DNA of 64,000 nucleotides, taken from the sequence record OM386662.1, one strand, 5' to 3'. Numbering within the stretch: the first letter of the stretch is position 1; each line of letters starts with the position of its first letter. Shown here piece after piece: positions 1 through 64,000 of the stretch. This DNA comes from Escherichia phage vB_EcoM_ESCO47. The translations under genes were made by a program, and so were the position numbers. The notes beneath the pieces were generated by a model. That model ran no database searches. It worked only from the letters and a program-made list of their open reading frames with translations, and had not been told where the DNA came from.

Positions 1-1
1 T

Positions 2-364
2 AATCTTTGTTTTGATGTCGATGATTGCATCACGGAATGGAATAACACTCGTGATTACGTGAACTTCAAGCCAGACAGCGAAATGGTGTCTGCTATTAAT
101 GCCTTGTATGATGCAGGGCATACCATAACGCTTTACACTGCTCGCGGTATGAAGTCGGTAGGTCCTGGTCGTATAGCAATTGACATTCTCCCAAGTCTGA
201 TTCAGAACTTGGAAAACATTGGTTTGAAGTACCATAATTTGCTAACACATAAACCAGTATATGATTGGATTATCGACGACAAAGCTATGCGTCCTGACGA
301 ATTCAAAGCTCTTATGAATAAAGGCGAATTCGAAACATTTAAATCATATAAACCTAATCTATAA
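2..364 (+). CDS. HAD-superfamily phosphatase, small IIIA-like type; 5' end lies outside the window
   Basis: Frame is open from the window edge; FDVDDC nucleophile motif near the visible N-terminus and a later WIIDDK motif; the listed ORF start at 59 is an internal GTG. Confidence 0.6.
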   Translation, partial: NLCFDVDDCITEWNNTRDYVNFKPDSEMVSAINALYDAGHTITLYTARGMKSVGPGRIAIDILPSLIQNLENIGLKYHNLLTHKPVYDWIIDDKAMRPDEFKALMNKGEFETFKSYKPNL

Positions 365-421
365 TAATTTAAGTAAGACCTGCAAAAACCATCGCGTCAA
401 TTAACGTGAGATGCAAAAAAA

Positions 422-1582
422 ATGAATACTTTTAAAATCGGAACGAATTTTGATTTAGCTCTTCTTGATAAAATCGTAGAGCTCAATAAAACTTATCCTA
501 ATAGCTTAATAAACGAAGTATACGGCTCTACAAGAGAAATGGCTTTTGTAGCAGCCAGACCTGATTTTAGGCTTCCTGACGTTGACAAAAAGATGTTAGA
601 AGATTACGTTAAACGTTGTAACGAATTAGGTATTTGCTTTAACTATACACTCAACACGATAAATCCTGGTTCAAAAAGAGAACTAGTTGAGTGGAAGAAG
701 AAAGCTATTCAGGATTATGTTCAGTATCTTTGGTCAATAGGCGTATGGCGTATTACTATCGCTAACCCTGTTGTTATGGAAATTGTTCGTGAAGTCAATA
801 AAGACATTGAGATTGAAGTTTCAACAATTCTACATGTCGATGCTGTAACTCAAATCAAATACTTGCATGACCAATATAATATTAAAAAGGTCTGTTGCGG
901 AATTCATAAGAACCGTTCAGTTTCTTTCCTGAAGCGTGCAGCAGAGTTTTGCAATAAGAACAATATAATATTTGAAGTTCTTGTAAATGAGTTCTGTTCT
1001 AATGCTGGTAAAGGGTATACAACACATTGTAGTTATCGTGACTCTTGCTATATTTTCCATAGTACTGATGTTACAGTTGATGATGCTAAATCCTTAAACG
1101 GATATCCAATGCAACACTGCATTAAAGCTCGTGATACAGACCCATTTAACTGGTTGAGAACTCGTTTTGTTCGTCCTCAAGATTTGAAACTTTATAATGA
1201 TATTGGTATCACTCAATTCAAAGTTTCAGGACGTACAGGTAGCACAGACTACATTTTGAAAGTTCTTGAAGCATACGCTTCTGAAAAGTTTGAAGGTAAT
1301 TTGTTAGAACTGTGGAAGCCTTTAGAGACTATTTTCACTCTTGAAAATGAAACTGAGTTTTCACATACAGTAAATATTGAAACCTCTTTGTTAGATGGCT
1401 TTTTAGAAAAAAGGTGGTTCAGACATCCAGATTTCGATTGTGCTAATGAAATCTGCGGGACGACGTGTACATATTGTGAAAGATATTATAAACGTCAATT
1501 ATCTAAAAACGGGTTATCAGAAAATTCTATATCTATTATTGATATAACTAACTCTGATGACGCTTTGAGGTACCCGGAATGA
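422..1582 (+). CDS. U32-family-like TIM-barrel protein with Cys-rich C-terminus (putative Fe-S enzyme)
   Basis: 386 aa; NYTLNTIN, VSTILH and FEVLVNEFC...HCSYRDSC segments resemble the peptidase-U32 core; C-terminal CANEICGTTCTYC (CX4CX3CX2C). Confidence 0.45.
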   Translation: MNTFKIGTNFDLALLDKIVELNKTYPNSLINEVYGSTREMAFVAARPDFRLPDVDKKMLEDYVKRCNELGICFNYTLNTINPGSKRELVEWKKKAIQDYVQYLWSIGVWRITIANPVVMEIVREVNKDIEIEVSTILHVDAVTQIKYLHDQYNIKKVCCGIHKNRSVSFLKRAAEFCNKNNIIFEVLVNEFCSNAGKGYTTHCSYRDSCYIFHSTDVTVDDAKSLNGYPMQHCIKARDTDPFNWLRTRFVRPQDLKLYNDIGITQFKVSGRTGSTDYILKVLEAYASEKFEGNLLELWKPLETIFTLENETEFSHTVNIETSLLDGFLEKRWFRHPDFDCANEICGTTCTYCERYYKRQLSKNGLSENSISIIDITNSDDALRYPE

Positions 1583-1818
1583 TTTCTAGAAAAACTTTTA
1601 ACCACCAACTTAATGAAGAGATTTTGACTATGAAAATTAACAGCATCGAACAAATTCTTAAAAAGGCCCTTATGGGCCTGTTTGAAACTAAAGCGGCTAA
1701 AGTGATTAAAGAACCTGTTCAACTAGAATATTACGCTGATGCATTTCTTCATAGTGTTCTTGGAAGTATCGATGCTGAAGCTTTACGTTATATCAACATC
1801 GCTAAGAAATTCAAATAA
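1579..1818 (+). CDS. hypothetical protein (79 aa)
   Basis: ATGA stop/start overlap with upstream gene; no motif recognised. Confidence 0.4.
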   Translation: MISRKTFNHQLNEEILTMKINSIEQILKKALMGLFETKAAKVIKEPVQLEYYADAFLHSVLGSIDAEALRYINIAKKFK

Positions 1819-1860
1819 GCTTTATGAATTGAGTATATAATAAATTGTATTGAGGTAAAC

Positions 1861-2577
1861 ATGGGAAAACATAACACAATGAAATATATCAAAGCCGCAG
1901 ATTTTCAAGCCGCATTTAAAGCAGTCAATCGTGAAATTTTAGAAAACCCGGAATTCGTAACTGATTCTCGTATTGGTCGTTGTAATGAAATTGGGTCTAT
2001 GACAGTAGTTGTTGACACTCCATCATCATTCAAAATGACCGACCCACGTATTAACCGCATCTCTTATGAATATGCCGAAGACTTCTGGAAATTTATGATT
2101 TCTGGTGGTACTGATGCAGAAGAAGCATTTAAGGCATATCCTAACGTTGCTAAATTTATTTCTAAACCAAAATCAGATGCTTTGCCTGCGAACTTCAACA
2201 CTTTCTATGGTCCTCGCATTGCGGCCCAATTACCAACTCTTCTAAAAGAACTTAAAGAGAAGCCTAACTCTCGAAGAGTTGTGTTCCAAATTCTAGAAAG
2301 TTCTGATCAGGCTTTGCTTGATTCGGACGAAACACTTGAATATCCATGTACTGACTCGGTGACTTATTATATTCGCGATGGTAAGCTTTATACCCACTGT
2401 CATATGCGTTCTCAGAACTGTGCTGTTGTTATGCAGTTGGATTTTTATCTCCAAGGAAAATTACTTCATTATATCGCTAACGAATGTGGTGTAGAAGTTG
2501 GTGATTATACTCATACCATGGTAAGTGCCCATGTGTTTGAACGTGATTTTGATTATGTTAAAGGATTCCTTGACTAA
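1861..2577 (+). CDS. 42: deoxycytidylate hydroxymethylase-like enzyme (thymidylate synthase fold)
   Basis: NSRR, YPCTDSVTYYIRDGKL (Cys nucleophile) and RSQN motifs align with the TS family; Asp at the position of TS Asn177; sits where T4 has gene 42, upstream of uvsX. Confidence 0.75.
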   Translation: MGKHNTMKYIKAADFQAAFKAVNREILENPEFVTDSRIGRCNEIGSMTVVVDTPSSFKMTDPRINRISYEYAEDFWKFMISGGTDAEEAFKAYPNVAKFISKPKSDALPANFNTFYGPRIAAQLPTLLKELKEKPNSRRVVFQILESSDQALLDSDETLEYPCTDSVTYYIRDGKLYTHCHMRSQNCAVVMQLDFYLQGKLLHYIANECGVEVGDYTHTMVSAHVFERDFDYVKGFLD

Positions 2578-3476
2578 TGGCTATTTTCCGCGTACCTATC
2601 TTGAGTATGCGGTCTTATGAAACCGGACAGTATGCTATCCTTAAGGATGGCAACTTCCAACTTCATTTGCACCGTGCTAATCCAGGTGATGTGATTACAT
2701 ATCCACGTAATGCATCTGATATTAAAGAATGTGAACGTCTTTTCCCAGAATTTAAGTTTGTTCCATTATGGTATAAAGATAACGCGTATAACACTCGTAA
2801 ATATTTCTGGTCTGAAAATGAATTTGTGGTTGATTCATTAATTGCTTATTATGATTGTGATTTTCTAATCACAGATATCACTGGATATGATGGTGTTTTT
2901 GATGTAGAATTCAATTTCAATATCACTGCAGACCCTAATAAACCACGTTTTTATATTGACGAATTCTTAAAAACCGATATGTTGTCGGTTAATCGTTCAC
3001 TTCAAACTACTGTGTTGAATGAACGTCAAAAAGAAGTGCTGGTTAACGCAGGTGCAGATGGTAATAAGATTATCGTAACGCAGAAAGTTATACGTCCTTC
3101 CATCATGCAGCGTCTTGTAGGTGATTTGGCTCCTATTCATCTAGATGGTATTTTTCATCCATTTCGAATTAGTGACCCGTGCTATCGTTTTGAACAAGTG
3201 GTTGAATGTGCAATTCAATTAGGCCAACCACTTTATATAACCGATCCAAATAATAGCTTCGACAGAAATAAGTATCCTGAAGAAGCGCTGATTCGAATTT
3301 TTAAACCAACTAAAACTGAGTACTATCAAATTCTTAAAGGACGTCCGAAGATTCAATATTTCGAAAATCCTGAAGAAGTATTCCATCCAGGTCTTGGTGA
3401 GTTCATCTACTTTAACGCTTTAATTTCTTCGCCGTATAATATACCTAAATATGAAGATGTCGTAATCGAGGAATAA
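2577..3476 (+). CDS. hypothetical protein (299 aa) in the slot T4 uses for beta-glucosyltransferase
   Basis: TAATG stop/start overlap with gene 42; no resemblance to T4 Bgt as I recall it; no motif recognised. Confidence 0.55.
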   Translation: MAIFRVPILSMRSYETGQYAILKDGNFQLHLHRANPGDVITYPRNASDIKECERLFPEFKFVPLWYKDNAYNTRKYFWSENEFVVDSLIAYYDCDFLITDITGYDGVFDVEFNFNITADPNKPRFYIDEFLKTDMLSVNRSLQTTVLNERQKEVLVNAGADGNKIIVTQKVIRPSIMQRLVGDLAPIHLDGIFHPFRISDPCYRFEQVVECAIQLGQPLYITDPNNSFDRNKYPEEALIRIFKPTKTEYYQILKGRPKIQYFENPEEVFHPGLGEFIYFNALISSPYNIPKYEDVVIEE

Positions 3477-3477
3477 A

Positions 3478-4026
3478 ATGGCTAAAATTATTTTAGTAGA
3501 TGGCCCAGATAATGCTGGTAAAACAACTTTCATTAATGACATAATGGAAATTAGTGAAAGATATGTAAAGATTGATTTCCCTAAACGAACTGTAGATGGA
3601 CGCTTTGATGTTAAGTCTCGAAATGAAGTAGGCTGTTTCGAAACAATGCTAAATTATTTAGACCCTACTAAGATTTATCTGTTAGACCGTGGATATATTA
3701 GTAACTGGGTTTACGGACGTATTCGACAAGATGCGGACTCGGTTCTTGACGTTTATGAACAGGATTATGTTCGTCTTTGCCAAAACCATGATGTGTTCAC
3801 AATTATTTTAACACGTAACGAAATGACTGAAAGTTTTGAAGACGACCTTATCACGTTGTCTGCTCATGGCTTTAATTTTGTTATCTCACTTTTTGAAGAG
3901 TTTGCTGCTCATAATGGAATACAATCTTATCAGTTATTAAACCATGATGGTGCTAACAAAGTTATAGGATTTAATGTAAGTGAACGCAATGCATTGATTG
4001 CAGAAATTATCAAATGGGCTCGTTAA
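3478..4026 (+). CDS. P-loop nucleotide/nucleoside kinase (thymidylate-kinase / deoxynucleoside-kinase-like)
   Basis: Walker A ILVDGPDNAGKTT at N-terminus; LLDRGYIS (DR motif) as in Tmk/dNK kinases; 182 aa. Confidence 0.6.
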   Translation: MAKIILVDGPDNAGKTTFINDIMEISERYVKIDFPKRTVDGRFDVKSRNEVGCFETMLNYLDPTKIYLLDRGYISNWVYGRIRQDADSVLDVYEQDYVRLCQNHDVFTIILTRNEMTESFEDDLITLSAHGFNFVISLFEEFAAHNGIQSYQLLNHDGANKVIGFNVSERNALIAEIIKWAR

Positions 4027-4047
4027 GAGCCTATTTAAAGTTTAAAA

Positions 4048-4072
4048 TGCTGTATAACCTGTAGTATATAAT
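4048..4072 (+). promoter_or_regulatory. candidate MotA-dependent middle promoter upstream of uvsX
   Basis: MotA-box-like TGCTGTA 4048-4054, 12 bp, then -10 TATAAT 4067-4072. Confidence 0.35.
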
Positions 4073-4126
4073 CATCCTATCTTTTAAACGTGAGTAAAAT
4101 ATAATGACGCCTATGGAAAAAATACA

Positions 4127-5299
4127 ATGTCTGATTTAAAATCTCGTCTGATTAAAGCTTCTACTTCCAAAATGACCGCTGACTTGACTAAGTCTAAGCT
4201 CTTTAATAATCGTGATGAAGTCCCTACTCGTATTCCTATGTTGAATATTGCATTAGGTGGTGCATTGAATGCTGGTTTGCAGTCTGGTTTGACTATTTTT
4301 GCTGCCCCGTCTAAACACTTTAAAACATTGTTTGGGTTGACAATGGTTGCCGCATATATGAAGAAATACCCAGATGCGATCTGTTTGTTCTATGATTCAG
4401 AATTTGGTGCTTCAGAATCTTATTTCCGTTCAATGGGTGTTGATTTGGACCGCGTAGTTCACACTCCAATCCAATCAGTAGAACAACTTAAAGTTGATAT
4501 GACTAATCAGCTTGATGCAATCGAACGCGGTGAAAAGGTTATCATCTTTATTGACTCAATCGGTAACACAGCGTCTAAGAAAGAAACTGAAGATGCATTG
4601 AACGAAAAAGTTGTTGGTGATATGTCTCGTGCTAAGGCACTTAAATCTCTGTTCCGCATTGTGACCCCGTATCTGACTATTAAAGATATTCCGTGTGTTG
4701 CAATTAACCATACAGCAATGGAAATCGGCGGATTGTATCCTAAAGAGATTATGGGCGGCGGTACAGGTATTCTTTATTCTGCCAACACGGTATTTTTTAT
4801 CTCTAAACGTCAGGTTAAAGAAGGTACAGAATTGGCCGGTTATGACTTCACGTTGAAAGCAGAAAAATCTCGCACAGTTAAAGAGAAATCTACATTCCCG
4901 ATCACTGTTAATTTTGATGGTGGTATCGACCCATTCAGTGGCTTGTTAGAAATGGCAACTGAAATTGGTTTTGTAGTTAAGCCTAAAGCAGGTTGGTATG
5001 CTCGTGAATTCCTTGACGAAGAAACCGGTGAAATGGTTCGTGAAGAAAAATCCTGGCGAGCTAAAGCCACAGATTGCGTAGAATTCTGGGGACCTTTGTT
5101 TAAACACAAACCTTTCCGAGATGCAATTGAAACTAAATATAAACTAGGTGCTATCTCTTCTATTAAAGAAGTTGACGACGCAGTTAACGAATTAATCAAT
5201 GCTAAAACGTCTTCGAAAATTCCGGTAAAAGCTTCTGGTGCTCCATCTGCAGCTGATATCGAAAATGATTTAGACGATATGGAAGATTTTGATGAATAA
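4127..5299 (+). CDS. uvsX: UvsX recombinase (RecA-like)
   Basis: 390 aa; N-terminus MSDLKSRLIKASTSK and long stretches matching T4 UvsX as I recall it; RecA-type ATPase core. Confidence 0.96.
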   Translation: MSDLKSRLIKASTSKMTADLTKSKLFNNRDEVPTRIPMLNIALGGALNAGLQSGLTIFAAPSKHFKTLFGLTMVAAYMKKYPDAICLFYDSEFGASESYFRSMGVDLDRVVHTPIQSVEQLKVDMTNQLDAIERGEKVIIFIDSIGNTASKKETEDALNEKVVGDMSRAKALKSLFRIVTPYLTIKDIPCVAINHTAMEIGGLYPKEIMGGGTGILYSANTVFFISKRQVKEGTELAGYDFTLKAEKSRTVKEKSTFPITVNFDGGIDPFSGLLEMATEIGFVVKPKAGWYAREFLDEETGEMVREEKSWRAKATDCVEFWGPLFKHKPFRDAIETKYKLGAISSIKEVDDAVNELINAKTSSKIPVKASGAPSAADIENDLDDMEDFDE

Positions 5300-5633
5300 T
5301 CTTGATGATTTGAATCTAGAAATCGTTGATGAATCCCCTTCTTCGGAAGGGGAGGACATTCGCAAAGAACGTGTGTTTAATGAATCTCTTAAAGTTATCC
5401 AATCGGCAATGGAGAACGTCATTCAAGAGATTCTTATTACACTTGAAGATGGTTCTCATCATATAGTCTATATTACAAAATTAGACTGGGTTGATGGAAA
5501 AATCGTAATGGACTTTGCAGTTCTTGATCAGGACAGAAAAGCAGAACTTGTGCCGCATGTTGAAAAGTGTGTTACAATGCAAGTACAACAAGCTTTTAAT
5601 GAACGAACCAAGAAAAAATTTAAATTCTTTTAA
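5289..5633 (+). CDS. 40: gp40-like head vertex assembly protein
   Basis: 114 aa; overlaps uvsX stop and immediately precedes gene 41 as in the T4 uvsX-40-41 operon; assigned by synteny. Confidence 0.6.
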   Translation: MMNNLDDLNLEIVDESPSSEGEDIRKERVFNESLKVIQSAMENVIQEILITLEDGSHHIVYITKLDWVDGKIVMDFAVLDQDRKAELVPHVEKCVTMQVQQAFNERTKKKFKFF

Positions 5634-5642
5634 GGAGTTATC

Positions 5643-7085
5643 GTGGTAGAAATTATTTTGTCTCATCTTGTATATGACCAGACTTATTTTTCTAAAGTCT
5701 GGCCGTATATGGATTCTGAGTATTTTGAGCGTGGACCGGCAAAAAATGTCTTTAAAATTATAAAGAACCACGTTAACGAATACAGTGCTATGCCATCTAT
5801 TAACGCATTAAAGGTGGCTTTAGATAATAGTTCTTTAACCGAAAACGAGTATAAAGGAACTTCCGATTTAATCGATAAATTGGTCGATTCTCCTGAAGAC
5901 CCTGATTGGTTGGTTAAAGAAACCGAGAAATATGTCCAGCAAAAAGCAATGTATAATGCTACGTCTAAAATCATTGAGATTCAGACTAATGCTGAACTTC
6001 CACCTGAACAACGTAATAAGAAAATGCCTGACGTAGGAGCTATTCCAGACATTATGCGTCAAGCACTTTCAATCTCATTTGATAGTTATGTCGGTCATGA
6101 CTGGATGGATGACTATGAAGCTCGTTGGTTATCTTATCAGAATAAAGCACGTAAGGTCCCGTTCAAATTAAACATTTTGAATAAAATCACTAAAGGTGGT
6201 GCTGAAACCGGTACACTGAATGTTTTAATGGCTGGTGTTAACGTCGGTAAATCTTTAGGCCTTTGTTCACTTGCTGCAGATTATCTTCAAACAGGTCATA
6301 ATGTTCTTTATATTTCCATGGAAATGGCTGAAGAAGTTTGTGCTAAGCGTATAGATGCAAACATGCTTGACGTATCACTTGATGATATCGATGATGGTAA
6401 TGTATCTTATGCTGAATATAAAGCCAAGATGGAAAAATGGCGTTCAAAATCCACATTAGGACGTTTAGTAGTTAAACAGTATCCTACCGGCGGAGCTAAT
6501 GCTAATACATTCCGTGCATTACTTAACGAATTAAAACTCAAGAAGAACTTCGTTCCTTCTGTAATCATGATTGACTACTTGGGTATTTGTGGGTCTTGTC
6601 GTATCAGAGTTTACACTGAAAATAGCTACACATTAGTTAAAGCTATCGCAGAAGAACTTCGTGCTTTAGCGGTAGAATCTGAAACTGTTCTATGGACTGC
6701 AGCTCAGGTTGGTCGAGCAGCATGGGACGCTTCTGATATGAACATGAGTGATATCGCAGAATCAGCAGGTTTACCGGCGACAGCAGACTTCATGTTAGCA
6801 GTAATTGAGACCGAAGAACTTGCTCAAGCAGAACAGCAGCTCATTAAACAAATCAAATCACGGTATGGTGATAAGAACAAATGGAATAAATTCCTGATGG
6901 GTGTACGTAAAGGCAATCAGAAGTGGGTTGAAATTGAACAAGAAGGTATGAACACCACAAACACGGTAAATGAAAACGCAGGTGCTCAGATGCGTCACGC
7001 GGAAGCGAATCGTACGGAACGCGTAGGAAAAGCTAAAGCGACTAGAGCAGATTTAGACAATCTAGCCAATGAATTAAAATTTTAA
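5643..7085 (+). CDS. 41: replicative DNA helicase gp41 (DnaB-like)
   Basis: 480 aa; Walker A GVNVGKS; DnaB-family architecture; synteny with uvsX/40/61. Confidence 0.95.
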   Translation: MVEIILSHLVYDQTYFSKVWPYMDSEYFERGPAKNVFKIIKNHVNEYSAMPSINALKVALDNSSLTENEYKGTSDLIDKLVDSPEDPDWLVKETEKYVQQKAMYNATSKIIEIQTNAELPPEQRNKKMPDVGAIPDIMRQALSISFDSYVGHDWMDDYEARWLSYQNKARKVPFKLNILNKITKGGAETGTLNVLMAGVNVGKSLGLCSLAADYLQTGHNVLYISMEMAEEVCAKRIDANMLDVSLDDIDDGNVSYAEYKAKMEKWRSKSTLGRLVVKQYPTGGANANTFRALLNELKLKKNFVPSVIMIDYLGICGSCRIRVYTENSYTLVKAIAEELRALAVESETVLWTAAQVGRAAWDASDMNMSDIAESAGLPATADFMLAVIETEELAQAEQQLIKQIKSRYGDKNKWNKFLMGVRKGNQKWVEIEQEGMNTTNTVNENAGAQMRHAEANRTERVGKAKATRADLDNLANELKF

Positions 7086-7091
7086 TAAAAA

Positions 7092-7110
7092 GGAGACTTC
7101 GGTCTCCTTT
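7092..7110 (+). terminator. terminator-like hairpin after gene 41
   Basis: GGAGAC-TTCG-GTCTCC then TTT; short T tract. Confidence 0.4.
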
Positions 7111-7114
7111 CGGG

Positions 7115-7144
7115 GTTTACACCGCTCTTAAATCATGTTACTAT
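7115..7144 (+). promoter_or_regulatory. early promoter-like element
   Basis: -35 GTTTAC 7115-7120, 18-bp spacer, -10 TACTAT 7139-7144, then conserved AGACCTATCAA; ATG at 7171. Confidence 0.5.
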
Positions 7145-7170
7145 AGACCTATCAACTACTGGAGAACAAA

Positions 7171-7488
7171 ATGAAAACTATCGATTGCAAAGCAGAGTTT
7201 AAAGTTTTTTACCATGGCTCAAGCAGTGCAGCAAACATCGAAAACATGCTTTGTCCTCCTGAAGAAACAGGTGTACTGTCTGAAACCGGACGTAAGAAAA
7301 ACCTAAATCGAGTATTCTTTACTGAAGACATTGGTTTAGCAAAGATTTATGCAGGACGAGCAGCACGATCCTATGGAGGTGAACCACGTCTTTATCGAGT
7401 AATCACTCCGGTAGACGTAGTTCAAATGAATGATACTAAAGGTGCTACGGTATATCACGCCGAATGGGCCTTCTGTGAGGAAATATGA
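7171..7488 (+). CDS. hypothetical protein (105 aa)
   Basis: Preceded by an early promoter element; contains FYHGSS motif; function not recognised. Confidence 0.5.
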   Translation: MKTIDCKAEFKVFYHGSSSAANIENMLCPPEETGVLSETGRKKNLNRVFFTEDIGLAKIYAGRAARSYGGEPRLYRVITPVDVVQMNDTKGATVYHAEWAFCEEI

Positions 7489-7673
7489 GCAAATTAACTA
7501 AAGTTACTTTTATCGGTTGGTTTAAAAGCGGTGAGATGTTCACTAAAGATATCATGTTATCAGGTGATCGCGAAGAAATCGAGTGGGTTACGGTACAACT
7601 TGCTGAAGTGAACAACGCATTAGTTAAAGCATTTGTTAATGACGAGAAAGTTTTCGAAGCAGATTTTCGATAA
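7485..7673 (+). CDS. hypothetical protein (62 aa)
   Basis: Stop/start overlap with upstream ORF; no motif recognised. Confidence 0.4.
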   Translation: MSKLTKVTFIGWFKSGEMFTKDIMLSGDREEIEWVTVQLAEVNNALVKAFVNDEKVFEADFR

Positions 7674-7686
7674 TTTTAAAATAACT

Positions 7687-7716
7687 GTTTACAGGCCCCA
7701 CATACTGTGTTACTAT
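7687..7716 (+). promoter_or_regulatory. early promoter-like element
   Basis: -35 GTTTAC 7687-7692, -10 TACTAT 7711-7716, CTATCAA downstream; ATG at 7745. Confidence 0.5.
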
Positions 7717-7744
7717 CTTTCTATCAACTACAGAGGAAATTGAA

Positions 7745-8113
7745 ATGAAAAAATTAATCGCTTTAGCAATGGTATTTGGATTAACCGGATGTGGTGCCCA
7801 TGGCTTTATCCCTAATAACGTCGGCCAATTGATTTACAATCCGAATGTTAAACAGTATGACCAACCTAAAGTTGAAGTGGAAGACCCAGTTACTGTAGGT
7901 AATCGAATGATTCAAGCTGATGCTCATGCTCAACGTTATCGTGATTCTGATACTGTAGCTGTGTCAAAAGAACAGCGCGTTAAAGAACATTGCTTACAGG
8001 CTACTGAAATCGCATTCATTCGCTATGTTGAAACAACTGGTAAAGAGCCTTCCCAGAAACAAATCGCGAATAACTACGTCCAGTGTATTGAACGTTTAAA
8101 CAAATTTAATTAA
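7745..8113 (+). CDS. putative lipoprotein (122 aa)
   Basis: N-terminal signal peptide with lipobox-like LTGC; promoter element upstream. Confidence 0.55.
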   Translation: MKKLIALAMVFGLTGCGAHGFIPNNVGQLIYNPNVKQYDQPKVEVEDPVTVGNRMIQADAHAQRYRDSDTVAVSKEQRVKEHCLQATEIAFIRYVETTGKEPSQKQIANNYVQCIERLNKFN

Positions 8114-8116
8114 TTG

Positions 8117-8146
8117 GTTTACGCCAAAGTTAAAACAAGATACTAT
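8117..8146 (+). promoter_or_regulatory. early promoter-like element
   Basis: -35 GTTTAC 8117-8122, -10 TACTAT 8141-8146; ATG at 8175. Confidence 0.5.
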
Positions 8147-8174
8147 AAACATAACAAATCAAGAGGAAATTAAC

Positions 8175-8423
8175 ATGGAATTATTCGTAGCTAGTTCAGT
8201 AGCAGTTTTAATCGCAGGTATTGGTTCAATCATCATTTACATGTTGCCTTGGGTAATCGCACTTATTCGTGGCACAAAAAGCACAACAGCAATCTTCTTT
8301 GTATCTTTACTCTTTAACTGGACGATGGTTGGTTGGATTGGAACTTTAATTTGGTCTATCGTTGCCAAAAAGAAATCGGCTCAGCAGCCTCAACAAGTAA
8401 TTATTATTCGAGAAAAAGAATAA
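8175..8423 (+). CDS. imm: superinfection-immunity (Imm-family) membrane protein
   Basis: 82 aa, two predicted TM helices; LPWVIALIRG...FNWTMVGWIGTLIW matches the conserved core of the Imm superinfection-immunity family. Confidence 0.6.
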   Translation: MELFVASSVAVLIAGIGSIIIYMLPWVIALIRGTKSTTAIFFVSLLFNWTMVGWIGTLIWSIVAKKKSAQQPQQVIIIREKE

Positions 8424-8427
8424 ACTT

Positions 8428-8462
8428 GTTTACATTATAGATGGACTATAGTATAGTAGTCC
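8428..8462 (+). promoter_or_regulatory. early promoter-like element with inverted repeat around -10
   Basis: -35 GTTTAC 8428-8433, -10 TATAGT 8452-8457 inside GGACTA...TAGTCC repeat 8443-8462; ATG at 8487. Confidence 0.5.
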
Positions 8463-8486
8463 TATCAAATCAACTAAGGAGATAAA

Positions 8487-8780
8487 ATGAAAAAGTTATC
8501 ATTGGCAGCAATCTTACTTGCAGTATCATGCGCACCGGCTCCAGTTACGGCAGGTTATGATAAAGACCTCTGTGAGTGGTCAATGACTGCAAATCAAGAA
8601 GATGTTGAACAACAAATCTTCTCTGATATCATGAACATCACTAAACGAGACCGTCCTAATATGGTTAATAAAGTTGTTGAACAACTTAAGTCTGGCGGTA
8701 TCATGCAGTACAATTATGTTTTGTATTGTGACCCTAATTTTGATAACAAAGATATCGTAACCGAAATCACAGGTGAATAA
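8487..8780 (+). CDS. sp: spackle-like periplasmic protein (superinfection exclusion)
   Basis: 97 aa with signal peptide; GYDKDLCEWSMTA...QYNYVLYCD resembles T4 Sp as I recall it; adjacent to imm-like gene. Confidence 0.6.
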   Translation: MKKLSLAAILLAVSCAPAPVTAGYDKDLCEWSMTANQEDVEQQIFSDIMNITKRDRPNMVNKVVEQLKSGGIMQYNYVLYCDPNFDNKDIVTEITGE

Positions 8781-8781
8781 T

Positions 8782-9432
8782 ATGATTTATTATATGCACA
8801 AAAATGCGCCATTTAAATATGGTAAATTTCCTAATGCACAATGTTATAATATAACGCCGAATGAAAATAATAACGGATATCATCTCGGTGTAATTTTTGT
8901 AATTGTTAAAGATAACGAAATCGTCGCCTGGGCGGATTTTAAAGGTACAACATATGATGTTAATCCTGTGCCTTTCACATATTACAATATAACGGATTTG
9001 GCATATGATTATAATTGGTTTAATCATGACACGTTGGCTCATATTGAAGGTGTAGGATTTGACATCTCTTATTCTAGCTATTCATTATGTCCTATGAGCC
9101 GAGCTCACGGTAAAGATGCATCATATCTTTCAATTCGTAAACGTGTAAACTTCAAACGTAGTACAGATTATGTTGGTGGTCTCTTTGTTAAAGATAATAA
9201 AATAACCCGTATTAGTTATCCTTTAAGTGTAGGTCAAAAAGATGTTGATGTTGATTTAGACTTAACTGAAAATAACATTAATCGTATTGCTTCTGTATAT
9301 TTTGATATCGATGAAAAAATTGTAGTGTGTGGATACGAATTACCACCTGAAGAAAAGGCTGAAGCAATTGAAGTCGAATTAGAAATTTCTGTTGATGACC
9401 AAATATTTAATGCATTTATGAATCGAGGTTAA
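8782..9432 (+). CDS. hypothetical protein (216 aa)
   Basis: Listed ORF begins at GTG 8773; first ATG at 8782 follows GGTGA; no motif recognised. Confidence 0.5.
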   Translation: MIYYMHKNAPFKYGKFPNAQCYNITPNENNNGYHLGVIFVIVKDNEIVAWADFKGTTYDVNPVPFTYYNITDLAYDYNWFNHDTLAHIEGVGFDISYSSYSLCPMSRAHGKDASYLSIRKRVNFKRSTDYVGGLFVKDNKITRISYPLSVGQKDVDVDLDLTENNINRIASVYFDIDEKIVVCGYELPPEEKAEAIEVELEISVDDQIFNAFMNRG

Positions 9433-9433
9433 A

Positions 9434-9631
9434 ATGGCTACTGCAATTTGCACTGGTTCTAAAATTAGTGTTTTTACAAGTTTTGAAGATTATGAAGTTG
9501 TTTCAAAACACCAATGCCATATTAGCGTAAAAGCTAATGACGGTGTAATTTGGAATATTCCACAGTATGAAGGCACTACATATGAAGTCACAGATATAAA
9601 TGGTGACAAAGCAATCTTTGTAATTGATTAA
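9434..9631 (+). CDS. hypothetical protein (65 aa)
   Basis: Tightly packed after upstream ORF; no motif recognised. Confidence 0.4.
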   Translation: MATAICTGSKISVFTSFEDYEVVSKHQCHISVKANDGVIWNIPQYEGTTYEVTDINGDKAIFVID

Positions 9632-9650
9632 ATATACTCAGGAGGTACCT

Positions 9651-10118
9651 ATGGGTATTATTAACACCGCAATAGATTCTGTTTACGCATATAAGTTTAT
9701 TCGACTAATGCAAAAACCTTTTACCGAATGGAAAGCATACGAAGCCAAAATTATCGATGAACGTGGAAGTGTTCTTAAACGTCCTTCTACTCCCGAAGAA
9801 AAAGCGGCGTATACACCTTTTCATGCTTCAGTTCGTTCAATGAAGCGAATGATGAGCACTGTTCCGGGTCTTAATGGAATGGCCTCAATGATGTCTGCCT
9901 GGAGTGCTGTAGCTTCACGCTATAACATTACGGAAGAACAACAGAAAGAAATATTTAAAGAACTCCCTTTATTTGAGGATATGGTTGCTGGTGATTCAGG
10001 CGGCAGTCCTCAAGCTATTGCATCAGGAACAACTACAGGTGCAGTCGTAAATAAAGGTCCAGACCAAATTCCTTCCAAGAAAAGAAAGCGAATTAAAGTA
10101 AATATTAATAAGTTGTGA
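9651..10118 (+). CDS. hypothetical protein (155 aa)
   Basis: ATG at 9651 preceded by AGGAGG; listed ORF start 9624 is upstream in frame. Confidence 0.5.
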   Translation: MGIINTAIDSVYAYKFIRLMQKPFTEWKAYEAKIIDERGSVLKRPSTPEEKAAYTPFHASVRSMKRMMSTVPGLNGMASMMSAWSAVASRYNITEEQQKEIFKELPLFEDMVAGDSGGSPQAIASGTTTGAVVNKGPDQIPSKKRKRIKVNINKL

Positions 10119-10157
10119 TAAGATGGCCTTATTAATTTAAGGCCTCTGGAGAATACT

Positions 10158-11180
10158 ATGGCTGAATGGATAGATAATGAATTTGCTTATCGTGCGTTTT
10201 CTCACCTACCTCGTTTTAGACAAATCAATAATTCAAGCACATTTAAATTAACATTTCGTTGTCCAGTTTGTGGCGACTCCCAGACAGATGCAATGAAAGC
10301 CCGCGGTTGGTATTATGGCGGTACTCCTGGCAATGTACATTGTTATAACTGTCAATATCATAATACAATTTCTGGATACTTAAAAGAGTATGATGAAGAG
10401 CTTTATCGCGAATATCTAATGGAAGTTCGTAAAGAAAAAGCTAGAATGGAACCAAAGATTGAAAAGTTTCCTGAAGCTAAGCCGGAACCAGAGAAAAAGA
10501 CTATAAATTCTTTGCCGTCTTGTTCTCGTCTGGACAAGTTGCCTGAAGAGCATCCTATTGTGAAATATGTTAAGTCTCGATGCATTCCTAAAGAATCATG
10601 GAATAGACTATGGTTCACATTAGAATGGCCTAAATTGGTCAACAAGATTCAACCAGGGACATACAAGAAAGAGATTCCTGAACCACGTTTAGTGATTCCT
10701 ATTTTTAATAAAGATGGGAAGGCCGAGTCATTCCAAGGACGTGCACTTCGTAAAGATGCTCCTCAGAAATATATCACTATTAAAGCGTTTGAGACGGCAA
10801 CGAAAATATACGGTGTTGAACGTGTTAAGGAAGGAGATGTCTGGGTAATGGAAGGTCCTATTGATAGTTTATTCATACCCAATTCAATAGCTATTACAGG
10901 CGGCTCGATAGATTTAGATATGGTACCATTTAAAGAACGTCGGGTATGGGTAATGGATAATGAACCTAGGCATCCGGATACTATAGCTCGTATGAAACGT
11001 TTGGTAGATGCAGGCGAACGTGTCATGTTCTGGGATAAAGCTCCATGGAGATCAAAGGATGTGAATGATATGGTAATGAAAGAAAATGCAACACCAAATG
11101 AAATCCTTGAATATATGAAACAGAATATTTCAAGTGGGTTGCATGCTAAAATGAGATTATCTAAATATTCTAAAATTTAG
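10158..11180 (+). CDS. 61: DNA primase gp61
   Basis: 340 aa; zinc-ribbon CPVCGDS...CYNC and near-colinear match to T4 gp61 as I recall it. Confidence 0.95.
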   Translation: MAEWIDNEFAYRAFSHLPRFRQINNSSTFKLTFRCPVCGDSQTDAMKARGWYYGGTPGNVHCYNCQYHNTISGYLKEYDEELYREYLMEVRKEKARMEPKIEKFPEAKPEPEKKTINSLPSCSRLDKLPEEHPIVKYVKSRCIPKESWNRLWFTLEWPKLVNKIQPGTYKKEIPEPRLVIPIFNKDGKAESFQGRALRKDAPQKYITIKAFETATKIYGVERVKEGDVWVMEGPIDSLFIPNSIAITGGSIDLDMVPFKERRVWVMDNEPRHPDTIARMKRLVDAGERVMFWDKAPWRSKDVNDMVMKENATPNEILEYMKQNISSGLHAKMRLSKYSKI

Positions 11181-11374
11181 ACCAATCCTACTAGTGCAAA
11201 AGCAATATCAACTACTGTGTCAAGAGGCACAGAAGGAACGATAATACCGTTAGCAACTAGCAATGGAGCAATACCGAAATTCCAAGAAATGATTCCACCA
11301 ATAACAACAGCGGCTAAAATCGTTTTCTTTTTATGTCCTTTGATAGCGGCGATTAACAACGGTAACTTAAGCAT
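11177..11374 (-). CDS. small membrane protein (65 aa), antisense to the early-gene flow
   Basis: Hydrophobic; GGAG 9 nt upstream of ATG; paralogous to the adjacent minus-strand ORF. Confidence 0.5.
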   Translation of the reverse strand: MLKLPLLIAAIKGHKKKTILAAVVIGGIISWNFGIAPLLVANGIIVPSVPLDTVVDIAFALVGLV

Positions 11375-11570
11375 GCAAATTAACTCCGATTGCTTTGATT
11401 ATTGAAAGTATATGCTGTAACTCCACTTGTGGTAATATAATAGCTTGAGTTGCGGCCAATGGAACTATTACTAGATTCCATACTAAAACGTCCACAGCAA
11501 GAAAAAAGAATATCAACTTACGTGATTCTTTATTTGTTAACTTCCAGATTTGATAGAACACAGTTCCCAT
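11367..11570 (-). CDS. small membrane protein (67 aa), antisense to the early-gene flow
   Basis: AGGAGG 4 nt upstream of ATG; overlaps downstream ORF by 8 nt; shared WN(F/L)xI(A/V)PL core with its neighbour. Confidence 0.5.
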   Translation of the reverse strand: MGTVFYQIWKLTNKESRKLIFFFLAVDVLVWNLVIVPLAATQAIILPQVELQHILSIIKAIGVNLHA

Positions 11571-11598
11571 AAATCCTCCTACGTTATAGGTTTATTTA

Positions 11599-11623
11599 TG
11601 CTTTTTATCAGGTTTGGTATAAT
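11599..11623 (+). promoter_or_regulatory. candidate middle promoter upstream of gene 56
   Basis: TGCTTT 11599-11604 followed 13 bp later by -10 TATAAT 11618-11623. Confidence 0.4.
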
Positions 11624-11658
11624 TAACATCTCTTAAACATGAATTGAAAGGAAATAAA

Positions 11659-12180
11659 ATGGCGCACTTTAACGAATGTTCACAACTGATTGCTGGTGTT
11701 GATAAAGCTGAAGAAGCTTATTTTAATGCTCTTATTCACGAAGATAAAGACCCGTTGCAGGTAATGCTTGATATGCAGAAATCTTTACAGGTTCGTCTGG
11801 CAAATGACAAGCCTGAACATAACAAACATCCTGATGAATTGGCCACTGCTGGTGAAGTCGTTGATTGGCTACGCAATCAGAAAGATTATATTGACGATGA
11901 ATTCCGTGAACTTCTGACTTCTCTTGGTGGTATGAGCAATGGTGAAAAAGCCGCCAGCAGTGTATGGAAGCCGTGGAAGGCGCAACATGCTGAATATCGA
12001 AATCGTCGTATCGATGAACTGTCTCCTGAAGACCAGCTTGAAATCAAATTTGAAATGATTGATATTCTCCATTTCGTTCTGAATATGTTCCAAGGTCTTG
12101 GTCTTACTGCTGAAGAAATCTTTAAATTGTACTACCTGAAGAACAAACATAATTTTGAACGCCAGGATAATGGATATTAA
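11659..12180 (+). CDS. 56: dCTP pyrophosphatase gp56 (dCTPase/dUTPase-like)
   Basis: MAHFNEC...DPLQVMLDMQ...YYLKNK...RQDNGY matches T4 gp56 as I recall it; listed ORF starts at TTG 11644, ATG at 11659. Confidence 0.9.
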   Translation: MAHFNECSQLIAGVDKAEEAYFNALIHEDKDPLQVMLDMQKSLQVRLANDKPEHNKHPDELATAGEVVDWLRNQKDYIDDEFRELLTSLGGMSNGEKAASSVWKPWKAQHAEYRNRRIDELSPEDQLEIKFEMIDILHFVLNMFQGLGLTAEEIFKLYYLKNKHNFERQDNGY

Positions 12181-12182
12181 GA

Positions 12183-12190
12183 TATAAATA
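12183..12190 (+). promoter_or_regulatory. late promoter (TATAAATA) for soc
   Basis: Exact TATAAATA 29 nt upstream of the soc ATG. Confidence 0.7.
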
Positions 12191-12218
12191 CACCTGTAAT
12201 TAACTAAAGGAGTAAATT

Positions 12219-12470
12219 ATGGGTGGATATGTAAATATCAAAACGTTCGACCATGAAGTAGCAGGTGGTACAGTAGAAGGTACCGAGGTTTCTGTTGCAT
12301 TTGAAGTTTATTCTAATGCTCATCGAATCTCAGGTGCGCACTATCAGACTTTCCCGTCTGAAGAACCAGCCTATGATACTGTGGTTGACACCGCAGATGA
12401 TTGGGCAACAGCAAATGAAGCTATGTTTACCCCAGAACCTGCACCGGTTCCTCCAGGACCCGGTGCATAA
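12219..12470 (+). CDS. soc: small outer capsid protein Soc
   Basis: 83 aa; GYVNIKTF...VSVAF..Y...H.ISGAHYQTFPSE matches T4 Soc as I recall it; TATAAATA late promoter upstream. Confidence 0.85.
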   Translation: MGGYVNIKTFDHEVAGGTVEGTEVSVAFEVYSNAHRISGAHYQTFPSEEPAYDTVVDTADDWATANEAMFTPEPAPVPPGPGA

Positions 12471-12480
12471 GTTAATTATA

Positions 12481-12506
12481 AGGAATCCTTCGGGATTCCT
12501 TTTTTC
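12481..12506 (+). terminator. rho-independent terminator after soc
   Basis: AGGAATCC-TTCG-GGATTCCT then TTTTT. Confidence 0.7.
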
Positions 12507-12515
12507 GTTTCTACA

Positions 12516-12545
12516 GTTTACATCCTTGTAAAACAGTGTTATAGT
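12516..12545 (+). promoter_or_regulatory. early promoter-like element
   Basis: -35 GTTTAC 12516-12521, -10 TATAGT 12540-12545, then AGTCCTATCAA; ATG at 12574. Confidence 0.5.
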
Positions 12546-12573
12546 AGTCCTATCAAAACAAGAGGAGAACACT

Positions 12574-12789
12574 ATGTTAAATCGTTGGATTAAACCTAAT
12601 CAAACCTTAGATGAAGTTATTGCTCGTCAGGTTATACAGAAATATGATCTTCAACTATGGTATGCTGAAGTTGTTGTGCATTCATTCATGATGCATGCTG
12701 ATGGCTCAGTCGAATTTAATGCAGAAATCCGTAATGATTTTGAAGATGAAGGCCTGCCTAAAGTTGCATTTGTAAGAGGGTTCTTATAA
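12574..12789 (+). CDS. hypothetical protein (71 aa)
   Basis: Early promoter element and RBS upstream; no motif recognised. Confidence 0.45.
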   Translation: MLNRWIKPNQTLDEVIARQVIQKYDLQLWYAEVVVHSFMMHADGSVEFNAEIRNDFEDEGLPKVAFVRGFL

Positions 12790-13130
12790 TGTTTAAGTGG
12801 TTTAAAGAATTGTTTGCTTCCACCCCAGGACAAGGAATGGTTCCTATTGATACCCATGCACCTAAAAAAGAGTATATCTACGCGGGTGATGGTATGATGG
12901 AAGAAGTGGTTTGTCCGGCTGAAAAAGCAGATAATGTTGGACAGGTGGCATCTAGTTTAAACGCGTCAGAGTTAAAGTCTCAATTAGAAAAATTAAAAGA
13001 AGAACGTTCTCAAAGGCAAACATACATAGACGCTGCGGCAATAACGACAGTAGCTTCTGTAAGCTCATGGTCTGGGGATTCCTGTTCAAGTTCTTCTGAT
13101 TGTAGTTCAAGCTCTGGGAGCTGCGACTAA
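12789..13130 (+). CDS. hypothetical protein with Ser/Cys-rich C-terminal tail
   Basis: 113 aa; C-terminus SWSGDSCSSSSDCSSSSGSCD. Confidence 0.45.
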   Translation: MFKWFKELFASTPGQGMVPIDTHAPKKEYIYAGDGMMEEVVCPAEKADNVGQVASSLNASELKSQLEKLKEERSQRQTYIDAAAITTVASVSSWSGDSCSSSSDCSSSSGSCD

Positions 13131-13309
13131 TGAATAAAATTGTCAAGTGGTTTAAAAGTTGGAACGATGGTATTGAGCATAAAGACTGGCTTGATGTTCT
13201 TGATGAGAATTTATCTAAAGAGATTCAAGAACACGAAAAGAAGCAAGTTGAAGCCGAAGGTATCCGTCTTGTGAAACTTTATATGGGCGAACCTAGGAGA
13301 ACATTATGA
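13130..13309 (+). CDS. hypothetical small protein (59 aa)
   Basis: TAATG stop/start overlap with upstream ORF; below the ORF-track length cutoff. Confidence 0.3.
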
Positions 13310-13455
13310 CGTGTACCAAAGAAGCTGAAGCCAGAGCAAAGGAAGCTTTAGATTTGCTTCTCAAAATCGGTAGTAAAATGATGGAAGAGAACGAAAAATA
13401 CATCCAAGAAAATAAAACTCCGGATGGTCCATTAGTTGGTAAGAGGAAATCATAA
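13306..13455 (+). CDS. hypothetical small protein (49 aa)
   Basis: ATGA overlap with upstream ORF and ends exactly at the next ATG; below the ORF-track cutoff. Confidence 0.3.
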
Positions 13456-13853
13456 TGAAAGCTAATTTATACCACATACATATCGACGGTCAAAAATTCC
13501 CTATTGAAGTATTGATCCCTAGTGAGTGGTCAGCGTATAACACTGAAATGTACCGGCGCATTGAAGAACAGTTTTTAACGAGTATTTCTCCTAAAGGTTA
13601 CGAAGTAGAAATCCGACTGGCCGGTGAATTCCACTATGACCCATCTTCGCCATTTGACGTAAGTGAAATCATCATTAATAAAGGATTCGTTAGTCCTGGC
13701 AATAGTTCGTCTCTTTATGGTTACATAAACGATATCATTATCTGCGGAAATAAATTCAGTATATTCCATGAAGAAGACTTGAGAGAGTTCAAAAAGTTGG
13801 TATGGAACTACTTCGGTGAAACCGGGTTTAATTTTATTAAGGCGCCTAAATGA
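13455..13853 (+). CDS. hypothetical protein (132 aa), paralog of next gene
   Basis: Shares SSPFDVSEIIINKGFVSPGN-type block with the downstream ORF. Confidence 0.5.
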   Translation: MKANLYHIHIDGQKFPIEVLIPSEWSAYNTEMYRRIEEQFLTSISPKGYEVEIRLAGEFHYDPSSPFDVSEIIINKGFVSPGNSSSLYGYINDIIICGNKFSIFHEEDLREFKKLVWNYFGETGFNFIKAPK

Positions 13854-14332
13854 TGGCTAAAATACTCGAATTAGAATTTTATATTCGTGATAACCGTGGC
13901 CAAACTCGTCCTTATGATGACACAGTTTGCGTTATCTTAGTACCATCTGACACTAGTAACAGTTCATCTGAAAGCCTCGAAAAGGCTATTAATAGTATGG
14001 CTCTTCCTGAAAACGTTATGCTTAAAATAAAGCATAATAAAAATGTTGAGATGCAACCAGGTAGCCCATTTACAGTAGTAGAAGCATTGCTGATTAAAGG
14101 TTATAGTTATCCTAACAACAGATCAGAAGGCGAGAACTCTAAAGAAATTTTCTTTACAACTCCTGATAAAGACTGTCTCGAAGGACGAAGCTATCTTGTA
14201 GGAAGCACTTCTGACGTACTCGAAATCCAACGTCAGATCTGGACGCATTTTGATATCGGACTTCGCTTTACGTTAACAGAGTCAGCCCTTCTAGAACAAT
14301 CTCTTCGTCGACGCATGTACGGTGGTTTCTAA
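13850..14332 (+). CDS. hypothetical protein (160 aa), paralog of previous gene
   Basis: GSPFTVVEALLIKGYSYPNN block similar to the upstream ORF; ATGA overlap. Confidence 0.5.
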   Translation: MMAKILELEFYIRDNRGQTRPYDDTVCVILVPSDTSNSSSESLEKAINSMALPENVMLKIKHNKNVEMQPGSPFTVVEALLIKGYSYPNNRSEGENSKEIFFTTPDKDCLEGRSYLVGSTSDVLEIQRQIWTHFDIGLRFTLTESALLEQSLRRRMYGGF

Positions 14333-14511
14333 TGGATTTAATGAGCATGTTTGATGAGCCTGAAGTTGAGGCTCCTAAAGCACAACGTGGAGAACTCGTT
14401 GACGAACTGGACATTATTATACAGCGTCACGGGTTTAATCTTCCTATAGAAGTCCTGAAAGACCTAGCGTCTTACTACGATGATCCACCTCCTTGGGCCC
14501 CTTGGTCATAA
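14332..14511 (+). CDS. hypothetical small acidic protein (59 aa)
   Basis: TAATG overlap with upstream ORF; below the ORF-track cutoff. Confidence 0.3.
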   Translation: MDLMSMFDEPEVEAPKAQRGELVDELDIIIQRHGFNLPIEVLKDLASYYDDPPPWAPWS

Positions 14512-14596
14512 CAGTTATCCCTCCTTAACGACGTGGTATCCAACTATCACGTCGCCTCTTAGAGTATACATCACTCACAATTTAGCCGAATTTTTA

Positions 14597-14626
14597 GTGT
14601 ACATCCTTAAAGAACAGTGTTACTAT
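14597..14626 (+). promoter_or_regulatory. early promoter-like element
   Basis: -35 GTGTAC 14597-14602, -10 TACTAT 14621-14626; ATG at 14655. Confidence 0.45.
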
Positions 14627-14654
14627 TCTCCTATCAACTTCAGGAGAAATCAAA

Positions 14655-15266
14655 ATGTTTTTACCTTATAATGAATGTGAAATTGAAGAAATGGTTCGCC
14701 GAGCACAAGACCCTGTGTTCCAAGAAGACCTGCAATACAAAATTGATGAAGTGTTCAGTGATTCTGAGCAGAGCACTCTTTGGCAGTGCATGGAAAATAA
14801 ACCGGATTGCATTCAACAAGAGTTGGATTCAATCATTCGTAAAAATTGGTCATCTTCTGTGCCAACGGTCCTTTATCGTGGAATTTCTAAGAAAACTCTA
14901 AAAATGTTAGATTCTGTAGGATGTGTAGGAGCTACTATCAAGTTTGACCGAGTAATGAGCTTTAGTTCAGTATTTGGTGTAGCACGTAATTTTGCTTCAC
15001 ACAATTTTTATGGAACTAAACAAATATTCTGTGTTAAGAATGCTCCATTCGCTTTTAACTTCAGAGAAACAATGCTTGACATGATTTTGGCTGCGCCATC
15101 TTGCGAGTTCAGCGGAGCTTTCCCTGAAGCGACTAGACGGTCTAATGTTCGTTTAGTATCTGATGAGTGTGAATTTATGTTCCCGATCGGGACTACACTA
15201 CGTGTAGATTCTGTTACTGAAGAAGGAACTTATCGGATATGGAATCTGTCTATTATCGGTTACTGA
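14655..15266 (+). CDS. ADP-ribosyltransferase (ModA/ModB-like)
   Basis: R-S-ExE triad: YRG, FSS and ECEF motifs in correct order; position matches the T4 modA/modB locus between 56 and dda. Confidence 0.7.
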   Translation: MFLPYNECEIEEMVRRAQDPVFQEDLQYKIDEVFSDSEQSTLWQCMENKPDCIQQELDSIIRKNWSSSVPTVLYRGISKKTLKMLDSVGCVGATIKFDRVMSFSSVFGVARNFASHNFYGTKQIFCVKNAPFAFNFRETMLDMILAAPSCEFSGAFPEATRRSNVRLVSDECEFMFPIGTTLRVDSVTEEGTYRIWNLSIIGY

Positions 15267-15417
15267 CCGGATTGGAATAACCGGAAGGAACTCAGAACCA
15301 TTATAATACATAAATTTTTAAAGCATTTTACGAAAAAGAGTGTACAATACCTGAGAACATGATACTACAGACTTATCAGCTAAATGCCCCAACGTCCGTA
15401 AGACGGAAGAAAATATT

Positions 15418-16170
15418 ATGAAATTATCAAACATCCAAATCAAGAAAATCGAACGTCGTTTAGATCACACCAGAGCTTCTGCAAAGAGGCGCTCTAAGGA
15501 TTTTAACTTAGACTTTAATTACCTTAAAAACATTCTTGATCAAAAGGTCTGCGCTTACTCAGGTGAAACCTTTGATAACAAGGTTGAAGGTGAGAAATTA
15601 TCCTTAGAACGTTTTAATAACGATATCGGTTACATTAAAGGTAACGTTATTCCTGTCAAGAAAAAATATAACGCAGCACGTTCAGATTTTACTTTAGCCG
15701 AACTCATCGAGAAACGTGAAATAATCGCTGGACGTATCGCTACTCCTAGCGCAAAGAAAGTTGAAAAGCTTAATCTCGATGAAAAGAAATGGGCTGAAAT
15801 CAAACACACTTATACACAAATTAAAAATATCCAAAACAAACGTAAGAGCCGTATCGATCATATTGAAAAAATGACTAAAGGTAAAAGCACCTTATCTAAA
15901 GAAGACCAATTAAAAGTTGTCGGATTAAAAGCCCGCATCGATGGTTCCAGAGTTGCCGAAGGACGTGAAGTAACAAAGTTAAATGTTCTTCTTAAAGGTT
16001 CTGATTGGAAAACTAAAACCAAGTTATCCGACGCAGAAACGCTTTTTGATACATATGATAAAGTTATCCAAGGATTACAACGTTTCGAAAAGATTGGTTT
16101 CATCGGTAAATTAAAATTGAAACGTGGTTTACCACTTAACACTTCTATCTTTAAATTGATTAAAGGTTGA
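15418..16170 (+). CDS. hypothetical protein (250 aa), Srd-like by position
   Basis: Lys-rich; lies between the mod-like gene and dda where T4 has srd; no diagnostic motif. Confidence 0.4.
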   Translation: MKLSNIQIKKIERRLDHTRASAKRRSKDFNLDFNYLKNILDQKVCAYSGETFDNKVEGEKLSLERFNNDIGYIKGNVIPVKKKYNAARSDFTLAELIEKREIIAGRIATPSAKKVEKLNLDEKKWAEIKHTYTQIKNIQNKRKSRIDHIEKMTKGKSTLSKEDQLKVVGLKARIDGSRVAEGREVTKLNVLLKGSDWKTKTKLSDAETLFDTYDKVIQGLQRFEKIGFIGKLKLKRGLPLNTSIFKLIKG

Positions 16171-16171
16171 T

Positions 16172-16483
16172 ATGATGTATTATGCTTATTCAATAGCTTA
16201 TCGGGATTTCGAAGGATTCGTCCAACCGGTTCAGCTAGACTCTGAAAAACCGGCAATATTTTTTAAAAAGGAAGTTGCTGACAAAGTTTTCGATTATATT
16301 AAAAAGGAATACAAACAGGCTTTACGCATGGGAAGAATGAAAATGGTGGTTACACCTCGTAAGTTTTGGTTTGATAAAGTCGAAATGAAACATATAAAAT
16401 TAGATGAGGAGACTGAAAAATTATACCGACGAATTCTTGAAACAGGACGAGTCATTCGTGTACAGGTGGCAGGATTATTATGA
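16172..16483 (+). CDS. hypothetical protein (103 aa), dda.1 position
   Basis: Immediately upstream of dda with overlap; assigned by position only. Confidence 0.45.
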   Translation: MMYYAYSIAYRDFEGFVQPVQLDSEKPAIFFKKEVADKVFDYIKKEYKQALRMGRMKMVVTPRKFWFDKVEMKHIKLDEETEKLYRRILETGRVIRVQVAGLL

Positions 16484-17793
16484 AATTTGATGATTTGACG
16501 GACGGCCAGAAAAACGCCTTTAATGTTGTTATGAAGGCAATCAAAGAAAAGAAACACCATGTAACTATTAATGGTCCGGCTGGTACAGGTAAAACAACAC
16601 TCACACGGTTTATTGTTGAAGCTCTTATTTCAGCAGGTGAATCAGGTGTTATCTTAGCAGCCCCGACTCACGCCGCCAAAAAGGTTCTAAGTAAATTGGC
16701 CGGACAAGAAGCATCTACTATCCATAGTATTCTTAAAATCAACCCAACAACATACGAAGAAAACGTGTTATTTGAACAGAAACAGGCTCCTGATCTGGCA
16801 CTATGTCGAGTATTAGTGTTTGATGAAGCATCGATGTGTGATCGAAAACTTTTCCAGATTATGTTGGCAAGTATTCCAAAATGGTGTACAGTAATTGGCG
16901 TAGGTGACAGATGTCAGATTCGTCCTGTTGACCCAGGTGAAACAACAGCATATTTGAGCCCATTCTTTACGCATAAAGATTTTGTCCAATGTGACCTTAC
17001 AGAAGTCAAACGTAGTAATGCACCAATTATTGATGTTGCTACCGATATTCGTAATGGTAAATGGATTTATGATAAAATTGTTGACGGACATGGCGTTCAT
17101 GGCTACACTGATTTAAAATCATATATGATGAACTATTTTAATATCGTCAAAACGCCGGAAGACCTTTTCGAAAATCGAATGATGGCCTTCACAAATAAAT
17201 CTGTGGATAAATTAAATTCTGTTATTCGACGTAAGCTTTATCAAACAGAAGCTCCATTTATTAAAGATGAAGTTATTGTCCTTCAAGAACCTGTCACCAA
17301 GTCGTATAAACTCGATGGCAAAAATATGACTGAAATGCTTTTCAATAATGGCCAATTCGTTCGTATTAGAGACGCAGTTGAAACGTCCACATTTGTTAAA
17401 GCAAAGGGTGTTCCAGGCGAATATATGATACGATACTGGAATCTTAGTATTGAAACCTACGGTGATGATGAAGAATATAACAGAGAAGATATAAAGGTTA
17501 TTTCTTCGGATGAAGAGCTTTACAAATTTAATCTATTTTTAGCAAAAACAGCTGAAACGTATAAGTTCTGGAATAAAGGCGGTAAAGCTCCTTGGAATGA
17601 TTTCTGGGATGCTAAGCGAATGTTCACAAAGGTTAAAGCCCTTCCGGTATCAACCTTCCATAAAGCACAAGGTATGTCTGTTGATACGGCCTTTGTTTAT
17701 ACACCGTGTATCCATTACGCTGATTCTGAATTAGCAAAACAACTTCTGTACGTCGGTGCCACTCGTGGACGATTTGACGTCCATTATATTTGA
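16480..17793 (+). CDS. dda: Dda DNA helicase (SF1)
   Basis: 437 aa; Walker A GPAGTGKTT; near-colinear match to T4 Dda as I recall it. Confidence 0.95.
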   Translation: MKFDDLTDGQKNAFNVVMKAIKEKKHHVTINGPAGTGKTTLTRFIVEALISAGESGVILAAPTHAAKKVLSKLAGQEASTIHSILKINPTTYEENVLFEQKQAPDLALCRVLVFDEASMCDRKLFQIMLASIPKWCTVIGVGDRCQIRPVDPGETTAYLSPFFTHKDFVQCDLTEVKRSNAPIIDVATDIRNGKWIYDKIVDGHGVHGYTDLKSYMMNYFNIVKTPEDLFENRMMAFTNKSVDKLNSVIRRKLYQTEAPFIKDEVIVLQEPVTKSYKLDGKNMTEMLFNNGQFVRIRDAVETSTFVKAKGVPGEYMIRYWNLSIETYGDDEEYNREDIKVISSDEELYKFNLFLAKTAETYKFWNKGGKAPWNDFWDAKRMFTKVKALPVSTFHKAQGMSVDTAFVYTPCIHYADSELAKQLLYVGATRGRFDVHYI

Positions 17794-18482
17794 TTGAGGA
17801 AATTATGAATAATGATGTTATTATAGACTTTGAAACATTCGGTAATACGTCTAAAGCTGCGGTTATTGACCTTGCAGTTATTGCGTATAATTCCAACCCT
17901 GAAGTCGTAGAGACGTTTGAAGAACTCGTTCAACGTGGTAAACGAATTAAATTTAATCTTGCTTCACAGAAAGGAAAACGTGTTTTTGCTAAGACTACTA
18001 TGAAATGGTGGAAAGAGCAGTCAGATGAAGCTCGCAAAAACTTGGCACCAACTGAAGACGATGTTACCACTTTAGAGGGTATTAAAATCTTTTTGGACTA
18101 TTGCCGAGATAATAAAGTGGACCAATGGAAATCACAGATGTGGTGTCGTGGTATGAGCTTTGACTTTCCGATTCTGGTTGATTTAATTCGAGATCTTTAT
18201 CGTGACGAAGGTGTCCCAGAAGCAGAAATCGATACTGATAAACTTGAACCGGTTAAATTCTGGGCTCAACGTGACATCCGTACTGCAATTGAAGCTTACT
18301 CGTTGACGCGTGGATTAAGTATGTGTCCATTGCCAATGGGTACATTAAAAGGATTCGTTGCCCACGACAGTATTCATGATTGTGCTAAAGATATTTTGAT
18401 GTTAAAATATGCTCAACGTTATGCACTTGGACTTGAAGATGTGCCCGAGAATCCAGACCCATTAAGTGTAAAACAACGATAA
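17790..18482 (+). CDS. dexA: exonuclease A (DEDD 3'-5' exonuclease)
   Basis: IIDFETFG exo motif I near N-terminus; follows dda as in T4. Confidence 0.75.
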   Translation: MIEEIMNNDVIIDFETFGNTSKAAVIDLAVIAYNSNPEVVETFEELVQRGKRIKFNLASQKGKRVFAKTTMKWWKEQSDEARKNLAPTEDDVTTLEGIKIFLDYCRDNKVDQWKSQMWCRGMSFDFPILVDLIRDLYRDEGVPEAEIDTDKLEPVKFWAQRDIRTAIEAYSLTRGLSMCPLPMGTLKGFVAHDSIHDCAKDILMLKYAQRYALGLEDVPENPDPLSVKQR

Positions 18483-18486
18483 AACA

Positions 18487-18536
18487 GTTTACATCCTCTG
18501 TAGATATGTTATAATTCGTTCTATCAACTACAGAGG
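18487..18536 (+). promoter_or_regulatory. early promoter-like element with inverted repeat
   Basis: -35 GTTTAC 18487-18492, -10 TATAAT 18510-18515; arms CCTCTGTAG 18495-18503 and CTACAGAGG 18528-18536. Confidence 0.5.
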
Positions 18537-18556
18537 TAAGTAATACGATTACTGAT

Positions 18557-19048
18557 ATGGATCTAGCAAGTATGTACGGCACTCTTATTAAACCATTAAA
18601 AATTAAGGAACCAAAAATGGCTATCAAAATCGGCAAAACCTACAAACTGGTTGAACCTGAAATTAAAACTCCTGTACTGGTCGCTTCATATCATACTTTA
18701 AGCCTCCTTTTAGGTGATGAAGATTTCGAAATCGTATCTTTTAAAAGACATGTTTGGTTTGAAGGTTATGAAATAACGACTCGTCATCGTTCTTCAGGCC
18801 GAGTGGAAAATATTACTGTTTATACACACGAACTCGAGTTGTTTGAAGAATTGGTTCAAAAAGTTGTTGAAGACCCCACCGATCTTCTGTGTAAAGCAGT
18901 AAGCATTCGTCGTCCATTTGATAATCGTCGGATTTGTGGATGGGTAACTGATCAGTGGATTGAAGATGGTGTTGAGCTCTTGAACGTGGTCCATGATGGT
19001 GATTTTACTGTATGTCCACGTAGTGCAGTGGTTAATGTATTGAATTAA
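18557..19048 (+). CDS. hypothetical protein
   Basis: Alternative start ATG 18617 has AAGGAA RBS (143 aa); promoter element upstream. Confidence 0.45.
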   Translation: MDLASMYGTLIKPLKIKEPKMAIKIGKTYKLVEPEIKTPVLVASYHTLSLLLGDEDFEIVSFKRHVWFEGYEITTRHRSSGRVENITVYTHELELFEELVQKVVEDPTDLLCKAVSIRRPFDNRRICGWVTDQWIEDGVELLNVVHDGDFTVCPRSAVVNVLN

Positions 19049-19051
19049 TAG

Positions 19052-19099
19052 TTTTACTTCTCCTCTAGACATGATACTATAAACTTATCAACTAGAGGA
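19052..19099 (+). promoter_or_regulatory. early promoter-like element with inverted repeat
   Basis: -35 TTTTAC 19052-19057, -10 TACTAT 19075-19080; arms TCCTCTAG 19061-19068 and CTAGAGGA 19092-19099; ATG at 19107. Confidence 0.45.
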
Positions 19100-19106
19100 G
19101 AATAAT

Positions 19107-19634
19107 ATGTTAGTTTATCGAGTAGAACGTAGTTTTTGTACCCAAAGAGAATATTTGCCTTCAGTCGGATACGAAAACGGTGAAATGGTTCGTACCTGGG
19201 AGATATCCTGGAATAAAGAACCACGCTCACCTTACGGATGGTCTGGCACCGACAACTCTGAAGAAACCTGGGAATTCCTTGATAAACACGGGATATTGTC
19301 AGGCAACTTCTATCATAACGACGGCAATATAAACGCCCCTAATCGTCCTACAATCAAAAATGATCACCTCTTATCAAAAAATATTTTAAAACAAAATAAC
19401 CTTGATTTCATAGACCAAATAGCTGATTGGTTAGAGACAGGTGAATTTTACTTTGCGTTTGATACGGTCGACACGGTGTACCGATGGTTTGATAACTCCG
19501 ATGACATAGAACTCTTGAAGGCTAAAGGTTACTACATCGCGGTCTATGATGCTCCTGACGTCATTTTAGGCGACTCTCAACTTTTGTTCAAACGTTCTTC
19601 GGCAGAACAAGTTGATTTTATTTTAATAAAATGA
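19107..19634 (+). CDS. hypothetical protein (175 aa)
   Basis: Promoter element and GAGGAG RBS upstream; no motif recognised. Confidence 0.5.
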   Translation: MLVYRVERSFCTQREYLPSVGYENGEMVRTWEISWNKEPRSPYGWSGTDNSEETWEFLDKHGILSGNFYHNDGNINAPNRPTIKNDHLLSKNILKQNNLDFIDQIADWLETGEFYFAFDTVDTVYRWFDNSDDIELLKAKGYYIAVYDAPDVILGDSQLLFKRSSAEQVDFILIK

Positions 19635-19663
19635 TGTACAAACTGATAGTATTTTGTTACTAT
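19635..19663 (+). promoter_or_regulatory. early promoter-like element
   Basis: -35 TGTACA 19635-19640, -10 TACTAT 19658-19663, then AGACCTATCAA; ATG at 19692. Confidence 0.45.
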
Positions 19664-19691
19664 AGACCTATCAAAACAAGAGGAGAACATT

Positions 19692-19886
19692 ATGAAAACT
19701 TTATTAACTCAAGATCAATTTGAAGATATCCTTTTCGACCCAGAATTAGTTGTTGTTCAAAAAGAAATTACTAGTGGTCTTGAACACCATTCTTACGTAT
19801 ACGTTTATGAAAATGACAAACCAGTTATGGTTGCAGTACGTCACATCACAGGCGAAGGCACAACTTACTGGAAGGAAGCAATCTAA
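19692..19886 (+). CDS. hypothetical protein (64 aa)
   Basis: Promoter element and AGGAG RBS upstream. Confidence 0.45.
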
Positions 19887-20308
19887 TGGCTATTAAATTT
19901 GAAGTTAACAAATGGTACCAATTTAAAGATAAACGTGCCCAAGAAGAGTTTATTAAAGACCACACTGATAATGGGATTTATGCACGACGTCTTGGCATGG
20001 AACCATTTAAAGTATTAGATGTTGACCATCTTGGTCGTCCTACTAAAATTGTGACATCTACTGGCATGGTTGGATACGCAACAGGCGGTGATATCCTTGA
20101 TGAAAACTTTATCTGGCTCTCCACGAATGAAGCAGAGTTCTTTGTCGAAGTTGGAAATCCATACCAGGCAGCTGAAGAACAAGAACATGAAGAGCAAGAA
20201 CCAATGCCAGAATTGACTGAGTTCCCTTTACTGAAAGTTACTATTGAAAATAATGAACAAGCATGGTCTTTGTATCAAATGTTGAAAGCTCACTTTAAGG
20301 AACAATAA
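19886..20308 (+). CDS. hypothetical protein (140 aa)
   Basis: Stop/start overlap with upstream ORF; acidic C-terminal half. Confidence 0.5.
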
Positions 20309-20487
20309 TGCCGTTATACGACTATAAATGCCAATCTGAAGATTGTGGTCATGAATATGAAAAAATTAAAAGAATTTCTGAACGAGAAAACGATGTTTGC
20401 CCTGAATGTCATCGTCTGTCTACTCGTCGGGTTTCTGCTCCTAAACATGTGAACGGTGGTTTTTACGACTTACTTAAGAAGGATTGA
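20308..20487 (+). CDS. zinc-ribbon protein (FmdB-like, 59 aa)
   Basis: [18 protein letters not shown]...CPECHRLS: two CxxC pairs typical of FmdB-family Zn ribbons; below the ORF-track cutoff. Confidence 0.45.
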   Translation: MPLYDYKCQSEDCGHEYEKIKRISERENDVCPECHRLSTRRVSAPKHVNGGFYDLLKKD

Positions 20488-20489
20488 TT

Positions 20490-20915
20490 ATGGCTTTTAA
20501 AGGTTTTGAAGTTGGTAAGAAATATCGTATTATCAAAGGACAGGAAGATAATTTCTTGAGAATTCTTAATACGACTGGTAAACGTCTTAATACTAATCTG
20601 CATACTACTTTATTGTCCAAAGATTTTATTGTGGAAGAGATGATTGGTTATGGTGTTTCGATTATTGCTGTAGAAGCTGTAGGCGATTACGGCCGAACTA
20701 TTCATAGTATGCAAGGTGATATTCTGCTTTATGGTGCAGAATTTAAATTCTTTGAAGAAGTTCCGGAACCAGATACAGCTGTCGATTTCAAAAAAGGCTC
20801 TATAGAATTTGTTGATGGTTCGGTGATCGTATCAGGCGATGTGGTCATTACAGTTAAAAGTGAACAAGGGCGTTTGGCTGCAATTGATGCACTTCAGAAA
20901 ATTAAATTTAAATAA
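20490..20915 (+). CDS. hypothetical protein (141 aa)
   Basis: ATG 20490 preceded by AAGGA; listed ORF begins at TTG 20484; terminator follows. Confidence 0.5.
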   Translation: MAFKGFEVGKKYRIIKGQEDNFLRILNTTGKRLNTNLHTTLLSKDFIVEEMIGYGVSIIAVEAVGDYGRTIHSMQGDILLYGAEFKFFEEVPEPDTAVDFKKGSIEFVDGSVIVSGDVVITVKSEQGRLAAIDALQKIKFK

Positions 20916-20933
20916 GGGCTTCGGCCCTTTTTG
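20914..20933 (+). terminator. rho-independent terminator
   Basis: AAGGGC-TTCG-GCCCTT then TTT directly after stop at 20915. Confidence 0.6.
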
Positions 20934-20956
20934 CTTTAGATTTCGGATGATAGAAT
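20932..20956 (+). promoter_or_regulatory. candidate MotA-dependent middle promoter upstream of gene 39
   Basis: MotA box core TGCTTTA 20932-20938, 12-bp spacer, -10 TAGAAT 20951-20956. Confidence 0.5.
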
Positions 20957-20978
20957 ACCTTCATAACGAGGAGACAAC

Positions 20979-22796
20979 ATGATTAAAAATGAAATTAAAG
21001 TATTATCAGACGTAGAACATATTAAGAAACGTAGTGGTATGTATATTGGTTCTTCGGCTAAAGAAGCACATGAGCGTTTTTTGTTTGGTAAATATCAACA
21101 AGTTGAATATGTTCCTGGTCTGGTTAAATTAATCGATGAGATTATTGACAACTCGGTTGATGAAGCTATTCGTACATCATTTAAGTTCGCAAATAAAATT
21201 GATGTGCAAATTAAAAATAATCAAGTTTCGGTGGAAGATAACGGACGTGGTATTCCTCAAGGTTTAGTTACCGACCAAACAGGTGAACAAATTCCTGGGC
21301 CTGTAGCAGCCTGGACTATTCCAAAGGCCGGCGGTAACTTTGGCGATGACTCTGAACGCAAGACCGGTGGTATGAACGGCGTCGGGAGTAGTTTAACTAA
21401 TATCTTCTCTACGTTGTTTACAGGCATCACGTCAGATGGCGAAAATGAAATCACTGTTAATTGTTCAAACGGAATGGAAAACAAATCATGGTCTTCTAAG
21501 AAATCTAAAGGTAAAGGAACTAAAGTAATCTTCACTCCTGATTTCTCTTCATTTGAAGAGCATAATTTATCTCAAATTTATTTAGATATTACTTTAGACC
21601 GACTTCAAACATTGGCAGTCGTTTATCCTGATATCAAGTTCACATTTAATGGTAAAAAGGTTGATGGTAATTTTAAACGATTTGCTAAACAATTTGGCGA
21701 AGATAACATCATTCAAGAAAACGATAAAGTGTCAATCGCATTCACAACATCGCCTGACGGTTTTCGACATTTGACGTATGTGAACAACATTCATACTAAA
21801 AATGGTGGACATCATGTTGAATGTGTAATGGATGATATCTGCGAACATCTTTTGCCCGGTATTAAAAAGAAATATAAGGGTATTGAGGTAACTAAAGCTC
21901 GTGTTAAAGAATGTCTCACGATGCTGATGTTTATTCGTGATATGAGCAACATGCGTTTTGATTCTCAGACTAAAGAACGTTTAACGTCAACGTATGGTGA
22001 TATTCGTAATCATATCCAATTAGATGCTAAGAAAATTGCTCAGTCACTTCTTAAAAATGAAGCTCTGATTATGCCTATTGTTGAAGCAGCATTAGCTCGT
22101 AAATTAGCAGCAGAAAAGGCCGCCGAAACTAAAGCAGCTAAAAAGGCCACTAAAGCAAAAGTTCATAAGCATATTAAAGCTAATCAATGTGGTAAAGATG
22201 CAGATACGACATTGTTCTTAACAGAAGGTGATTCGGCAATTGGTTATCTCATTGATGTTCGTGACCGTGAACTACACGGCGGATTCCCATTACGTGGTAA
22301 GGTGATGAATAGCTGGGGTATGTCATATGCTGATATGATGAAGAACAAAGAGCTCTTTGATATCTGTGCTATCACAGGTCTTATTCTCGGTGAAAAGGCA
22401 GAGAACACGAACTATCGTAATATCGCAATTATGACCGATGCCGATCATGACGGTCTTGGAAGTATCTATCCGGCTTTGCTTGCTTTCTTTAGTAATTGGC
22501 CTGAATTGTTTGAACAAGGACGTATTCGCTTTGTTAAAACTCCGGTAATTATTGCACAAATTGGCAAAACACAAAAATGGTTTTATACTGTAGCTGAGTA
22601 TGAAGAAGCTAAAGAATCATTACCAAAACACGGTATTCGATATATTAAAGGACTTGGTTCACTTGAAAAATCCGAATACCGTGAAATGATTCAGAATCCA
22701 GTTTATGACGTAGTTAAATTGCCTGAAAACTGGAAAGAGTTGTTTGAAATGTTGATGGGTAATGACCCGGATCTTCGTAAAGAATGGATGTCCTAA
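20979..22796 (+). CDS. 39: DNA topoisomerase II large (ATPase) subunit, fused gp39+gp60 equivalent
   Basis: 605 aa GyrB-like; continuous frame with no bypass gap or inserted element. Confidence 0.92.
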   Translation: MIKNEIKVLSDVEHIKKRSGMYIGSSAKEAHERFLFGKYQQVEYVPGLVKLIDEIIDNSVDEAIRTSFKFANKIDVQIKNNQVSVEDNGRGIPQGLVTDQTGEQIPGPVAAWTIPKAGGNFGDDSERKTGGMNGVGSSLTNIFSTLFTGITSDGENEITVNCSNGMENKSWSSKKSKGKGTKVIFTPDFSSFEEHNLSQIYLDITLDRLQTLAVVYPDIKFTFNGKKVDGNFKRFAKQFGEDNIIQENDKVSIAFTTSPDGFRHLTYVNNIHTKNGGHHVECVMDDICEHLLPGIKKKYKGIEVTKARVKECLTMLMFIRDMSNMRFDSQTKERLTSTYGDIRNHIQLDAKKIAQSLLKNEALIMPIVEAALARKLAAEKAAETKAAKKATKAKVHKHIKANQCGKDADTTLFLTEGDSAIGYLIDVRDRELHGGFPLRGKVMNSWGMSYADMMKNKELFDICAITGLILGEKAENTNYRNIAIMTDADHDGLGSIYPALLAFFSNWPELFEQGRIRFVKTPVIIAQIGKTQKWFYTVAEYEEAKESLPKHGIRYIKGLGSLEKSEYREMIQNPVYDVVKLPENWKELFEMLMGNDPDLRKEWMS

Positions 22797-22818
22797 GCTC
22801 CTTCGGGAGCTTTATTTT
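22796..22818 (+). terminator. rho-independent terminator after gene 39
   Basis: AGCTCC-TTCG-GGAGCT then TTTATTTT. Confidence 0.6.
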
Positions 22819-22838
22819 AATTTTAATAAGGCTTAATT

Positions 22839-23939
22839 ATGAAAGTTATGTTTATCCCATCTCGTGCAGTCCCATTTAATCCTGACCGTGTACAAGGTGG
22901 TCTTGAAGCGGTACATTTAAATGTGTTGAAATATTTAGTTTCTATCGGTGCCGATATTGATTATATCGGTTTTGATAACGACACATTTGGTGATTGGAAA
23001 GTTACACACCATCCTGTTGGCCATCTTACTAAATTCAGTCTAGGTATGAGTTATACTATGGCTCGTAAGATTGTTGAACTGGCCGGCATCCATGAATACG
23101 ATTTTGTTGTTACTATGGAACCGACTAAACTAACCGTTCAGGCAATTAAAGACGCAGGTCTCTCTAAAGTTCATAAGAATTTTATGGCAACACCATTTGA
23201 ACCTGTATCTCGTGGCATTGTTCAAATTTGGGACCAGACTATTCAAATTCATAAGAACGGTGGTAAGAGTTATGCTCCTACTAAAGCCTTCCGTGAATTT
23301 GAACGCAAATATTGTCATATGACTTCAGGTCTGACAGACAAAATTGATTATGATTATTGGCGAGCAAATCCGTTGTTTGAAGCCGAAGATTATCCGGTTA
23401 TTTGTTTGAATGAGAAACCTGAAGTTCTTCCAGCAACTGATCTGATTATTAGTGCACAACGTTATGACACTAAAATGCGTCGTACTGATGTTGCTCTTGA
23501 AGCGATTAAAGCGCTCGGCGAAAATGGTGCAGGATACTGTCCTAGTAAATGGGCACCACCGGCTAAGTATCCAGTAACTATTGATGCTCCACATAGTGAA
23601 ATCATGGAACGCCTTAAAACAGCTAAAGCACTTATCAATACGTGTCCTGACACCGGCACGGTAGAGAATAGTTCTATTGAAGCTATTTCTAAAGGTGTAC
23701 CTGTGATTCAGCTAGTCTTTAAAGATTATCCACATGCTACGTTTGAATATGACCCTGACACGGTACGTGTAGAGATTGATGCTTCCACCCCTAAGAAAGA
23801 AGTAGTTATGCTTTACACAAAAGCTGTATTAGAATTCACTGACACATACGAATCACGAGTCAAACGTGCAGAATATGTATGGCAAAAGTATAATCGGGAT
23901 GCAGTTGTAGCGATGTGGGATAAAATCTTCACAGCGTAA
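22839..23939 (+). CDS. GT-B fold glycosyltransferase (candidate DNA hmC glycosyltransferase)
   Basis: 366 aa; C-terminal TGTVENSSIEAISKGVPVIQ resembles the nucleotide-sugar binding motif of GT-B enzymes; T4 has no such gene between 39 and rIIA. Confidence 0.55.
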   Translation: MKVMFIPSRAVPFNPDRVQGGLEAVHLNVLKYLVSIGADIDYIGFDNDTFGDWKVTHHPVGHLTKFSLGMSYTMARKIVELAGIHEYDFVVTMEPTKLTVQAIKDAGLSKVHKNFMATPFEPVSRGIVQIWDQTIQIHKNGGKSYAPTKAFREFERKYCHMTSGLTDKIDYDYWRANPLFEAEDYPVICLNEKPEVLPATDLIISAQRYDTKMRRTDVALEAIKALGENGAGYCPSKWAPPAKYPVTIDAPHSEIMERLKTAKALINTCPDTGTVENSSIEAISKGVPVIQLVFKDYPHATFEYDPDTVRVEIDASTPKKEVVMLYTKAVLEFTDTYESRVKRAEYVWQKYNRDAVVAMWDKIFTA

Positions 23940-24031
23940 ATCCTGAATAGCCTGAGGCACTATTACACATAAGATGATAAATTATATGGTCTTTGGTAAT
24001 AGTGTCATAGGAATCTACTGAAGAGAATATT

Positions 24032-24232
24032 ATGAGAACATATAACGTGGACTTGGAACTTTTTGATAAAGCGGTGCTCCGGGAATTCCGGCTTATCCAA
24101 AGATTTTTTGATATCGAGTCAGCAGAGTCCTTTAAAGAACGCTTTAAAGAAATTCGATATAAAATACAAACCGATACAGCTACTAAAGAAGAACTTCTTG
24201 AAGTAGCAGAAATTTTTAAACGTAACTTGTGA
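24032..24232 (+). CDS. hypothetical protein (66 aa)
   Basis: Immediately upstream of rIIA; no motif recognised. Confidence 0.45.
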   Translation: MRTYNVDLELFDKAVLREFRLIQRFFDIESAESFKERFKEIRYKIQTDTATKEELLEVAEIFKRNL

Positions 24233-24244
24233 CGAGAGAAAAAT

Positions 24245-26458
24245 ATGATTATTGAAACGGCTAAAGAAACGATTATTGGTTCAGGCGGTAAGAGCACAGC
24301 ATTCACTATTCAAGCAAACAGTAAAGTGTATAAGATTCTTTCTAACGATCTTTACACAAACAAAGAACGAGCTTGTGTACGTGAATTAATCACAAACTGT
24401 ATTGATGGGCAAATTCTTAATGGCTGCACTGATAAGTTTATTGTTCAGGCACCAGGTCGTTTAGACCCACGTTTTGTAGTTCGAGACTTTGGTCCTGGTA
24501 TGAGTGATTTCACCATTCGAGGTAATGACGAAGAGCCAGGAATTTATAACTCATATTTTGCTTCAACTAAAACATCGAGTAACGATTTCATTGGTGGATT
24601 CGGACTCGGTTCTAAAGCTCCATTAGCATATACTGATACGTTTAACATTACTTCTTATCATAATGGTGAAGTTCGTGGTTATGTAATTTATCAAGATGAC
24701 AGTGGTCCACAGATTAAGCCAACCTTCGTAGATAAGATGGGTCCTGATGACCGGACCGGTGTTGAAGTAGTTGTGCCTGTTAACCCAGAAGATTTTGAAA
24801 AGTTCGCATCCGAAATTGCTTATGTTATGCGTCCTCTCGGCGATATTGCAGAAGTTCGTGGTGTTAAAGATATCAAATACTTCCCTGATTTCGACGACGT
24901 TTATCTGGCCAAGGATGCTCCATGGGGTGAACGTGGTAACATCATGGCTGTTTATGGTGGTATTGTATATCCTATCAGTGACGCTATTAAAGAACAAACA
25001 TGGATGATGACGCGATGCACTACAGCTTATATTAAATTCCCCATGGGTGAACTAGATGTAGCCCCGTCTCGTGAAGCATTGTCATTTGATAAACGTACAG
25101 TAGCAAATATCCATAAACGTGTTGCAGAAATTGATGCAAAATTATTTGCTGAAGATTCTAAGAAATGGATTGATTGTGAATATCCACGTCATGTATTCCG
25201 TGAAATCGATTCTCTTGGTTACTCTGCTCGTAAATACATGGAAAAAGCTGGTTCTAATATTGAATCACTGAAATATTCTAAAGAACAGCTAACTTATTCT
25301 GAGTTGTACAAACGTTTTAAAATGGGTCCTGAATGGTGCAACCTTGGTGTTGTATACGATATCGTTTCAGACCCACGTCTTCGTCGTATTCGTGAAAGCG
25401 GAAGCTCGTCTGCAACTATTTCAATTAATAGCCTGCTAGGTATTAGCCGTAAGCATATTGATATTGTTATTGACGATGTGAAAGGCCGCGTACCAATGAT
25501 GCGTGCTCTGAACGATGCTTTGACTTCCACTGATGCATCAACACTCGTTGATAAGGTTCCTTCCGGATGGGGTAGTAGCGTATTATTCATTAACCCGGAA
25601 GATGAAGTTGCAATGAAACTTCTAGAACGATTAAAGGTTATTTTCGCTGGGGATAGCCTTAAATTTTATAAGACATCTGAAATTCTTGCATTAGTTAAAC
25701 CGTGGATTGAAGTTAAAGAACGTTCATCGCAGCCTCGTCCTAAATCCCCAAGTGCTCATCGGTTCTTTAAGAATGAAAACGATGTTTGGGTATCAGAAGA
25801 TCTCTTTATTCCAGCGAGTGAAGCTGATGAAATCCAAGGTTATGCTATAGTTCGTAATCGTTCTAATGCTGAATGTCTTGACGCAGATAAAGGTTGGTTG
25901 AACTATGACTCCAATTTCTTGACCCGTATTGCTGATTTGTCAGGTATTAAAGAGTTCACTGTAGTCCGTCCACAGATTGCTAAGAAAGTTCGTAAACTTG
26001 GTGAAGTAGAATGCTTGTTCGAAAAATCAATTAATGACTATATTACGCTAATTGATAAAGTGGATTATGATGAGTATGTATCACCAAGTCGTAGAGCACA
26101 GCCTTATTTGAATCATATTACTCGTAATGAAGAGCTTAACTTCCTTAGTAAGTATTTTAGCTCTAAGAACAAAGAAATCAGTAAAGATTTTGCAAAACTT
26201 TCAACAGTAAATAATCGTTGGGGATGGAATCGATTCTCAGGTGTTACTAACAGAGAACTGAATAAGAAGTTGGAATTGTGTGCTAAAATTTTCGATAAGC
26301 TTAAAGATAATGCTTACGATAATGATGATAAAATGGTTATTGAATTCGAAACCAATTATCATATTGTGTCAGACTACATGGGACGACGTGGTACTCTTTC
26401 CAAAGAACAGGTCGCTCAAATCGTTAAATTCATGAAGGCCGTGGAAGCGGCCAAATAA
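24245..26458 (+). CDS. rIIA: rIIA membrane-associated protein (GHKL ATPase-like N-domain)
   Basis: 737 aa; Bergerat-fold motifs ELITNCIDG, DFGPGM, GGFGLGSKA; followed by rIIB. Confidence 0.9.
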   Translation: MIIETAKETIIGSGGKSTAFTIQANSKVYKILSNDLYTNKERACVRELITNCIDGQILNGCTDKFIVQAPGRLDPRFVVRDFGPGMSDFTIRGNDEEPGIYNSYFASTKTSSNDFIGGFGLGSKAPLAYTDTFNITSYHNGEVRGYVIYQDDSGPQIKPTFVDKMGPDDRTGVEVVVPVNPEDFEKFASEIAYVMRPLGDIAEVRGVKDIKYFPDFDDVYLAKDAPWGERGNIMAVYGGIVYPISDAIKEQTWMMTRCTTAYIKFPMGELDVAPSREALSFDKRTVANIHKRVAEIDAKLFAEDSKKWIDCEYPRHVFREIDSLGYSARKYMEKAGSNIESLKYSKEQLTYSELYKRFKMGPEWCNLGVVYDIVSDPRLRRIRESGSSSATISINSLLGISRKHIDIVIDDVKGRVPMMRALNDALTSTDASTLVDKVPSGWGSSVLFINPEDEVAMKLLERLKVIFAGDSLKFYKTSEILALVKPWIEVKERSSQPRPKSPSAHRFFKNENDVWVSEDLFIPASEADEIQGYAIVRNRSNAECLDADKGWLNYDSNFLTRIADLSGIKEFTVVRPQIAKKVRKLGEVECLFEKSINDYITLIDKVDYDEYVSPSRRAQPYLNHITRNEELNFLSKYFSSKNKEISKDFAKLSTVNNRWGWNRFSGVTNRELNKKLELCAKIFDKLKDNAYDNDDKMVIEFETNYHIVSDYMGRRGTLSKEQVAQIVKFMKAVEAAK

Positions 26459-26467
26459 GGAAACATT

Positions 26468-27403
26468 ATGTACAATATCAAATGCTTGTCCCAAGAAGAA
26501 CAGTTAGAAGCTTACGGCCTGGTTGAATCAGGCAAATGGACCCGTAAAGAAATTGCCGATTACTTTGACATTTCAACAGATACTCTTCGTAAGATTGTTA
26601 AGAATTTTAAAGCTGAAGAGAAAGCCTCTGAATTTGAAGACGAAGAACAGGTCCCAGAAAATAATGAACCTATTATTACAGGTCATCGTCCAGAAATCGT
26701 ATGGAACGCGTCGTCTAAATTTATTTCAATTATTGAAGGACGCGATTCATATAATGCGACACCAACAAGCCATGCGAATTTTGAAGAAATTAAAGCTAAT
26801 TTGGTCGCAGGAAACTTTGCTAAAGCTATCGAACTTATTAACCTCAAGAAAGCTATTACTAAGTATGTTGATGGTAATATTATTATTGAAGGTGGTCGCC
26901 TATTTTATCAAGGAATAGAAATTCGTTCAGGACTTGTCGATCGTATTATCGACTCTATGGAAAAAGGCGAAGACTTTAAATTTTATCTGCCATTCCTTGA
27001 AAACTTGTTAGAAAACCCAAGTGAAAAAGCAGTTCAACGCTTATTCGACTTCTTGGTTGCAAACGATATTGAAATCACTGAAGACGGTCATTTCTACGCA
27101 TGGAAAGTAGTTCGTAAAGACTATTTAGATTGCTATAGTGGCACATTTGATAACTCGCCTGGTAAAGTTGTTTCAATGCCTCGTACTCGTGTTAACGATG
27201 ATGATACTCAAACTTGTTCCAGTGGTCTACATGTTTGTGCTAAATCATATATTCGTTACTTTGGTTCTAGCTCAGATAAAGTTGTTAAGGTTAAAGTTCA
27301 TCCACGTGATGTTGTATCCATCCCAGTTGACTACGGTGATGCTAAGATGCGTACTTGTCGTTATGAAGTAATTTCAGACGTTACTGAATTATTTGCAGAA
27401 TAA
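26468..27403 (+). CDS. rIIB: rIIB protein
   Basis: 311 aa; MYNIKCL... and C-terminal half closely match T4 rIIB as I recall it. Confidence 0.93.
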   Translation: MYNIKCLSQEEQLEAYGLVESGKWTRKEIADYFDISTDTLRKIVKNFKAEEKASEFEDEEQVPENNEPIITGHRPEIVWNASSKFISIIEGRDSYNATPTSHANFEEIKANLVAGNFAKAIELINLKKAITKYVDGNIIIEGGRLFYQGIEIRSGLVDRIIDSMEKGEDFKFYLPFLENLLENPSEKAVQRLFDFLVANDIEITEDGHFYAWKVVRKDYLDCYSGTFDNSPGKVVSMPRTRVNDDDTQTCSSGLHVCAKSYIRYFGSSSDKVVKVKVHPRDVVSIPVDYGDAKMRTCRYEVISDVTELFAE

Positions 27404-27408
27404 TAATT

Positions 27409-27431
27409 GGGGACTTCGGTCCCCTTTTTTC
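27409..27431 (+). terminator. rho-independent terminator after rIIB
   Basis: GGGGAC-TTCG-GTCCCC then TTTTTT. Confidence 0.75.
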
Positions 27432-27444
27432 TTTAGGGGTAATT

Positions 27445-27732
27445 ATGATTCATCCATTTGACGTATCAGAATCCAAAATTGCTAATCTTCGCGGTCATCA
27501 TAAGTGTAAATCAGTTTATTGTGCTAAATTGGTAAAACATCCTGGCGATGCACACTACGGCTGGTTAGAATGTGACGAAGTTGTTATTGAAATCCCTCCT
27601 GTGGATGCAGAATACCTTGAAGAAGGTGATCGCATTTATTTAGGTGAACTACATATTAGAGGTATCTATGGTAAAGACGAACTTGGGACTACTGAGACTG
27701 AAGAGTCTTCCGACATTTATCCTGTCGAATGA
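27445..27732 (+). CDS. hypothetical protein (95 aa)
   Basis: Follows rIIB terminator; Cys/His-containing N-terminal half. Confidence 0.5.
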   Translation: MIHPFDVSESKIANLRGHHKCKSVYCAKLVKHPGDAHYGWLECDEVVIEIPPVDAEYLEEGDRIYLGELHIRGIYGKDELGTTETEESSDIYPVE

Positions 27733-27748
27733 GTTTCTGACTAGCGAA

Positions 27749-28225
27749 ATGAAGGTAAAGATCGCGGATACAGCCAAGTATTCTCTTAGTCAAGACCCTG
27801 ATCAAATCAAAGAAGACGTAGTTCGTCGTTGTAAGGTTGCAGTCTTTGCCGAGTATGTAGTCGCTAATTGGTTAGATGGATATGTTAATAAAGGCATTGA
27901 AGATGTTGAAGACCCTTACACGTATGCATGGGATGTTCTAGCTCATCCTAAATACTGTGGATTGCGTGTAGAAGTCAAGACTCATCAGATGGACTCACGT
28001 TGGATTTCAGTCACTACAGGATATAGTGGCGATTATCCGGGTGGTAATGGAATCAATATAGGGCCCTTCTTGAATCATCGAGTCGCAGATTGCATTATTA
28101 TATTAAATGCCAAAGAAACCTCACCTGACGTCTTCTCTTATTCTATAAAGTTCGCGGGAGACCATGAAGACCTAAAGAAAATCGTCCGCAAGAGCAACTA
28201 CAACGGGTGGTATCTTCATCTTTAA
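27749..28225 (+). CDS. putative PD-(D/E)xK-type nuclease (DenB position)
   Basis: D...EVK-like motif WDVLAHPKYCGLRVEVKT; start ambiguous (GTG 27644, ATG 27668 with AGAGG, or ATG 27749). Confidence 0.4.
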   Translation: MKVKIADTAKYSLSQDPDQIKEDVVRRCKVAVFAEYVVANWLDGYVNKGIEDVEDPYTYAWDVLAHPKYCGLRVEVKTHQMDSRWISVTTGYSGDYPGGNGINIGPFLNHRVADCIIILNAKETSPDVFSYSIKFAGDHEDLKKIVRKSNYNGWYLHL

Positions 28226-28237
28226 TTTCATAAAAGT

Positions 28238-28273
28238 GTTTACAGCTAAGTAGGACTATGATATAGTAGTCCT
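28238..28273 (+). promoter_or_regulatory. early promoter-like element with inverted repeat
   Basis: -35 GTTTAC 28238-28243, -10 TATAGT 28262-28267; arms AGGACTA 28252-28258 and TAGTCCT 28267-28273; ATG at 28294. Confidence 0.5.
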
Positions 28274-28293
28274 ATCTAAAGGAGGATAACATC

Positions 28294-28557
28294 ATGAAAT
28301 TTAAATTTTTCTACGCAAAACATAAAGTGACCGGTGAGTTTGTTTCAATGTACAACACCGCAGATGACGAAGGGATGATTTATACCCATTTGGGTCTATC
28401 TCATTGGGATTCAGACGTGCCTTATATGTCATCTGAAGCCGAAATAACTCGTCTGGTTAATGGACATATGAACGACCATTTTGGTGTTATTCTTTCTAAA
28501 GACCTTAAAGAGGTTATCAACAAAGGATATATGGAACTCGCGGAAGTTGAGATATGA
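28294..28557 (+). CDS. hypothetical protein (87 aa)
   Basis: Promoter element and GGAGGA RBS upstream. Confidence 0.5.
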   Translation: MKFKFFYAKHKVTGEFVSMYNTADDEGMIYTHLGLSHWDSDVPYMSSEAEITRLVNGHMNDHFGVILSKDLKEVINKGYMELAEVEI

Positions 28558-28640
28558 GCTCTAAAATGTGGATAGGAATATGGTTGCTTAGTATCCCAAT
28601 GATTTGTATAATATTTTCAATTGCATTGAGGTACTTATGA
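28554..28640 (+). CDS. hydrophobic micro-protein (28 aa)
   Basis: ATGA-coupled to upstream ORF; single predicted TM segment. Confidence 0.25.
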   Translation: MSSKMWIGIWLLSIPMICIIFSIALRYL

Positions 28641-28747
28641 AAAATGCACTTCTTATTGTACTAAGAACAATTTGTGATACGGGTTTTTACATTGCATGTT
28701 CGTTCACTGGAACATGGTTGGCTTTAACATATTTTAATGTAATTTAA
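28637..28747 (+). CDS. hydrophobic micro-protein (36 aa)
   Basis: ATGA-coupled to preceding micro-ORF; hydrophobic. Confidence 0.25.
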   Translation: MKNALLIVLRTICDTGFYIACSFTGTWLALTYFNVI

Positions 28748-28749
28748 TT

Positions 28750-28779
28750 GTTTACATCAAGGTAGGATTATGGTATAGT
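28750..28779 (+). promoter_or_regulatory. early promoter-like element
   Basis: -35 GTTTAC 28750-28755, -10 TATAGT 28774-28779, then AGTCCTATCAA; ATG at 28808. Confidence 0.5.
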
Positions 28780-28807
28780 AGTCCTATCAAAATATGAGGA
28801 ACACAAA

Positions 28808-29008
28808 ATGACTAAGCTTTTTAAAGATGTTGAAATTGGTGAAAAATTTGTCCTGAATAATGGTCAGCAGCTTATTCGTGTAGCTTCTATAGCCGGACAA
28901 ACTCATAACTGCATCGCCCCGACGTATTGGACCCGATTCTTTATTGAGGATGACACCGAATGTTTAACTGTTGAAGAGCTTTTTGAACGTTCTGATATAA
29001 CCGAATAA
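28808..29008 (+). CDS. hypothetical protein (66 aa)
   Basis: Promoter element and GAGGAA RBS upstream. Confidence 0.45.
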   Translation: MTKLFKDVEIGEKFVLNNGQQLIRVASIAGQTHNCIAPTYWTRFFIEDDTECLTVEELFERSDITE

Positions 29009-29010
29009 AA

Positions 29011-29046
29011 TTGTACAAACTCCTGAGAGCAGAGTATAATGCTCTC
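29011..29046 (+). promoter_or_regulatory. promoter-like element (TTGTAC type) with inverted repeat
   Basis: TTGTAC 29011-29016, -10 TATAAT 29035-29040; arms GAGAGCA 29025-29031 and TGCTCTC 29040-29046; near-identical copy at 56780; ATG at 29085. Confidence 0.5.
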
Positions 29047-29084
29047 ATGGATTACAAAACATCAACTTACTTGAGGAAATTTAT

Positions 29085-29534
29085 ATGAACAATTACATGA
29101 CTCGTCGCGATATCCTGGCAGCTGGTGGTACTACGGTTGCTTACGTTCAGAATGGTAAATACCAGTCAGGTGAACCATCTAAAGCGGTTGCAGCACAACC
29201 TGGATTCTACTTCTTTGTTAAAGGTTTTAGTAACTCTCGTGTAGTAGCTGCCCGGTTTTATGTAGGTAATCAACGTTCTAAACAGGGACTTGATGGTATT
29301 GTAGCTAATATCCGTAAACAACGTTCTCAAGCTGCTCGCACCATGGCCACCAACAACGTAATTTACGAAGTGTTATACGTCCCAGCATCTAAGATGAAAC
29401 CTCTGACAACCGGCATTGGTAAAAGACAGTTAGTGATGGCTTTCACTCGCAATCACAGTTCAGATCTACAGACACTGGAAGAAATGAACCGAATTCTGGC
29501 CGACAACTTTAAATTCATCTTACAGAGTTACTAA
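29085..29534 (+). CDS. ndd: nucleoid disruption protein Ndd-like
   Basis: 149 aa; [13 protein letters not shown]...[12 protein letters not shown]...TLEEMNR.LADNFKF matches T4 Ndd as I recall it; position between rIIB and 52. Confidence 0.6.
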
Positions 29535-29576
29535 TCCGGTAATAAAACGGCGTCTTAGGACGCCACTGGGGAAATT

Positions 29577-29741
29577 ATGCAACCGATTTTAACTTTTATC
29601 TGGTTAGTGACTGTTATTGTGTTGGTAACCCTTTTTGCAGCAGGTGTATGGGTTCCAGGTCCTTTTGTTGTTGGATTTATTTGTGTGTGGTTCATACTAG
29701 ACGCAATCGTTAAATTTTTAGTAACGGTATTTAACCGATGA
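29577..29741 (+). CDS. small membrane protein (54 aa)
   Basis: Hydrophobic; between ndd and 52 where T4 carries small peptides (stp/ac region). Confidence 0.4.
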   Translation: MQPILTFIWLVTVIVLVTLFAAGVWVPGPFVVGFICVWFILDAIVKFLVTVFNR

Positions 29742-29878
29742 TTAAACAAATCTTTGGCTACTCGATAGCCCTTGCTGCTTTATTAGTGGCATTATATTAT
29801 GGTGTTATGTTCGGGCTAATCCAAGTCGTGCTTTTCATTTCTGATGTTATTATGGCACTACATTCACTAGTATGGTAA
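29738..29878 (+). CDS. small membrane protein (46 aa)
   Basis: ATGA-coupled to upstream ORF; hydrophobic. Confidence 0.35.
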   Translation: MIKQIFGYSIALAALLVALYYGVMFGLIQVVLFISDVIMALHSLVW

Positions 29879-29882
29879 ATTT

Positions 29883-31208
29883 ATGCAACTGAATAATCGT
29901 GATTTAAAAAGTATTATTGATAATGAAGCACTAGCGTATGCAATGTATACGGTTGAAAACCGTGCAATCCCAAACATGATTGATGGGTTTAAACCGGTTC
30001 AACGATTTGTTATTCATCGTGCATTGGACTTGGCTCGTGGAAACAAAGAAAAATTCCATAAACTGGCTTCAATCGCTGGTGGTGTAGCTGATCTCGGTTA
30101 TCACCACGGTGAATCTTCAGCACAAGATGCCGGTGCTCTGATGGCTAACACATGGAATAACAACTATCCATTATTAGATGGACAAGGCAACTTTGGTTCA
30201 CGAACGGTTCAAAAGGCTGCAGCATCTCGTTATATTTTTGCTCGTATCAGTAAAAATTTCTATAACGTCTATAAAGATTCTGAGTATGCTCCAGAACATG
30301 AAGATAAAGAACACGTTCCACCAAAATTCTATCTTCCAATTATCCCGACGGTTCTATTGAACGGTGTTTCTGGTATCGCAACCGGGTATGCAACAAGCAT
30401 TCTGCCTCATAGTTTTAAATCTGTTAAGAAGGCTGTATTACAAGCTCTTCAAGGTAAAAATATCACTAAGCCTAAAGTTGAATTCCCAGAGTTTCGCGGC
30501 GAAGTGCATGAAGTTGAAGACCGATATGAAATTCACGGCACATATAAATTCACATCTCGGACTCAAATGCAAATCACCGAGATTCCATATAAATTTGATC
30601 GTGAAACGTATGTGAGTAAAGTTCTCGACCCGTTAGAAGATAAAGGGTTGATTACATGGGAAGATGACTGCGGTGAACATGGTTTCGGATTTAAGGTGAA
30701 GTTCCGTAAAGAGTATTCGCTTCCGGACGATGAAGCTCTTCGTCATGAGAAAATCATGAAAGACTTTAGTCTTATTGAACGTCGTTCCCAGAACATTACT
30801 GTTATCAATGAAAAAGGCAAGTTGGCTGTATATGATAACGTTGTTGATTTGATTAAAGATTTTGTTGAAGTCCGTAAGACTTACGTTCAAAAACGTATTG
30901 ACAACAAAATCGTTGAATCAGAAAAAGCTTTTAAACTAGCTTTTGCCAAGGCGCATTTTATCAAGAAAGTTATTGCCGGTGAAATCGTGATTCAAGGCAA
31001 GACTCGTAAAGCTTTGACCGAAGAGTTATCACAAGTGGAAATGTATAAAGAACATGTAGACAAGTTAGTAGGTCTTAACATCTTCCATATCACATCAGAT
31101 GAAGCACGTAAACTAGCAGAAGAAGCTAAAGCTAAGAAAGAAGAAAATGAGTACTGGAAATCTACAGATGTCGTAGCAGAGTACACTAAAGACCTGGAGT
31201 CTCTATGA
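29883..31208 (+). CDS. 52: DNA topoisomerase II medium subunit gp52 (GyrA-like)
   Basis: 441 aa; MIDGFKPVQRFV motif. Confidence 0.93.
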   Translation: MQLNNRDLKSIIDNEALAYAMYTVENRAIPNMIDGFKPVQRFVIHRALDLARGNKEKFHKLASIAGGVADLGYHHGESSAQDAGALMANTWNNNYPLLDGQGNFGSRTVQKAAASRYIFARISKNFYNVYKDSEYAPEHEDKEHVPPKFYLPIIPTVLLNGVSGIATGYATSILPHSFKSVKKAVLQALQGKNITKPKVEFPEFRGEVHEVEDRYEIHGTYKFTSRTQMQITEIPYKFDRETYVSKVLDPLEDKGLITWEDDCGEHGFGFKVKFRKEYSLPDDEALRHEKIMKDFSLIERRSQNITVINEKGKLAVYDNVVDLIKDFVEVRKTYVQKRIDNKIVESEKAFKLAFAKAHFIKKVIAGEIVIQGKTRKALTEELSQVEMYKEHVDKLVGLNIFHITSDEARKLAEEAKAKKEENEYWKSTDVVAEYTKDLESL

Positions 31209-31288
31209 GCTTCACAGGCCTAGCCCTCGGGTTCTTGGTCACAGTCACATTGTTAGTCATCTTACTTCTATGGTTAGACCGTGAATGA
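31205..31288 (+). CDS. hydrophobic micro-protein (27 aa)
   Basis: ATGA-coupled to gene 52 stop; ends at the terminator hairpin. Confidence 0.25.
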   Translation: MSFTGLALGFLVTVTLLVILLLWLDRE

Positions 31289-31310
31289 GGAGCCTTCGGG
31301 CTCCTTTTTG
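31288..31310 (+). terminator. rho-independent terminator after gene 52 region
   Basis: GGAGCC-TTCG-GGCTCC then TTTTT. Confidence 0.7.
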
Positions 31311-31329
31311 TGCATTTTTACACAAAACA

Positions 31330-31358
31330 GTTTACATGCGCGTCAAGCATGATATTAT
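31330..31358 (+). promoter_or_regulatory. early promoter-like element upstream of motA
   Basis: -35 GTTTAC 31330-31335, -10 TATTAT 31353-31358; CATGC...GCATG repeat in spacer; ATG at 31397. Confidence 0.5.
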
Positions 31359-31396
31359 AGACCTATCAAAACAAAACAACCATTTGGAGAAATAAA

Positions 31397-32029
31397 ATGT
31401 CTAAAGTTACTTACATCATCAAAGCTTCTGAAAACGTCCTGAATGAAAAAACCGCTGCGATAATGGTTTATATCATTAAGAACAACTTCTGCACCGCTGC
31501 TGATGTCCGTGAAGCCCTGGAAGCAGAATACAATGCATCAATTGTTAACTCTAACATTGGTGTACTGATTAAGAAAGGTTTAATCGAAAAATCAGGTGAT
31601 GGACTTGTAGCAACTGGTGAAGCAATGGATATAGTCCAGAAAGCAGCTGATCTGTTTGCTCAAGAAAATGCACCGGAACTTCTGCGGAAACGTAACACTC
31701 GTAAAGCTCGCGGAGTTACTCCTGAGATGCAAGTTCTTGCAGATTTTGTTTTCGAAAATATTAAAGACAAAGTTGAAGTTAAAGAAATTGGTGAAAACCG
31801 TAGTAACTTAGAAGTTCGATTCGCAAAACGAGTTTTAGGTATTCGTCAAATTGAAATTCGTCGAGATGGATGTCTTCGTATCTTTGCATACAACATGACA
31901 GAAACCGAGTCAAAACTGTTTACTTCTCTTGAAAACGGTGTTAAGATAAAAGTCGGTGGTAAATATACCTACATTGATTTCCCTAATGTAACAAAAGAAA
32001 TCATTACTCTTGTAACTAACGTACTGTGA
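31397..32029 (+). CDS. motA: middle-transcription activator MotA
   Basis: 210 aa; MSKVTYIIKAS...NSNIGVLIKKGL.EKSGDGL matches T4 MotA as I recall it. Confidence 0.9.
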   Translation: MSKVTYIIKASENVLNEKTAAIMVYIIKNNFCTAADVREALEAEYNASIVNSNIGVLIKKGLIEKSGDGLVATGEAMDIVQKAADLFAQENAPELLRKRNTRKARGVTPEMQVLADFVFENIKDKVEVKEIGENRSNLEVRFAKRVLGIRQIEIRRDGCLRIFAYNMTETESKLFTSLENGVKIKVGGKYTYIDFPNVTKEIITLVTNVL

Positions 32030-32039
32030 GGAATACACG

Positions 32040-32369
32040 ATGAATAAGTTGAATATTGTTAATGAACTTCGTAAATGTGCAGAACCTACTCAGGAAGGAT
32101 GGGATATTTGGTACCACGGTGCTTATCTTGGAACTATTGTAAAGATTAAAGCTGGTAAATATATGATTCTTCGTGAAGATAAGGATGCTCCAGTAGGTAT
32201 TCGCAATAACTTCATGGCTGCAATTGGTTCATTCGTTGATGCTGCATACGAAGTGTATAAAGAAGATTACAAAGAACTTATGGAATCACAACCAGTTATT
32301 CGTTCGATTGGCGTTAACAAAGTTCAACAGAAAAGCCTATGGCAACGTGTTAAAGGATGGTTCAAATGA
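32040..32369 (+). CDS. hypothetical protein (109 aa)
   Basis: Directly downstream of motA. Confidence 0.5.
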
Positions 32370-32827
32370 AAACCTTTGAAGAACGTTTAGCTTTGTTAGA
32401 TAAAGCCCTATCACGTGAGACCCCTGAAAGTCTGGCTGCTAAATTACAGTCATATGGATACGAATATACGAAACAAGATGTTTTAGATGAAGTTCCTGAA
32501 ATTTGTTGGGAAATTGGTCATTGGTGTAATGACCAGAAATTCCAACGACGAATTGTCTGTGCAGCCAACCGATTTAAATTAAAGGATGGTGGAACACTTG
32601 TTATTCCAGGTGCTCGTCATTATTCTAAAGATATGGCTGCGGTATTAGATGCAGTTGAAGATAAGGTTGTTTCATGTCAGGTTTGTGGCGACGACCAAGG
32701 CTTTATCGACCAGTATAGCAATTATTGGACTCGTAAAGAAGCAATGATTATTGCTACTTATGCCGGTCAGGTACGTATTGAACGCGGTGGTCGTGAAGAC
32801 GAACTTTATTCAGAGGACCTTTACTAG
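32366..32827 (+). CDS. hypothetical protein (153 aa)
   Basis: ATGA coupling at 32366; listed ORF starts at 32357; Cys pairs CWEIGHWC and CQVC. Confidence 0.5.
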
Positions 32828-33105
32828 TGAATCTTAAACAAATGCAGATTGATGATATTGAAACCCATATTAATCATATCAACCGCGGGAATGCCATGGT
32901 GGAAGATAATTGGGGAACTTATGTTAACCAACCTGCATGGGACGCTTTAGATCACGAATATATAAACAATATTTCTCCTATTGACATTCACAAAAATATG
33001 AACGGTTTAAAACCATTTTTACGTGATATGTATATTGCTACAAACAAAGAAATTATTAGTTCGTTGGAATATCAATTAAGGAAACTAAAAGATGAGGACT
33101 CTTGA
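32827..33105 (+). CDS. hypothetical protein (92 aa), Arn position
   Basis: Between motA and asiA where T4 has arn; by position only. Confidence 0.45.
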   Translation: MNLKQMQIDDIETHINHINRGNAMVEDNWGTYVNQPAWDALDHEYINNISPIDIHKNMNGLKPFLRDMYIATNKEIISSLEYQLRKLKDEDS

Positions 33106-33301
33106 TTCAAAGTCGGAATATTTTAATTCTTTAAATGACAAAACCAAAGCTTTAATACGTCATTTTATAGTTGAAATGGGCTATACCAACTCAAGCGACC
33201 TTAGAGAACATATAATTGAATGTGGTGTAGCCAAGAAATTCTCATTCACTGGAAAATGTTTAAACGTGGTAATTGCCCATTATGAACAATCTTGTAGCTA
33301 A
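33092..33301 (+). CDS. hypothetical protein (69 aa)
   Basis: Overlaps upstream ORF end. Confidence 0.45.
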   Translation: MRTLDSKSEYFNSLNDKTKALIRHFIVEMGYTNSSDLREHIIECGVAKKFSFTGKCLNVVIAHYEQSCS

Positions 33302-33390
33302 GCACAACTTCAATAAGGCTTCCGTCCACAAAGACAAGAAGAAAAACTTTAAAGAGTCTAACCGTAAGCAGAAACATAAAGGGAAAGGCT

Positions 33391-33678
33391 ATGATTACTA
33401 AGATCAAAGAACTACCGGCAACTGAACTTGTTCTGCACTGCGAATTGTTAGCCGAGTTATATTCCGTCAATAAAAATGTCTACCGTAGTGTCATTGTTGA
33501 TATGGAAGATGAAGTGTGTTCTCGCGTCAGGTTTCCTGTCGAGTTTAGTTACCATCCACCAGGTAACATTACGGTTGTTTTTGGTTCTGATTTTACCGAA
33601 GAAGAGGTCTTAGCAAAGCTCAAAGAAGAAATTGAAGCCTTTGAATTGCAAGATTATATTGACGACTATAGAGGGTAA
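33391..33678 (+). CDS. hypothetical protein (95 aa)
   Basis: No motif recognised. Confidence 0.5.
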   Translation: MITKIKELPATELVLHCELLAELYSVNKNVYRSVIVDMEDEVCSRVRFPVEFSYHPPGNITVVFGSDFTEEEVLAKLKEEIEAFELQDYIDDYRG

Positions 33679-33681
33679 AGT

Positions 33682-33840
33682 ATGAGCCATAACTTAGAGA
33701 ACGTAGTAGATGCCGAACGTGAAAGGGAAGCCTTAGTCTATAATGAACTATTATCTCATCTTACTACCTTACACTCGTATGAGCAGGAAGACTATACAAA
33801 ATATGTAGAAAGTGTAGAAAAATATGTTTACAATCCGTAA
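33682..33840 (+). CDS. hypothetical small protein (52 aa)
   Basis: GAGGG RBS 5 nt upstream of ATG; below the ORF-track cutoff. Confidence 0.35.
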   Translation: MSHNLENVVDAEREREALVYNELLSHLTTLHSYEQEDYTKYVESVEKYVYNP

Positions 33841-33854
33841 GGATATGTTAATAT
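33826..33854 (+). promoter_or_regulatory. early promoter-like element upstream of asiA
   Basis: -35 GTTTAC 33826-33831, 17-bp spacer, -10 TAATAT 33849-33854, CCTATCAA downstream; ATG at 33889. Confidence 0.45.
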
Positions 33855-33888
33855 ACACCTATCAACTAAATGGAATGAATAAAACATT

Positions 33889-34164
33889 ATGACTACCAAA
33901 AATATTGAAATCGTCCGTGAAATTATTACTGTTGCTTCTATTCTGATGAAATTTTCAAGGGAAGACATTGTTGAGGATCGTCAAACATTTATCGAATTCT
34001 TGAATGAGATAGGAATTAGAAATGATGGCCGACAGTTAAATCAAAACTCATTTAAAAAGCTAGTTTCGAATTTAACTGTCGAAGAAAAGAAAACACTGAT
34101 CAGTGAATTCAATGAGGGTTACGAAAATATTTATCGTCATTTAGTGATGCATTCTAACAATTGA
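33889..34164 (+). CDS. asiA: anti-sigma70 factor AsiA
   Basis: 91 aa; IEIVREIITVASILMKFSREDIV...LNEIG matches T4 AsiA as I recall it. Confidence 0.9.
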   Translation: MTTKNIEIVREIITVASILMKFSREDIVEDRQTFIEFLNEIGIRNDGRQLNQNSFKKLVSNLTVEEKKTLISEFNEGYENIYRHLVMHSNN

Positions 34165-34169
34165 TTCAA

Positions 34170-34829
34170 TTATTTAGCCCTTCCTAAAATCCTGGCCGCT
34201 TGGTTACAAATAGAAGCTAAGCGGTCTTCTCCTATTATTTTAGTCCCCTTATACCAATACATTGAAACAGCCCCAGCATATACGTTGTCCAAATTAAAAT
34301 AAGGGCAACTATACATGTAGTTTAGTTCCTCAGTTTTAGACTTTGTTGGCAGAAATGCGAACTCTGTTTTAGAATCAAAGTGCCTTCCACTTAAATGAAT
34401 TAAATATTCATTCATAGTCTTATCCACCGGAAATCCACCTAAAGACTTCTCGGAAATGGTAGTAGGTAGTTTACCCTCATATGCAATAAGGTCCACAAAA
34501 TAATTTAAATTTTTAGGGCGGAAAGAATACACTGCACTAAAATCTGCACCGGAAGAGATATGAACTATCTGTAATTGTTCTAAAGCCGCAGATTCAAAAC
34601 GTTGGTCTCTTTCCTTTTGTATAACTTCTGTGTATGTGTCATATTTGGCTCTCACATAATAGTCGAGGAATATAGTTCCTTTATACCATATCAAAGCCAT
34701 AATGAATAAAAGAACAACAACGGCCACACGAGAAACAAGAACTTTCCCGGTGGCATTATCTTTGAAAATACGATCTAACAACCCAAATAGAATATCACTA
34801 GGAGAGAATGATACTCTAGGCGCTGCCAT
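34170..34829 (-). CDS. t: holin T
   Basis: 219 aa; MAAPRVSFSPSDILFG...single TM...C-terminal periplasmic domain matching T4 T as I recall it. Confidence 0.93.
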   Translation of the reverse strand: MAAPRVSFSPSDILFGLLDRIFKDNATGKVLVSRVAVVVLLFIMALIWYKGTIFLDYYVRAKYDTYTEVIQKERDQRFESAALEQLQIVHISSGADFSAVYSFRPKNLNYFVDLIAYEGKLPTTISEKSLGGFPVDKTMNEYLIHLSGRHFDSKTEFAFLPTKSKTEELNYMYSCPYFNLDNVYAGAVSMYWYKGTKIIGEDRLASICNQAARILGRAK

Positions 34830-34839
34830 AATACCTCCT

Positions 34840-35391
34840 TTATCTGAAGATATTTATCACTCTTTTAAAAAATGATTTTCGTTCTTTTTCTGGCCATGCC
34901 GGGAATTCGCCACCTAAATGCTCATGCTTTTCATAAAGAGCAAAGAAACGTTTAAGATTCTGGTAATAGAATTTCTCGTCTTTATTTGCAACAGAAGCTT
35001 CAACCAAATTAGACAAGACTTGGTACTCTTTAAAAAGTTGATCAAGTTTTCTATTTCTAAGAGTCAAACGTTTATAACACTCATCCTCTTTCCAGCCGCC
35101 ATCTATCCAAAGATCAAACTCGCCAGGCTCATCAAATGTTGCACCCTGTAAGCTTCCTATACTATCAATTTTAACGGGTTGTTTATCGAAGGTCCAAGCT
35201 AGTTTACCGCGATGATCTTCTTCGTAAATCCAATCTTGAATGCGTTCGTCAAAAACAATCGCATATCCTTCTTTATGATCAAGTGGTTTTTTAGTTGTAG
35301 AATGCGCCGGGAGCCCAATGCCTTTAACAGGTTTATATGTTTCTTCTTTATAAAATTCTTTAGTGTCAAAATAGTAGTGGTAAATTTTCAT
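34840..35391 (-). CDS. 38: tail fibre assembly protein gp38 (T4-type)
   Basis: 183 aa; MKIYHYYFDTKEFYKEE...HLGGEFP matches T4 gp38 as I recall it. Confidence 0.9.
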   Translation of the reverse strand: MKIYHYYFDTKEFYKEETYKPVKGIGLPAHSTTKKPLDHKEGYAIVFDERIQDWIYEEDHRGKLAWTFDKQPVKIDSIGSLQGATFDEPGEFDLWIDGGWKEDECYKRLTLRNRKLDQLFKEYQVLSNLVEASVANKDEKFYYQNLKRFFALYEKHEHLGGEFPAWPEKERKSFFKRVINIFR

Positions 35392-35399
35392 TATTATAA

Positions 35400-35415
35400 A
35401 GGGCCCGAAGGCCCT
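35400..35415 (-). terminator. hairpin between genes 37 and 38 (minus strand)
   Basis: Minus-strand AGGGCC-TTCG-GGCCCT with weak U tract; likely attenuator or stability element. Confidence 0.35.
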
Positions 35416-35419
35416 CTCC

Positions 35420-38400
35420 TTAAGCTAAACGAACGATATAGTTAAACGCAACGTTTTTAACAGTGTTCTCTGTATTACCTGTTGCGTTAACTGTTATTGT
35501 GTGACTATGTGAGCCTAATGCAACGGTGTGTGTATGAGCACCAATACCTACAGTATGCGTATGAGCACCAACGGCCACGTTATGTGTATGTGCTCCAGCC
35601 GAAGCAGCAGTACCAGATAAAGAGTGACTGTGGTTGCCCTGACTGTCTGTTTTCGCACAATAACCAGCTCCCTGCTGGTTGGTTCCTTTAACCGTGGATA
35701 CACTTGCCGGAATGGTTACTGTTCCGTATTGGCTCCAACCACTACTGCTCATCCTTAAACCATCTGTGTGAGCATGGGCGCCGGTTGAGTTTGTGGAACC
35801 GCTCAGACTATGTGTATGCGCACCAGCTGAAGCAGCAGATTTGGTACCGTAGTCAAAACTCGAACTTGTCTTAGTACCGTAGTCAAAACTTGACGACGTT
35901 TTTGTACCTAGATCAACCGAGTTAGAAGAAGCACTATGGGTATGAGATTTAACACCATCTGCTTCTGTACTCAACACTGCACGACCACTCGGTTTACCTT
36001 TAATAGTTTGTCCACGCATATCAGGAATAGTTCCTGAAGTATATACTGCACCTAATTTAGGATACGCCGCTTTGTCAAAAGTCTGGCCTTCCATAATAGC
36101 ATAACCCACAGGAGGTGTATCAGTTGGCCATGGAATCGGAGCACCAATCGGATAACTAGAGATGATATCCGTCTTAAGACTATTTATCGTCGTATTTAGG
36201 TTAGCAAAGTTACCAGTACCACCTGTGATATTACCATCAGTACCAATTATAACGGTATTAATTTCAATTTTATTAGGTGAACGGAACGAGCCATCACGTC
36301 TAAATTGCCATGCTAAATCCGCCTTTTGTGGACCTGTTGAATCATTATCACCGCCTTCATGATAGTGAATTCTAAAATCACCCGTACTAATTAATGTACC
36401 CAAAGAATAACAACTATCGCCCTGGACATATCGTTGTTTCAAAATAGGAACGTAAGTACTTGTATCTGTACGATTAATATTCATGTAGAATGGGGCACGA
36501 ACATTTTCATTATTTTGCGAGACAAATGAACCAGCCCCTGCTGGTTTAACAATATCAGTACATTCAGCATCAATATATGTCGACTGCCCTAATTGCATAC
36601 GGAAATTAGGACTTATACGCGAATTAGTGGTCAACACAACGAGTTTTGTATCATTGTCTACGGTGACCATATTACCGCCGGCACCATCATCACCTAATGT
36701 AACGGTATGACGCATTTGTACCATGCCATTATTAAGACTAATACTTAATGGGCGGAGATTACTTATTCCACCGCTTTCACCAGCATCTTTGGGAGTTGGA
36801 ATAATATGCAATGCTGCTTCAGAGCGGCGGAAAATAGCACCGTATTCGGCATTCCAAATTCTTAATGCATCATTAGTTCCACCAATTTTAACTTGACCAC
36901 TAATAGAAGAACCGCCTGTTAAACTAAGTCCATTGCTCATGGTAACTGCACCATTTAAAGTGCTCAAACCATCAACTTTAAGACTTCCTGCAGTGTTAAT
37001 AGAGCCGTTAGCATTAACTTGTCCATTGAACTGGGATACAACAGGCCCAGTAGTTTCAGAGCCACTTGGAGCCATACGCTGTGAATAAAAATAATATCCT
37101 TGTCCATCAGAAACTTCGAATACTGTTTCGCGCGCTTTGTCACCGGTAGCATTAAAACTATTACCCCAAGCTTTAACAGTCACATAACTTTTATTCTGTC
37201 CTGCTCTAGAACCAGCTTCCCACAAGATTTGTTTTGTGCCGTCTACCCCTGTAGGAGCTTTAAATGTTAAAGCCGACGTATTATCGTCACCTGCAAAATA
37301 CATGCCGGATCGTATAGAAATACGTTGGGTTGAATAGATGGTACCATCAGCCCTAAGATTTAATTCATTATTACCGGTTTTGATGTTTAATATGCCAGGT
37401 TCAACAATAAGACCCTCGGACATAGATACTGCCATACGTCCTGTGCCACGGAAATAATGATAAAACTTACCATTACTATTATACCCAAGATGAGTTTGTC
37501 CATCACCGTTAGCATTACCATCAGGAGTTGTTTGAATTGTTAAAACAGAAGCGTTATTTCCAGGCATTACCCAGGTGGCACCAGAGTCATCTGAGCGACC
37601 GACAGTCAAACGTTTCGTACTTAAAAATACCCCATTTGTTAAAGTCGCAGTAGAAGTACCTTGTGCAACAAAATCAATTTTACCTGAAGCGATAGATTTG
37701 AATCCAGTAGATGGGTCCCCTAGAACTATATAACATTCGCCCATAGCGCCAGTTGAACCATAGTTATTAATGTTTTCATCTGCGGTAATTGTGCCAATTG
37801 CGAGAGAACGACGTAATACTAAAGATCCATCATTACGAAGACCCATCCGTTTATTAATCGCGGTGTCACCTGTCCACCAAGAAATCTCTTCGCTTTTACC
37901 AGTTTGTGAAGAAACTAATTCATGATAAATCGTGCCGCCGGATTTTGCGCGGAATTTACGAAGATAGTTAATACCGTTTTCTTCACCTGTGCCAGGATAA
38001 ACATACTGAACTAATGATTGCGAATCGTATTGTCCAAATGCTTTTGTGTCTAAAACAATGGTTTTCGTATTAACTTGTGGAGCAGAAACTATACCAGTAG
38101 CGGAGTTAATATTGCCTGACGCAGAAATATTACCTGTTGCAACAACCAAGCTACCAGAATCAACCGTAAATCCACCATCGCGTCGGAAAGTCCAATATTT
38201 CGAAGTGCCTGTTTCATCAATATAATGCATCTTCATTGAGCCTTCATTAACTAAGGTCCCTAATGAGAAAGTACCATCTTTATAACGTTGCTTAATTAAC
38301 GGGTTATATTCTGAAGTAGCGGTTGATGCGGAAATATCCATGAAAATAGGGGCTTTTGCCGTGTGTTGACCGGCCCAAGAACCAACTCCGGTGCCCTTAT

Positions 38401-38674
38401 AAGCAAATTCGATATATCCACCTGATGCAACATTTTGTGAGCCTATTAAATTAAATGTACCTGTCTGAGTATAGTTACCTACATGAGTTACATTACCATT
38501 AATATCCCCACCTTTAGCGAACCCAAGGTTAATAATATTGCCTAAATCATCTTTTGTAAAAATAGTACGATCTTTTAAGTTTATAGCCAATTCACCTTCG
38601 GCTAATTGCGCAGCTGTTGGATTAACACCAGCTACTTTGCTTCTTTTAAATTGTATTTGCTTAATAGTAGCCAT
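35420..38674 (-). CDS. 37: long tail fibre distal subunit gp37
   Basis: 1084 aa; C-terminal His boxes GAHTHN/GAHTHT/GAHTHT/GSHSHT and terminal [11 protein letters not shown]. Confidence 0.9.
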
Positions 38675-38688
38675 AAGTCCTCTTTAAC

Positions 38689-39351
38689 TTAATAATAGCC
38701 GAAATCTTGTACAGAATCTTTAATAACAATTTGGTCAAAACGAGGAACGTGTGAAGGATCTGACGCAGGGTTCTGGGAGAAAAAGTTTGGAGCTGTTAAT
38801 GCACCAATCATAGTATCGCCTGAACGAAGTACACGGCTGTTTGCGTTATTATTAACTGTATTTATTTGCCCATCAACATAATCTTTACGAGTAAGGTCAT
38901 TAGCCGCGATAGGAGCAACTGCATTACTTCTTATTTGACCTACTGCTGTCACAACGCCTTTTGTACTAATATCACCATTACGTGCATTAATTACAACAGT
39001 TCGGTCTGCTGAACCTTGTGATGATTTAAAACCAATACCATTCCACGAAACGATGTCGATATTTGCCATATCAAAAGTAGCTGAATCACCGTTACCTGGA
39101 TAAACACCACACTGTTGACTACTACCTACGGTAGGAACATGTACGCCTCCATTAAATCGAACAGTTGCAGCGTAAGTACCACCATTAGCTTTAGAAACGA
39201 AATCGTTATCAGCCGCTTGTGGTTTGTTATATTCAGAATATAATTTAAACGTTTTGTATAAGATGTCGTCGCCAGCTGGCATTAAAGGGAAATTACCTTG
39301 GTGCCAAATGACCGAACCACCTGTTGTTGAACCTGCTTTTAAATCTGCCAT
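38689..39351 (-). CDS. 36: long tail fibre protein gp36
   Basis: 220 aa; size and position between 35 and 37. Confidence 0.85.
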   Translation of the reverse strand: MADLKAGSTTGGSVIWHQGNFPLMPAGDDILYKTFKLYSEYNKPQAADNDFVSKANGGTYAATVRFNGGVHVPTVGSSQQCGVYPGNGDSATFDMANIDIVSWNGIGFKSSQGSADRTVVINARNGDISTKGVVTAVGQIRSNAVAPIAANDLTRKDYVDGQINTVNNNANSRVLRSGDTMIGALTAPNFFSQNPASDPSHVPRFDQIVIKDSVQDFGYY

Positions 39352-39377
39352 TATTTGGCCTCCTTATAAGTATACCG

Positions 39378-39385
39378 TATTTATA
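39378..39385 (-). promoter_or_regulatory. late promoter (TATAAATA) for gene 36
   Basis: Plus strand TATTTATA = minus TATAAATA, about 27 nt upstream of the gene 36 start codon at 39351. Confidence 0.7.
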
Positions 39386-39410
39386 CAAAAATGGGAGACC
39401 GAAGTCTCCC
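39386..39410 (-). terminator. rho-independent terminator after gene 35 (minus strand)
   Basis: Minus-strand GGGAGAC-TTCG-GTCTCCC then ATTTTTG; immediately precedes the gene 36 late promoter. Confidence 0.6.
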
Positions 39411-39414
39411 TAAA

Positions 39415-40542
39415 TTATTCCGATGCTTCTCTAAATTCTTGACCAAATACTTTACCCGTATCAGTTGAAGATTGGGTAGGGAACGTCATAATATCTGGAG
39501 GACTTAAAGATTCTGAAACATAATTTACACGAATACCATTTACACCAAATTCTGCGGCCTTCGGTATACTTCCATTACACGAAACTTCAGTGAATATAAT
39601 ATTTCGTAATCCACCTTGACCGGCTGCCGCAGTTCGATAACAATAAATTGTGAACCCGTCAGCATCAGCAGGAATTTTAGTATACTCTTCAAATATCTTC
39701 CATTGTCCTGCTGTTCCATCAAAGTTTAAATCTTTAAATGAAATAGGAGACGTTGAAGGAGATTTAAAGAAACGTATAGAAAGTCTTGTGGTTCCTTGAG
39801 CTAACAAATCAGCGTCAGCCATCATCTGGAATTTCGTATAAAGAAAATCACCAGGCTTTAAATTGTAGTTAGCAAGAGGAGTCACTAGTGATGTTGTAGG
39901 CATCCTTTTAACTTCATTATTAGTTCCACCAACGGTAGATAAAAATGTATCCGTCGATTCAAATGTGCGAACAGGGAAACCGGTAGCACCTATATCATCA
40001 ATTGTATCATAAACGACTTCTAACGGAGTGCTATAATCAGCACGAGACTTTTTATTTCCATATTTTATATGCTCTAAAGCAATAGCGTTCTTTCCTGACA
40101 CATAAAACGCGGAATATGAAATGTCCACGATATTTAACACCGGTTGAGCCATAGGAATAACTGAACTACCTGCTTTAGTGAACCAAGTTAAAACTTCAGG
40201 CGGGAAGTTAGTCTTATTATTTGTCACAAAAGCAAATATGAATCCGGGAGCGTAAGAGTTCATAAATGCAACAAAAGCATTTGAAGTTGCGTCGTTTACA
40301 GTAGAAAAATTATAAACTTTACTTTCTACTATGGCACCTGACGACGGATTTATAATGCGAACATTTAATCCAACTGCGAAAACTTGACCACCGAGCGGAC
40401 TATCCTGAAAATTTATATACGGGTTTGTAGTTGAAAGCGGGCATGAACCCGCTATACTTAATTTAAATCTTACTGAATTGCTTTCCGATAAAAATGGCGT
40501 TTGGACGTATCCTTGTCCAAACTTAGCCATAAATTTTTCCAT
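39415..40542 (-). CDS. 35: long tail fibre hinge protein gp35
   Basis: 375 aa; size and position between 34 and 36. Confidence 0.85.
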   Translation of the reverse strand: MEKFMAKFGQGYVQTPFLSESNSVRFKLSIAGSCPLSTTNPYINFQDSPLGGQVFAVGLNVRIINPSSGAIVESKVYNFSTVNDATSNAFVAFMNSYAPGFIFAFVTNNKTNFPPEVLTWFTKAGSSVIPMAQPVLNIVDISYSAFYVSGKNAIALEHIKYGNKKSRADYSTPLEVVYDTIDDIGATGFPVRTFESTDTFLSTVGGTNNEVKRMPTTSLVTPLANYNLKPGDFLYTKFQMMADADLLAQGTTRLSIRFFKSPSTSPISFKDLNFDGTAGQWKIFEEYTKIPADADGFTIYCYRTAAAGQGGLRNIIFTEVSCNGSIPKAAEFGVNGIRVNYVSESLSPPDIMTFPTQSSTDTGKVFGQEFREASE

Positions 40543-40550
40543 AATACCTC

Positions 40551-43500
40551 TTATTCAATCCATTCGAATTTAACGGTTTTATTAATTGGATCTGGAACAA
40601 TTCTAACATTACCTATACGCAAGAAGTCACGAATAGTAAGGTTACCAATTACCGCGTTATCTGAAGGCAGAGCACCGACATCTGACGGTGAAGGTGGGTT
40701 ACCACTATCAAACACCATAGCAAAAGACGTCCAAGCATCTTTATTTCTCTGCCAGGTTCTAGTGTAACGTATACTACCGCCATTAGCTCCTGTCGGATAA
40801 CAAATCCAATCTTGATAAAGAGAATTTAAACTATTACCGAATTGGGTTAATGTGCCTGGATATTTAATTTCTTGAACACGATTACCTGCAGCATCCCTAG
40901 TCCAATAACCTGGGAACTGAGTATATGTCGCTTCATCATTAATATCGATAGACCAGAATCCAACCGTGCCTTCGGTAGGTTTACGAGTATAAAGATCAGC
41001 CGTTTTAGAGCCACTAGAAATGATTCGACTGTTTACAGTTAAACCACCTGAAGTAATAGTAGCACCATTTGTTATCTGTACACCGTTATCTAATCTAACC
41101 AGACCTGTAGCATTATTGATAGTCAATGGGCGTAATGAGTTAAATGTCCCAGACTGATTACCAGAATCGGTTAAAACGAAATATGAACTATTTCCGGCGT
41201 TATGAATCATAAAGCCGTAGTTACCATTAATCGCTCTAAATGCTATAGGAGATCGAGAAACAATTTCACCATTAGACGAAATAGAACCGGTAGAAGTGGT
41301 CGTACCTGTCACAGTCAAATTACCTGTTGCATTAAGGTTTACGGATGTCAATCCACCATTAACGTTCATCTGGATATTGCCAAGATTATTTCTCTGAGTA
41401 TAGAAATGATGGCTTGTTTCATCACTAACTTCAAATACTGTAGCTCGTGTTTTATCAGCACCGCTGCCAAACGTATTACCAAAAACTCGAATAGAAACGT
41501 TTTCTGTTGAACTTGTGGCGTACTGATTTCCCTTTTCGAAAATTAGACGCGGAGCAGTATCGGTATTAGCAATAGTTAATGTACTATTTGCGGATACTGA
41601 ACCACCAAAGAATCCGGTGCTTGTAGATACTAAAGGAGCACTCAGGTTCAATTGTTTAGTCAGACTTAAAGAACCATTAACTGTCTGGTCGATATCTCTA
41701 CGGATAAACTGAAGAGAATCCAGGCCATCTAACAACTCAGTATCAGCGGCTTTTGCTTTCAATGGTAAATAGTTAGCAAGCACACGGTTAAATTCATAAG
41801 GAGAAATAGCATAACTATTTTTCTCGTATAAGTTTAGATCCTGAGTATTGCCTTGTGTATCATTACCAACAAAAGTGATAGAACCGGATGAAGTTTTAAC
41901 GAATCCGCGAATCGCCGTAGTAGCAGCCCATGTTGGTTCATTCTGGACAATCCATTTTAAATTCTTAGGAGATACAGCGGTATTAGCTGAAGTACCAGTA
42001 ACTGTTTCTGCTTGGGTGGCGACTTTAATTACACCTTCAGAAGTTTCAGTGGACTTAGTCCCTAAAAGCTTTTTAGGAGTAATAAGAACATCATCTAAAG
42101 TTCCTGCATTAGATTCTGCCTGGGTCGCTACGCGAAGTGTACCACGTTGTGTTTCATTTGCTTTAGAAATATCGAGAGTATAATGGTTCCACAAGGTTCC
42201 TTCTTCAATAAGTCCGGAATCAGAATTAACACCAGTACGGTCAGAAGAATCAAAATGAGTTTTAACTTTCAAGGGAGTTGAAATTCGAGTATCATCAGTC
42301 CCAGCATCAAATTCAACTTGAGTTGCAATCTCTGCAATACCACTTAAAGCTTCTGTAGCTTTCCTGTCATTTAACGTTTTAGGCGTTACCGCACGAGTAT
42401 AATCAGTCCCAGCATCAGTCTCTGCTTGCGTAGCAATTTCAATTAAACCAATACGTCCGTCTGTAGAAGTTTTCTTATGCAGAGTTTCGGGGGTGACAAC
42501 AGCATGAGAATAACCAGCTTGAGATTGACCTGCAATTACTTCACTTTCAAGAGCCAGAATAGTAGCACCCTGTTGAGTAGAAGTCGCTTTATACTGATCG
42601 AGAGCTTTAGGCGAAATAGTTAACGTAGTTGTGTCTTTATTATAAACGTTAGTGCCTGCAGTCCCACGAGTAGCAGCAGGAGTAGCTGAAGCAGTCGATA
42701 CATATTTAACTATACCTGATAGAGTTTCTGAACCCTGACGTGCCTGTAATTTCTTAGGAGTGATAATAGTTGTATCATCGGTCCCAGCATCAGTCTCTGC
42801 TTGAGTAGCTATTTCTGCTAAACCGCGACGAGTTTCAGTCGCTGTACGCTCATTTAATTTCTTAGGTGTAACAATTGTATCATCAACAAATGTTGCAGTA
42901 GAATCCTGATTAACTTGAGCGGTAGTAGCAGTTTTTGCAATACCACGTCGAGTTTCAGTCGCTGTACGATTAGCTAATGTCTCTGGGGTAATTGCAACTT
43001 CTTTAGCCGGAGAATTTTCTAAATCAACATTTGCTTGTGCTTGGTTAGCCAAAGCAATAACACCTACACGAGCACGAGTAGTATCATTTAATGAATCAAC
43101 ACGTTCTACAGTCGGTATGTTTTGTTGAACAATCCAATAGTTGTTTCTACCGGCTTCTTCGATATAAGCTAATTCAATTACAGGAACATAAGAAGTAGTC
43201 CCATTAAATTCTAACTCTGTAACGGAAACCCAATCGGCATCAGGTGGATATTCTGAACGTTTAGGGAACTGAAGAAGTTCTACACTACTATAAATTGTAT
43301 CGGTACTTGCGGCTTTAATTTTAACCGTTTGACCTTTACGCATATAGTTTAATGAAATTTTAACAGTGTCTCCACTCAAAATTCCGGTAGGAAGAGTAAG
43401 ATTCACAGTTGATACTGAAGCATTGTTAGCACCAAACACGAGAATTTCTTCGTTAGGGCTAATTACGGTGTCAGTTCGTACAATGCGCAGTCGTGATTTC

Positions 43501-44396
43501 TGGTCACCTTCCCATACTCTCCACAAACTAGATGCTGCATCAAAAATAAAAAGAGCATCAGCAAAATTACGACCTTCAGCGATATGTGTCCCAACTTCAC
43601 GGATAGAAGTCGTATCATCAAATGTTTTAACAATTGTATGATACAAAGGGTTTAATTTATCCAAATCGACGAGATTAATTACGTCACCGTTATTAGCGTT
43701 GCGTGGCAATGTAATATTAATAGGAGCTGCACTGGTAAAACGACGAATAATAAAATCATTAGCTTGCGCCTGATAAGGTGCCGCTGGAGTTACTATAGTA
43801 GATTTGTTACCATAATCAACAAGATACATGTGCCATAAACGATTGCTGAAAACTAAAACAATCTGAGATTTAGGGTGAGTCATTAAAACCGAACGAACCT
43901 GTTCGCCTTTAAAGTTCACAATACTCTGAACTGAAGCGTTGATTTGCACTTTAACTGTGCCTGGTTTGCCACCAATATCCGCTAAAACGATTGTATCACC
44001 ATCAACAGGAGAGCTAGGCAAAGTGAAGTCCATGTCATTCCCGGCGGCTGTATTAACAGAAATCGATTCACCTGATGCTAATTGATATGACCCAGTAGAA
44101 ACGGTTATCCACTGTGCATCTGTACGAACTGCACGCCACAGACCTAAATTGAAATTACCTGCCGGAGAAGGAATATCATTAATTGCTTGATATAAGCGGT
44201 TATCATAAAGAACAACAAACCCGCGCACGTATCCGCGTGTATTACTATAATTCTGTACGGTGTTTTCTTGTACCAGGAAGTCAACGTTTACGCCATCAGT
44301 ACCAACTGTACGGTCGGCTAATGCTACGTTAACAATCTTGTCGCCACCGGCGTCCAGTCCGTCTTCGGCTCTGAACTTACGTTTGATGTCGGCCAT
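40551..44396 (-). CDS. 34: long tail fibre proximal subunit gp34
   Basis: 1281 aa; internal repeats of roughly 30 aa (ATQAETDAGTDDT...TPKKL type). Confidence 0.9.
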   Translation of the reverse strand: MADIKRKFRAEDGLDAGGDKIVNVALADRTVGTDGVNVDFLVQENTVQNYSNTRGYVRGFVVLYDNRLYQAINDIPSPAGNFNLGLWRAVRTDAQWITVSTGSYQLASGESISVNTAAGNDMDFTLPSSPVDGDTIVLADIGGKPGTVKVQINASVQSIVNFKGEQVRSVLMTHPKSQIVLVFSNRLWHMYLVDYGNKSTIVTPAAPYQAQANDFIIRRFTSAAPINITLPRNANNGDVINLVDLDKLNPLYHTIVKTFDDTTSIREVGTHIAEGRNFADALFIFDAASSLWRVWEGDQKSRLRIVRTDTVISPNEEILVFGANNASVSTVNLTLPTGILSGDTVKISLNYMRKGQTVKIKAASTDTIYSSVELLQFPKRSEYPPDADWVSVTELEFNGTTSYVPVIELAYIEEAGRNNYWIVQQNIPTVERVDSLNDTTRARVGVIALANQAQANVDLENSPAKEVAITPETLANRTATETRRGIAKTATTAQVNQDSTATFVDDTIVTPKKLNERTATETRRGLAEIATQAETDAGTDDTTIITPKKLQARQGSETLSGIVKYVSTASATPAATRGTAGTNVYNKDTTTLTISPKALDQYKATSTQQGATILALESEVIAGQSQAGYSHAVVTPETLHKKTSTDGRIGLIEIATQAETDAGTDYTRAVTPKTLNDRKATEALSGIAEIATQVEFDAGTDDTRISTPLKVKTHFDSSDRTGVNSDSGLIEEGTLWNHYTLDISKANETQRGTLRVATQAESNAGTLDDVLITPKKLLGTKSTETSEGVIKVATQAETVTGTSANTAVSPKNLKWIVQNEPTWAATTAIRGFVKTSSGSITFVGNDTQGNTQDLNLYEKNSYAISPYEFNRVLANYLPLKAKAADTELLDGLDSLQFIRRDIDQTVNGSLSLTKQLNLSAPLVSTSTGFFGGSVSANSTLTIANTDTAPRLIFEKGNQYATSSTENVSIRVFGNTFGSGADKTRATVFEVSDETSHHFYTQRNNLGNIQMNVNGGLTSVNLNATGNLTVTGTTTSTGSISSNGEIVSRSPIAFRAINGNYGFMIHNAGNSSYFVLTDSGNQSGTFNSLRPLTINNATGLVRLDNGVQITNGATITSGGLTVNSRIISSGSKTADLYTRKPTEGTVGFWSIDINDEATYTQFPGYWTRDAAGNRVQEIKYPGTLTQFGNSLNSLYQDWICYPTGANGGSIRYTRTWQRNKDAWTSFAMVFDSGNPPSPSDVGALPSDNAVIGNLTIRDFLRIGNVRIVPDPINKTVKFEWIE

Positions 44397-44426
44397 TCGT
44401 TTTTCCTTTATTGTTTCAATAATACT

Positions 44427-44434
44427 TATTTATA
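44427..44434 (-). promoter_or_regulatory. late promoter (TATAAATA) for gene 34
   Basis: Plus strand TATTTATA = minus TATAAATA, about 30 nt upstream of the gene 34 start codon at 44396. Confidence 0.7.
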
Positions 44435-44437
44435 CCA

Positions 44438-44467
44438 GTTTACGCTTTCAAACGGTTATGTTACTAT
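44438..44467 (+). promoter_or_regulatory. early promoter-like element upstream of rnh
   Basis: -35 GTTTAC 44438-44443, -10 TACTAT 44462-44467; ATG at 44500. Confidence 0.5.
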
Positions 44468-44499
44468 AGACAAGTTGACTAACTGAACAAGAGGTTCAT

Positions 44500-45417
44500 A
44501 TGGATTTAGAAATGATGTTGGATGAAGATTATAAAGAAGGTGTTGTGCTTGCAGACTTTAGTAACATCGCGTTAGCTGCAGCATTAAACAACTTTGAAGA
44601 CGGTGATAAGATCACAGTACCTATGGTTCGCCATGTAATCTTGAATTCTATTCGTAAAAACGTTGTGATGTTTCGTAAACAAGGTTATTCAAAATTTGTT
44701 CTATGTATGGATAACGCTACTTCGGGTTACTGGCGACGTGACTTTGCATACTACTACAAGAAAAACCGTAAAACTGATCGCGAAGCTTCAAAATGGGATT
44801 GGGAAGGTTATTTCACTGCTCTCCGTCAAGTTGTTGATGAGCTAAAGAAATATATGCCTTATGTTGTAATGGACATTGACAAATATGAAGCGGATGACCA
44901 TATTGGTGTTCTTTCTAAACACTTATCCCTTTTAGGATATAAAGTTCTCATCGCTGCATCTGATGGTGACTTTACACAATTGCACAAATATCCTAACGTA
45001 AAACAATGGTCTCCACCACAGAAAAAATGGGTTAAAACTAAGAATGGTTCTGCTGAAATCGATTGCATGACCAAAATTCTTAAAGGTGACCGTAAGGATG
45101 GTGTCGCATCGGTTCGAGTTCGTGGTGATTTCTGGTTCACACGTCTTGAAGGTGAACGAACTCCAAGCATGAAAACAAGCATTATTGAAGCTATTGCTAA
45201 TGATCGTAGTCAAGCCGAAGTGCTTCTTAGCGCTGAAGAATATAAACGTTATCAAGAAAACTTGGTTTTAATTGATTTCGATTATATTCCTGACAATATT
45301 GCTTCAAACATTATAGAGTATTATAACTCTTACAAACCACAACCTAAAGGCAAGATTTATTCATATTTCGTTAAATCAGGTCTTTCTAAATTAACAAGCG
45401 TAATTAATGAATTCTGA
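44500..45417 (+). CDS. rnh: RNase H (5'-3' exonuclease, FEN family)
   Basis: 305 aa; MDLEMMLDEDYKEG... near-colinear with T4 RNase H as I recall it. Confidence 0.93.
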   Translation: MDLEMMLDEDYKEGVVLADFSNIALAAALNNFEDGDKITVPMVRHVILNSIRKNVVMFRKQGYSKFVLCMDNATSGYWRRDFAYYYKKNRKTDREASKWDWEGYFTALRQVVDELKKYMPYVVMDIDKYEADDHIGVLSKHLSLLGYKVLIAASDGDFTQLHKYPNVKQWSPPQKKWVKTKNGSAEIDCMTKILKGDRKDGVASVRVRGDFWFTRLEGERTPSMKTSIIEAIANDRSQAEVLLSAEEYKRYQENLVLIDFDYIPDNIASNIIEYYNSYKPQPKGKIYSYFVKSGLSKLTSVINEF

Positions 45418-45424
45418 GGTAAAC

Positions 45425-45694
45425 ATGGCTAAGAAAGAAGCAGTCGAATTTAATCAAGATGTACACGGTGAAGAACTGGCGAAACTGGTCAAGGAAGCTT
45501 CCGATAATAAACTTAAAATTTCTGGGTATAACGAACTGATTAAAGACATTCGTATTCGTGCTAAAGACGAACTTGGCGTCGATGGTAAAATGTTTAATCG
45601 TTTGCTGGCTCTTTATCATAAAGATGCTCGCGATCAATTTGAAGCCGAAACCGAAGAAGTGGTGGAATTATATGACACTGTTTTCACTAAGTGA
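45425..45694 (+). CDS. dsbA: double-stranded DNA-binding protein DsbA
   Basis: 89 aa from ATG 45425 (GAGG RBS); listed ORF begins at 45407. Confidence 0.8.
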   Translation: MAKKEAVEFNQDVHGEELAKLVKEASDNKLKISGYNELIKDIRIRAKDELGVDGKMFNRLLALYHKDARDQFEAETEEVVELYDTVFTK

Positions 45695-46010
45695 TATTAA
45701 ACCGGTCGATGAGGCCGGTCTCTCCGAAAAAGAGTTAGCGGTAAAACAAGACAAAGATGATATTGCTAAACTCCTTGATCGCCAAGAAAATGGCTTCTTA
45801 ATCGAGTCTATGGTAAATCAGTACGGTATGACTTATTTAGAAGCAACGACTGCTTTTCTGGAAGAGAACTCTATTCCTGAAACCCAGTTTGCTAAATTTA
45901 TTCCATCAGGAATTATTGAAAAAATTACAAGCGAAGCCGTTGATGAGAATATGCTTCGCCCTTCAATTGCTCGCGGTGAAAAAACTAATACGTTAGATTT
46001 CTTATTATGA
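45672..46010 (+). CDS. 33: late transcription co-activator gp33
   Basis: 112 aa from ATG 45672; ...LDRQENGF...EATTAFLEENSIPETQFAKFIPSGIIEKI matches T4 gp33 as I recall it. Confidence 0.8.
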   Translation: MTLFSLSDIKPVDEAGLSEKELAVKQDKDDIAKLLDRQENGFLIESMVNQYGMTYLEATTAFLEENSIPETQFAKFIPSGIIEKITSEAVDENMLRPSIARGEKTNTLDFLL

Positions 46011-46660
46011 TTAAAATACGCATGCCTCCTGATGGAGAACGTTATATTAATGGAAAATCGGTATACAAACTATACTTGATGTGCAAACAACATTTCAACG
46101 GTCGGTATGACGTAATCAAATATAACTGGTGCATGCGTGTTTCGGATAATGCATATCAAAAACGCCGAGATAAATATTTCTTTGAGAAACTAGCAGAGAA
46201 ATATAAGTTAAAGGAACTCACTCTGATATTCATTAGTAACTTAGTTGCTAACCAAGATGCTTGGATTGGTGAGATATCAGACGCTGATGCATTAGTTTTT
46301 TATAGGGAATATATTGGACGTCTTAAACAAGCCAAGGAGTCGTTCGCTGAAGACGTACGTAACATCTACTATTTCAGTAAGAAAGTGGAAGTTAACGCGC
46401 TTCAAGAAATATTTGATTATAATAATAAAGTTCAGTCGAGCTACATATTCAAACTACTACAAAGTAGTATAATTTCATTTGAGACCTTCTTGTTGTTGGA
46501 CTCATTCCTGAATATTATAGATAAGCATGACGAACTAACCGATAATTTAGTCTGGCAAAACTATTCTACCAAATTAAAGGCATATCGAAAAATACTTCAA
46601 ATCGATAGTAATGCCGCTAAGAAATTGTTCATAGAAACAATCAAATCTTGTAAATATTAA
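46007..46660 (+). CDS. 59: helicase loader gp59
   Basis: 217 aa; near-colinear with T4 gp59 as I recall it. Confidence 0.93.
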   Translation: MIKIRMPPDGERYINGKSVYKLYLMCKQHFNGRYDVIKYNWCMRVSDNAYQKRRDKYFFEKLAEKYKLKELTLIFISNLVANQDAWIGEISDADALVFYREYIGRLKQAKESFAEDVRNIYYFSKKVEVNALQEIFDYNNKVQSSYIFKLLQSSIISFETFLLLDSFLNIIDKHDELTDNLVWQNYSTKLKAYRKILQIDSNAAKKLFIETIKSCKY

Positions 46661-46690
46661 GCTTTATGCTTTGTGTGATAAAATTTATCG

Positions 46691-46698
46691 TATAAATA
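46691..46698 (+). promoter_or_regulatory. late promoter (TATAAATA) upstream of gene 32
   Basis: Exact TATAAATA in the gene 32 leader. Confidence 0.6.
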
Positions 46699-46708
46699 AA
46701 ACATACCA

Positions 46709-46734
46709 GCTACGAGGTGTAGTGTCGTAGCACC
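46709..46734 (+). promoter_or_regulatory. candidate gene 32 leader pseudoknot (translational operator)
   Basis: Stem GCTACG 46709-46714 / CGTAGC 46726-46731; loop GGTG 46716-46719 can pair with CACC 46731-46734; followed by A/U-rich leader to the RBS. Confidence 0.4.
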
Positions 46735-46769
46735 AACTGTAAAATTTAATAATCTAAAAGGTAAATATA

Positions 46770-47678
46770 ATGTTTAAACGTAAATCTACTGCTGACCTCG
46801 CTGCTCAAATGGCTAAACTGAATGGTAATAAAGGTTTCTCTTCAGAAGATAAAGGCGAATGGAAGCTGAAGCTAGATGCATCAGGTAATGGTCAGGCGGT
46901 AATTCGTTTCTTGCCAGCAAAAACTGATGATGCACTACCATTTGCAATTCTTGTTAACCACGGTTTCAAGAAAAATGGTAAATGGTATATTGAAAATTGC
47001 TCTTCTACACATGGTGATTACGACTCTTGTCCTGTATGTCAGTACATTAGTAAAAATGACCTGTACAATACCAACAAAACCGAATATTCTCAACTGAAAC
47101 GTAAAACTTCTTATTGGGCTAATATTCTGGTTGTTAAAGACCCTCAAGCTCCAGATAACGAAGGTAAAGTATTTAAATATCGTTTCGGTAAAAAGATTTG
47201 GGACAAAATCAATGCAATGATTGCTGTTGATACCGAAATGGGTGAAACTCCGGTTGATGTTACTTGTCCTTGGGAAGGTGCTAACTTTGTTCTTAAAGCC
47301 AAGCAGGTTTCTGGTTTCAGTAACTACGATGAATCTAAATTCTTGGGTCAATCTGAAATTCCTCGTATTAACGACGAATCTTTCCAGAAAGAATTGTTTG
47401 ACCAGATGGAAGACCTGTCTGAAATGACTGCTAAAGACAAGTTCAAGTCCTTTGAAAAATTGACTGAATCTTTTGTTAAGGTTCTTGGTACTGCAGCAAT
47501 GGGTGGTGCAGCAGCTGCCGCAGCTAGTGTTGCAGATAAAGTTGCTTCTGATCTTGATGATTTTGATAAAGACATGGAAGCATTCAATACAACATCCACC
47601 AAATCCGCTGATGATTTCATGAGTTCTAGCACATCTTCTGATGATGGCGACCTCGATGACCTGTTAGCTGGTCTATAA
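46770..47678 (+). CDS. 32: single-stranded DNA-binding protein gp32
   Basis: 302 aa; zinc-site CxxC...C region and acidic C-terminal tail. Confidence 0.95.
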
Positions 47679-47684
47679 TAAATC

Positions 47685-47706
47685 GGGAGACTTCGGTCTC
47701 CCTTTT
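47685..47706 (+). terminator. rho-independent terminator after gene 32
   Basis: GGGAGAC-TTCG-GTCTCCC then TTTT. Confidence 0.75.
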
Positions 47707-47732
47707 GAGTATCTGTAAATTGCCGAAAAGTT

Positions 47733-47761
47733 GTTTACTTCTTCCCTGGATGTGTTAGTAT
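47733..47761 (+). promoter_or_regulatory. early promoter-like element
   Basis: -35 GTTTAC 47733-47738, -10 TAGTAT 47756-47761, then AGACCTATCAA; ATG at 47791. Confidence 0.5.
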
Positions 47762-47790
47762 AGACCTATCAACAACATGAGGAAATCAAA

Positions 47791-48183
47791 ATGGAAATCG
47801 GAAAATCTTATATCATTAACCCTTTATTTAAAGACGACTTTGTTCAAGAAGCACCGCACAATAACGCTAAGATGTTAAAATTGATTGAACTCCATGGGCC
47901 CAGTTTTGTTGTAAACGGAATGGAACCTGATTATGATAGCGATACGCTAAACGTAGTAAGTGTAACTATGGAAGACGGTACTGTATGTTCTGCCGGCGGT
48001 GAAATTGAAACTTATTTTGAGATTTATTACGATGAGTTCAAATACTTTACTGAGGTAGATTTAGTAAAGCCTCAACCTACTAACAAAGGTATAGCTTTAG
48101 GTGTAACAAAAATCCATTGTATCGTAGATGAAACCAATGTCGACGAAGTCATCGAACTTTTGCAAAAAACTTTTAAAAAGTAG
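47791..48183 (+). CDS. hypothetical protein (130 aa)
   Basis: Promoter element upstream; no motif recognised. Confidence 0.5.
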   Translation: MEIGKSYIINPLFKDDFVQEAPHNNAKMLKLIELHGPSFVVNGMEPDYDSDTLNVVSVTMEDGTVCSAGGEIETYFEIYYDEFKYFTEVDLVKPQPTNKGIALGVTKIHCIVDETNVDEVIELLQKTFKK

Positions 48184-48222
48184 TTTATAACAAGATAGGG
48201 CTATGTTATAGTAGCCCTATCT
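48183..48222 (+). promoter_or_regulatory. early promoter-like element with long inverted repeat
   Basis: -35 GTTTAT 48183-48188, -10 TATAGT 48207-48212; 11-bp arms AGATAGGGCTA 48193-48203 and TAGCCCTATCT 48212-48222; ATG at 48247. Confidence 0.5.
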
Positions 48223-48246
48223 AATAAAAGTGAAGAGGAGAATAAA

Positions 48247-49926
<1,680 letters not shown>

Positions 49927-50181
49927 ATGATTTTACGTTTTATTAATTCATATGGCACCACAATTTTTGAAATAAAAAATCCTACCGAACTAGATATCCC
50001 TTCACCGAATAGTGAAATCACAGTTAAAGGTGAACGATTCATTTGTTATTCACACGAACGAATTTATGAATATCGCGAATTTTGTGGTGGTTACGGTATG
50101 GAAAAAGAACCATTGGTTTATTTCGATATCACGGTCTTGACACCTAAAGAATACAAAGAAATTATTGCTGAGGATAATTAA
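49927..50181 (+). CDS. hypothetical protein (84 aa)
   Basis: Between td and nrdA. Confidence 0.5.
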   Translation: MILRFINSYGTTIFEIKNPTELDIPSPNSEITVKGERFICYSHERIYEYREFCGGYGMEKEPLVYFDITVLTPKEYKEIIAEDN

Positions 50182-50268
50182 CGCTTCAGTTTAAAAGTGT
50201 ATAATAAATTAACGGGATAAATACTATCCCGTTTGGAGTAATGATTACCAACCTATGCTGAGGAATAT

Positions 50269-52524
50269 ATGCAAGTAACTAAGAGCAGTGGTGTATCCCA
50301 AAATTTTGATGCACAGAAAATTATTCAAGTCTTAACTTGGCAATGTGAAGGAACACAAATTGACCCATATGAATTGTACGAAGAAATTAAGACCCATCTT
50401 GTCGACGGGATGAGCACCAAAGATATCCAGAAGATTTGTATTAAAGTTGCAGCTAACTCGATTTCTGTCGAAGAACCTGATTATCAGTATGTCGCTGCCA
50501 AAGGGCTAATGTTTGCACTTCGTAAAGATGTATATGGGCAGTTTGAACCGCCTGCTTTTATCGACCATATTTCTTATTGTGTTAATGAAGGCAAATATGA
50601 TCCTGAGTTGTTGTCTAGATATTCTGCAGAAGAAATCATTTATCTTGATTCTCGGATTAAACATGAGCGAGATTTTGATCTGACTTATGCTGGTGCTATG
50701 CAGCTTAAAGAAAAATACCTGGTTAAAGATAAAACAACTGGTAAGATTTATGAAACTCCACAGTTTGCTATCATGGCTATCGGTATGGCCTTACATCAAG
50801 ACGAAACTCATGACCGTTTGAAACATATTATTCGTTTTTATGATGCCGTTTCTACTCATCAAGTTTCATTGCCTACTCCAATTATGGCAGGTGCTCGTAC
50901 TCCGACTAGACAGTTTTCCAGCTGTGTAGTTATTGAATCCGGTGATTCGTTGAAGTCTATTAACAAAACGTCAGCATCAATTATCGAATATATTTCCAAA
51001 CGAGCTGGTATTGGTATTAACGTTGGTATGCTTCGCGCTGAAGGTTCTAAAATTGGCATGGGTGAAGTGCGTCATACAGGTGTTATTCCGTTCTGGAAAC
51101 ATTTCCAAACAGCAGTAAAATCTTGTTCTCAAGGTGGTATTCGTGGTGGTGCTGCAACCGCATATTATCCGATGTGGCATTTGGAAGTAGAGAACCTGTT
51201 AGTTCTTAAAAATAACAAAGGTGTTGACGAAAACCGTATCCGTCATATGGACTATGGAATTCAGATTAATGACCTTATGATGGAACGCCTTGGTAAAAAT
51301 GATTATATTACTTTATTTAGCCCTCACGAAATGTCCGGCGAATTGTATTACTCGTTCTTTGAAGACCAAGATAAGTTCCGTGAGCTTTATGAAAAAGCAG
51401 AAAAAGACCCGGCAATCAGAAAGAAACGAATCAAAGCATTAGAACTTTTTGAATTGTTTATGACTGAACGTTCAGGTACTGCTCGAATTTATCCACAGTT
51501 TGTTGATAACACGAATAACTACACTCCGTTTATTCGTGAAAAAGCTCCAATTCGTCAGAGTAACTTATGTTGTGAAATCGCTATTCCGACTAATGATGTT
51601 AACAGTCCTGACGCTGAAATTGGTTTATGCACGTTATCTGCTTTTGTATTAGATAAATTTGATTGGCAAGACCAAGATAAAATTAATGAACTTGCTGAAG
51701 TACAAGTACGTGCACTTGATAACCTGTTAGACTATCAAGATTATCCGGTTCCAGAAGCTTTAAAAGCTAAAAAGCGTCGAAATCTCGGTGTCGGTGTTAC
51801 TAACTATGCAGCTTGGTTAGCTTCTAACTTTGCCTCATATGAAGATGCTAACGATTTGACCCACGAATTATTTGAGAGATTACAGTATGGACTCATTAAA
51901 GCTTCAATCAAGTTGGCCAAAGAAAAAGGACCTTGCGAGTATTATTCAGACACTAAATGGTCTCGAGGCGAATTACCTATCGACTGGTACAATAAAAAGA
52001 TTGACCAAATCGCAGCTCCAAAATACGTTTGTGACTGGTCGGGGCTACGTGAAGACCTTAAGCTCTTTGGCATTCGCAACAGCACATTATCAGCTCTTAT
52101 GCCATGTGAATCAAGCAGCCAGGTTTCCAACTCTACAAACGGTATCGAGCCTCCACGTGGTCCGGTAAGTATTAAAGAATCTAAAGAAGGTAATTTCCGC
52201 CAGGTAGTTCCTAATATCGAACACAACATTGGTCTTTATGACTACGCCTGGAAACTTGCTAAGAAAGGTAATAAACCTTATTTGACTCAAGTTGCTATTA
52301 TGTTGAAATGGGTATGTCAATCGGCTTCAGCCAATACGTACTACGACCCAGAGAATTACGAGAAAGGTAAAGTGCCAATGTCTGTAATGCTTGACGATTT
52401 GCTTTACTTCTGGTACTTCGGCGGTAAAAACCTCTACTATCATAATACTCGCGATGGTTCTGGTACTGACGACTATGAACTAGAAACTCCAAAAGTTGAT
52501 GATTGTTCAGCTTGTAAGCTTTAA
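50269..52524 (+). CDS. nrdA: ribonucleotide reductase class Ia large subunit
   Basis: 751 aa; N-terminal ATP-cone; catalytic core. Confidence 0.95.
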   Translation: MQVTKSSGVSQNFDAQKIIQVLTWQCEGTQIDPYELYEEIKTHLVDGMSTKDIQKICIKVAANSISVEEPDYQYVAAKGLMFALRKDVYGQFEPPAFIDHISYCVNEGKYDPELLSRYSAEEIIYLDSRIKHERDFDLTYAGAMQLKEKYLVKDKTTGKIYETPQFAIMAIGMALHQDETHDRLKHIIRFYDAVSTHQVSLPTPIMAGARTPTRQFSSCVVIESGDSLKSINKTSASIIEYISKRAGIGINVGMLRAEGSKIGMGEVRHTGVIPFWKHFQTAVKSCSQGGIRGGAATAYYPMWHLEVENLLVLKNNKGVDENRIRHMDYGIQINDLMMERLGKNDYITLFSPHEMSGELYYSFFEDQDKFRELYEKAEKDPAIRKKRIKALELFELFMTERSGTARIYPQFVDNTNNYTPFIREKAPIRQSNLCCEIAIPTNDVNSPDAEIGLCTLSAFVLDKFDWQDQDKINELAEVQVRALDNLLDYQDYPVPEALKAKKRRNLGVGVTNYAAWLASNFASYEDANDLTHELFERLQYGLIKASIKLAKEKGPCEYYSDTKWSRGELPIDWYNKKIDQIAAPKYVCDWSGLREDLKLFGIRNSTLSALMPCESSSQVSNSTNGIEPPRGPVSIKESKEGNFRQVVPNIEHNIGLYDYAWKLAKKGNKPYLTQVAIMLKWVCQSASANTYYDPENYEKGKVPMSVMLDDLLYFWYFGGKNLYYHNTRDGSGTDDYELETPKVDDCSACKL

Positions 52525-52575
52525 GAATTTTAATTATAATTGACTCATGGATGAGTCACTATTGAGAGAATATAA

Positions 52576-53754
52576 ATGAGTACAGTTTTTAATACACAAC
52601 AAGTTGATGTTTTGAACGAACCTATGTTCTTCGGTTCAGGTCTCGGTCTTGCACGTTACGATATTCAACGACATAAAGTTTTTGAAGAGCTTATCGAAAA
52701 GCAGCTCTCGTTCTTTTGGCGTCCCGAGGAAGTAAACTTGATGTTGGATTCAGCCCAGTTTAATAAGCTTCCACAGTTCCAACAGGACATCTTTACCAAC
52801 AACCTTAAGTATCAATCATTATTAGATTCTATCCAAGGCAGAGCACCATCTGCGGTACTTATGTCATTGCTTTCAGACCCTTCATTAGATACATGGGTCG
52901 CTACATGGACTTTCAGTGAAACTATTCACTCTCGTTCATATACTCATATTATGCGAAATCTTTATACAGATCCATCGAAAGTATTTGATGAGATTGTATT
53001 AGATGACGCAATTATGAAGCGTGCCGAATCTATCGGACGATATTATGATGATGTTCTGGTTAAAACTCGAGCTTGGGAAAATTCTAAAGAATTTGTAGAA
53101 CAAGCTAAAGAATCTCCTGATGCCGACCTTCGTTTAAACCAAGCTATTAAACAAGAGTCTGAAGCTAAACGAGACCTAATGAAATCTCTTTATCTTTGTT
53201 TGCATGTCATCAATGCATTGGAAGCTATTCGTTTTTACGTGTCTTTTGCTTGTACTTTCAACTTCCATAAGAATATGGAAATTATGGAAGGCAATGCGAA
53301 GATTATGAAGTTCATTGCTCGTGATGAACAGCTCCACCTCAAGGGCACTCAATATATTATTCGTGCTTTACAAGACGGTGAAGACGGTGATGAATGGGTC
53401 AAAATTGCTCAAGAGTGTGAACAAGAAGCAGTTGATATTTTCATGGAAGTTAACGCTCAAGAAAAAGAATGGGCTGAACACTTGTTTAAAGATGGTGCTC
53501 TTCCAGGCCTAAATGTTAAAATCCTAAGTGAATTTGTAGATTATCTAACCGTGTCTCGTATGCGTAGTTGCGGTCTACCATGTCCTCTTAAAGACATATC
53601 AACTCGTCATCCTATTCCATGGATTCGTGAGTATTTGAACTCTGATTTGGTTCAAGCTGCACCACAAGAAGTTGAGATCAGTTCTTATCTTGTCGCTCAA
53701 ATTGATAATGACGTCAACCAAGATGTAATAAATTCATACAAAAAATATTTCTAA
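52576..53754 (+). CDS. nrdB: ribonucleotide reductase class Ia small subunit (uninterrupted)
   Basis: 392 aa continuous; di-iron/tyrosyl radical protein pattern. Confidence 0.95.
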   Translation: MSTVFNTQQVDVLNEPMFFGSGLGLARYDIQRHKVFEELIEKQLSFFWRPEEVNLMLDSAQFNKLPQFQQDIFTNNLKYQSLLDSIQGRAPSAVLMSLLSDPSLDTWVATWTFSETIHSRSYTHIMRNLYTDPSKVFDEIVLDDAIMKRAESIGRYYDDVLVKTRAWENSKEFVEQAKESPDADLRLNQAIKQESEAKRDLMKSLYLCLHVINALEAIRFYVSFACTFNFHKNMEIMEGNAKIMKFIARDEQLHLKGTQYIIRALQDGEDGDEWVKIAQECEQEAVDIFMEVNAQEKEWAEHLFKDGALPGLNVKILSEFVDYLTVSRMRSCGLPCPLKDISTRHPIPWIREYLNSDLVQAAPQEVEISSYLVAQIDNDVNQDVINSYKKYF

Positions 53755-53757
53755 GGA

Positions 53758-53773
53758 AGGGACTTAGGTCCCT
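53758..53773 (+). terminator. hairpin between nrdB and denA
   Basis: AGGGAC-TTAG-GTCCCT; weak T tract. Confidence 0.3.
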
Positions 53774-53781
53774 CTTATATT

Positions 53782-54192
53782 ATGAAAGATATCGCCGCAG
53801 AATATTCTTTTATTAAATATACAGAGTTAGAATTATTGGAAGACGCGACAATTAAAACGGTTGAAGTCCCTAATAAGAAAAACGTTATCTATGCGATTGT
53901 AATAGATGATGAACTCATGTATATTGGTAAAACTAAGAATCTAAAGAAACGCATTAACTATTATCGAACTGCTATAAATCGAAAAGACCAGACTTCAGAC
54001 TCTAGAAAATCTTTAATGATTTTAGACGCGTTAATGCAAGGTCTAAAGGTCGAATTCTGGGCCCGCCAATGTTTCGACCTATCGGTCACCAACGAACTCG
54101 GTTCTATGACCATCGCAACGATGGACCTTGAAGAGCCACTGTTTATTAAGAAGTTCAACCCGCCTTGGAATATCCAATACAAGAAAAAGTAG
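53782..54192 (+). CDS. denA: endonuclease II (GIY-YIG family)
   Basis: 136 aa; YAIVIDDELMYIGKTKNLKKRINYY GIY-YIG-like motif; position after nrdB. Confidence 0.8.
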   Translation: MKDIAAEYSFIKYTELELLEDATIKTVEVPNKKNVIYAIVIDDELMYIGKTKNLKKRINYYRTAINRKDQTSDSRKSLMILDALMQGLKVEFWARQCFDLSVTNELGSMTIATMDLEEPLFIKKFNPPWNIQYKKK

Positions 54193-54221
54193 TTTACATA
54201 CCACATGGACTGTGGTATAAT
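54192..54221 (+). promoter_or_regulatory. early promoter-like element upstream of rnlA
   Basis: -35 GTTTAC 54192-54197, -10 TATAAT 54216-54221; CCACA...TGTGG repeat in spacer; ATG at 54248. Confidence 0.5.
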
Positions 54222-54238
54222 TTTTAAAAATCAAATGA

Positions 54239-55372
<1,134 letters not shown>

Positions 55373-55374
55373 TG

Positions 55375-55404
55375 GTTTACAAACGCCAAGGATGGTGTTA
55401 CTAT
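55375..55404 (+). promoter_or_regulatory. early promoter-like element upstream of alc
   Basis: -35 GTTTAC 55375-55380, -10 TACTAT 55399-55404; ATG at 55433. Confidence 0.5.
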
Positions 55405-55432
55405 GGACATATCAATTACCTAGGAGAACATT

Positions 55433-55933
55433 ATGAACATGCAATTGATTACTAATGATATGGTTGTAGCAGCATTTGGGGATTCAACCGACGGCATCCA
55501 AGTCTTTAAGAAAGGACGTGCAGTTGGTTACCTCACTGATCTTCGTACTACCCTGGCTAAAAATGCTAAAAAGAAGGTGAAGCAAAAGGAATACTCTACA
55601 CGATATGTTGAAGAAAAACGCGAAGCAATGCCGGAAGCAGTAAACGCAATGGTAGAGTTCCTTCAAAACAATCTGTCTAAATATGACGCTAATGTGTTCA
55701 TTAATATTAGTCAACCTAATGTTCATATTGCTGATAACAAATTTTATATCATTTGCGATCCTTTGTCTGATAAATTCAATCGTCTCGGAATTTCAAGCCC
55801 TTATCATACAGCAGAAGAGTTGTGTGTACTGTTTGAGACTTATAAAATCCAATGTGATGGTCCTAAGACAGTCTTGATTAATGGTTTGTCCCGAGACGAA
55901 ATCATTGAGATTATTGAAAAATGCTTAAAGTAA
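55433..55933 (+). CDS. alc: Alc-like transcription termination protein (by position)
   Basis: 166 aa; between rnlA and pseT as in T4; no diagnostic motif. Confidence 0.6.
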   Translation: MNMQLITNDMVVAAFGDSTDGIQVFKKGRAVGYLTDLRTTLAKNAKKKVKQKEYSTRYVEEKREAMPEAVNAMVEFLQNNLSKYDANVFINISQPNVHIADNKFYIICDPLSDKFNRLGISSPYHTAEELCVLFETYKIQCDGPKTVLINGLSRDEIIEIIEKCLK

Positions 55934-56277
55934 ATCCGATTTATGCTGTCATCGGAGCATTTGCTCTGGTTTCAGTGGTTACAATAGTTTTCTTAAATCA
56001 TAAAGTTGACTCGTTAACAACCGAATTGACCACAGTTAAACAGGTCGCTAAAAACAACGCTGAAGCGTTAGATTCATTCAAGATTCAATATGAGTCCATT
56101 AAAACCATGACTTATAAGAATCAGGCATTAGTTGAGCAAATTAAGGCTGAAAATGAAAAACTCCGGAAGGATGCGAAGAAGAGCAGCGTGGTGGCAAAGA
56201 AACCAGGACTCGTCGAGAACCAAATCAACAAGTCCTTTAACGCCTATGCAGAAGACCTCAGGAAGCTTTCAGAATGA
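55921..56277 (+). CDS. inner-membrane spanin-like protein
   Basis: N-terminal TM anchor followed by coiled-coil-type sequence; precedes lipoprotein gene. Confidence 0.55.
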   Translation: MLKVNPIYAVIGAFALVSVVTIVFLNHKVDSLTTELTTVKQVAKNNAEALDSFKIQYESIKTMTYKNQALVEQIKAENEKLRKDAKKSSVVAKKPGLVENQINKSFNAYAEDLRKLSE

Positions 56278-56564
56278 TTAAATTATCTGTACTTGTATTA
56301 TCTATTGGTCTTTTGGTTGGATGTGCTCAGGACATTCCTGTAAGCCCTAAAGAGACTTTACACCCATCATGGCCTAGTCCTATTGCAGAGTATAACCAAA
56401 AATGGCAAGTTAAAGTCATTGACGGTATTCCATGGGTAGGTATGCCTTTTGAAGACTCTCAAGAATTCCGAATCTGGATGAATGACGTAAAAAGATATGT
56501 ACATGACCAGAAAACTATGATATGTTATTATCGTAGTGGTTTAAAAGAGGACAAATGCAAATGA
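56274..56564 (+). CDS. outer-membrane spanin-like lipoprotein
   Basis: Signal peptide with lipobox LLVGC; ATGA coupling to the upstream i-spanin-like gene. Confidence 0.55.
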   Translation: MIKLSVLVLSIGLLVGCAQDIPVSPKETLHPSWPSPIAEYNQKWQVKVIDGIPWVGMPFEDSQEFRIWMNDVKRYVHDQKTMICYYRSGLKEDKCK

Positions 56565-56779
56565 CACCTACTCAACTAGAACATCTTAAAGGGTTGATCT
56601 ATGAGTCTGAAATGGCCGCAATGATTTACGGACGGCAGATTCAACGTTTAGAATCTTTACCTCCTTCAGGTGACCCACTGATAGTTCAGTCTAGAGCTAA
56701 TCTTAAAAATGAGTACCAAAACAAGTGGGGCAAAGCGGCCAATGCACTTCATGAGTACATTCAAACTCTAGTAAAATAG
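56555..56779 (+). CDS. hypothetical protein (74 aa)
   Basis: Immediately upstream of pseT. Confidence 0.45.
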   Translation: MQMTPTQLEHLKGLIYESEMAAMIYGRQIQRLESLPPSGDPLIVQSRANLKNEYQNKWGKAANALHEYIQTLVK

Positions 56780-56814
56780 TTGTACAAACTCTTGGGAGCA
56801 GAGTATAATGCTCC
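56780..56814 (+). promoter_or_regulatory. promoter-like element (TTGTAC type) with inverted repeat, upstream of pseT
   Basis: TTGTAC 56780-56785, -10 TATAAT 56804-56809; arms GGAGCA 56795-56800 and TGCTCC 56809-56814; near-identical to element at 29011. Confidence 0.5.
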
Positions 56815-56826
56815 TATGGACAATAA

Positions 56827-57743
<917 letters not shown>

Positions 57744-57744
<1 letters not shown>

Positions 57745-57935
57745 TGAAACTATTATATGAAGTGATTGAGGCCATCGAACAGCATAAAGAATATTTGTTT
57801 GTAGCCTGGCCTTTAGTAAATGGACAGTTCGGTATTGATGTGCTGGACTATGAGCATGAAGAACGTTTGGACGGTGGTATATTTGATAACGTCGACCAGG
57901 CAATTGAATGGTTAAATGAAAACTATGTACGATAA
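57744..57935 (+). CDS. hypothetical protein (63 aa)
   Basis: Overlaps pseT stop. Confidence 0.4.
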
Positions 57936-58140
57936 ACATCATGAAATCGAAGATGAAGCATACAAAATGCTTCGTAAACTAGTGGGACTTAATATGAGTC
58001 CTACATTAATCAACAAACTCGCAGGAATTCGTAATGATCTGAATACTCGTTACAAAGGCGAATATCATGTAGAGTTTGTTCCTGTAGGTGAACCGACCGA
58101 GCGATTTGTTGTTCGAGTTAAAGTAAATACTGTACACTGA
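57916..58140 (+). CDS. hypothetical protein (74 aa)
   Basis: Overlaps upstream ORF. Confidence 0.4.
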   Translation: MKTMYDKHHEIEDEAYKMLRKLVGLNMSPTLINKLAGIRNDLNTRYKGEYHVEFVPVGEPTERFVVRVKVNTVH

Positions 58141-58147
58141 GGTAATT

Positions 58148-58423
58148 ATGTTCCCAACTTATTCTGAAATTGTAAAGGTAGTCTTCAGTCAGATTATTGC
58201 TAATAATATGTTTGAAGTGCTTGATAATGCAGCCGAACTCAGAGTTCATGCTCAACTAACTCATGTACTCAATGCTTTGCTCCCGGACCAAGTAGATTCT
58301 ATTGCTATTACTCTTCTCCCTGGGTCTGCACACGTCATAGTGGTATTTGATCTTGACGGCGATTTAGTTATCCAATGTGATATCAATTTCGGTACACAAA
58401 AAATTGAATGCAAAGCAATTTAA
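58148..58423 (+). CDS. hypothetical protein (91 aa)
   Basis: No motif recognised. Confidence 0.45.
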   Translation: MFPTYSEIVKVVFSQIIANNMFEVLDNAAELRVHAQLTHVLNALLPDQVDSIAITLLPGSAHVIVVFDLDGDLVIQCDINFGTQKIECKAI

Positions 58424-58425
58424 TG

Positions 58426-58455
58426 GTTTACAACATGGTGGAGTTGTGATACTAT
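58426..58455 (+). promoter_or_regulatory. early promoter-like element
   Basis: -35 GTTTAC 58426-58431, -10 TACTAT 58450-58455; ATG at 58484. Confidence 0.5.
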
Positions 58456-58483
58456 AACTCTACCAACAAATGAGGAAATAGAA

Positions 58484-58720
58484 ATGCTAAGTGAAAACCC
58501 AATTACAGTACACGAATTTCAGATTAAAGTAAAAGAATTTGCTCAAGCACTCATCAATAAAGTGTCTGAACGTTTCCAAGATGCAACATTACGAGTTATT
58601 CAAGAATCTCCACGTTCTTTTCTCATAATCGTTAATCCTAAAGACGGTGACCAAATTACTAATCTTAAATTAGGCAGTGATGGTCTTGTTGAAGCAACTC
58701 GAGTATATGGAACACTATAA
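58484..58720 (+). CDS. hypothetical protein (78 aa)
   Basis: Promoter element and GAGGAA RBS upstream. Confidence 0.45.
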   Translation: MLSENPITVHEFQIKVKEFAQALINKVSERFQDATLRVIQESPRSFLIIVNPKDGDQITNLKLGSDGLVEATRVYGTL

Positions 58721-58828
58721 TGAGAGCTATCTCATTACTATCGAGAATGGTCATAAATCTGAGCACTACCAACTTAGCCTGTCTAATCCGGTTAAAGGTA
58801 TTGTTGTTTATATCTCCTAAGGATTGTT

Positions 58829-59821
58829 ATGTTACCTGTCATCAGAAAACTTATTTCTCCAAAAGAACTGGCTGAGATTATTCCTTTGTCGGAAGCTTAC
58901 GCATCACAAGTGGCTTCTCATCGCGAACAAGTTAATTCGATTATGAACGGTGAAGACCCACGCAAACTTATTGTTGTAGGTCCTTGTTCAATTCATGACC
59001 CTATTGCTGCTGTTGAATACGGCAAACGTCTGGCTGAACTTCAAACTCGTCTTCCTAATGTTCTGTTAGTGATGCGCGTTTATTTTGAAAAGCCTCGAAC
59101 TACCGTAGGTTGGAAAGGTCTTGTAAATGATCCATATCTTGACGGAAGTTTTGATATGAACCACGGTCTTATAGTTGCACGAACATTGTGTCGTAAACTT
59201 CTGCGTATGGGACTTCCATTAGCAACTGAAGTATTAGACCCATTCACGATTAAGTATCTTTCTGGTATTTTCTCATGGGTTGCTATTGGCGCCCGTACGA
59301 CTGAAAGTCAGACACATCGTGAAATTGCTTCAGGTCTACCGATGTGCGTAGGCTTCAAGAACGCAACCAATGGTTCTATTAAAGTAGCTACAGACGCGAT
59401 GTATAGTGCCGCCCAGCCTCATCGGTATATGGGTATGGACGTCGATGGTACTGTAGGCATTGTTGAAGCTGAAGGTAATCAGAATACGCATATCGTATTG
59501 CGTGGTGGGACTAACGGTCCGAACTATCATTCTTCTGATATTCAAGAAGCTTCTAACAAAGCAAGTGCGGTAGGTCTGAATCATTATGTAATGGTTGACT
59601 GTAGCCATGCAAACGCTGGTGGGTATTATAGCAATCAAATTGATATTGGTAAAAATTTAGCAGCTAATGATTTGGTCAAAGGAATTATGATAGAATCATT
59701 CCTACATGAAGGAAATCAAAAAATTTCTGATAATATGTCCTATGGCGTTTCCATTACCGATGCGTGCATCAGTTGGGAACAAACTAAAGAGCTGTTAACT
59801 TATATTAATAAGGTTCAATAA
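58829..59821 (+). CDS. 3-deoxy-D-arabino-heptulosonate-7-phosphate (DAHP) synthase, class I AroG/AroF/AroH-like
   Basis: 330 aa; hallmark motifs GPCSIHD, RVYFEKPRTTVGWKGL, GARTTESQ, GFKN and ESFLHEGNQ; AAGGA RBS. Confidence 0.85.
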   Translation: MLPVIRKLISPKELAEIIPLSEAYASQVASHREQVNSIMNGEDPRKLIVVGPCSIHDPIAAVEYGKRLAELQTRLPNVLLVMRVYFEKPRTTVGWKGLVNDPYLDGSFDMNHGLIVARTLCRKLLRMGLPLATEVLDPFTIKYLSGIFSWVAIGARTTESQTHREIASGLPMCVGFKNATNGSIKVATDAMYSAAQPHRYMGMDVDGTVGIVEAEGNQNTHIVLRGGTNGPNYHSSDIQEASNKASAVGLNHYVMVDCSHANAGGYYSNQIDIGKNLAANDLVKGIMIESFLHEGNQKISDNMSYGVSITDACISWEQTKELLTYINKVQ

Positions 59822-60402
59822 TGAAAGCTAGCACATATCTTCAAATTGCTTATTTGATTTCTCAAGAATCAAAATGTTGTTCATGGAAAGTTGGTGCCGT
59901 CATTGAAAAAGATGGACGCATTATCTCTACTGGATATAATGGTTCACCTGCAGGTGGCGTTAACTGTTGCGAACAGGCATCCGAAAATGGTTGGTTGAAG
60001 AATAAACCGAGTCCGGTCATCGTTGCTGGACATAAAGAAGGCACTACGGCATTTGGACGGGCAGATAATTTTGTTTTGGCTAAAGAACATCGAGCGGCTC
60101 ATAGTGCATGGTCTGCTAATAATGAAATCCATGCTGAACTGAATGCAATTTTATTTGCAGCTCGTAAAGGTAATTCTATTGAAGGTGCTACGTTGTATAC
60201 GACGCTTTCTCCGTGTCCTGATTGCACTAAAGCTATTACACAGTCGGGTATTAAAAAGGTTGTATACGCAGAATTATATGACAGATCTCCTGAAAATTGG
60301 GCAGACATTCTTAAACAAGCTGGTATTGAAGTAATTCAGTACTCTCGTAATAATCTTCGTTCTCTGAATTGGGAACAAATCCGAAACTTTTGTGGTGAAT
60401 AA
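59821..60402 (+). CDS. cd: dCMP deaminase
   Basis: 193 aa; zinc-binding HAELNAI and SPCPDCT motifs. Confidence 0.9.
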   Translation: MKASTYLQIAYLISQESKCCSWKVGAVIEKDGRIISTGYNGSPAGGVNCCEQASENGWLKNKPSPVIVAGHKEGTTAFGRADNFVLAKEHRAAHSAWSANNEIHAELNAILFAARKGNSIEGATLYTTLSPCPDCTKAITQSGIKKVVYAELYDRSPENWADILKQAGIEVIQYSRNNLRSLNWEQIRNFCGE

Positions 60403-60403
60403 T

Positions 60404-60700
60404 ATGATTTTAACTGAACAAGAAACTACGGTTCTTCGTGAACGTATTAAAACTATTCTGTCTGTAGGCGTTCATTGTGTTGTATTTGAAAAGGCTAATG
60501 GTGATGTTCGTACGATGTTTGCCTCCCGCGATGAACTTGAAGTCAAATATGAAAATAGAAATCCGGCAACAGAAGTTCGTTCTGAACCTCGTGAATCAGT
60601 TCGAGCATTCGATACCAAGTTAGGTCAGTGGCGTTCTTTTCGCCTTGATAAAGTAATTTCGGTTGATGGTACTCCGGTAGAACGTTTGCTTCTTCTGTAA
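60404..60700 (+). CDS. hypothetical protein (98 aa)
   Basis: ATG 60404 just after cd stop; listed ORF begins at GTG 60392. Confidence 0.5.
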   Translation: MILTEQETTVLRERIKTILSVGVHCVVFEKANGDVRTMFASRDELEVKYENRNPATEVRSEPRESVRAFDTKLGQWRSFRLDKVISVDGTPVERLLLL

Positions 60701-60702
60701 TT

Positions 60703-60727
60703 TGCTTTACGTTTAATATGTTATTAT
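60703..60727 (+). promoter_or_regulatory. candidate MotA-dependent middle promoter upstream of gene 31
   Basis: MotA box core TGCTTTA 60703-60709, 12-bp spacer, -10 TATTAT 60722-60727. Confidence 0.45.
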
Positions 60728-60757
60728 TAATCTATCGTTAAACAAAAAGGAAATAAG

Positions 60758-61090
60758 ATGTCTGAAGTACAACTCCCAATTCGTGCTGTTGGTGAATATG
60801 TTATTCTGGTTTCTGAACCCGCTCAAGCAGGTGATGAAGAAGTTACCGAATCAGGACTTGTGATTGGTAAACGTGTTCAAGGTGAAGTTCCTGAACTATG
60901 TGTAGTTCATTCTGTAGGTCCTGATGTTCCTGAAGGTTTCTGTGAAGTTGGTGATTTGACTCCACTACCAGTTGGACAAATTCGAAATGTTCCACATCCA
61001 TTTGTGGCTTTAGGACTTAAACAACCTAAAGAAATTAAACAGAAATTTGTCACTTGTCATTACAAAGCAATCCCGTGTCTTTATAAGTGA
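60758..61090 (+). CDS. 31: co-chaperonin gp31 (GroES-like)
   Basis: 110 aa; matches T4 gp31 as I recall it. Confidence 0.9.
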
Positions 61091-61098
61091 TATAAATA
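61091..61098 (+). promoter_or_regulatory. late promoter motif (TATAAATA) downstream of gene 31
   Basis: Exact TATAAATA immediately after the gene 31 stop, upstream of the rIII-like gene. Confidence 0.5.
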
Positions 61099-61216
61099 AT
61101 AATATGAATTGAGTTCCAATTCTATGAGGTAGTCTACAACTGAGAGATCTGTCGAAAGAAGATGAAATTCAGAAGAACGTGACTACCAAGTTTTAATCTC
61201 TAACGAGAATTTTTAA

Positions 61217-61465
61217 ATGATTAAACAATTACAACACGCTCTCGAACTGCAACGCTCTGCATGGAACAACGGTCACGAAAACTACGGTGCATCAATTGAT
61301 GTTGAAGCCGAAGCACTGGAAATCCTGCAGTATTTCAAACATCTGAATCCTGTCCAAGCTGATCTTCGTGATGTTCTGGCTCAGAAAGATGAACTGAAAT
61401 ATGCTAAGCCTCTGGCTTCTGCCGCACGTAAAGCAGTTCGTCATTTTGTTATTACTTTGAAATAA
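61217..61465 (+). CDS. rIII: rIII-like lysis inhibition accessory protein
   Basis: 82 aa; position after gene 31; MIKQLQHALELQR... resembles T4 rIII as I recall it. Confidence 0.65.
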   Translation: MIKQLQHALELQRSAWNNGHENYGASIDVEAEALEILQYFKHLNPVQADLRDVLAQKDELKYAKPLASAARKAVRHFVITLK

Positions 61466-61628
61466 TTGCTATCATGCGTCAGCAAAAGGTTAGCTGTGTA
61501 AGTCATGGTAGGTATGATGACAGGTTTATGGTTATCCTGTCGGTAAATATACAAAACCTATGTTCCCCTCGAGGGCTTACGCAGGCAATGTCAATAAGTC
61601 CTGCATTTTCATTTAAAGAGAATTTATA

Positions 61629-61808
61629 ATGGCAAAACAAGCTAAAGCAAAGAAAGCAGTTGAAAAGAAAGTTGATGGTACCTCTAAACGCGCTGGATAC
61701 AAGCGTGGGTCGAACTCTCGTATTAATCAAACCGTTGAGAAGATCATGCGCAGAGCACGTGCAGTTCTTCGAGATGATGCTTCTCGTTTTGGAAAGGTTG
61801 TTGCATAA
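61629..61808 (+). CDS. small basic protein (59 aa)
   Basis: Lys/Arg-rich; followed by a strong terminator; weak RBS; below the ORF-track cutoff. Confidence 0.4.
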   Translation: MAKQAKAKKAVEKKVDGTSKRAGYKRGSNSRINQTVEKIMRRARAVLRDDASRFGKVVA

Positions 61809-61813
61809 TTTTA

Positions 61814-61836
61814 GGGAGACTTCGGTCTCCCTTTTG
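61814..61836 (+). terminator. rho-independent terminator
   Basis: GGGAGAC-TTCG-GTCTCCC then TTTT; same hairpin sequence as at 47685. Confidence 0.75.
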
Positions 61837-61872
61837 TGCGTTTAGGGCAGAAAAAGTTTAAAAAAAAAAGAT

Positions 61873-61902
61873 GTTTACTCTCCTGTAGGATGTGTTACTA
61901 TA
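61873..61902 (+). promoter_or_regulatory. early promoter-like element
   Basis: -35 GTTTAC 61873-61878, -10 TACTAT 61897-61902; ATG at 61943. Confidence 0.5.
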
Positions 61903-61942
61903 GACTTGTACCACCTAATCAATAAAACAACCGGAGAATAAA

Positions 61943-62314
61943 ATGAACACTATCAATTTAAATGCTACAATTAAATGCCGTGACCATGATGGATATAAAT
62001 CTCAAGTTGTTAACGAGTTACAGTGGATGGTTCGTTCAGTTCAAGGTGATGTGGTTTATTGTACAACTCCTGATGGCCCTTCAGACGATTTTTGTTATCA
62101 TATCGAAATCGAAAACTTTTTCACTGGTGAAATTTACCGTCTGAATTCTACAGTTTATGGCTGTATTCGTTCTAAAACTTACGAAGATGAAGAAACTGGT
62201 TACTCTGAAGATGTTGTATGGTACGAAAACGCCAGAAATCGCGCAGAGACATTAATCGAGAAGATTAAAGCAAAAGGTGTTATTGATTCAGCTAAGTGGA
62301 CAAAAATCAAATAA
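61943..62314 (+). CDS. hypothetical protein (123 aa)
   Basis: Promoter element and GGAG RBS upstream. Confidence 0.5.
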   Translation: MNTINLNATIKCRDHDGYKSQVVNELQWMVRSVQGDVVYCTTPDGPSDDFCYHIEIENFFTGEIYRLNSTVYGCIRSKTYEDEETGYSEDVVWYENARNRAETLIEKIKAKGVIDSAKWTKIK

Positions 62315-62318
62315 AAAT

Positions 62319-62358
62319 GTTTACTTTGGTACAGGATATGTTATTATATACCTGTACC
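62319..62358 (+). promoter_or_regulatory. early promoter-like element with inverted repeat
   Basis: -35 GTTTAC 62319-62324, -10 TATTAT 62342-62347; arms GGTACAGG 62328-62335 and CCTGTACC 62351-62358; ATG at 62389. Confidence 0.5.
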
Positions 62359-62388
62359 AACAAACAACTTAAACATCTGGAGAATAAA

Positions 62389-62754
62389 ATGAACTACACC
62401 AACTTCGAACGCAAATATGTTTCTAACGGTATCGCTGGTTCTATTGATACGATTTGCTTATGGAAACATAACAATGGTTCAGTATGTGAAATTGAGCAGT
62501 ATATGACACCTAATTATGTTTATATGCGATTTGAAAATGGTATCACCCTTTCAATTACAATGGAAGGTTCCAACTTCAAAATCGCTCTGGATGATGACTT
62601 CCGTCAACGTGATTTAGGTACTCATCCTTGTTGGAATGGTGATAATCGTAAGCTTCTGGTTAAAACTTGGATTCGCCATATTCTGAGTAATAGAGCTAAA
62701 CCTGAACATCTTGAAGCAATCTTTGATGTAGTTCTTAACGAATTCGATATTTGA
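62389..62754 (+). CDS. hypothetical protein (121 aa)
   Basis: ATG 62389 with GGAG RBS and promoter element upstream; listed ORF start 62296 lies inside that promoter element. Confidence 0.5.
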   Translation: MNYTNFERKYVSNGIAGSIDTICLWKHNNGSVCEIEQYMTPNYVYMRFENGITLSITMEGSNFKIALDDDFRQRDLGTHPCWNGDNRKLLVKTWIRHILSNRAKPEHLEAIFDVVLNEFDI

Positions 62755-62764
62755 TCTAACAAAC

Positions 62765-62780
62765 AGGGGCTTCGGCCCCT
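62765..62780 (+). terminator. terminator-like hairpin
   Basis: AGGGGC-TTCG-GCCCCT; weak T tract. Confidence 0.35.
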
Positions 62781-62795
62781 ATTGAGGAAATTAAA

Positions 62796-62990
62796 ATGAA
62801 TTTATTTGTATCGCAAACTGTCCGGTTAAAAGGCGATGGAATTCCCGGAATGATTTCTAAAGTGTTACCTGCATTTAAATTGGGAGATATTCAGATCAAA
62901 GAAACCTATGTGGTCTTATGGGTAGACGGTACTGAAGATGTTCGTATGGGTTCTGAATTAGCAGTAATCAAATGTTTAAAGCGAGGATAA
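62796..62990 (+). CDS. hypothetical protein (64 aa)
   Basis: GAGGAA RBS upstream. Confidence 0.45.
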   Translation: MNLFVSQTVRLKGDGIPGMISKVLPAFKLGDIQIKETYVVLWVDGTEDVRMGSELAVIKCLKRG

Positions 62991-63115
62991 TATGATTAAG
63001 AAGCTAATCCAAAAATTGCTTGGCACTGAAATAGTTGAAGTTACTTATCGTGTGACTGACGTAAGCCCACGGACCCGAAATATTGGACCGTACTAAAACA
63101 ATTGAGAGATTCATT

Positions 63116-63952
63116 ATGAAACCCGTGATTTTAACCGATATTGATGGAGTATGTTTGAGCTGGCAGTCAGGTCTTCCATATTTTGCACAAAAATATAATC
63201 TGCCTTTAGAACATATCCTTAAAATGATTCAAGACGAAAAGTTTATTGCTCCTGGTAAACTTTTCAATACTGACGATAATCTTGGTAAACAATTAATCGA
63301 AAAATATAATTGTTCTGATTTTATTCGTTATTTAGCTCCATATACTGACGCTTTGCGTGTAATCAATAAGCTCAAATCCGACTACAATTTTGTAGCTGTA
63401 ACGGCTCTAGGTGATTCAATTGATGCCCGTTTGAATAGACAATTTAATCTAAACGCATTGTTCCCTGGCGCTTTCTCAGAAGTTATGATGTGCGGTCATG
63501 ATTCTTCAAAGGAACAATTGTTTAAAAAGGCTAAAGAGAAATATAATATTGTATGTTATGTCGATGATTTGGCTCACCACTGTGACCATGCATCAGAAAT
63601 TCTTAATGTGCCGGTATACTGGTTAGCTCGTGGTGAACGTGATGCAATTCCACGTACTGCACAACGTGTTTATACGTGGGACGATATTGAGCATCGTTTG
63701 GTTCCACCCGAGCATAATTCAGATTCAGATCGTGAAGACCTTTTAAAACGATTGGCGGATTTGCTTAAAGAATCCGGTGCAACAAGTCCAGGTGCGTGGC
63801 CTAATCAAATTGGCGCTCCGTCGAATCCGTATACCTGGCGAACCCCAGGACCAACCGATATGCAGCCTCATTGGCGATACACTAATGTAGGCGAACATCC
63901 TGTTCCTCCGTATTGGGCAGTTCCACAAGGTTACGGCACAACTAAGGGTTAA
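63116..63952 (+). CDS. HAD-family 5'(3')-deoxyribonucleotidase-like protein with Pro/Trp-rich C-terminal extension
   Basis: ATG 63116; VILTDIDGV nucleophile motif; C-terminal 80 aa Pro-rich (PGPTDMQPHWRY...PPYWAVPQGYG). Confidence 0.55.
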   Translation: MKPVILTDIDGVCLSWQSGLPYFAQKYNLPLEHILKMIQDEKFIAPGKLFNTDDNLGKQLIEKYNCSDFIRYLAPYTDALRVINKLKSDYNFVAVTALGDSIDARLNRQFNLNALFPGAFSEVMMCGHDSSKEQLFKKAKEKYNIVCYVDDLAHHCDHASEILNVPVYWLARGERDAIPRTAQRVYTWDDIEHRLVPPEHNSDSDREDLLKRLADLLKESGATSPGAWPNQIGAPSNPYTWRTPGPTDMQPHWRYTNVGEHPVPPYWAVPQGYGTTKG

Positions 63953-64000
63953 TTATGTTTGTAGTTCATGATATTACAGACGGCAAAAACACAACGCGTG

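What the first reader, a model, noticed from the sequence alone, without database searches (positions are those of the whole stretch)
46709..46734. Candidate autoregulatory pseudoknot in the gene 32 leader
A 6-bp stem (GCTACG/CGTAGC) whose loop GGTG can pair with the downstream CACC gives an H-type pseudoknot, followed by an unstructured A/U-rich stretch and the RBS. This is the arrangement known for gp32 translational autoregulation in T4. A TATAAATA late promoter lies just upstream (46691).
Basis: partly seen in the sequence, partly recalled or inferred. Interest (0 to 1): 0.35.

Follow-up and report, generated by a model that had tools for sequence, protein, structure and literature searches.

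The report
Gene 32 autoregulatory pseudoknot, re-drawn

Summary
The window is a T4-like phage related to RB69 (Mosigvirus), about 86% identical over 12 kb. Gene 59 ends at 46660 and gene 32 starts at 46770. So are the TATAAATA at 46691-46698 and the A/U-rich tract with the ribosome-binding site.

The proposed second helix is wrong. Loop GGUG with downstream CACC shares C46731 with the stem, leaves no connecting loop, shows no compensatory change in 12 relatives, and is broken in 28% of cells.

The real second helix is upstream AUACC (46703-46707) with loop GGUGU (46716-46720). This is the geometry of the T4/T2/RB69 gene 32 pseudoknot: S1 5 bp, a 1-nt loop, S2 7 bp, a 4-nt loop, 5' edge at -67. 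Across 12-13 distinct leaders, 96-100% of cells pair, 7-8 of 11-12 pairs carry double compensatory changes, and no shuffle reaches this.

S2 is identical to RB69's, where structure probing, gp32 footprints and autogenous repression are published. The verdict is an orthologue of a textbook element: low novelty, interpretation partly right.

One side observation may be new. An AACUG(U) motif recurs in gene 32 leaders of relatives, including those without a pseudoknot.

The parts
46007..46660 (+). Gene 59 (helicase loader), the upstream neighbour; stop TAA at 46658-46660
   Evidence: ORF. Pfam T4_Gp59_N (1.5e-50) and T4_Gp59_C (1.7e-43).
46659..46684 (+). Middle-promoter-like site: MotA-box-like AAGCTTTA 46659-46666, a 12-nt spacer, then TAAAAT 46679-46684 preceded by TGA. 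A consensus match only. A transcript from it would include the whole pseudoknot.
   Evidence: Read. The same arrangement is seen in RB69 (AAGCTTTA-N12-TAAAAT) and T6 (TTGCTTA-N12-TATAAT). It fits the GCTT(N13-15)TATAAT rule that the SA79RD record applies to a promoter inside its gene 59. The sigma-70 scan did not flag it. Inferred, not demonstrated.
46691..46698 (+). T4-type late promoter motif TATAAATA. The predicted +1 is near 46704 (-66), at the 5' edge of stem 1.
   Evidence: The motif occupies -13 to -6 relative to the start site according to PMC1524935. The homologous motif is annotated as a late promoter in SA79RD. It is present at a similar distance in RB69, L016/17 and L021. It is not enriched in the window as a motif (5 found, 7 expected).
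46703..46707 (+). Pseudoknot stem 1, 5' strand: AUACC
   Evidence: Pairs with 46716-46720. Four of five pairs carry double compensatory changes.
46708..46708 (+). Loop 1: a single A, invariant in all compact-form relatives
   Evidence: Alignments A1/A2, invariant column.
46709..46715 (+).
   Evidence: 100% of cells are paired and 4 of 7 pairs carry double changes. Identical to RB69.
46716..46720 (+). Pseudoknot stem 1, 3' strand: GGUGU, directly abutting stem 2. G46719 makes a U.G wobble where RB69 has U-A.
46721..46724 (+). Loop 2: AGUG (RB69 has AAGUG, T4 AAGUG/AGUG, T6 UACAUCG)
46725..46731 (+). Pseudoknot stem 2, 3' strand: UCGUAGC
46732..46769 (+). 38-nt A/U-rich tract that gp32 is expected to coat cooperatively. 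It holds ACC-AACUGU (AACUGU at 46735-46740), UAAA/UUAA repeats (46740-43, 46746-49, 46755-59, 46762-65) and SD AAGG at 46758-46761.
   Evidence: Mean predicted unpaired probability is 0.61-0.65. The homologous RB69 segment A(-1) to A(-45) is chemically accessible and protected by gp32 (PMC535899).
46770..47678 (+). Gene 32 (single-strand DNA-binding protein), the regulated gene and the presumed repressor
   Evidence: Pfam gp32 7.3e-62. Matches T4 gp32 8gme at 3.8e-160. The N-terminal FKRKST and the Zn-site segment are conserved in the alignment.
47685..47702 (+). Intrinsic terminator after gene 32: GGGAGAC-TTCG-GTCTCCC followed by TTTTGAGT

Best explanation
Positions 46703-46731 encode the orthologue of the T4/T2/RB69 gene 32 mRNA pseudoknot. 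It is a compact H-type fold:
- stem 1: AUACC 46703-07 with GGUGU 46716-20;
- loop 1: a single A (46708);
- stem 2: GCUACGA 46709-15 with UCGUAGC 46725-31;
- loop 2: AGUG (46721-24).

The two stems abut directly, which allows coaxial stacking.

By homology with T4 and RB69, the mechanism is as follows. When gp32 exceeds the available single-stranded DNA, it nucleates at the pseudoknot. It then spreads cooperatively 3'-ward along the 38-nt unstructured A/U-rich tract (46732-46769). That covers the Shine-Dalgarno sequence and the AUG and blocks ribosome entry, which is autogenous translational repression.

What is shown here: the sequence, the geometry, the position, the homology and the covariation of both helices.

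What is inferred: that gp32 of this phage binds the element and represses translation, and which promoters and processing sites define the 5' end.
For: 1. Context. The element lies in the 109-nt gene 59-gene 32 spacer, and both genes are confirmed.

2. Homology. S2 is identical to RB69's. S1 differs from RB69 by one A-to-G change that keeps pairing (U-A to U.G). The alignment with T4 and T6 is colinear.

3. Geometry. S1 5 bp, L1 1 nt, S2 7 bp, L2 4 nt, 5' edge at -67. The review of T4 places its pseudoknot 67 nt upstream of the AUG (PMC3014915). The ~28-nt size is given in PMC535899.

4. Covariation.
- On A2 (12 distinct leaders), 96.5% of cells pair and 8 of 12 pairs carry double changes. Covariation is 0.638 against 0.218 in shuffles (0/500 reach it). 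Slid controls give 25-56% paired.
- On the untrimmed MAFFT alignment A1, 100% of 141 cells pair and 7 of 11 pairs carry double changes.
- L114 has an entirely different S1 (AAAGCU/AGCUUU) in the same register.

5. Stability. The helices are at least as stable as those of T4's experimentally established pseudoknot. The rough pseudoknot estimate is -10.6 kcal/mol, against -8.7 for the S2 hairpin alone. For T4 the figures are -8.0 and -7.3.

6. Published experiments on the near-identical RB69 element (PMC535899):
- the pseudoknot segment is sensitive to RNase V1;
- A(-1) to A(-45) is accessible;
- RB69 gp32 footprints from U(-14) to G(-61);
- deleting pseudoknot elements was tested in repression assays, and RB69 gp32 is an autogenous repressor.

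7. The repressor. The window's gp32 keeps the N-terminal FKRKST segment and the core domain.
Against: - There are no experimental data for this phage.
- Nested MFE folding is not better than shuffles (z = -0.69).
- In longer transcripts nested folding prefers a competing long-range helix, 46713-46723 with 46791-46800. That model cannot score pseudoknots, and the competing helix is only partly kept in T4/T6.
- A pseudoknot of this geometry arises about 5 times per 64 kb by chance.
- Loop 2 is only 4 nt for a 5-bp stem 1, so the outermost A46703-U46720 pair may not form. That outer position is unpaired in 5 of 12 relatives.
- The late-promoter +1 (about 46704) would remove A46703.
- Rfam has no model for this element, so no independent covariance-model confirmation was possible.
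- Alignment A2 was built from sequences whose loop 2 I trimmed by hand. A1 was not trimmed and gives the same answer.
Confidence: 0.9

Rival explanations
1. One reading: an H-type pseudoknot in which the hairpin loop GGUG (46716-19) pairs with the downstream CACC (46731-34).
For: The complementarity exists literally in the window. GG in the loop and ACC after the stem are fairly conserved: 11/12, 9/12 and 6/12 cells pair at the three positions.
Against: - C46731 is already the closing base of the stem.
- The three remaining pairs give -0.9 kcal/mol.
- The connecting loop is 0 nt.
- There are no compensatory changes, and all 10 departures in 36 cells are breaks (72% paired).
- L016/L017 have AAC after the stem in place of ACC, and in L114 none of the three pairs forms, yet all three keep the upstream pairing.
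- The same loop bases covary with the upstream strand.
Confidence: 0.03
2. A simple hairpin (stem 2 only) that acts as a rho-independent terminator at the end of gene 59. The homologous hairpin is annotated this way in phage SA79RD.
For: GenBank record OL960576 annotates the homologous 34-nt segment as a 'rho-independent terminator; WebGeSTer'. The hairpin is a perfect 7-bp stem.
Against: - No U-tract follows. The next bases are ACCAACUGUAAAA.
- The terminator scan does not flag it, although it does flag the real terminator after gene 32 at 47685-47702.
- A late promoter and a middle-promoter-like site lie upstream of the hairpin, so gene 32 transcripts must read through it.
- The covariation of stem 1 has no explanation under a terminator model.
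- In T4 polycistronic transcripts reach gene 32 from far upstream, since an RNase E cleavage at -1340 is mapped in them (PMC3014915).
Confidence: 0.03
3. The pseudoknot is real, but its main role is to stabilise the mRNA 5' end or to define processing. It would protect the unusually long-lived gene 32 mRNA from RNase E rather than, or in addition to, nucleating gp32.
For: - T4 gene 32 mRNAs are the most stable T4 messages, and all are cut by RNase E at -71, just 5' of the pseudoknot (PMC3014915).
- In the window the late-promoter +1 (about 46704) also puts the pseudoknot at the extreme 5' end.
- The same juxtaposition occurs in L016/17 and L021.
Against: This role is not exclusive of autoregulation. 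For T4 and RB69 the pseudoknot is documented as required for repression and is footprinted by gp32 (PMC535899). Nothing here tests stability.
Confidence: 0.3
4. A chance hairpin with no function.
For: Such motifs are common in this A/T-rich genome, and nested folding is unremarkable.
Against: The position, homology and double compensatory changes in both helices hold across at least 8 diverged lineages. The leader is no more than 86% identical to any phage record, yet both helices are intact.
Confidence: 0.01

Closest known systems
Phage RB69 gene 32 translational operator (Borjac-Natour, Petrov & Karam 2004, PMC535899)
   Same: - Same gene 59-gene 32 spacer with no segG.
- Identical stem 2 (GCUACGA/UCGUAGC) and the same stem 1 5' strand (AUACC).
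- The same TATAAATA and the same MotA-box-like site upstream.
- The same SD context GGUAAAUAUAAUG.
   Different: - Stem 1 3' strand is GGUGU, not GGUAU (U.G in place of U-A).
- Loop 2 is AGUG, not AAGUG.
- ACC follows the stem, not AACC.
- The A/U tract is 38 nt, not 45 nt, which is T4-like in length.
- The leader is at most 86% identical to Mosigvirus records, and the exact 38-mer is absent from IMG/VR.
Phage T4 gene 32 autoregulatory pseudoknot/operator (McPheeters, Stormo & Gold 1988; Shamoo et al. 1993; cited via PMC535899 and PMC3014915)
   Same: - H-type fold with a 1-nt loop 1 and a 7-bp stem 2.
- 5' edge at -67.
- ACCAACUGU directly 3' of the fold.
- An A/U tract of about 38-39 nt with UAAA/UUAAA repeats running into the RBS.
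   Different: - T4's stem 1 is UGCC/GGUA (4 bp).
- T4's stem 2 has U-A where the window has C-G (GCUAUGA).
- In T4 the 5' strand of stem 1 overlaps the segG reading frame, and no TATAAATA lies within 140 nt upstream.
Phage T2/T6 gene 32 pseudoknot (NMR structure, PDB 2TPK; Holland et al. 1999, cited in PMC3014915)
   Same: Same topology. Two abutting stems are reported as coaxially stacked A-form helices. Stem 1 is 5 bp, loop 1 is one A and stem 2 is 7 bp (T6 sequence).
   Different: Stem 1 is UGACC/GGUCA. Loop 2 is 7 nt (UACAUCG) against 4 nt here. The late promoter lies about 20 nt further upstream, embedded in the middle-promoter spacer.
T4 gene 43 (DNA polymerase) operator hairpin and the E. 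coli rpsO/S15 pseudoknot
   Same: Both are autogenous translational repression through a structured element 5' of the RBS (PMC3014915).
   Different: The gene 43 operator is a plain hairpin with no pseudoknot. The S15 pseudoknot includes the RBS itself and traps the ribosome. Neither is homologous to this element.

Membership tests
T-even gene 32 autoregulatory pseudoknot / translational operator | Lies in the 5' leader of gene 32, with its 5' edge about 67 nt upstream of the AUG | tested here: met
   Stem 1 starts at 46703, which is -67 from A46770. Gene 32 is confirmed by Pfam and PDB matches. The T4 value comes from PMC3014915.
T-even gene 32 autoregulatory pseudoknot / translational operator | Compact H-type topology: upstream strand pairs with the hairpin loop (S1 4-5 bp), 1-nt loop 1, 7-bp S2, 4-7-nt loop 2, and the S1 3' strand abuts the S2 5' strand | tested here: met
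   AUACC / A / GCUACGA / GGUGU / AGUG / UCGUAGC. The register is the same as in T4, T6 and RB69.
T-even gene 32 autoregulatory pseudoknot / translational operator | Both helices supported by compensatory changes among relatives | tested here: met
   8 of 12 pairs (A2) and 7 of 11 pairs (A1) carry double changes. 96.5-100% of cells pair. 0 of 500 shuffles reach this, and slid controls give no more than 56% paired.
T-even gene 32 autoregulatory pseudoknot / translational operator | Sequence homology to characterised members | tested here: met
   S2 is identical to RB69's. There are 13 invariant columns across 12 leaders.
T-even gene 32 autoregulatory pseudoknot / translational operator | Adjacent 3' unstructured A/U-rich tract with UUAAA/UAAA repeats running into the RBS | tested here: met
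   The 38-nt tract 46732-46769 holds 3 UAAA and 1 UUAA and ends in AAGG-N8-AUG. Predicted mean unpaired probability is 0.61-0.65, which is only moderately supportive.
T-even gene 32 autoregulatory pseudoknot / translational operator | Cognate gp32 with an N-terminal cooperativity segment and a Zn-containing ssDNA/RNA-binding core | tested here: met
   The alignment to T4 gp32 (8gme, 3.8e-160) shows MFKRKST and [14 protein letters not shown] conserved. That these segments serve cooperativity and Zn binding is my own knowledge of T4 gp32.
T-even gene 32 autoregulatory pseudoknot / translational operator | gp32 binds the pseudoknot and represses translation of its own mRNA | not testable with these tools
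   Shown for T4 and RB69 only (PMC535899). Inferred here by orthology.
T-even gene 32 autoregulatory pseudoknot / translational operator | RNase E processing just 5' of the pseudoknot (-71 in T4) | not testable with these tools
   Position -71 is 46699, within AAAUAAAACAU, an A/U-rich context. There are no cleavage data (for T4).
Intrinsic (rho-independent) terminator | G+C-rich hairpin followed immediately by a U-tract | tested here: not met
   No T-run follows 46731. The scan does not flag it, although it finds the gene 32 terminator at 47685-47702.
   The helices share C46731 and the connecting loop is 0 nt. There are 0 compensatory changes and 72% of cells pair.
Rfam families | Match to a curated covariance model | tested here: not met
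   Only chance-level hits (E of 2.7 or more) on 46400-47000. No match to any gene 32 family appeared.

The most novel reading that the evidence does not exclude
The gene 32 operator of T4-related enterobacterial phages may contain a second, undescribed specificity element: the motif AACUG(U). In the window it lies at 46735-46740, directly 3' of the pseudoknot.

Where it occurs:
- It is present in the last 70 nt before the gene 32 AUG in 41 of 48 distinct leaders, against 6.9 expected.
- Lineages that lack the pseudoknot carry 2-4 copies, often about 10-13 nt apart. Some copies are written into the last codons of gene 59.
- In the window it precedes no other ORF of 80 aa or more.

If it is functional, it could be the ancestral or primary gp32 nucleation signal, or the site of another regulator, with the pseudoknot as a lineage-specific addition. 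Distant marine T4-likes carry different repeats (AAUACAA) in the same place, which would fit co-evolving operator 'words'.
Probability: 0.3. Interest if true: 0.45.

Novelty: already known. Interest (0 to 1): 0.15.

Why it matters
For the finding as given, the result mainly corrects an annotation. The element is the textbook gp32 autoregulatory pseudoknot, with the RB69-type stems and a T4-length A/U tract, in a phage that is about 86% identical to known Mosigvirus genomes.

The practical value is threefold:
- The pseudoknot's true boundaries are 46703-46731, not 46709-46734. Its pairing partner is upstream. This matters to anyone building a covariance model or designing mutants.
- At least one public record (OL960576) annotates the homologous hairpin as a terminator, which is probably wrong.
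- The survey made here gives clean covariation support for the fold across at least 8 lineages. These include Klebsiella phages, and in a long-loop form Acinetobacter phages. The 2010 review (PMC3014915) called for such a comparison.

The AACUG(U) repeat observation could open a testable question about how pseudoknot-less T4 relatives autoregulate gene 32.

Tried and rejected
- **Rfam scan of 46400-47000 at E up to 10.** Only chance hits, and no gene 32 family matched.
- **Nested MFE folding.** It finds stem 2, but the z-score is -0.69. In longer transcripts it prefers a long-range helix, 46713-23 with 46791-800. I rejected that as a rival because the model cannot score pseudoknots, because the helix rests on Asp/Glu-Leu-Ala codons, and because it is broken in T4/T6.
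- **Motif-count statistics** for hairpins, pseudoknot geometry and TATAAATA. None is enriched enough to carry the argument.
- **Exact search for the window's 38-nt pseudoknot in IMG/VR.** No match.
- **First MAFFT alignment (A1).** It misplaced the gap in loop 2, so the fifth stem 1 pair could not be scored. I made a loop-trimmed alignment (A2) and used A1 only for the four inner pairs.
- **Holland et al. 1999 (PMC1369757).** Not held. The T2 geometry is therefore taken from the T6 sequence and from the review.
- **Literature search for ACUGU/AACUGU with gene 32.** Nothing relevant.
- **Terminator hypothesis.** Rejected.
- **Not done.** I did not build a covariance model, because pseudoknots cannot be encoded in one and the evidence was already sufficient.

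Full report
**Context.** The window around the finding encodes rnh, dsbA, gene 33, gene 59 (46007-46660), gene 32 (46770-47678), then frd and td, all on the + strand. Gene 59 and gene 32 are confirmed by Pfam: T4_Gp59_N and T4_Gp59_C, and gp32 at 7.3e-62. Gene 32 also matches T4 gp32 structures (8gme, 3.8e-160). The nearest phage records are RB69-like Mosigvirus genomes. They are only about 86% identical over 12 kb, 92.8% over 46560-46900, and at most 86% over the 115-nt leader. The finding lies in the 109-nt spacer between genes 59 and 32.

**The observation.** The leader reads TATAAATA(46691-98)-AAAC-AUACC(46703-07)-A-GCUACGA(46709-15)-GGUGU(46716-20)-AGUG-UCGUAGC(46725-31)-ACCAACUGUAAAAUUUAAUAAUCUAAAAGGUAAAUAUA-AUG(46770).

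- The TATAAATA, the A/U-rich tract and the AAGG Shine-Dalgarno are there.
- The proposed loop-to-downstream helix (GGUG 46716-19 with CACC 46731-34) re-uses C46731, the last base of the stem. It leaves a 0-nt connecting loop. Only GGU/ACC (-0.9 kcal/mol as a duplex) could form.

None of the motifs is improbable on its own:
- 82 perfect 7-bp hairpins against 52 +/- 8 in shuffles;
- 5 pseudoknot motifs of T4 geometry per strand against 4.96 expected;
- 5 TATAAATA against 7 expected;
- nested folding z = -0.69.

The case therefore has to rest on homology and covariation.

**What it is.** I aligned the window with RB69 (NC_004928) and T4. The same register holds in all three: a short strand, one A, a 7-nt strand, the complement of the first strand, a short loop, the complement of the 7-nt strand, then ACCAACUGU. 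Stem 2 is identical to RB69's. Stem 1 differs by one A-to-G change, which turns a U-A pair into U.G.

I collected gene 32 leaders from three sources:
- IMG/VR (read);
- 24 phage records;
- metagenomes.

Compact pseudoknots of this form occur in many lineages (unless noted):
- RB69-like phages;
- T4;
- T2/T6-like phages (UGACC/GGUCA);
- L016/L017 (AUGCC/GGCAU with GAUGUGA/UCACAUC);
- L021 (UACC/GGUA with GAUGCAA/UUGCAUC);
- the Klebsiella phages PhiKpNIH-6 (= L029), L015 and Roth78 (GUCC/GGAC with GGUGCAA/UUGCAYC or GUUGCAA/UUGCAAC);
- the metagenomic L114, whose stem 1 is entirely different (AAAGCU/AGCUUU).

**Covariation of the T4-type topology.** On alignment A2 (12 distinct sequences; loop 2 trimmed to a fixed length, everything else untouched):
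- 96.5% of 144 cells pair;
- 8 of 12 pairs carry changes on both sides (4 of 5 in stem 1, 4 of 7 in stem 2);
- the covariation score is 0.638 against 0.218 +/- 0.036 in shuffles (0/500 reach it);
- sliding the partners gives 25-56% paired.

On the untrimmed MAFFT alignment A1, the 11 scorable pairs are 100% paired, and 7 carry double changes.

It shows no compensatory change. All 10 departures in 36 cells are breaks (72% paired). It is missing in L016, L017 and L114. The loop bases covary with the upstream strand, not the downstream one.

**Stability.** ViennaRNA cannot score pseudoknots, so I compared helices.
- S1 as a hairpin is -4.1 kcal/mol and S2 is -8.7 in the window. In T4 they are -3.1 and -7.3.
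- A rough Dirks-Pierce-style sum (helix stacks + 9.6 + 0.1 per loop nucleotide) gives these values:

| Phage | Pseudoknot estimate (kcal/mol) | S2 hairpin alone (kcal/mol) |
|---|---|---|
| window | -10.6 | -8.7 |
| T4 | -8.0 | -7.3 |
| T2/T6 | -11.0 | -7.0 |

By the same yardstick, the window's fold is at least as favourable as those already established experimentally. This is an estimate, not a prediction from a validated pseudoknot program.

**How it most likely works.** For T4, the operator is a ~28-nt pseudoknot plus a 3' tract of more than 40 nt with UUAAA/UAAA repeats and the RBS. Both parts are needed for repression. The pseudoknot is thought to nucleate gp32, which then binds cooperatively through the RBS (PMC535899; PMC3014915).

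For RB69, the published results are:
- the pseudoknot segment is sensitive to RNase V1;
- A(-1) to A(-45) is chemically accessible;
- RB69 gp32 protects U(-14) to G(-61);
- RB69 gp32 represses its own translation in vivo and in vitro.

G(-61) corresponds to G46709, the first base of stem 2. The window's A/U tract is 38 nt, against 39 in T4 and 45 in RB69. Its predicted mean unpaired probability is 0.61-0.65. Its gp32 keeps the N-terminal FKRKST segment and the Zn-site residues. I therefore infer the same mechanism. What is shown here is structure, position and conservation. Binding and repression are inferred by orthology.

**Transcription context.** T4 late promoters place TATAAATA at -13 to -6 (PMC1524935). 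The late +1 would therefore fall at about 46704, the second base of stem 1.
- A similar juxtaposition occurs in L016/17, where +1 is the first base of AUGCC, and in L021.
- In T4 every gene 32 mRNA is cut by RNase E at -71, just 5' of the pseudoknot.

The fold thus sits at or near the 5' end of the mature message in several lineages. That fits an additional stabilising role, which is an inference.

A MotA-box-like AAGCTTTA (46659-66), a 12-nt spacer and TAAAAT (46679-84) resemble a middle promoter. The arrangement is conserved in RB69 and T6. It is a consensus match only.

**Rivals.**
- *Terminator.* The SA79RD record annotates the homologous hairpin as a rho-independent terminator. No U-tract follows it, and the scan does not flag it, although it finds the true gene 32 terminator at 47685-47702. 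A terminator also would not explain the covariation of stem 1.
- *Chance.* Excluded by the covariation.
- *Competing long-range helix.* A helix between 46713-23 and 46791-800 appears in nested folds. It rests on coding sequence and is weakened in T4/T6.

**Comparison and novelty.** Every testable defining feature of the T-even gene 32 operator is met. The untestable ones are gp32 binding, repression and RNase E processing. The element is an orthologue of a textbook structure, with minor differences: a U.G wobble in stem 1, a 4-nt loop 2, and a T4-length tract. The exact 38-mer is absent from IMG/VR. Rfam has no model that matches it. I rate it as already known and of low interest.

**Seen in passing.**
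- AACUG(U) follows the pseudoknot in the window (46735-40). It occurs in the last 70 nt before the gene 32 AUG in 41 of 48 distinct leaders (17 of 23 sequence clusters). Dinucleotide shuffles give 6.9 on average and at most 14 in 200 trials.
- Lineages without a pseudoknot carry 2-4 copies. Some lie within the last gene 59 codons, as ..caACUGUuc..aaACUGUc..aaACUGUaaa.
- In the window it precedes no other ORF of 80 aa or more.
- Distant marine T4-likes carry AAUACAA-type repeats instead.
- I found no mention of the motif in the searchable literature. The older subscription papers could not be searched.
- Long-loop versions of the pseudoknot occur in Acinetobacter Lazarusvirus phages and in L027/L028.

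Noticed in passing
window 46735-46740; loci L002-L026, L088-L095, L114-L119 (last 70 nt before the gene 32 ATG): AACTG(T) is strongly over-represented in gene 32 leaders. It is found in 41 of 48 distinct leaders, against 6.9 expected from shuffles. Lineages without a pseudoknot carry 2-4 copies, often about 10-13 nt apart, some of them inside the last gene 59 codons. In the window it precedes no other ORF of 80 aa or more. No description was found in the held literature.
   Followed up: partly
L031-L080 (marine T4-like contigs, gp32 about 40% identical), about 80 nt before gene 32; L099 (Vibrio phage XZ1): These leaders lack AACTG. They carry repeats of AATACAA/ATACAAC/ATACGA instead (ATACTAT/ATACGAT in XZ1), after a conserved GGTGTAATAT...ACATTATGAA..GTGGAC block. 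This suggests lineage-specific repeated 'words' in gene 32 leaders.
   Followed up: partly
window 46691-46707; L016, L017, L021: With TATAAATA at -13 to -6, the late transcript would start at about 46704, inside or at the edge of the stem 1 5' strand. The same juxtaposition occurs in two other lineages. In T4, RNase E cuts at -71, just 5' of the pseudoknot. The fold therefore sits at the mRNA 5' end in several lineages.
   Followed up: partly
window 46659-46684: A middle-promoter-like site: AAGCTTTA, a 12-nt spacer, then TGA-TAAAAT. It overlaps the gene 59 stop codon. The arrangement is conserved in RB69 and T6, with a similar site in Acinetobacter phage AM101. It is a consensus match only.
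   Followed up: partly
L104 (OL960576, phage SA79RD) 447-480: This public record annotates the homologous pseudoknot hairpin as a 'rho-independent terminator' (WebGeSTer). It has no U-tract and is the gene 32 operator, so this is probably a mis-annotation.
   Followed up: yes
L093 and L185 (Acinetobacter phages AM101, fHyAci03); L027 and L028 (IMG/VR): These carry long-loop versions of the same pseudoknot topology. AM101 has CTCTTATA..GGTGTAC..TATAAGAG..GTACATC followed by ACCAACTG. L027/L028 have CAATGAA..GGTGTAG..TTCATTG..CTACATC. Stem 2 differs by a compensatory C-G to G-C swap, and stem 1 is unrelated in sequence. The fold therefore extends beyond the T-even group.
   Followed up: partly
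L002-L006, L009-L010, L013-L014, L018-L020, L022-L026, L088, L091-L092, L094-L100: Many T4 relatives have no pseudoknot upstream of gene 32. They include Enterobacter PG7-like, Salmonella S16-like, Gaprivervirus, Dhakavirus, Kanagawavirus, Slopekvirus, Pseudotevenvirus, Vibrio and Aeromonas phages. In several, gene 59 ends within about 10-50 nt of the gene 32 start codon.
   Followed up: partly
L103 (SHSML-52-1), L106, L087 (HY03), L112: The A/U-rich tract varies in length through short tandem repeats: AATAATCTA x3 in SHSML-52-1 and AAATT x5 in HY03. The distance from the pseudoknot to the RBS is therefore not fixed.
   Followed up: no
window 46713-46723 with 46791-46800: Nested folding of longer transcripts predicts a competing helix between the stem 2/stem 1 junction (CGAGGU.UAGU) and codons 8-11 of gene 32 (GCUGACCUCG). 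GACCUCG is also present in RB69 but is GAACUCG in T4/T6.
   Followed up: partly
window 47685-47702: A strong bidirectional-looking terminator hairpin, GGGAGAC-TTCG-GTCTCCC, lies 7 nt after the gene 32 stop and is followed by TTTTGAGT.
   Followed up: no
window 40000-52000: This 12-kb stretch is only about 85-86% identical to the closest phage records, which are Mosigvirus. The window therefore appears to come from a lineage not represented at species level in the August 2025 phage collection.
   Followed up: no

What the first reader, a model, noticed from the sequence alone, without database searches (positions are those of the whole stretch)
47685..47702. Same 18-nt terminator hairpin reused at several sites and on both strands
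GGGAGACTTCGGTCTCCC occurs at 47685 and 61814 on the plus strand and at 39393..39410 on the minus strand, with a shortened form at 7092. Other terminators use different stems with the same UUCG loop. Repeated identical hairpins are further short homologies that could mediate module exchange.
Basis: seen in the sequence. Interest (0 to 1): 0.3.

Follow-up and report, generated by a model that had tools for sequence, protein, structure and literature searches.

The report
Reused UUCG terminator hairpin, T4-like phage
The repeated 18-base hairpin is real, but it is the ordinary, already catalogued kind of transcription-terminator hairpin that T4-like phages (here an RB69-like phage) place after several genes, so it is a correct but unsurprising observation.

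Summary
Observation confirmed. GGGAGACTTCGGTCTCCC is exact at 47685(+), 61814(+) and 39393-39410(-). A two-mismatch variant with a 9-bp stem lies at 7089-7110(+). No copy is expected by chance.

The window is an RB69-like T4-type phage (Mosigvirus). Each copy starts 3-6 nt after a stop codon (genes 32, 30.9, 35, 41), on the sense strand, and is followed by a short U-rich tract. Then comes a T4 early promoter (three plus-strand copies) or a late promoter TATAAATA (minus-strand copy).

In RB69 the same core hairpin occurs six times. All six are listed as TransTerm terminators in Nolan et al. 2006. A relative's GenBank record annotates the gene-32 copy as a terminator. C(UUCG)G hairpins in T4 intercistronic regions have been known since 1988.

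Orthologous sites in other T4-like phages carry different but always complementary stems. The exact 18-mer also recurs in at least 120 unrelated viral contigs, usually before a T run, so identity does not by itself show common descent.

The "module exchange" idea is the published PeSL model. Two indels relative to RB69 lie next to copies, but their junctions fall in the promoter or 5'UTR, not in the hairpin. Verdict: already known, low interest.

The parts
47685..47702 (+). Hairpin GGGAGAC-UUCG-GUCUCCC, starting 6 nt after the gene 32 (ssDNA-binding protein) stop at 47676-47678. Tail is UUUUGAGUAU.
   Evidence: Called terminator-like. RNA fold -13.4 kcal/mol, z -3.2. Identical element in RB69 at 146032-146049, listed as a TransTerm terminator, and in KAW3E185, annotated as an ARNOLD terminator.
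47733..47761 (+). T4-type early promoter, GTTTAC-N17-TAGTAT, 30 nt after the gene 32 hairpin. Together they form a PeSL-type terminator/promoter unit upstream of the frd.2 homologue (47791-48183).
   Evidence: Read directly from the sequence.
61813..61832 (+). Hairpin A-GGGAGAC-UUCG-GUCUCCC-U (8 bp), starting 4 nt after the stop (61806-61808) of the 30.9 homologue. Tail is UUUGUGCG.
   Evidence: -14.7 kcal/mol. Identical in RB69 at 132140-132157, a TransTerm terminator '30.8<--30.9'. Not called by the strict U-tract scan.
61873..61901 (+). Early promoter GTTTAC-N17-TACTAT, 40 nt after the 30.9 hairpin, preceded by an A10 run (61860-61869).
7089..7110 (+). Variant hairpin AAAGGAGAC-UUCG-GUCUCCUUU (9 bp; core 16-mer 7092-7107 identical to the others), starting 3 nt after the gene 41 helicase stop (7083-7085).
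   Evidence: -12.8 kcal/mol. Identical in RB69 at 20962-20983; TransTerm terminator 20965-20980. Not called by the strict U-tract scan. T4 has no hairpin at this site.
7115..7144 (+). Early promoter GTTTAC-N18-TACTAT, 4 nt after the gene 41 hairpin. The breakpoint of the 449-bp ORF041c indel relative to RB69 falls between its -35 and -10 boxes (7121-7139).
39393..39410 (-). Hairpin GGGAGAC-UUCG-GUCUCCC on the minus (sense) strand, starting 4 nt after the gene 35 stop (39415-39417). Tail is AUUUUUGU.
   Evidence: -13.5 kcal/mol. RB69 has AAAGGAGAC..GUCUCCUUU here, a compensatory A-U to G-C difference. Nolan 2006 predicts a terminator between genes 35 and 36 in all six genomes compared.
39378..39385 (-). 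T4 late promoter box TATAAATA, 7 nt after the hairpin and upstream of gene 36 (start 39351).
   Evidence: read directly from the sequence. The same arrangement is in T4 and RB69.

Best explanation
The four copies are Rho-independent (intrinsic) transcription terminators or attenuators of an RB69-like T4-type phage, acting as RNA.

Proposed mechanism. When host RNA polymerase transcribes past the stop codon of genes 32, 30.9, 41 (early/middle, + strand) or 35 (late, - strand), the nascent RNA folds into a 7-9 bp G+C-rich stem. The stem is capped by the very stable C(UUCG)G tetraloop. Together with the short U-rich tract that follows, this releases a fraction of transcripts. The hairpin left at the 3' end should also protect the upstream mRNA from 3' exonucleases. 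A promoter placed 4-40 nt downstream (T4 early GTTTAC-N17/18-TAnTAT, or late TATAAATA) restarts transcription, so each gene block is an insulated unit.

Why the stem is identical. The most likely reason is a narrow design space combined with lineage history: G-rich 5' arm, CUUCGG, C-rich 3' arm, U tract. The same stem is the commonest one in T4-like phages and recurs in unrelated phages. Occasional copying between sites cannot be excluded.

Shown: the sequence, foldability, sense-strand bias, position, covariation, and conservation of the elements in RB69.

Inferred: actual termination, its efficiency, and mRNA protection.
For: (1) Position and strand. All four copies start 3-6 nt after a stop codon on the sense strand. 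All 12 strong C(UUCG)G hairpins in the window have UUCG on the sense strand.

(2) Structure. The 18-mer folds at -12.0 kcal/mol, and copies in context at -12.8 to -14.7 with z about -3 to -4. Two copies pass a strict stem-plus-T-run scan.

(3) Covariation. In 23 distinct hairpins from the sites after genes 32 and 41 and between 35 and 36 in T4-like phages, 99.4% of cells pair. Six of 7 pairs show changes on both sides, and 0 of 500 shuffles reach this. RB69 versus the window at 35/36 differs by a compensatory A-T to G-C change.

(4) Prior annotation. RB69 has the core GGAGAC-UUCG-GUCUCC six times: after genes 41, 8, 23, 30.9, 32 and 35. All six are TransTerm terminators with score 100 in Additional file 6 of PMC1524935. 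That paper states that terminators between 35 and 36 and after 23 are conserved in 6 of 6 genomes, and after 32 in 5 of 6. MK373782 annotates the gene-32 copy as a terminator.

(5) Generic use. The exact 18-mer is in at least 120 IMG/VR contigs that blastn does not relate to the window, and 107 of 122 occurrences have at least 5 T in the next 8 nt. A permuted-stem control gives 108 contigs and an arm-swapped control 47.

(6) T4 C(UUCG)G intercistronic hairpins are a classic described class (Tuerk et al. 1988, as summarised in PMC8948821).
Against: No transcript data exist for this phage, so termination is inferred. The U tracts are short (UUUUGAG, UUUGUGCG, AUUUUUG). At 7091 the U's are inside the stem. 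Two of the four copies fail the strict U-tract scan, so efficiency may be partial. Other UUCG hairpins in the window have no U tract at all (35398-, 62765+) or lie inside a gene (5334+). The motif therefore also serves non-terminator roles. The covariation set was assembled with a stem-finding routine, which inflates the percentage paired.
Confidence: 0.85

Rival explanations
1. The hairpins matter mainly as DNA. As parts of composite terminator/promoter cassettes (PeSLs), they provide short homologies where recombination inserts, deletes or swaps the small gene modules they flank.
For: Three copies have the PeSL layout of a stem-loop followed by an early promoter. Relative to RB69, ORF041c (449 bp) and ORF245c (237 bp) are missing exactly downstream of the 7091 and 47685 copies. 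A block at about 61,550-62,350 containing the 61814 copy is ~100% identical to RB69 while its flanks are 82-91%. Nineteen of 29 T4-like loci have a frd.3-type ORF after the gene 32 terminator, which the window lacks. PeSL-mediated shuffling, including a crossover mapped in a stem-loop loop in RB49, is published (PMC2839356, PMC4122927).
Against: Both indel junctions map outside the hairpin: one in the promoter spacer and one in a repeated 5'UTR/RBS. The distal RB69 promoter of the ORF041c indel has no hairpin. The 100% block has the hairpin in its middle, not at an edge. Homology among copies is limited to 16-18 bp. From general knowledge of T4 recombination, that is far below the roughly 50 bp needed for efficient homologous exchange. 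The minus-strand copy is inverted relative to the others, and no corresponding inversion is seen. The strict sense-strand orientation of the asymmetric loop points to selection on RNA, not DNA.
Confidence: 0.15
2. The hairpins do not terminate transcription. They act only as 3' barriers that stabilise processed mRNAs against exonucleases, or as processing or translation-control structures.
For: U tracts are short and two copies fail the strict terminator scan. Similar UUCG hairpins without U tracts lie between genes 37 and 38 and at 62765, and one lies inside gene 40. The literature ascribes varied roles to T4 CUUCGG hairpins, including mRNA stabilisation (PMC8948821).
Against: All four copies do have a T-rich tail, as do 107 of 122 occurrences of the same 18-mer elsewhere. 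A promoter follows each copy, which makes sense if upstream transcription is stopped. TransTerm and ARNOLD both score them as terminators. Stabilisation and termination are not mutually exclusive.
Confidence: 0.12
3. The copies are identical because they are copied from one another within the genome. Mechanisms could be gene conversion, template switching between hairpins, or spread of a small mobile repeat, rather than independent selection.
For: Different sites within one genome tend to share a stem. The window has 3 exact copies plus 1 variant among 12 UUCG hairpins. RB69 has 6 of 23. Contigs 2974737508 and 2974666281 have GGGAGAC at both gene 32 and 35/36. Contigs 2706795394 and 2706795408 have GGACC at 41, 35/36 and 32. 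T4 uses GGACTCC after both soc and 30.9. The binomial tail against the background frequency of this stem in T4-like loci is 0.02-0.09.
Against: There is no homology beyond the stem, no target-site duplications, and the spacing to the promoter is variable. The same 18-mer sits after gene 32 in phages whose gp32 is only 64-66% identical, and in at least 120 unrelated contigs. An isoenergetic permuted stem is about as common. The enrichment over background is marginal, and the background itself is not independent of phylogeny.
Confidence: 0.3
4. The repeats are a chance coincidence of short G+C-rich palindromes.
For: None beyond the short length.
Against: No match in 100 dinucleotide shuffles. 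Also the positional, strand and cross-genome conservation.
Confidence: 0.01

Closest known systems
RB69 predicted Rho-independent terminators (Nolan, Petrov, Bertrand, Krisch, Karam 2006, Virol J 3:30, Additional file 6)
   Same: These are the same elements at the same gene junctions: 41, 35/36, 32 and 30.9, plus after genes 8 and 23 outside the window's range. The core GGAGAC-UUCG-GUCUCC is identical, and the 18-mer is identical after 32 and 30.9.
   Different: At 35/36 the window has GGGAGAC where RB69 has AGGAGAC, a compensatory change. The window lacks ORF041c and ORF245c next to two copies. In the passages and table I read, the paper lists coordinates but does not remark that six terminators share one stem.
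C(UUCG)G hairpins of phage T4 intercistronic regions (Tuerk et al. 1988 PNAS 85:1364; summarised in PMC8948821)
   Same: UUCG tetraloop closed by C-G, G+C-rich stem, mostly intergenic, on the mRNA strand. T4 too reuses one stem at two sites: GGACTCC-UUCG-GGAGTCC after soc and after 30.9.
   Different: T4 has no GGGAGAC copy in the 84 kb examined. Its gene 32 terminator is GGGGACC-CUAGA-GGUCCCC. Its 35/36 hairpin is GGGACCC-UUCG-GGUUCCC. It has no hairpin after gene 41.
PeSLs (promoter-early stem-loops) of T4-type phages (Arbiol et al. 2010, PMC2839356; Comeau et al. 2014, PMC4122927)
   Same: A stem-loop terminator just upstream of a strong early promoter (TTTACW-N17-TAYWAT in the T4/PST group) within one intergenic region. 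They are associated with indels of small ORFs and proposed as recombination linkers. Three of the four copies fit, and two lie next to indels relative to RB69.
   Different: The minus-strand copy precedes a late promoter, not an early one. Most early promoters in the window (about 15 of 20) have no upstream UUCG hairpin. The crossover points inferred here lie in the promoter or 5'UTR part. Mini-circles were not testable.
Bacterial repeated extragenic palindromes (REP/BIME) and other small mobile palindromic repeats
   Same: Short, imperfectly repeated extragenic palindromes found at the 3' ends of genes, which can stabilise upstream mRNA.
   Different: REPs share family-specific sequence beyond the stem and are linked to a dedicated transposase. 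Here nothing outside the 16-18 nt stem-loop is shared, and the same sequence arises in unrelated phages.

Membership tests
Rho-independent (intrinsic) terminator | G+C-rich stem-loop of about 5-10 bp with a short loop | tested here: met
   7-9 bp stems, 5 G-C pairs, 4-nt loop, -12 to -14.7 kcal/mol.
Rho-independent (intrinsic) terminator | U-rich tract immediately 3' of the stem | tested here: inconclusive
   47685 and 39393 pass the scan requiring at least 5 T in 8. 61814 (UUUGUGCG after an 8-bp stem) and 7091 (U's inside the stem, then CGGGGUUU) do not. TransTerm scores all RB69 orthologues 100.
Rho-independent (intrinsic) terminator | Located downstream of a coding region on the transcribed strand | tested here: met
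   The stems start 3-6 nt after the stops of genes 41, 32, 30.9 and 35. The loop reads UUCG on the sense strand in 12 of 12 hairpins.
Rho-independent (intrinsic) terminator | Transcript 3' ends map to the U tract, with reduced readthrough | not testable with these tools
   No RNA data for this phage. No T4 or RB69 Term-seq paper was found.
C(UUCG)G tetraloop hairpin | UUCG loop closed by a C-G pair | tested here: met
   CUUCGG is invariant in all four copies.
PeSL (promoter-early stem-loop cassette) | Stem-loop and sigma70-like early promoter in the same intergenic region, stem-loop upstream of the promoter (T4/PST type) | tested here: met
   7091, 47685 and 61814 are followed at 4-40 nt by GTTTAC-N17/18-TA(C/G)TAT. 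The 39393(-) copy is followed by a late promoter instead, so it does not qualify.
PeSL (promoter-early stem-loop cassette) | Association with insertions, deletions or replacements of small ORFs between close relatives | tested here: met
   The ORF041c and ORF245c indels relative to RB69 lie directly downstream of the 7091 and 47685 units. No indel was seen at 61814 or 39393.
PeSL (promoter-early stem-loop cassette) | Recombination crossover inside the element, and mini-circle formation | tested here: inconclusive
   The junctions fall inside the composite element (promoter spacer, 5'UTR) but not in the hairpin. Mini-circles are not testable here.
Mobile palindromic repeat (REP/MITE-like) | Shared sequence beyond the palindrome, terminal repeats or target-site duplication | tested here: not met
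   Only the 16 hairpin columns plus promoter consensus positions are invariant, and the flanks are unrelated.

The most novel reading that the evidence does not exclude
The GGAGAC-UUCG-GUCUCC stem may be a lineage-specific 'house terminator' kept identical at six or more sites by an active process. That process could be gene conversion or template switching between hairpins, or recognition of the stem sequence by a phage or host factor. The alternative is independent selection for a stable hairpin. Points in favour: the stem is the one used after the most heavily expressed genes (23, 32). It is shared at the same sites by phages whose proteins are only about 65% identical (for example a 168,532-bp contig that is probably Klebsiella phage Marfa). 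Stems at different sites tend to match within a genome.
Probability: 0.1. Interest if true: 0.45.

Novelty: already known. Interest (0 to 1): 0.12.

Why it matters
It matters little beyond annotation. The result marks the ends of transcription units in this RB69-like phage after genes 41, 35, 32 and 30.9. It shows that identical short hairpins in phage genomes should not be read as evidence of shared ancestry or recombination, because the same 18-mer is used as a terminator in well over a hundred unrelated phage contigs. It adds two concrete examples of small-gene indels at terminator/promoter cassettes, consistent with the published PeSL model. In both, the crossovers lie in the promoter or 5'UTR portion rather than in the hairpin.

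Tried and rejected
(1) Chance: rejected. No match in 100 shuffles.

(2) Larger mobile repeat: rejected. An alignment of the four copies with flanks shows nothing shared outside the hairpin and the promoter consensus.

(3) Known RNA family or tRNA-linked element: Rfam at gathering threshold gave 0 hits, and no tRNAs were found.

(4) Uniqueness of this 18-mer among equally stable designs: rejected. A permuted stem gives 108 contigs and an arm-swapped stem 47, against at least 120 (capped) for the target.

(5) Sharp identity shifts relative to RB69 exactly at the hairpins: not seen. The shifts lie about 50-100 nt downstream at 47.7 kb, and about 250-500 nt away on either side at 61.8 kb.

(6) Comparison with T4 for breakpoints was uninformative, because T4 is only 67-93% (mostly 70-80%) identical and gives too many gaps. 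RB69 was used instead.

(7) RegB (GGAG-cleaving RNase) target idea: considered because GGAG lies in the 5' arm. It was dropped because the motif is buried in the stem and T4's own terminators at the same sites lack GGAG.

(8) Attempts to read Tuerk 1988 and Miller 2003 directly failed, as they are not held. Tuerk 1988 is cited via PMC8948821.

(9) No T4 or RB69 3'-end mapping paper was found.

Full report
**Observation**

A search of the window for GGGAGACTTCGGTCTCCC with up to two mismatches finds exactly four sites. Three are exact: 47685-47702(+), 61814-61831(+) and 39393-39410(-). The fourth is AGGAGACTTCGGTCTCCT at 7091-7108(+). None of 100 dinucleotide-preserving shuffles gave a match.

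The stem is self-complementary, but the loop is not. So the strand on which UUCG is read is informative. The 7091 copy is not a truncated form. Its two outer G-C pairs are A-T, and flanking A's and T's extend the stem to 9 bp (7089-7110).

A scan for all stems closing on TTCG lists 12 strong C(UUCG)G hairpins with 6-9 bp stems. Ten lie on the + strand among + strand genes. Two lie on the - strand inside the only - strand gene block (34170-44396). All 12 therefore read UUCG on the sense strand.

**Genomic setting**

The window is a T4-type phage. It is only 67-93% (mostly 70-80%) identical to T4 itself. It is 72-96% (most HSPs 80-96%) identical and collinear with RB69, genus Mosigvirus.

The + strand is the direction of early transcription: uvsX-40-41 ... 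39-rIIA-rIIB-52-motA-asiA. Then come the tail-fibre and holin genes 34-38 and t on the - strand. Then rnh-59-32-frd-td-nrdA-nrdB ... 31-rIII-30.9-30.8.

- The 47685 copy starts 6 nt after the gene 32 stop.
- The 61814 copy starts 5 nt after the 30.9 stop.
- The 7091 copy's stem starts 3 nt after the gene 41 stop.
- The minus-strand copy starts 4 nt after the gene 35 stop.

Each copy is followed by a T-rich tail. Each of the three + copies is then followed, 4, 30 or 40 nt later, by a T4 early promoter (GTTTAC-N17/18-TA(C/G)TAT). The minus copy is followed 7 nt later by the late-promoter box TATAAATA and then gene 36.

**Structure**

The bare 18-mer folds at -12.0 kcal/mol. The copies in 41-42 nt context fold at -12.8 to -14.7 kcal/mol, with z-scores of -3.0 to -4.2. 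The simple terminator scan calls 47685(+) and 39410(-). It does not call 61814 or 7091, whose U tracts are shorter or partly absorbed into the stem.

**Comparison with relatives**

At the orthologous junctions T4 has quite different elements:

- GGGGACC-CUAGA-GGUCCCC after gene 32.
- GGGACCC-UUCG-GGUUCCC between genes 35 and 36.
- GGACUCC-UUCG-GGAGUCC after 30.9, which is the same stem T4 uses after soc.
- No hairpin after gene 41.

RB69 has the window's elements at all four junctions. At 35/36 it reads AGGAGAC..GUCUCCU where the window reads GGGAGAC..GUCUCCC, a compensatory change.

I fetched loci encoding gp32, gp41, gp36 and gp31 relatives from IMG/VR. A perfect hairpin is found at the same place in nearly every T4-like genome, but with many different stems.

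On 23 distinct hairpins from three junctions, 99.4% of cells pair. Six of 7 pairs show changes on both sides, and no shuffle reaches the observed covariation. One caveat applies: the hairpins were picked by a stem finder, so the percentage paired is inflated. The positional conservation with sequence turnover is the real evidence.

**Genome-wide check**

In the complete RB69 genome there are 23 C(UUCG)G hairpins. Six of them share the core GGAGAC-UUCG-GUCUCC:

- after gene 41 (20962)
- after gene 8 (89886)
- after gene 23 (109233)
- after 30.9 (132139)
- after gene 32 (146031)
- after gene 35 (154318)

Four of these are the exact 18-mer.

All six coordinates appear as TransTerm-predicted Rho-independent terminators with score 100 in Additional file 6 of Nolan et al. 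2006 (PMC1524935). That paper notes that terminators between 35 and 36 and after 23 are conserved in six of six T4-like genomes, and after gene 32 in five of six. GenBank MK373782 (phage KAW3E185) annotates the gene-32 copy as a 'putative transcriptional terminator, -16.10, ARNOLD'.

The abundance of C(UUCG)G hairpins in T4 intergenic regions, and their exceptional stability, was described by Tuerk et al. 1988. I cite this as summarised in PMC8948821, because the original is not held.

**Why the stems are identical**

Only four of these loci show any blastn similarity to the window. In 107 of 122 occurrences at least 5 of the next 8 bases are T in the UUCG orientation. So the same sequence is used as a terminator by many unrelated phages.

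Two isoenergetic controls are also far above random expectation. The permuted stem GGAGGAC..GUCCUCC gives 108 contigs. The arm-swapped CCCUCUC..GAGAGGG gives 47. The target is therefore popular but not unique, and a purine-rich 5' arm is preferred.

Among T4-like loci chosen by protein homology, this stem is the commonest 7-bp C(UUCG)G hairpin, at 11 of 79 contexts. It follows gene 32, and sits at 35/36, in phages whose gp32 is only 64-66% identical. One of these is a 168,532-bp contig whose length matches Klebsiella phage Marfa.

There is some tendency for different sites within one genome to share a stem. Against the background frequency the excess is marginal, with a binomial tail of 0.02-0.09. 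Nothing outside the stem-loop is shared among the copies.

I conclude that convergence on a small design space plus lineage history is the likelier cause. Copying between sites is not excluded.

**Module exchange**

In that model, composite stem-loop plus early-promoter cassettes act as recombination linkers that shuffle small ORFs. Three of the four copies have that layout.

Relative to RB69, the window lacks ORF041c (449 bp) immediately after the gene 41 unit. It also lacks ORF245c (237 bp) immediately after the gene 32 unit.

Reading the junctions:

- The ORF041c event joins the -35 box of the first promoter to the -10 region of a second promoter. That second promoter has no hairpin.
- The ORF245c event lies between two copies of a 5'UTR/RBS repeat, ATCAACAA(C)ATGAG(A)GGAAA.

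An approximately 800-bp block around the 61814 copy is ~100% identical to RB69 while its flanks are 82-91%. However, the hairpin lies in the middle of the block.

So module turnover does happen at these regulatory cassettes. The 18-bp hairpin is not where the crossovers map, and it is too short to be an efficient homologous substrate on its own. That last point rests on general knowledge of T4 recombination and was not tested here.

**Verdict**

The module-exchange inference is at best a restatement of a published model, and these data do not support a role for the hairpin itself. The elements are already catalogued in RB69 and belong to a class known since 1988.

Novelty: already known. Interest: low.

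Noticed in passing
window 5334-5353 (+): A strong C(UUCG)G hairpin, TCCCCTTC-TTCG-GAAGGGGA, lies inside the coding region of the gene 40 homologue (ORF 5289-5633). It is at the same place in RB69 (22722) and in T4 (22329, TCCCCCTC..GAGGGGGA). The T4 difference is a compensatory C-G to T-A change, which suggests a conserved intragenic RNA structure upstream of gene 41.
   Followed up: partly
window 35398-35417 (-) and 62765-62780 (+): Two UUCG hairpins have no U tract. One lies between the gene 37 stop and the gene 38 start; T4 has one there with a different stem at 159625. The other lies 15 nt before the ORF at 62796. They look like mRNA stabilisers or translation-coupling structures rather than terminators.
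   Followed up: partly
window 8429-8464, 28239-28274, 28751-28786, 48184-48225 (+): Several early promoters carry an inverted repeat centred on their -10 box, for example TAGGGCTAT-gttata-GTAGCCCTA at 48.2 kb. T4 has the same design at 41->dmd. The KAW3E185 record annotates the 48.2-kb one as an ARNOLD terminator. Only readthrough transcripts from upstream could form this hairpin.
   Followed up: partly
window 7121-7139 and 47768-47793: These are breakpoints of two small-ORF indels relative to RB69. ORF041c (449 bp) and ORF245c (237 bp) are absent here. The junctions lie in an early-promoter spacer and in a repeated 5'UTR/RBS sequence, as expected for PeSL-type events.
   Followed up: yes
window ~61550-62350: This block, covering 30.9, its terminator, the promoter and 30.8, is ~100% identical to RB69. 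The flanks are 82-91% identical. This suggests a recent exchange, with the right edge near the early promoter at 62320.
   Followed up: partly
L464 (RB69 72055-72282) versus L001 (T4 146575-146802): The small gene frd.3 follows gene 32 in T4. In RB69 it is annotated about 74 kb away in the e.6-e.8 region. In 19 of 29 T4-like loci a frd.3-type ORF follows the gene 32 terminator. The window has none there.
   Followed up: partly
window 31287-31306 (+) versus RB69 162726-162743: The 52->motA terminator has UUCG on the sense strand in the window (GAGGAGCC..GGCUCCUU). In RB69 it has a different stem with CGAA on the sense strand (AGGGAGC-CGAA-GCUCCCU). That amounts to a flipped loop.
   Followed up: no
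window 61860-61869: An A10 homopolymer lies just upstream of the -35 box of the promoter after the 30.9 terminator. RB69 has A5 there, a length polymorphism in a likely UP-element region.
   Followed up: no
L079, L137 (IMGVR_UViG_2974546015_000001) and L061: A 39-bp stretch comprising the 35/36 hairpin, the U tract and the late promoter TATAAATA is 97% identical between the window and distant Klebsiella-type T4-like contigs. Blastn finds no other similarity to the window within those two loci. The window's 35/36 intergenic region is closer to theirs than to RB69's.
   Followed up: partly

What the first reader, a model, noticed from the sequence alone, without database searches (positions are those of the whole stretch)
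52541..52558. Perfect 18-bp palindrome between nrdA and nrdB
TGACTCATGGATGAGTCA lies in the 51-nt intercistronic gap, 18 nt upstream of the nrdB start. A perfect palindrome of this length could be an RNA hairpin controlling nrdB translation or processing, or a dimeric protein operator.
Basis: seen in the sequence. Interest (0 to 1): 0.3.

Follow-up and report, generated by a model that had tools for sequence, protein, structure and literature searches.

The report
Conserved GGA-loop RNA hairpin before nrdB
The inverted repeat between the two ribonucleotide reductase genes of this T4-like phage is a conserved RNA hairpin. Its loop (A-U-G-G-A-U) matches the binding site of the bacterial regulator CsrA, and it straddles the predicted start of the nrdB promoter, so a host protein may help control these phage genes.

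Summary
The string TGACTCATGGATGAGTCA is at 52541-52558, in the 51-nt nrdA-nrdB gap. It is not a perfect palindrome: it is an 8-bp inverted repeat around a non-symmetric GG. Repeats of this size are not rarer than chance here (22 found, about 14 expected).

Conservation is the real evidence. In 19 distinct versions from related phages of enterobacteria the stem sequence changes but pairing is kept: 6 of 7 pairs change on both sides, and 89% of cells are paired against 22-41% in slid controls. The only invariant hairpin bases are A-N-G-G-A-N, closed by a near-invariant C-G pair. That is the published CsrA/RsmE recognition motif (AUGGA in apical loops).

The hairpin starts one base after a TATAAT. 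This -10 element sits 11 bp downstream of a MotA-box-like AAGCTTTA, the middle nrdB promoter already predicted in the literature. The predicted start, A52547, lies inside the hairpin, so only read-through RNA from nrdA can form it. The hairpin does not sequester the ribosome site, is not a terminator on the + strand, and has no other copy in the window.

Best reading (about 0.4): a host CsrA-type binding hairpin on read-through mRNA. An RNA structure is well supported. A dimeric DNA operator is not.

The parts
50269..52524 (+). nrdA (ribonucleotide reductase large subunit, 751 aa). The last codons AAG CTT TAA supply the MotA-box-like sequence.
   Evidence: Pfam Ribonuc_red_lgC/lgN/ATP-cone, E=1e-131
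52514..52523 (+). MotA-box-like element GTAAGCTTTA (core AGCTTTA), 11 bp upstream of the -10. A sigma-70 -35-like TTGTAA (52512-52517, 17-bp spacer) overlaps it.
   Evidence: Sequence. Scan TTGTAA-17-TATAAT matches 10 of 12. Consensus (a/t)(a/t)(a/t)TGCTTtA, 12+/-1 bp from the -10, from PMC2988021. The same element is annotated as a T4-type middle promoter in OL960576. Wilson & Edgell 2009 place the nrdB middle promoter here in phages without mobE.
52535..52540 (+). -10 hexamer TATAAT of the predicted nrdB promoter, directly abutting the hairpin
   Evidence: A TA(T/G)AAT or TACAAT hexamer lies 7-8 nt before the YGGA of the loop in all variants, including L030.
52547..52547 (+). Predicted transcription start (A, 7th base after the -10). 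It is the first base of the ANGGAN loop. Inferred, not mapped.
   Evidence: Position rule -12TAtaaT-7; sequence
52541..52558 (+). RNA hairpin: 5' arm 52541-52547 and 3' arm 52552-52558. The consensus structure in relatives is a 5-bp stem (52542-52546 with 52553-52557) plus a hexaloop.
   Evidence: Folding. Covariation: 6 of 7 pairs with changes on both sides, 88.7% paired against 22-41% slid, 0 of 500 shuffles. RNAalifold independently gives 5 bp plus a hexaloop, with all 5 pairs showing compensatory change. Covariance model hit of 44.6 bits, unique in the window.
52547..52552 (+). Apical loop AUGGAU (A-N-G-G-A-N) closed by C52546-G53. It contains the only invariant hairpin columns among relatives (A, G, G, A).
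   Evidence: Invariant columns A16 G18 G19 A20, with C15 and G22 at least 90% conserved. Matches the CsrA/RsmE motif: ANGGAN hexaloop, CAGGA(U/A/C)G, RUACARGGAUGU; base-specific contacts to both A and both G, and the hcnA apex inferred as U-C-A-C-G-G-A-U-G-A; AUGGA in apical loops by CLIP-seq.
52564..52568 (+). Shine-Dalgarno-like GAGAG of nrdB, 5 nt after the hairpin. It holds no GGA.
   Evidence: Sequence. Its accessibility is not clearly changed by the hairpin.
52576..53754 (+). nrdB (small subunit, 392 aa, uninterrupted)
   Evidence: Pfam Ribonuc_red_sm, E=8e-36

Best explanation
The repeat encodes a conserved RNA stem-loop on the sense strand. It presents an A-U-G-G-A-U apical loop closed by a C-G pair, which is the recognition element of the host RNA-binding regulator CsrA.

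It sits just downstream of the -10 of the predicted MotA-type nrdB middle promoter and 5 nt upstream of the nrdB ribosome site. The predicted start (A52547) is the first loop base. Transcripts reading through from nrdA therefore carry the whole hairpin. Transcripts started at the nrdB promoter carry only 5'-AUGGAUG... without the 5' arm.

Proposed mechanism: a CsrA dimer docks on the hairpin of the polycistronic RNA and modulates translation and/or stability of the downstream cistron, as at the glgC leader hairpin or the flhDC 5' end. Promoter-initiated RNA is bound differently or not at all.

Shown: the structure, its covariation, the invariant loop, the match to the CsrA motif, and the promoter-like elements.

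Inferred: the start site, CsrA binding, and the direction of the effect.
For: (1) Covariation. In 19 distinct variants, 6 of 7 pairs change on both sides. 88.7% of cells are paired against 21.8-40.6% when partners are slid, and 0 of 500 shuffles reach the observed score. RNAalifold independently predicts a 5-bp stem plus hexaloop, with compensatory change in all 5 pairs. All variants fold, at -3.3 to -9.4 kcal/mol.

(2) Loop conservation. The only invariant hairpin columns are A16, G18, G19 and A20. The closing pair is C-G in 18 of 19. Loop positions 17 (U/C) and 21 (U/C/A, never G) vary.

(3) Match to published CsrA determinants. These are an ANGGAN hexaloop, the CsrB repeats CAGGA(U/A/C)G, and the SELEX consensus RUACARGGAUGU with invariant ACA and GGA. 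RsmE/RsmN make base-specific contacts to both A and both G above the closing pair. The hcnA pairs are U6-A15 and C7-G14, with C9 unspecific. In vivo CLIP-seq in Salmonella gives '[A/C]UGGA' and 'AUGGA sequences in apical loops'. Window 52545-52554 reads UCAUGGAUGA.

(4) Position just upstream of the SD, as for the glgC hairpin.

(5) The module is found in Tevenvirinae that infect Escherichia, Shigella, Yersinia, Citrobacter, Klebsiella and Enterobacter.

(6) GGA at +3 to +5 is not a general feature of middle-promoter-like sites in the window: 0 of the 13 other + strand sites have it. The loop conservation is therefore not explained by promoter rules.

(7) Two further intergenic hairpins nearby carry N-GGA-N loops, and the GGA is kept in relatives.
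Against: No binding data exist, and I found no paper on CsrA and T4-like mRNAs.

The window has no second GGA at or near the nrdB SD (GAGAG), which the classical bridging-repression model needs. Only 11 of 19 relatives have one, and GGA is common in SDs anyway (sequences).

The motif CANGGANG is not enriched in the window (20 found, 17 expected). ANGGAN-loop hairpins are not enriched either (2 found, 1.3 expected with stems of at least 6 bp). The covariance model finds no other copy.

The module is kept upstream of quite different downstream genes: nrdB, a dam-like ORF and small unknown ORFs. That is odd for a gene-specific translational control.

The hairpin always sits in fixed register with the -10, so part of the loop conservation (A at +1) could be promoter-related.

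The match to CsrA was noticed after looking at the loop (post hoc).

More distant T4-like phages, some of them also infecting enterobacteria such as Klebsiella/Raoultella and E. coli, have plain terminators or other hairpins at this junction.
Confidence: 0.4

Rival explanations
1. A purely structural intercistronic hairpin on read-through mRNA. It would act as a barrier to 3'-5' exonucleases, a weak terminator or pause site, or a 5' protective stem after cleavage in the AU-rich tract upstream. This would set the relative stability of the nrdA and downstream segments. The loop would be conserved only because it overlaps the promoter start region.
For: Almost every T4-like phage examined without a mobE-type insertion has some hairpin right after nrdA. 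Distant ones carry canonical terminators there (GCCCC-UUCG-GGGGC-U5, GGGGC-CUAGU-GCCCC-U11). Some close variants are followed by UUU(U), for example L013, L018 and L028. In the same slot L030 and L175 carry a UUCG-loop hairpin right after a -10-like hexamer. The window has many intergenic hairpins overlapping promoter elements. The covariation fits any structural role.
Against: It does not explain why exactly A, G, G, A of the loop are invariant while the stem drifts. Other middle-promoter-like sites show no GGA at +3 to +5. No U-tract follows the hairpin in the window, and the scan finds no + strand terminator. Wilson & Edgell state that phages lacking mobE have no terminator in this gap.
Confidence: 0.3
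2. The loop is a target of a phage-encoded factor. The candidates are the RegB endoribonuclease, which cuts GG*AG/U in early intergenic regions, or an unknown phage RNA-binding protein. Such a factor would process or inactivate early read-through transcripts.
For: [quoted passage not shown] The window loop contains GGAU. The element lies in an early/middle gene cluster and only on read-through RNA.
Against: 5 of the 19 variants have GGAC or GGAA, and none has the preferred GGAG. The strong-site consensus GGAGRAYARAA is not matched. The review notes that secondary structure protects against RegB. The invariant A two bases before GGA and the C-G closing pair are not RegB features.
Confidence: 0.12
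3. A DNA-level element: an operator for a dimeric protein at the promoter start, a cruciform, or a terminator for antisense (- strand) transcription.
For: The repeat spans -6 to +12 of the predicted promoter. The scan flags a terminator-like site on the - strand (hairpin followed by ATTATAATTA). The A.C mismatches at the loop-closing position would be G.U on the - strand.
Against: The arm sequences are not conserved, so a protein operator would have to co-evolve in every lineage. The conserved core is asymmetric. Arms of 5-7 bp are too short for stable cruciforms (general knowledge). G.U pairs inside the stem (L012, L033) would be C.A mismatches on the - strand. No - strand gene lies nearby.
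Confidence: 0.05
4. A chance inverted repeat without function.
For: Repeats of this size occur at about the chance rate in the window (22 found, 14 expected). The 101-nt context folds no better than shuffles (z = 0.16).
Against: It is conserved, with compensatory substitutions, across several genera.
Confidence: 0.02

Closest known systems
CsrA/RsmE high-affinity binding hairpins (glgC leader hairpin, hcnA hairpin, CsrB/RsmZ repeats)
   Same: GGA lies in the apical loop of a short hairpin. The loop is an A-N-GGA-N hexaloop closed by C-G, and the apex UCAUGGAUGA differs from the hcnA apex only at the unspecific N (hcnA sequence inferred from the residue numbering). The loop AUGGA equals the in vivo enterobacterial CLIP motif. 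The hairpin sits just upstream of a Shine-Dalgarno sequence.
   Different: It is in a lytic phage mRNA, in an intercistronic gap, and overlaps a promoter start. The window has no second GGA at the SD. Binding is untested. There is a single site, not a cluster.
T4 hairpins that silence translation on early read-through RNA, with a promoter inside or just before the 5' arm (genes e, soc, 49, I-TevI)
   Same: The promoter is placed so that transcripts start inside the structure, and only longer upstream transcripts can form it (for gene e; architecture here).
   Different: Those hairpins contain the SD or AUG and use late promoters. Here the SD and AUG lie outside the stem and their predicted accessibility is not clearly changed. 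The promoter here is of the middle/sigma-70 type.
Predicted MotA-dependent nrdB middle promoter of T-even phages
   Same: [quoted passage not shown] This is where Wilson & Edgell 2009 place it in phages lacking mobE.
   Different: That work does not describe the hairpin. In T4 itself mobE is inserted, the promoter lies in the 3' end of mobE, and this hairpin is absent.
Intrinsic terminators and UUCG hairpins at the nrdA 3' end in distant T4-like phages, and the mobE internal terminator
   Same: A stem-loop within about 10-30 nt after the nrdA stop.
   Different: Those have GC-rich stems, UUCG-type loops and U-tracts. This one has an AU-richer stem, a GGA loop and no U-tract in the window.
RegB endoribonuclease sites (GG*AG/U)
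   Same: A GGAU tetranucleotide in an early intergenic region.
   Different: Relatives carry GGAC or GGAA. The site lies in a structured context, and the A-rich 3' consensus is missing.

Membership tests
CsrA/RsmA-type binding site | GGA in the single-stranded apical loop of a hairpin | tested here: met
   Loop UGGA/AUGGAU in the MFE and centroid structures. GGA is invariant in 19 variants. Definition.
CsrA/RsmA-type binding site | Extended consensus A-N-GGA-N above a closing pair (CAGGA(U/A/C)G, RUACARGGAUGU, [A/C]UGGA) | tested here: met
   C-A-U-G-G-A-U-G at 52546-52553. A16, G18, G19 and A20 are invariant, C15-G22 is kept in 18 of 19, and position 21 is U/C/A but never G. Compared.
CsrA/RsmA-type binding site | A second GGA site 10-63 nt away, typically overlapping the SD, for dimer bridging (spacing figure from memory of Mercante 2009; the bridging principle is) | tested here: not met
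   No GGA between 52552 and the nrdB ATG, and none in the 40 nt upstream. Present in 11 of 19 relatives (sequences).
CsrA/RsmA-type binding site | Physical binding by CsrA and CsrA-dependent regulation | not testable with these tools
   Needs EMSA, CLIP or reporter assays. No literature found.
Intrinsic (Rho-independent) terminator | GC-rich stem followed by a U-tract on the transcribed strand | tested here: not met
   No + strand terminator-like site in 52000-53000. The 3' flank is CUAUUGAG. Only a - strand match was flagged.
T4 TIR-sequestering hairpins (e, soc, 49 type) | SD and/or start codon paired within the stem on the long transcript | tested here: not met
   The SD (52564-68) and AUG lie outside the stem. 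Mean unpaired probabilities are similar for read-through and promoter-start RNAs.
T4 MotA-dependent middle promoter | MotA box (a/t)(a/t)(a/t)TGCTTtA centred near -30, 12+/-1 bp from a good -10 TAtaaT | tested here: met
   GTAAGCTTTA matches 8 of 10, the spacer is 11 bp, and the -10 is TATAAT. An equivalent site is annotated in OL960576. MotA dependence and the start site are not testable here.
RegB cleavage site | Unstructured GGAG (or GGAU) with an A-rich 3' context GGAGRAYARAA | tested here: inconclusive
   GGAU is present in the window. Relatives have GGAC or GGAA. The 3' context is not matched and the site sits in a hairpin loop.
Palindromic operator for a dimeric DNA-binding protein | Conserved half-site sequence with dyad symmetry | tested here: not met
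   The half-sites differ between lineages while complementarity is kept, and the conserved centre is asymmetric.
Rfam families | A match to a curated covariance model | tested here: not met
   Only chance-level hits (E at least 2) in 52000-53000, and none on the hairpin.

The most novel reading that the evidence does not exclude
T-even-type phages of enterobacteria place CsrA-recruiting hairpins (AUGGA-type apical loops) on read-through early transcripts at several gene junctions (nrdA|nrdB, denA|63, 63|alc). Each hairpin overlaps the promoter of the next gene. Expression from polycistronic early RNA would then be tied to the host Csr state, while promoter-initiated middle RNA escapes. This would be a host global regulator built into the phage's early-to-middle switch. 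It could relate to the reported stabilisation of the CsrA antagonist CsrB during T4 infection.
Probability: 0.2. Interest if true: 0.7.

Novelty: new member of a known kind. Interest (0 to 1): 0.42.

Why it matters
Ribonucleotide reductase supplies the dNTPs for phage DNA synthesis, and its two subunits are needed in equal amounts. The literature describes the nrdB promoter in phages without mobE but not this hairpin. One likely reason is that T4 itself has lost the module to the mobE insertion.

If the hairpin recruits host CsrA, this would be a clear case of a lytic phage wiring a host post-transcriptional regulator into its own operon. It would also give a concrete, easily mutated site for testing how read-through and promoter-initiated transcripts of the same gene are treated differently.

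If it is only a structural boundary element, it is an ordinary feature of compact T4-type intergenic regions.

Tried and rejected
- Rfam scan of 52000-53000 at E up to 10 gave nothing on the hairpin.
- A degenerate DNA pattern scan of viral contigs was too loose.
- The metagenome scan with the NrdA C-terminus returned mostly bacterial nrdA and about 11 useful phage loci.
- The covariance model R1 found no second copy in the window; the next best hit was 15.9 bits, E = 0.3.
- The enrichment tests were negative: CANGGANG 20 found against 17 expected, and ANGGAN-loop hairpins 10 against 9.7 (stem of at least 4 bp) and 2 against 1.3 (stem of at least 6 bp).
- Translation control by occluding the SD or AUG: folding of read-through and promoter-start RNAs showed no consistent difference.
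- Tseng et al. 1990 on the T4 nrdB promoter is not held in the library.
- A leaderless mini-ORF starting at ATG 52547 (10 codons, with its stop overlapping the nrdB ATG) was considered. Its frame is not conserved: it is in frame with nrdB in JS98-like phages, and no 5' AUG would be present in the CACGGA variants.
- L030 first looked like a case where the hairpin is uncoupled from a promoter. On inspection it has its own TGCTATA-12-TACAAT placed 8 nt before the loop, so it is not uncoupled.

Full report
**What is there.** Window 52541-52558 reads TGACTCATGGATGAGTCA. The flanking ORFs are nrdA (50269-52524; Ribonuc_red_lgC/lgN/ATP-cone) and nrdB (52576-53754; Ribonuc_red_sm). Thymidylate synthase lies upstream and a GIY-YIG denA-like gene downstream, which is the T4 gene order. 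The gap is 51 nt.

The string is not a perfect palindrome. Its reverse complement differs at the central GG/CC. It is an 8+2+8 inverted repeat that folds as RNA into a 7-bp stem with a UGGA loop, at -8.0 kcal/mol. Perfect repeats with 8-bp arms and spacers of 0-8 occur 22 times in the window, against 14.1 +/- 4.3 in Markov simulations. The 101-nt context does not fold better than shuffles (z = 0.16). The repeat alone therefore proves nothing.

**Relatives.** The window is a T4-like phage. Its nearest GenBank matches to this segment are about 90% identical Escherichia and Shigella phages. By NrdA C-terminus it is nearest to Tequatrovirus/Mosigvirus-type phages. I collected the nrdA-downstream junction from IMG/VR contigs, metagenomes and GenBank genomes of several genera.

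In Tevenvirinae infecting Escherichia, Shigella, Yersinia, Citrobacter, Klebsiella and Enterobacter, the nrdA stop is followed by the same module: a TATAAT-like hexamer, a hairpin starting 0-3 nt later, and then a Shine-Dalgarno sequence and a start codon. The stem sequences differ:
- TGACTCA/TGAGTCA
- GGACCA/TGGTCC
- AGGGATA/TATCCCT
- AGGACA/TGTCCT
- GGCTC(A)/(T)GAGCC
- GCTCA/TGAGC
- AGACCA/TGGTT with a G.U pair

On an ungapped alignment of 19 distinct versions (A2), 6 of 7 pairs show changes on both sides. 88.7% of cells are paired, against 21.8-40.6% when the 3' partners are slid by 1-3 columns. No shuffle out of 500 reaches the observed pairing or covariation score. RNAalifold, run without my structure, predicts a 5-bp stem and a 6-nt loop, with compensatory changes in all five pairs. 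It argues against a sequence-specific dimeric operator, because the half-sites are not conserved.

**The loop.** Within the hairpin, the invariant columns are A16, G18, G19 and A20, and C15 and G22 are at least 90% conserved. The conserved element is therefore C-[A-N-G-G-A-N]-G, with N17 = U/C and N21 = U/C/A but never G. The A16-N21 pair is broken in 5 of 19 variants, so the consensus is a hexaloop closed by C-G.

This is the published recognition element of CsrA/RsmA-family proteins:
- CsrB repeats are CAGGA(U/A/C)G.
- The SELEX consensus is RUACARGGAUGU, with invariant ACA and GGA, mostly as six-nucleotide loops.
- RsmE binds hairpins with an ANGGAN hexaloop (PMC7652899).
- The structures show base-specific contacts to both adenines and both guanines above the closing pair. 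In hcnA the pairs are U6-A15 and C7-G14, and C9 is contacted unspecifically (PMC3791407). From that numbering I infer the hcnA apex as U-C-A-C-G-G-A-U-G-A. Window 52545-52554 is U-C-A-U-G-G-A-U-G-A.
- In vivo CLIP-seq in Salmonella gives '[A/C]UGGA' and 'AUGGA sequences in apical loops' (PMC5207318).

The hairpin also sits just upstream of the SD, like the high-affinity glgC hairpin.

**The promoter.** TATAAT (52535-52540) abuts the hairpin. AAGCTTTA, made by the last nrdA codons AAG CTT TAA, lies 11 bp upstream and resembles the MotA box. The published rule is (a/t)(a/t)(a/t)TGCTTtA positioned 12 +/- 1 bp from -12TAtaaT-7 (PMC2988021). A sigma-70 -35-like TTGTAA also fits, with a 17-bp spacer.

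The same site is annotated as a T4-type middle promoter in OL960576. [quoted passage not shown] The promoter is therefore already known or predicted. The hairpin is not mentioned.

The canonical start, the 7th base after the hexamer, is A52547, which is the first base of the ANGGAN loop. If that holds, only read-through RNA from upstream promoters contains both arms, and promoter-initiated RNA begins 5'-AUGGAUGAGUCA. The distance from the hexamer to the loop is 7-8 nt in every variant. That includes L030, where the whole module (TGCTATA-12-TACAAT-8 nt-hairpin-SD) sits before nrdB behind an inserted ORF. The 13 other middle-promoter-like sites on the + strand of the window have no GGA at +3 to +5. 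Promoter rules therefore do not explain the loop.

**What it is not.**
- It is not a + strand intrinsic terminator: there is no U-tract, and only a lenient - strand match was flagged.
- It does not sequester the ribosome site: the predicted accessibility of the SD and AUG is similar in read-through and promoter-start RNAs.
- It matches no Rfam family.
- It has no second copy in the window (covariance model R1).
- T4-type genomes with mobE, whose start overlaps the nrdA stop as TAATG, lack the module. This probably explains why it has not been studied.
- More distant T4-like phages (Slopekvirus, Krischvirus, RB16-like, Aeromonas, Acinetobacter and others) have canonical UUCG/U-tract terminators, a hairpin inside a promoter spacer, or a homing endonuclease gene at this junction.

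**Interpretation.** That this is a functional sense-strand RNA stem-loop is well supported (about 0.9). What reads it is inferred.

The best single explanation for an invariant A-N-GGA-N loop on a drifting stem, in phages of enterobacteria, next to an SD, is docking of host CsrA. Consequences for translation and/or stability of the read-through mRNA would follow.

The main weaknesses are these:
- There are no binding data and no literature.
- The window has no second GGA at the nrdB SD.
- Neither the motif nor ANGGAN-loop hairpins are enriched in the window.
- The same module sits upstream of different downstream genes in different genera.
- The loop-promoter register is fixed.
- The match was recognised post hoc.

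The main rival is a purely structural boundary element: an exonuclease barrier, a weak terminator, or a 5' protective stem after processing. It would be continuous with the terminators seen at this junction in distant relatives. This explains the stem but not the loop. RegB (GG*AG/U) fits the window's GGAU but not the GGAC and GGAA variants, nor the structured context. DNA-level readings are unlikely.

**Context that may matter.** Two further intergenic hairpins within 3 kb carry GGA loops. Each lies in the spacer of an early-type promoter (GTTTACA...TAnnnT):
- 54198-54218 is ACCACA-UGGAC-UGUGGU. Relatives have AGGAU, UGGAG or CGGAG, so the GGA is kept.
- 55382-55399 is AACGCC-AAGGAU-GGUGUU. 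The nearest relative has AACACC-AAGGAA-GGUGUU, a compensatory change.

These too would exist only on read-through RNA. A T4 omics study reports that the CsrA antagonist CsrB is stabilised during infection. These points motivate the broader reading but do not establish it.

**Verdict.** The RNA hairpin reading is right and the operator reading is wrong. The promoter next to it is known, while the conserved GGA-loop hairpin and its likeness to a CsrA site appear undescribed. It is a new member of known kinds of element, and of moderate interest until binding is tested.

Noticed in passing
window 54193-54220: Hairpin ATACCACA-TGGAC-TGTGGTAT lies in the spacer of an early-type promoter (GTTTACA ... 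TATAAT) between the denA-like gene and the 374-aa ORF I take to be gene 63. Relatives keep GGA in the loop while the flanking loop bases vary (AGGAT, TGGAG, CGGAG).
   Followed up: partly
window 55376-55405: Hairpin AACGCC-AAGGAT-GGTGTT lies in the spacer of GTTTACA ... TACTAT between the two ORFs I assign to gene 63 and alc. Its loop AAGGAU is identical to the RsmZ-2 loop cited. The hairpin is present only in the nearest lineage (L249, with a compensatory G>A) and absent in JS98-like and other relatives.
   Followed up: partly
window 50182-50233: A middle-promoter-like CGCTTCA-11-TATAAT upstream of nrdA is followed at about +1 by a 9-bp hairpin, AACGGGATA-AATAC-TATCCCGTT. This would sit at the very 5' end of the nrdA middle transcript.
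   Followed up: no
window 8443-8462, 28250-28275, 28763-28786, 48193-48222; also 29024-29047 and 56793-56816: Two small families of intergenic hairpins have loops that contain a -10-like sequence: TAGGRCTA-TGNTATAG-TAGYCCTA and TGRGAGCA-GAGTATAA-TGCTCYYA. They may be promoter-in-hairpin modules.
   Followed up: no
window 5334, 7089, 12480, 20914, 22795, 27409, 31287, 47685, 61813, 62765 (and CGAA on the other strand at 35400, 39393): There are many GC-rich hairpins with UUCG tetraloops. Most are intergenic, which is the classical T4-type stable hairpin.
   Followed up: no
window 52547-52579: A 10-codon mini-ORF (ATG GAT GAG TCA CTA TTG AGA GAA TAT AAA TGA) starts in the hairpin loop. Its stop overlaps the nrdB ATG (ATGA). 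In JS98-like relatives the same ATG is in frame with nrdB, so the frame is not conserved.
   Followed up: partly
L008, L010, L011, L015, L029; L013, L014, L018-L020, L022, L024, L027, L028, L035; L263, L265, L266: The slot after nrdA is an insertion hot spot. Some phages carry mobE-like ORFs whose ATG overlaps the nrdA stop, and the promoter-hairpin module is then lost. Others carry unrelated ORFs inserted after the hairpin, with the module kept. These include a dam-like ORF in a Marfavirus and small unknown ORFs in Moonvirus and Kanagawavirus.
   Followed up: partly
L030 (IMG/VR contig 3300045988_040361), about 1028-1500: nrdA is followed by TGTAAT plus a UUCG hairpin (GGGGAC-TTCG-GTCCCC) and an inserted ORF. 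The complete MotA-box-like/-10/ANGGAN-hairpin/SD module is retained directly upstream of nrdB.
   Followed up: partly
window 53757-53773: Hairpin AGGGAC-TTAG-GTCCCT lies in the 27-nt gap between nrdB and the denA-like gene. It is preceded by TAAGGAA, which overlaps the nrdB stop.
   Followed up: no
window 52576-53754 vs L260 (MZ501098): nrdB is uninterrupted here (392 aa). In phage PaulHMueller, the closest relative by NrdA C-terminus, nrdB is annotated as a two-piece join (intron-containing).
   Followed up: no
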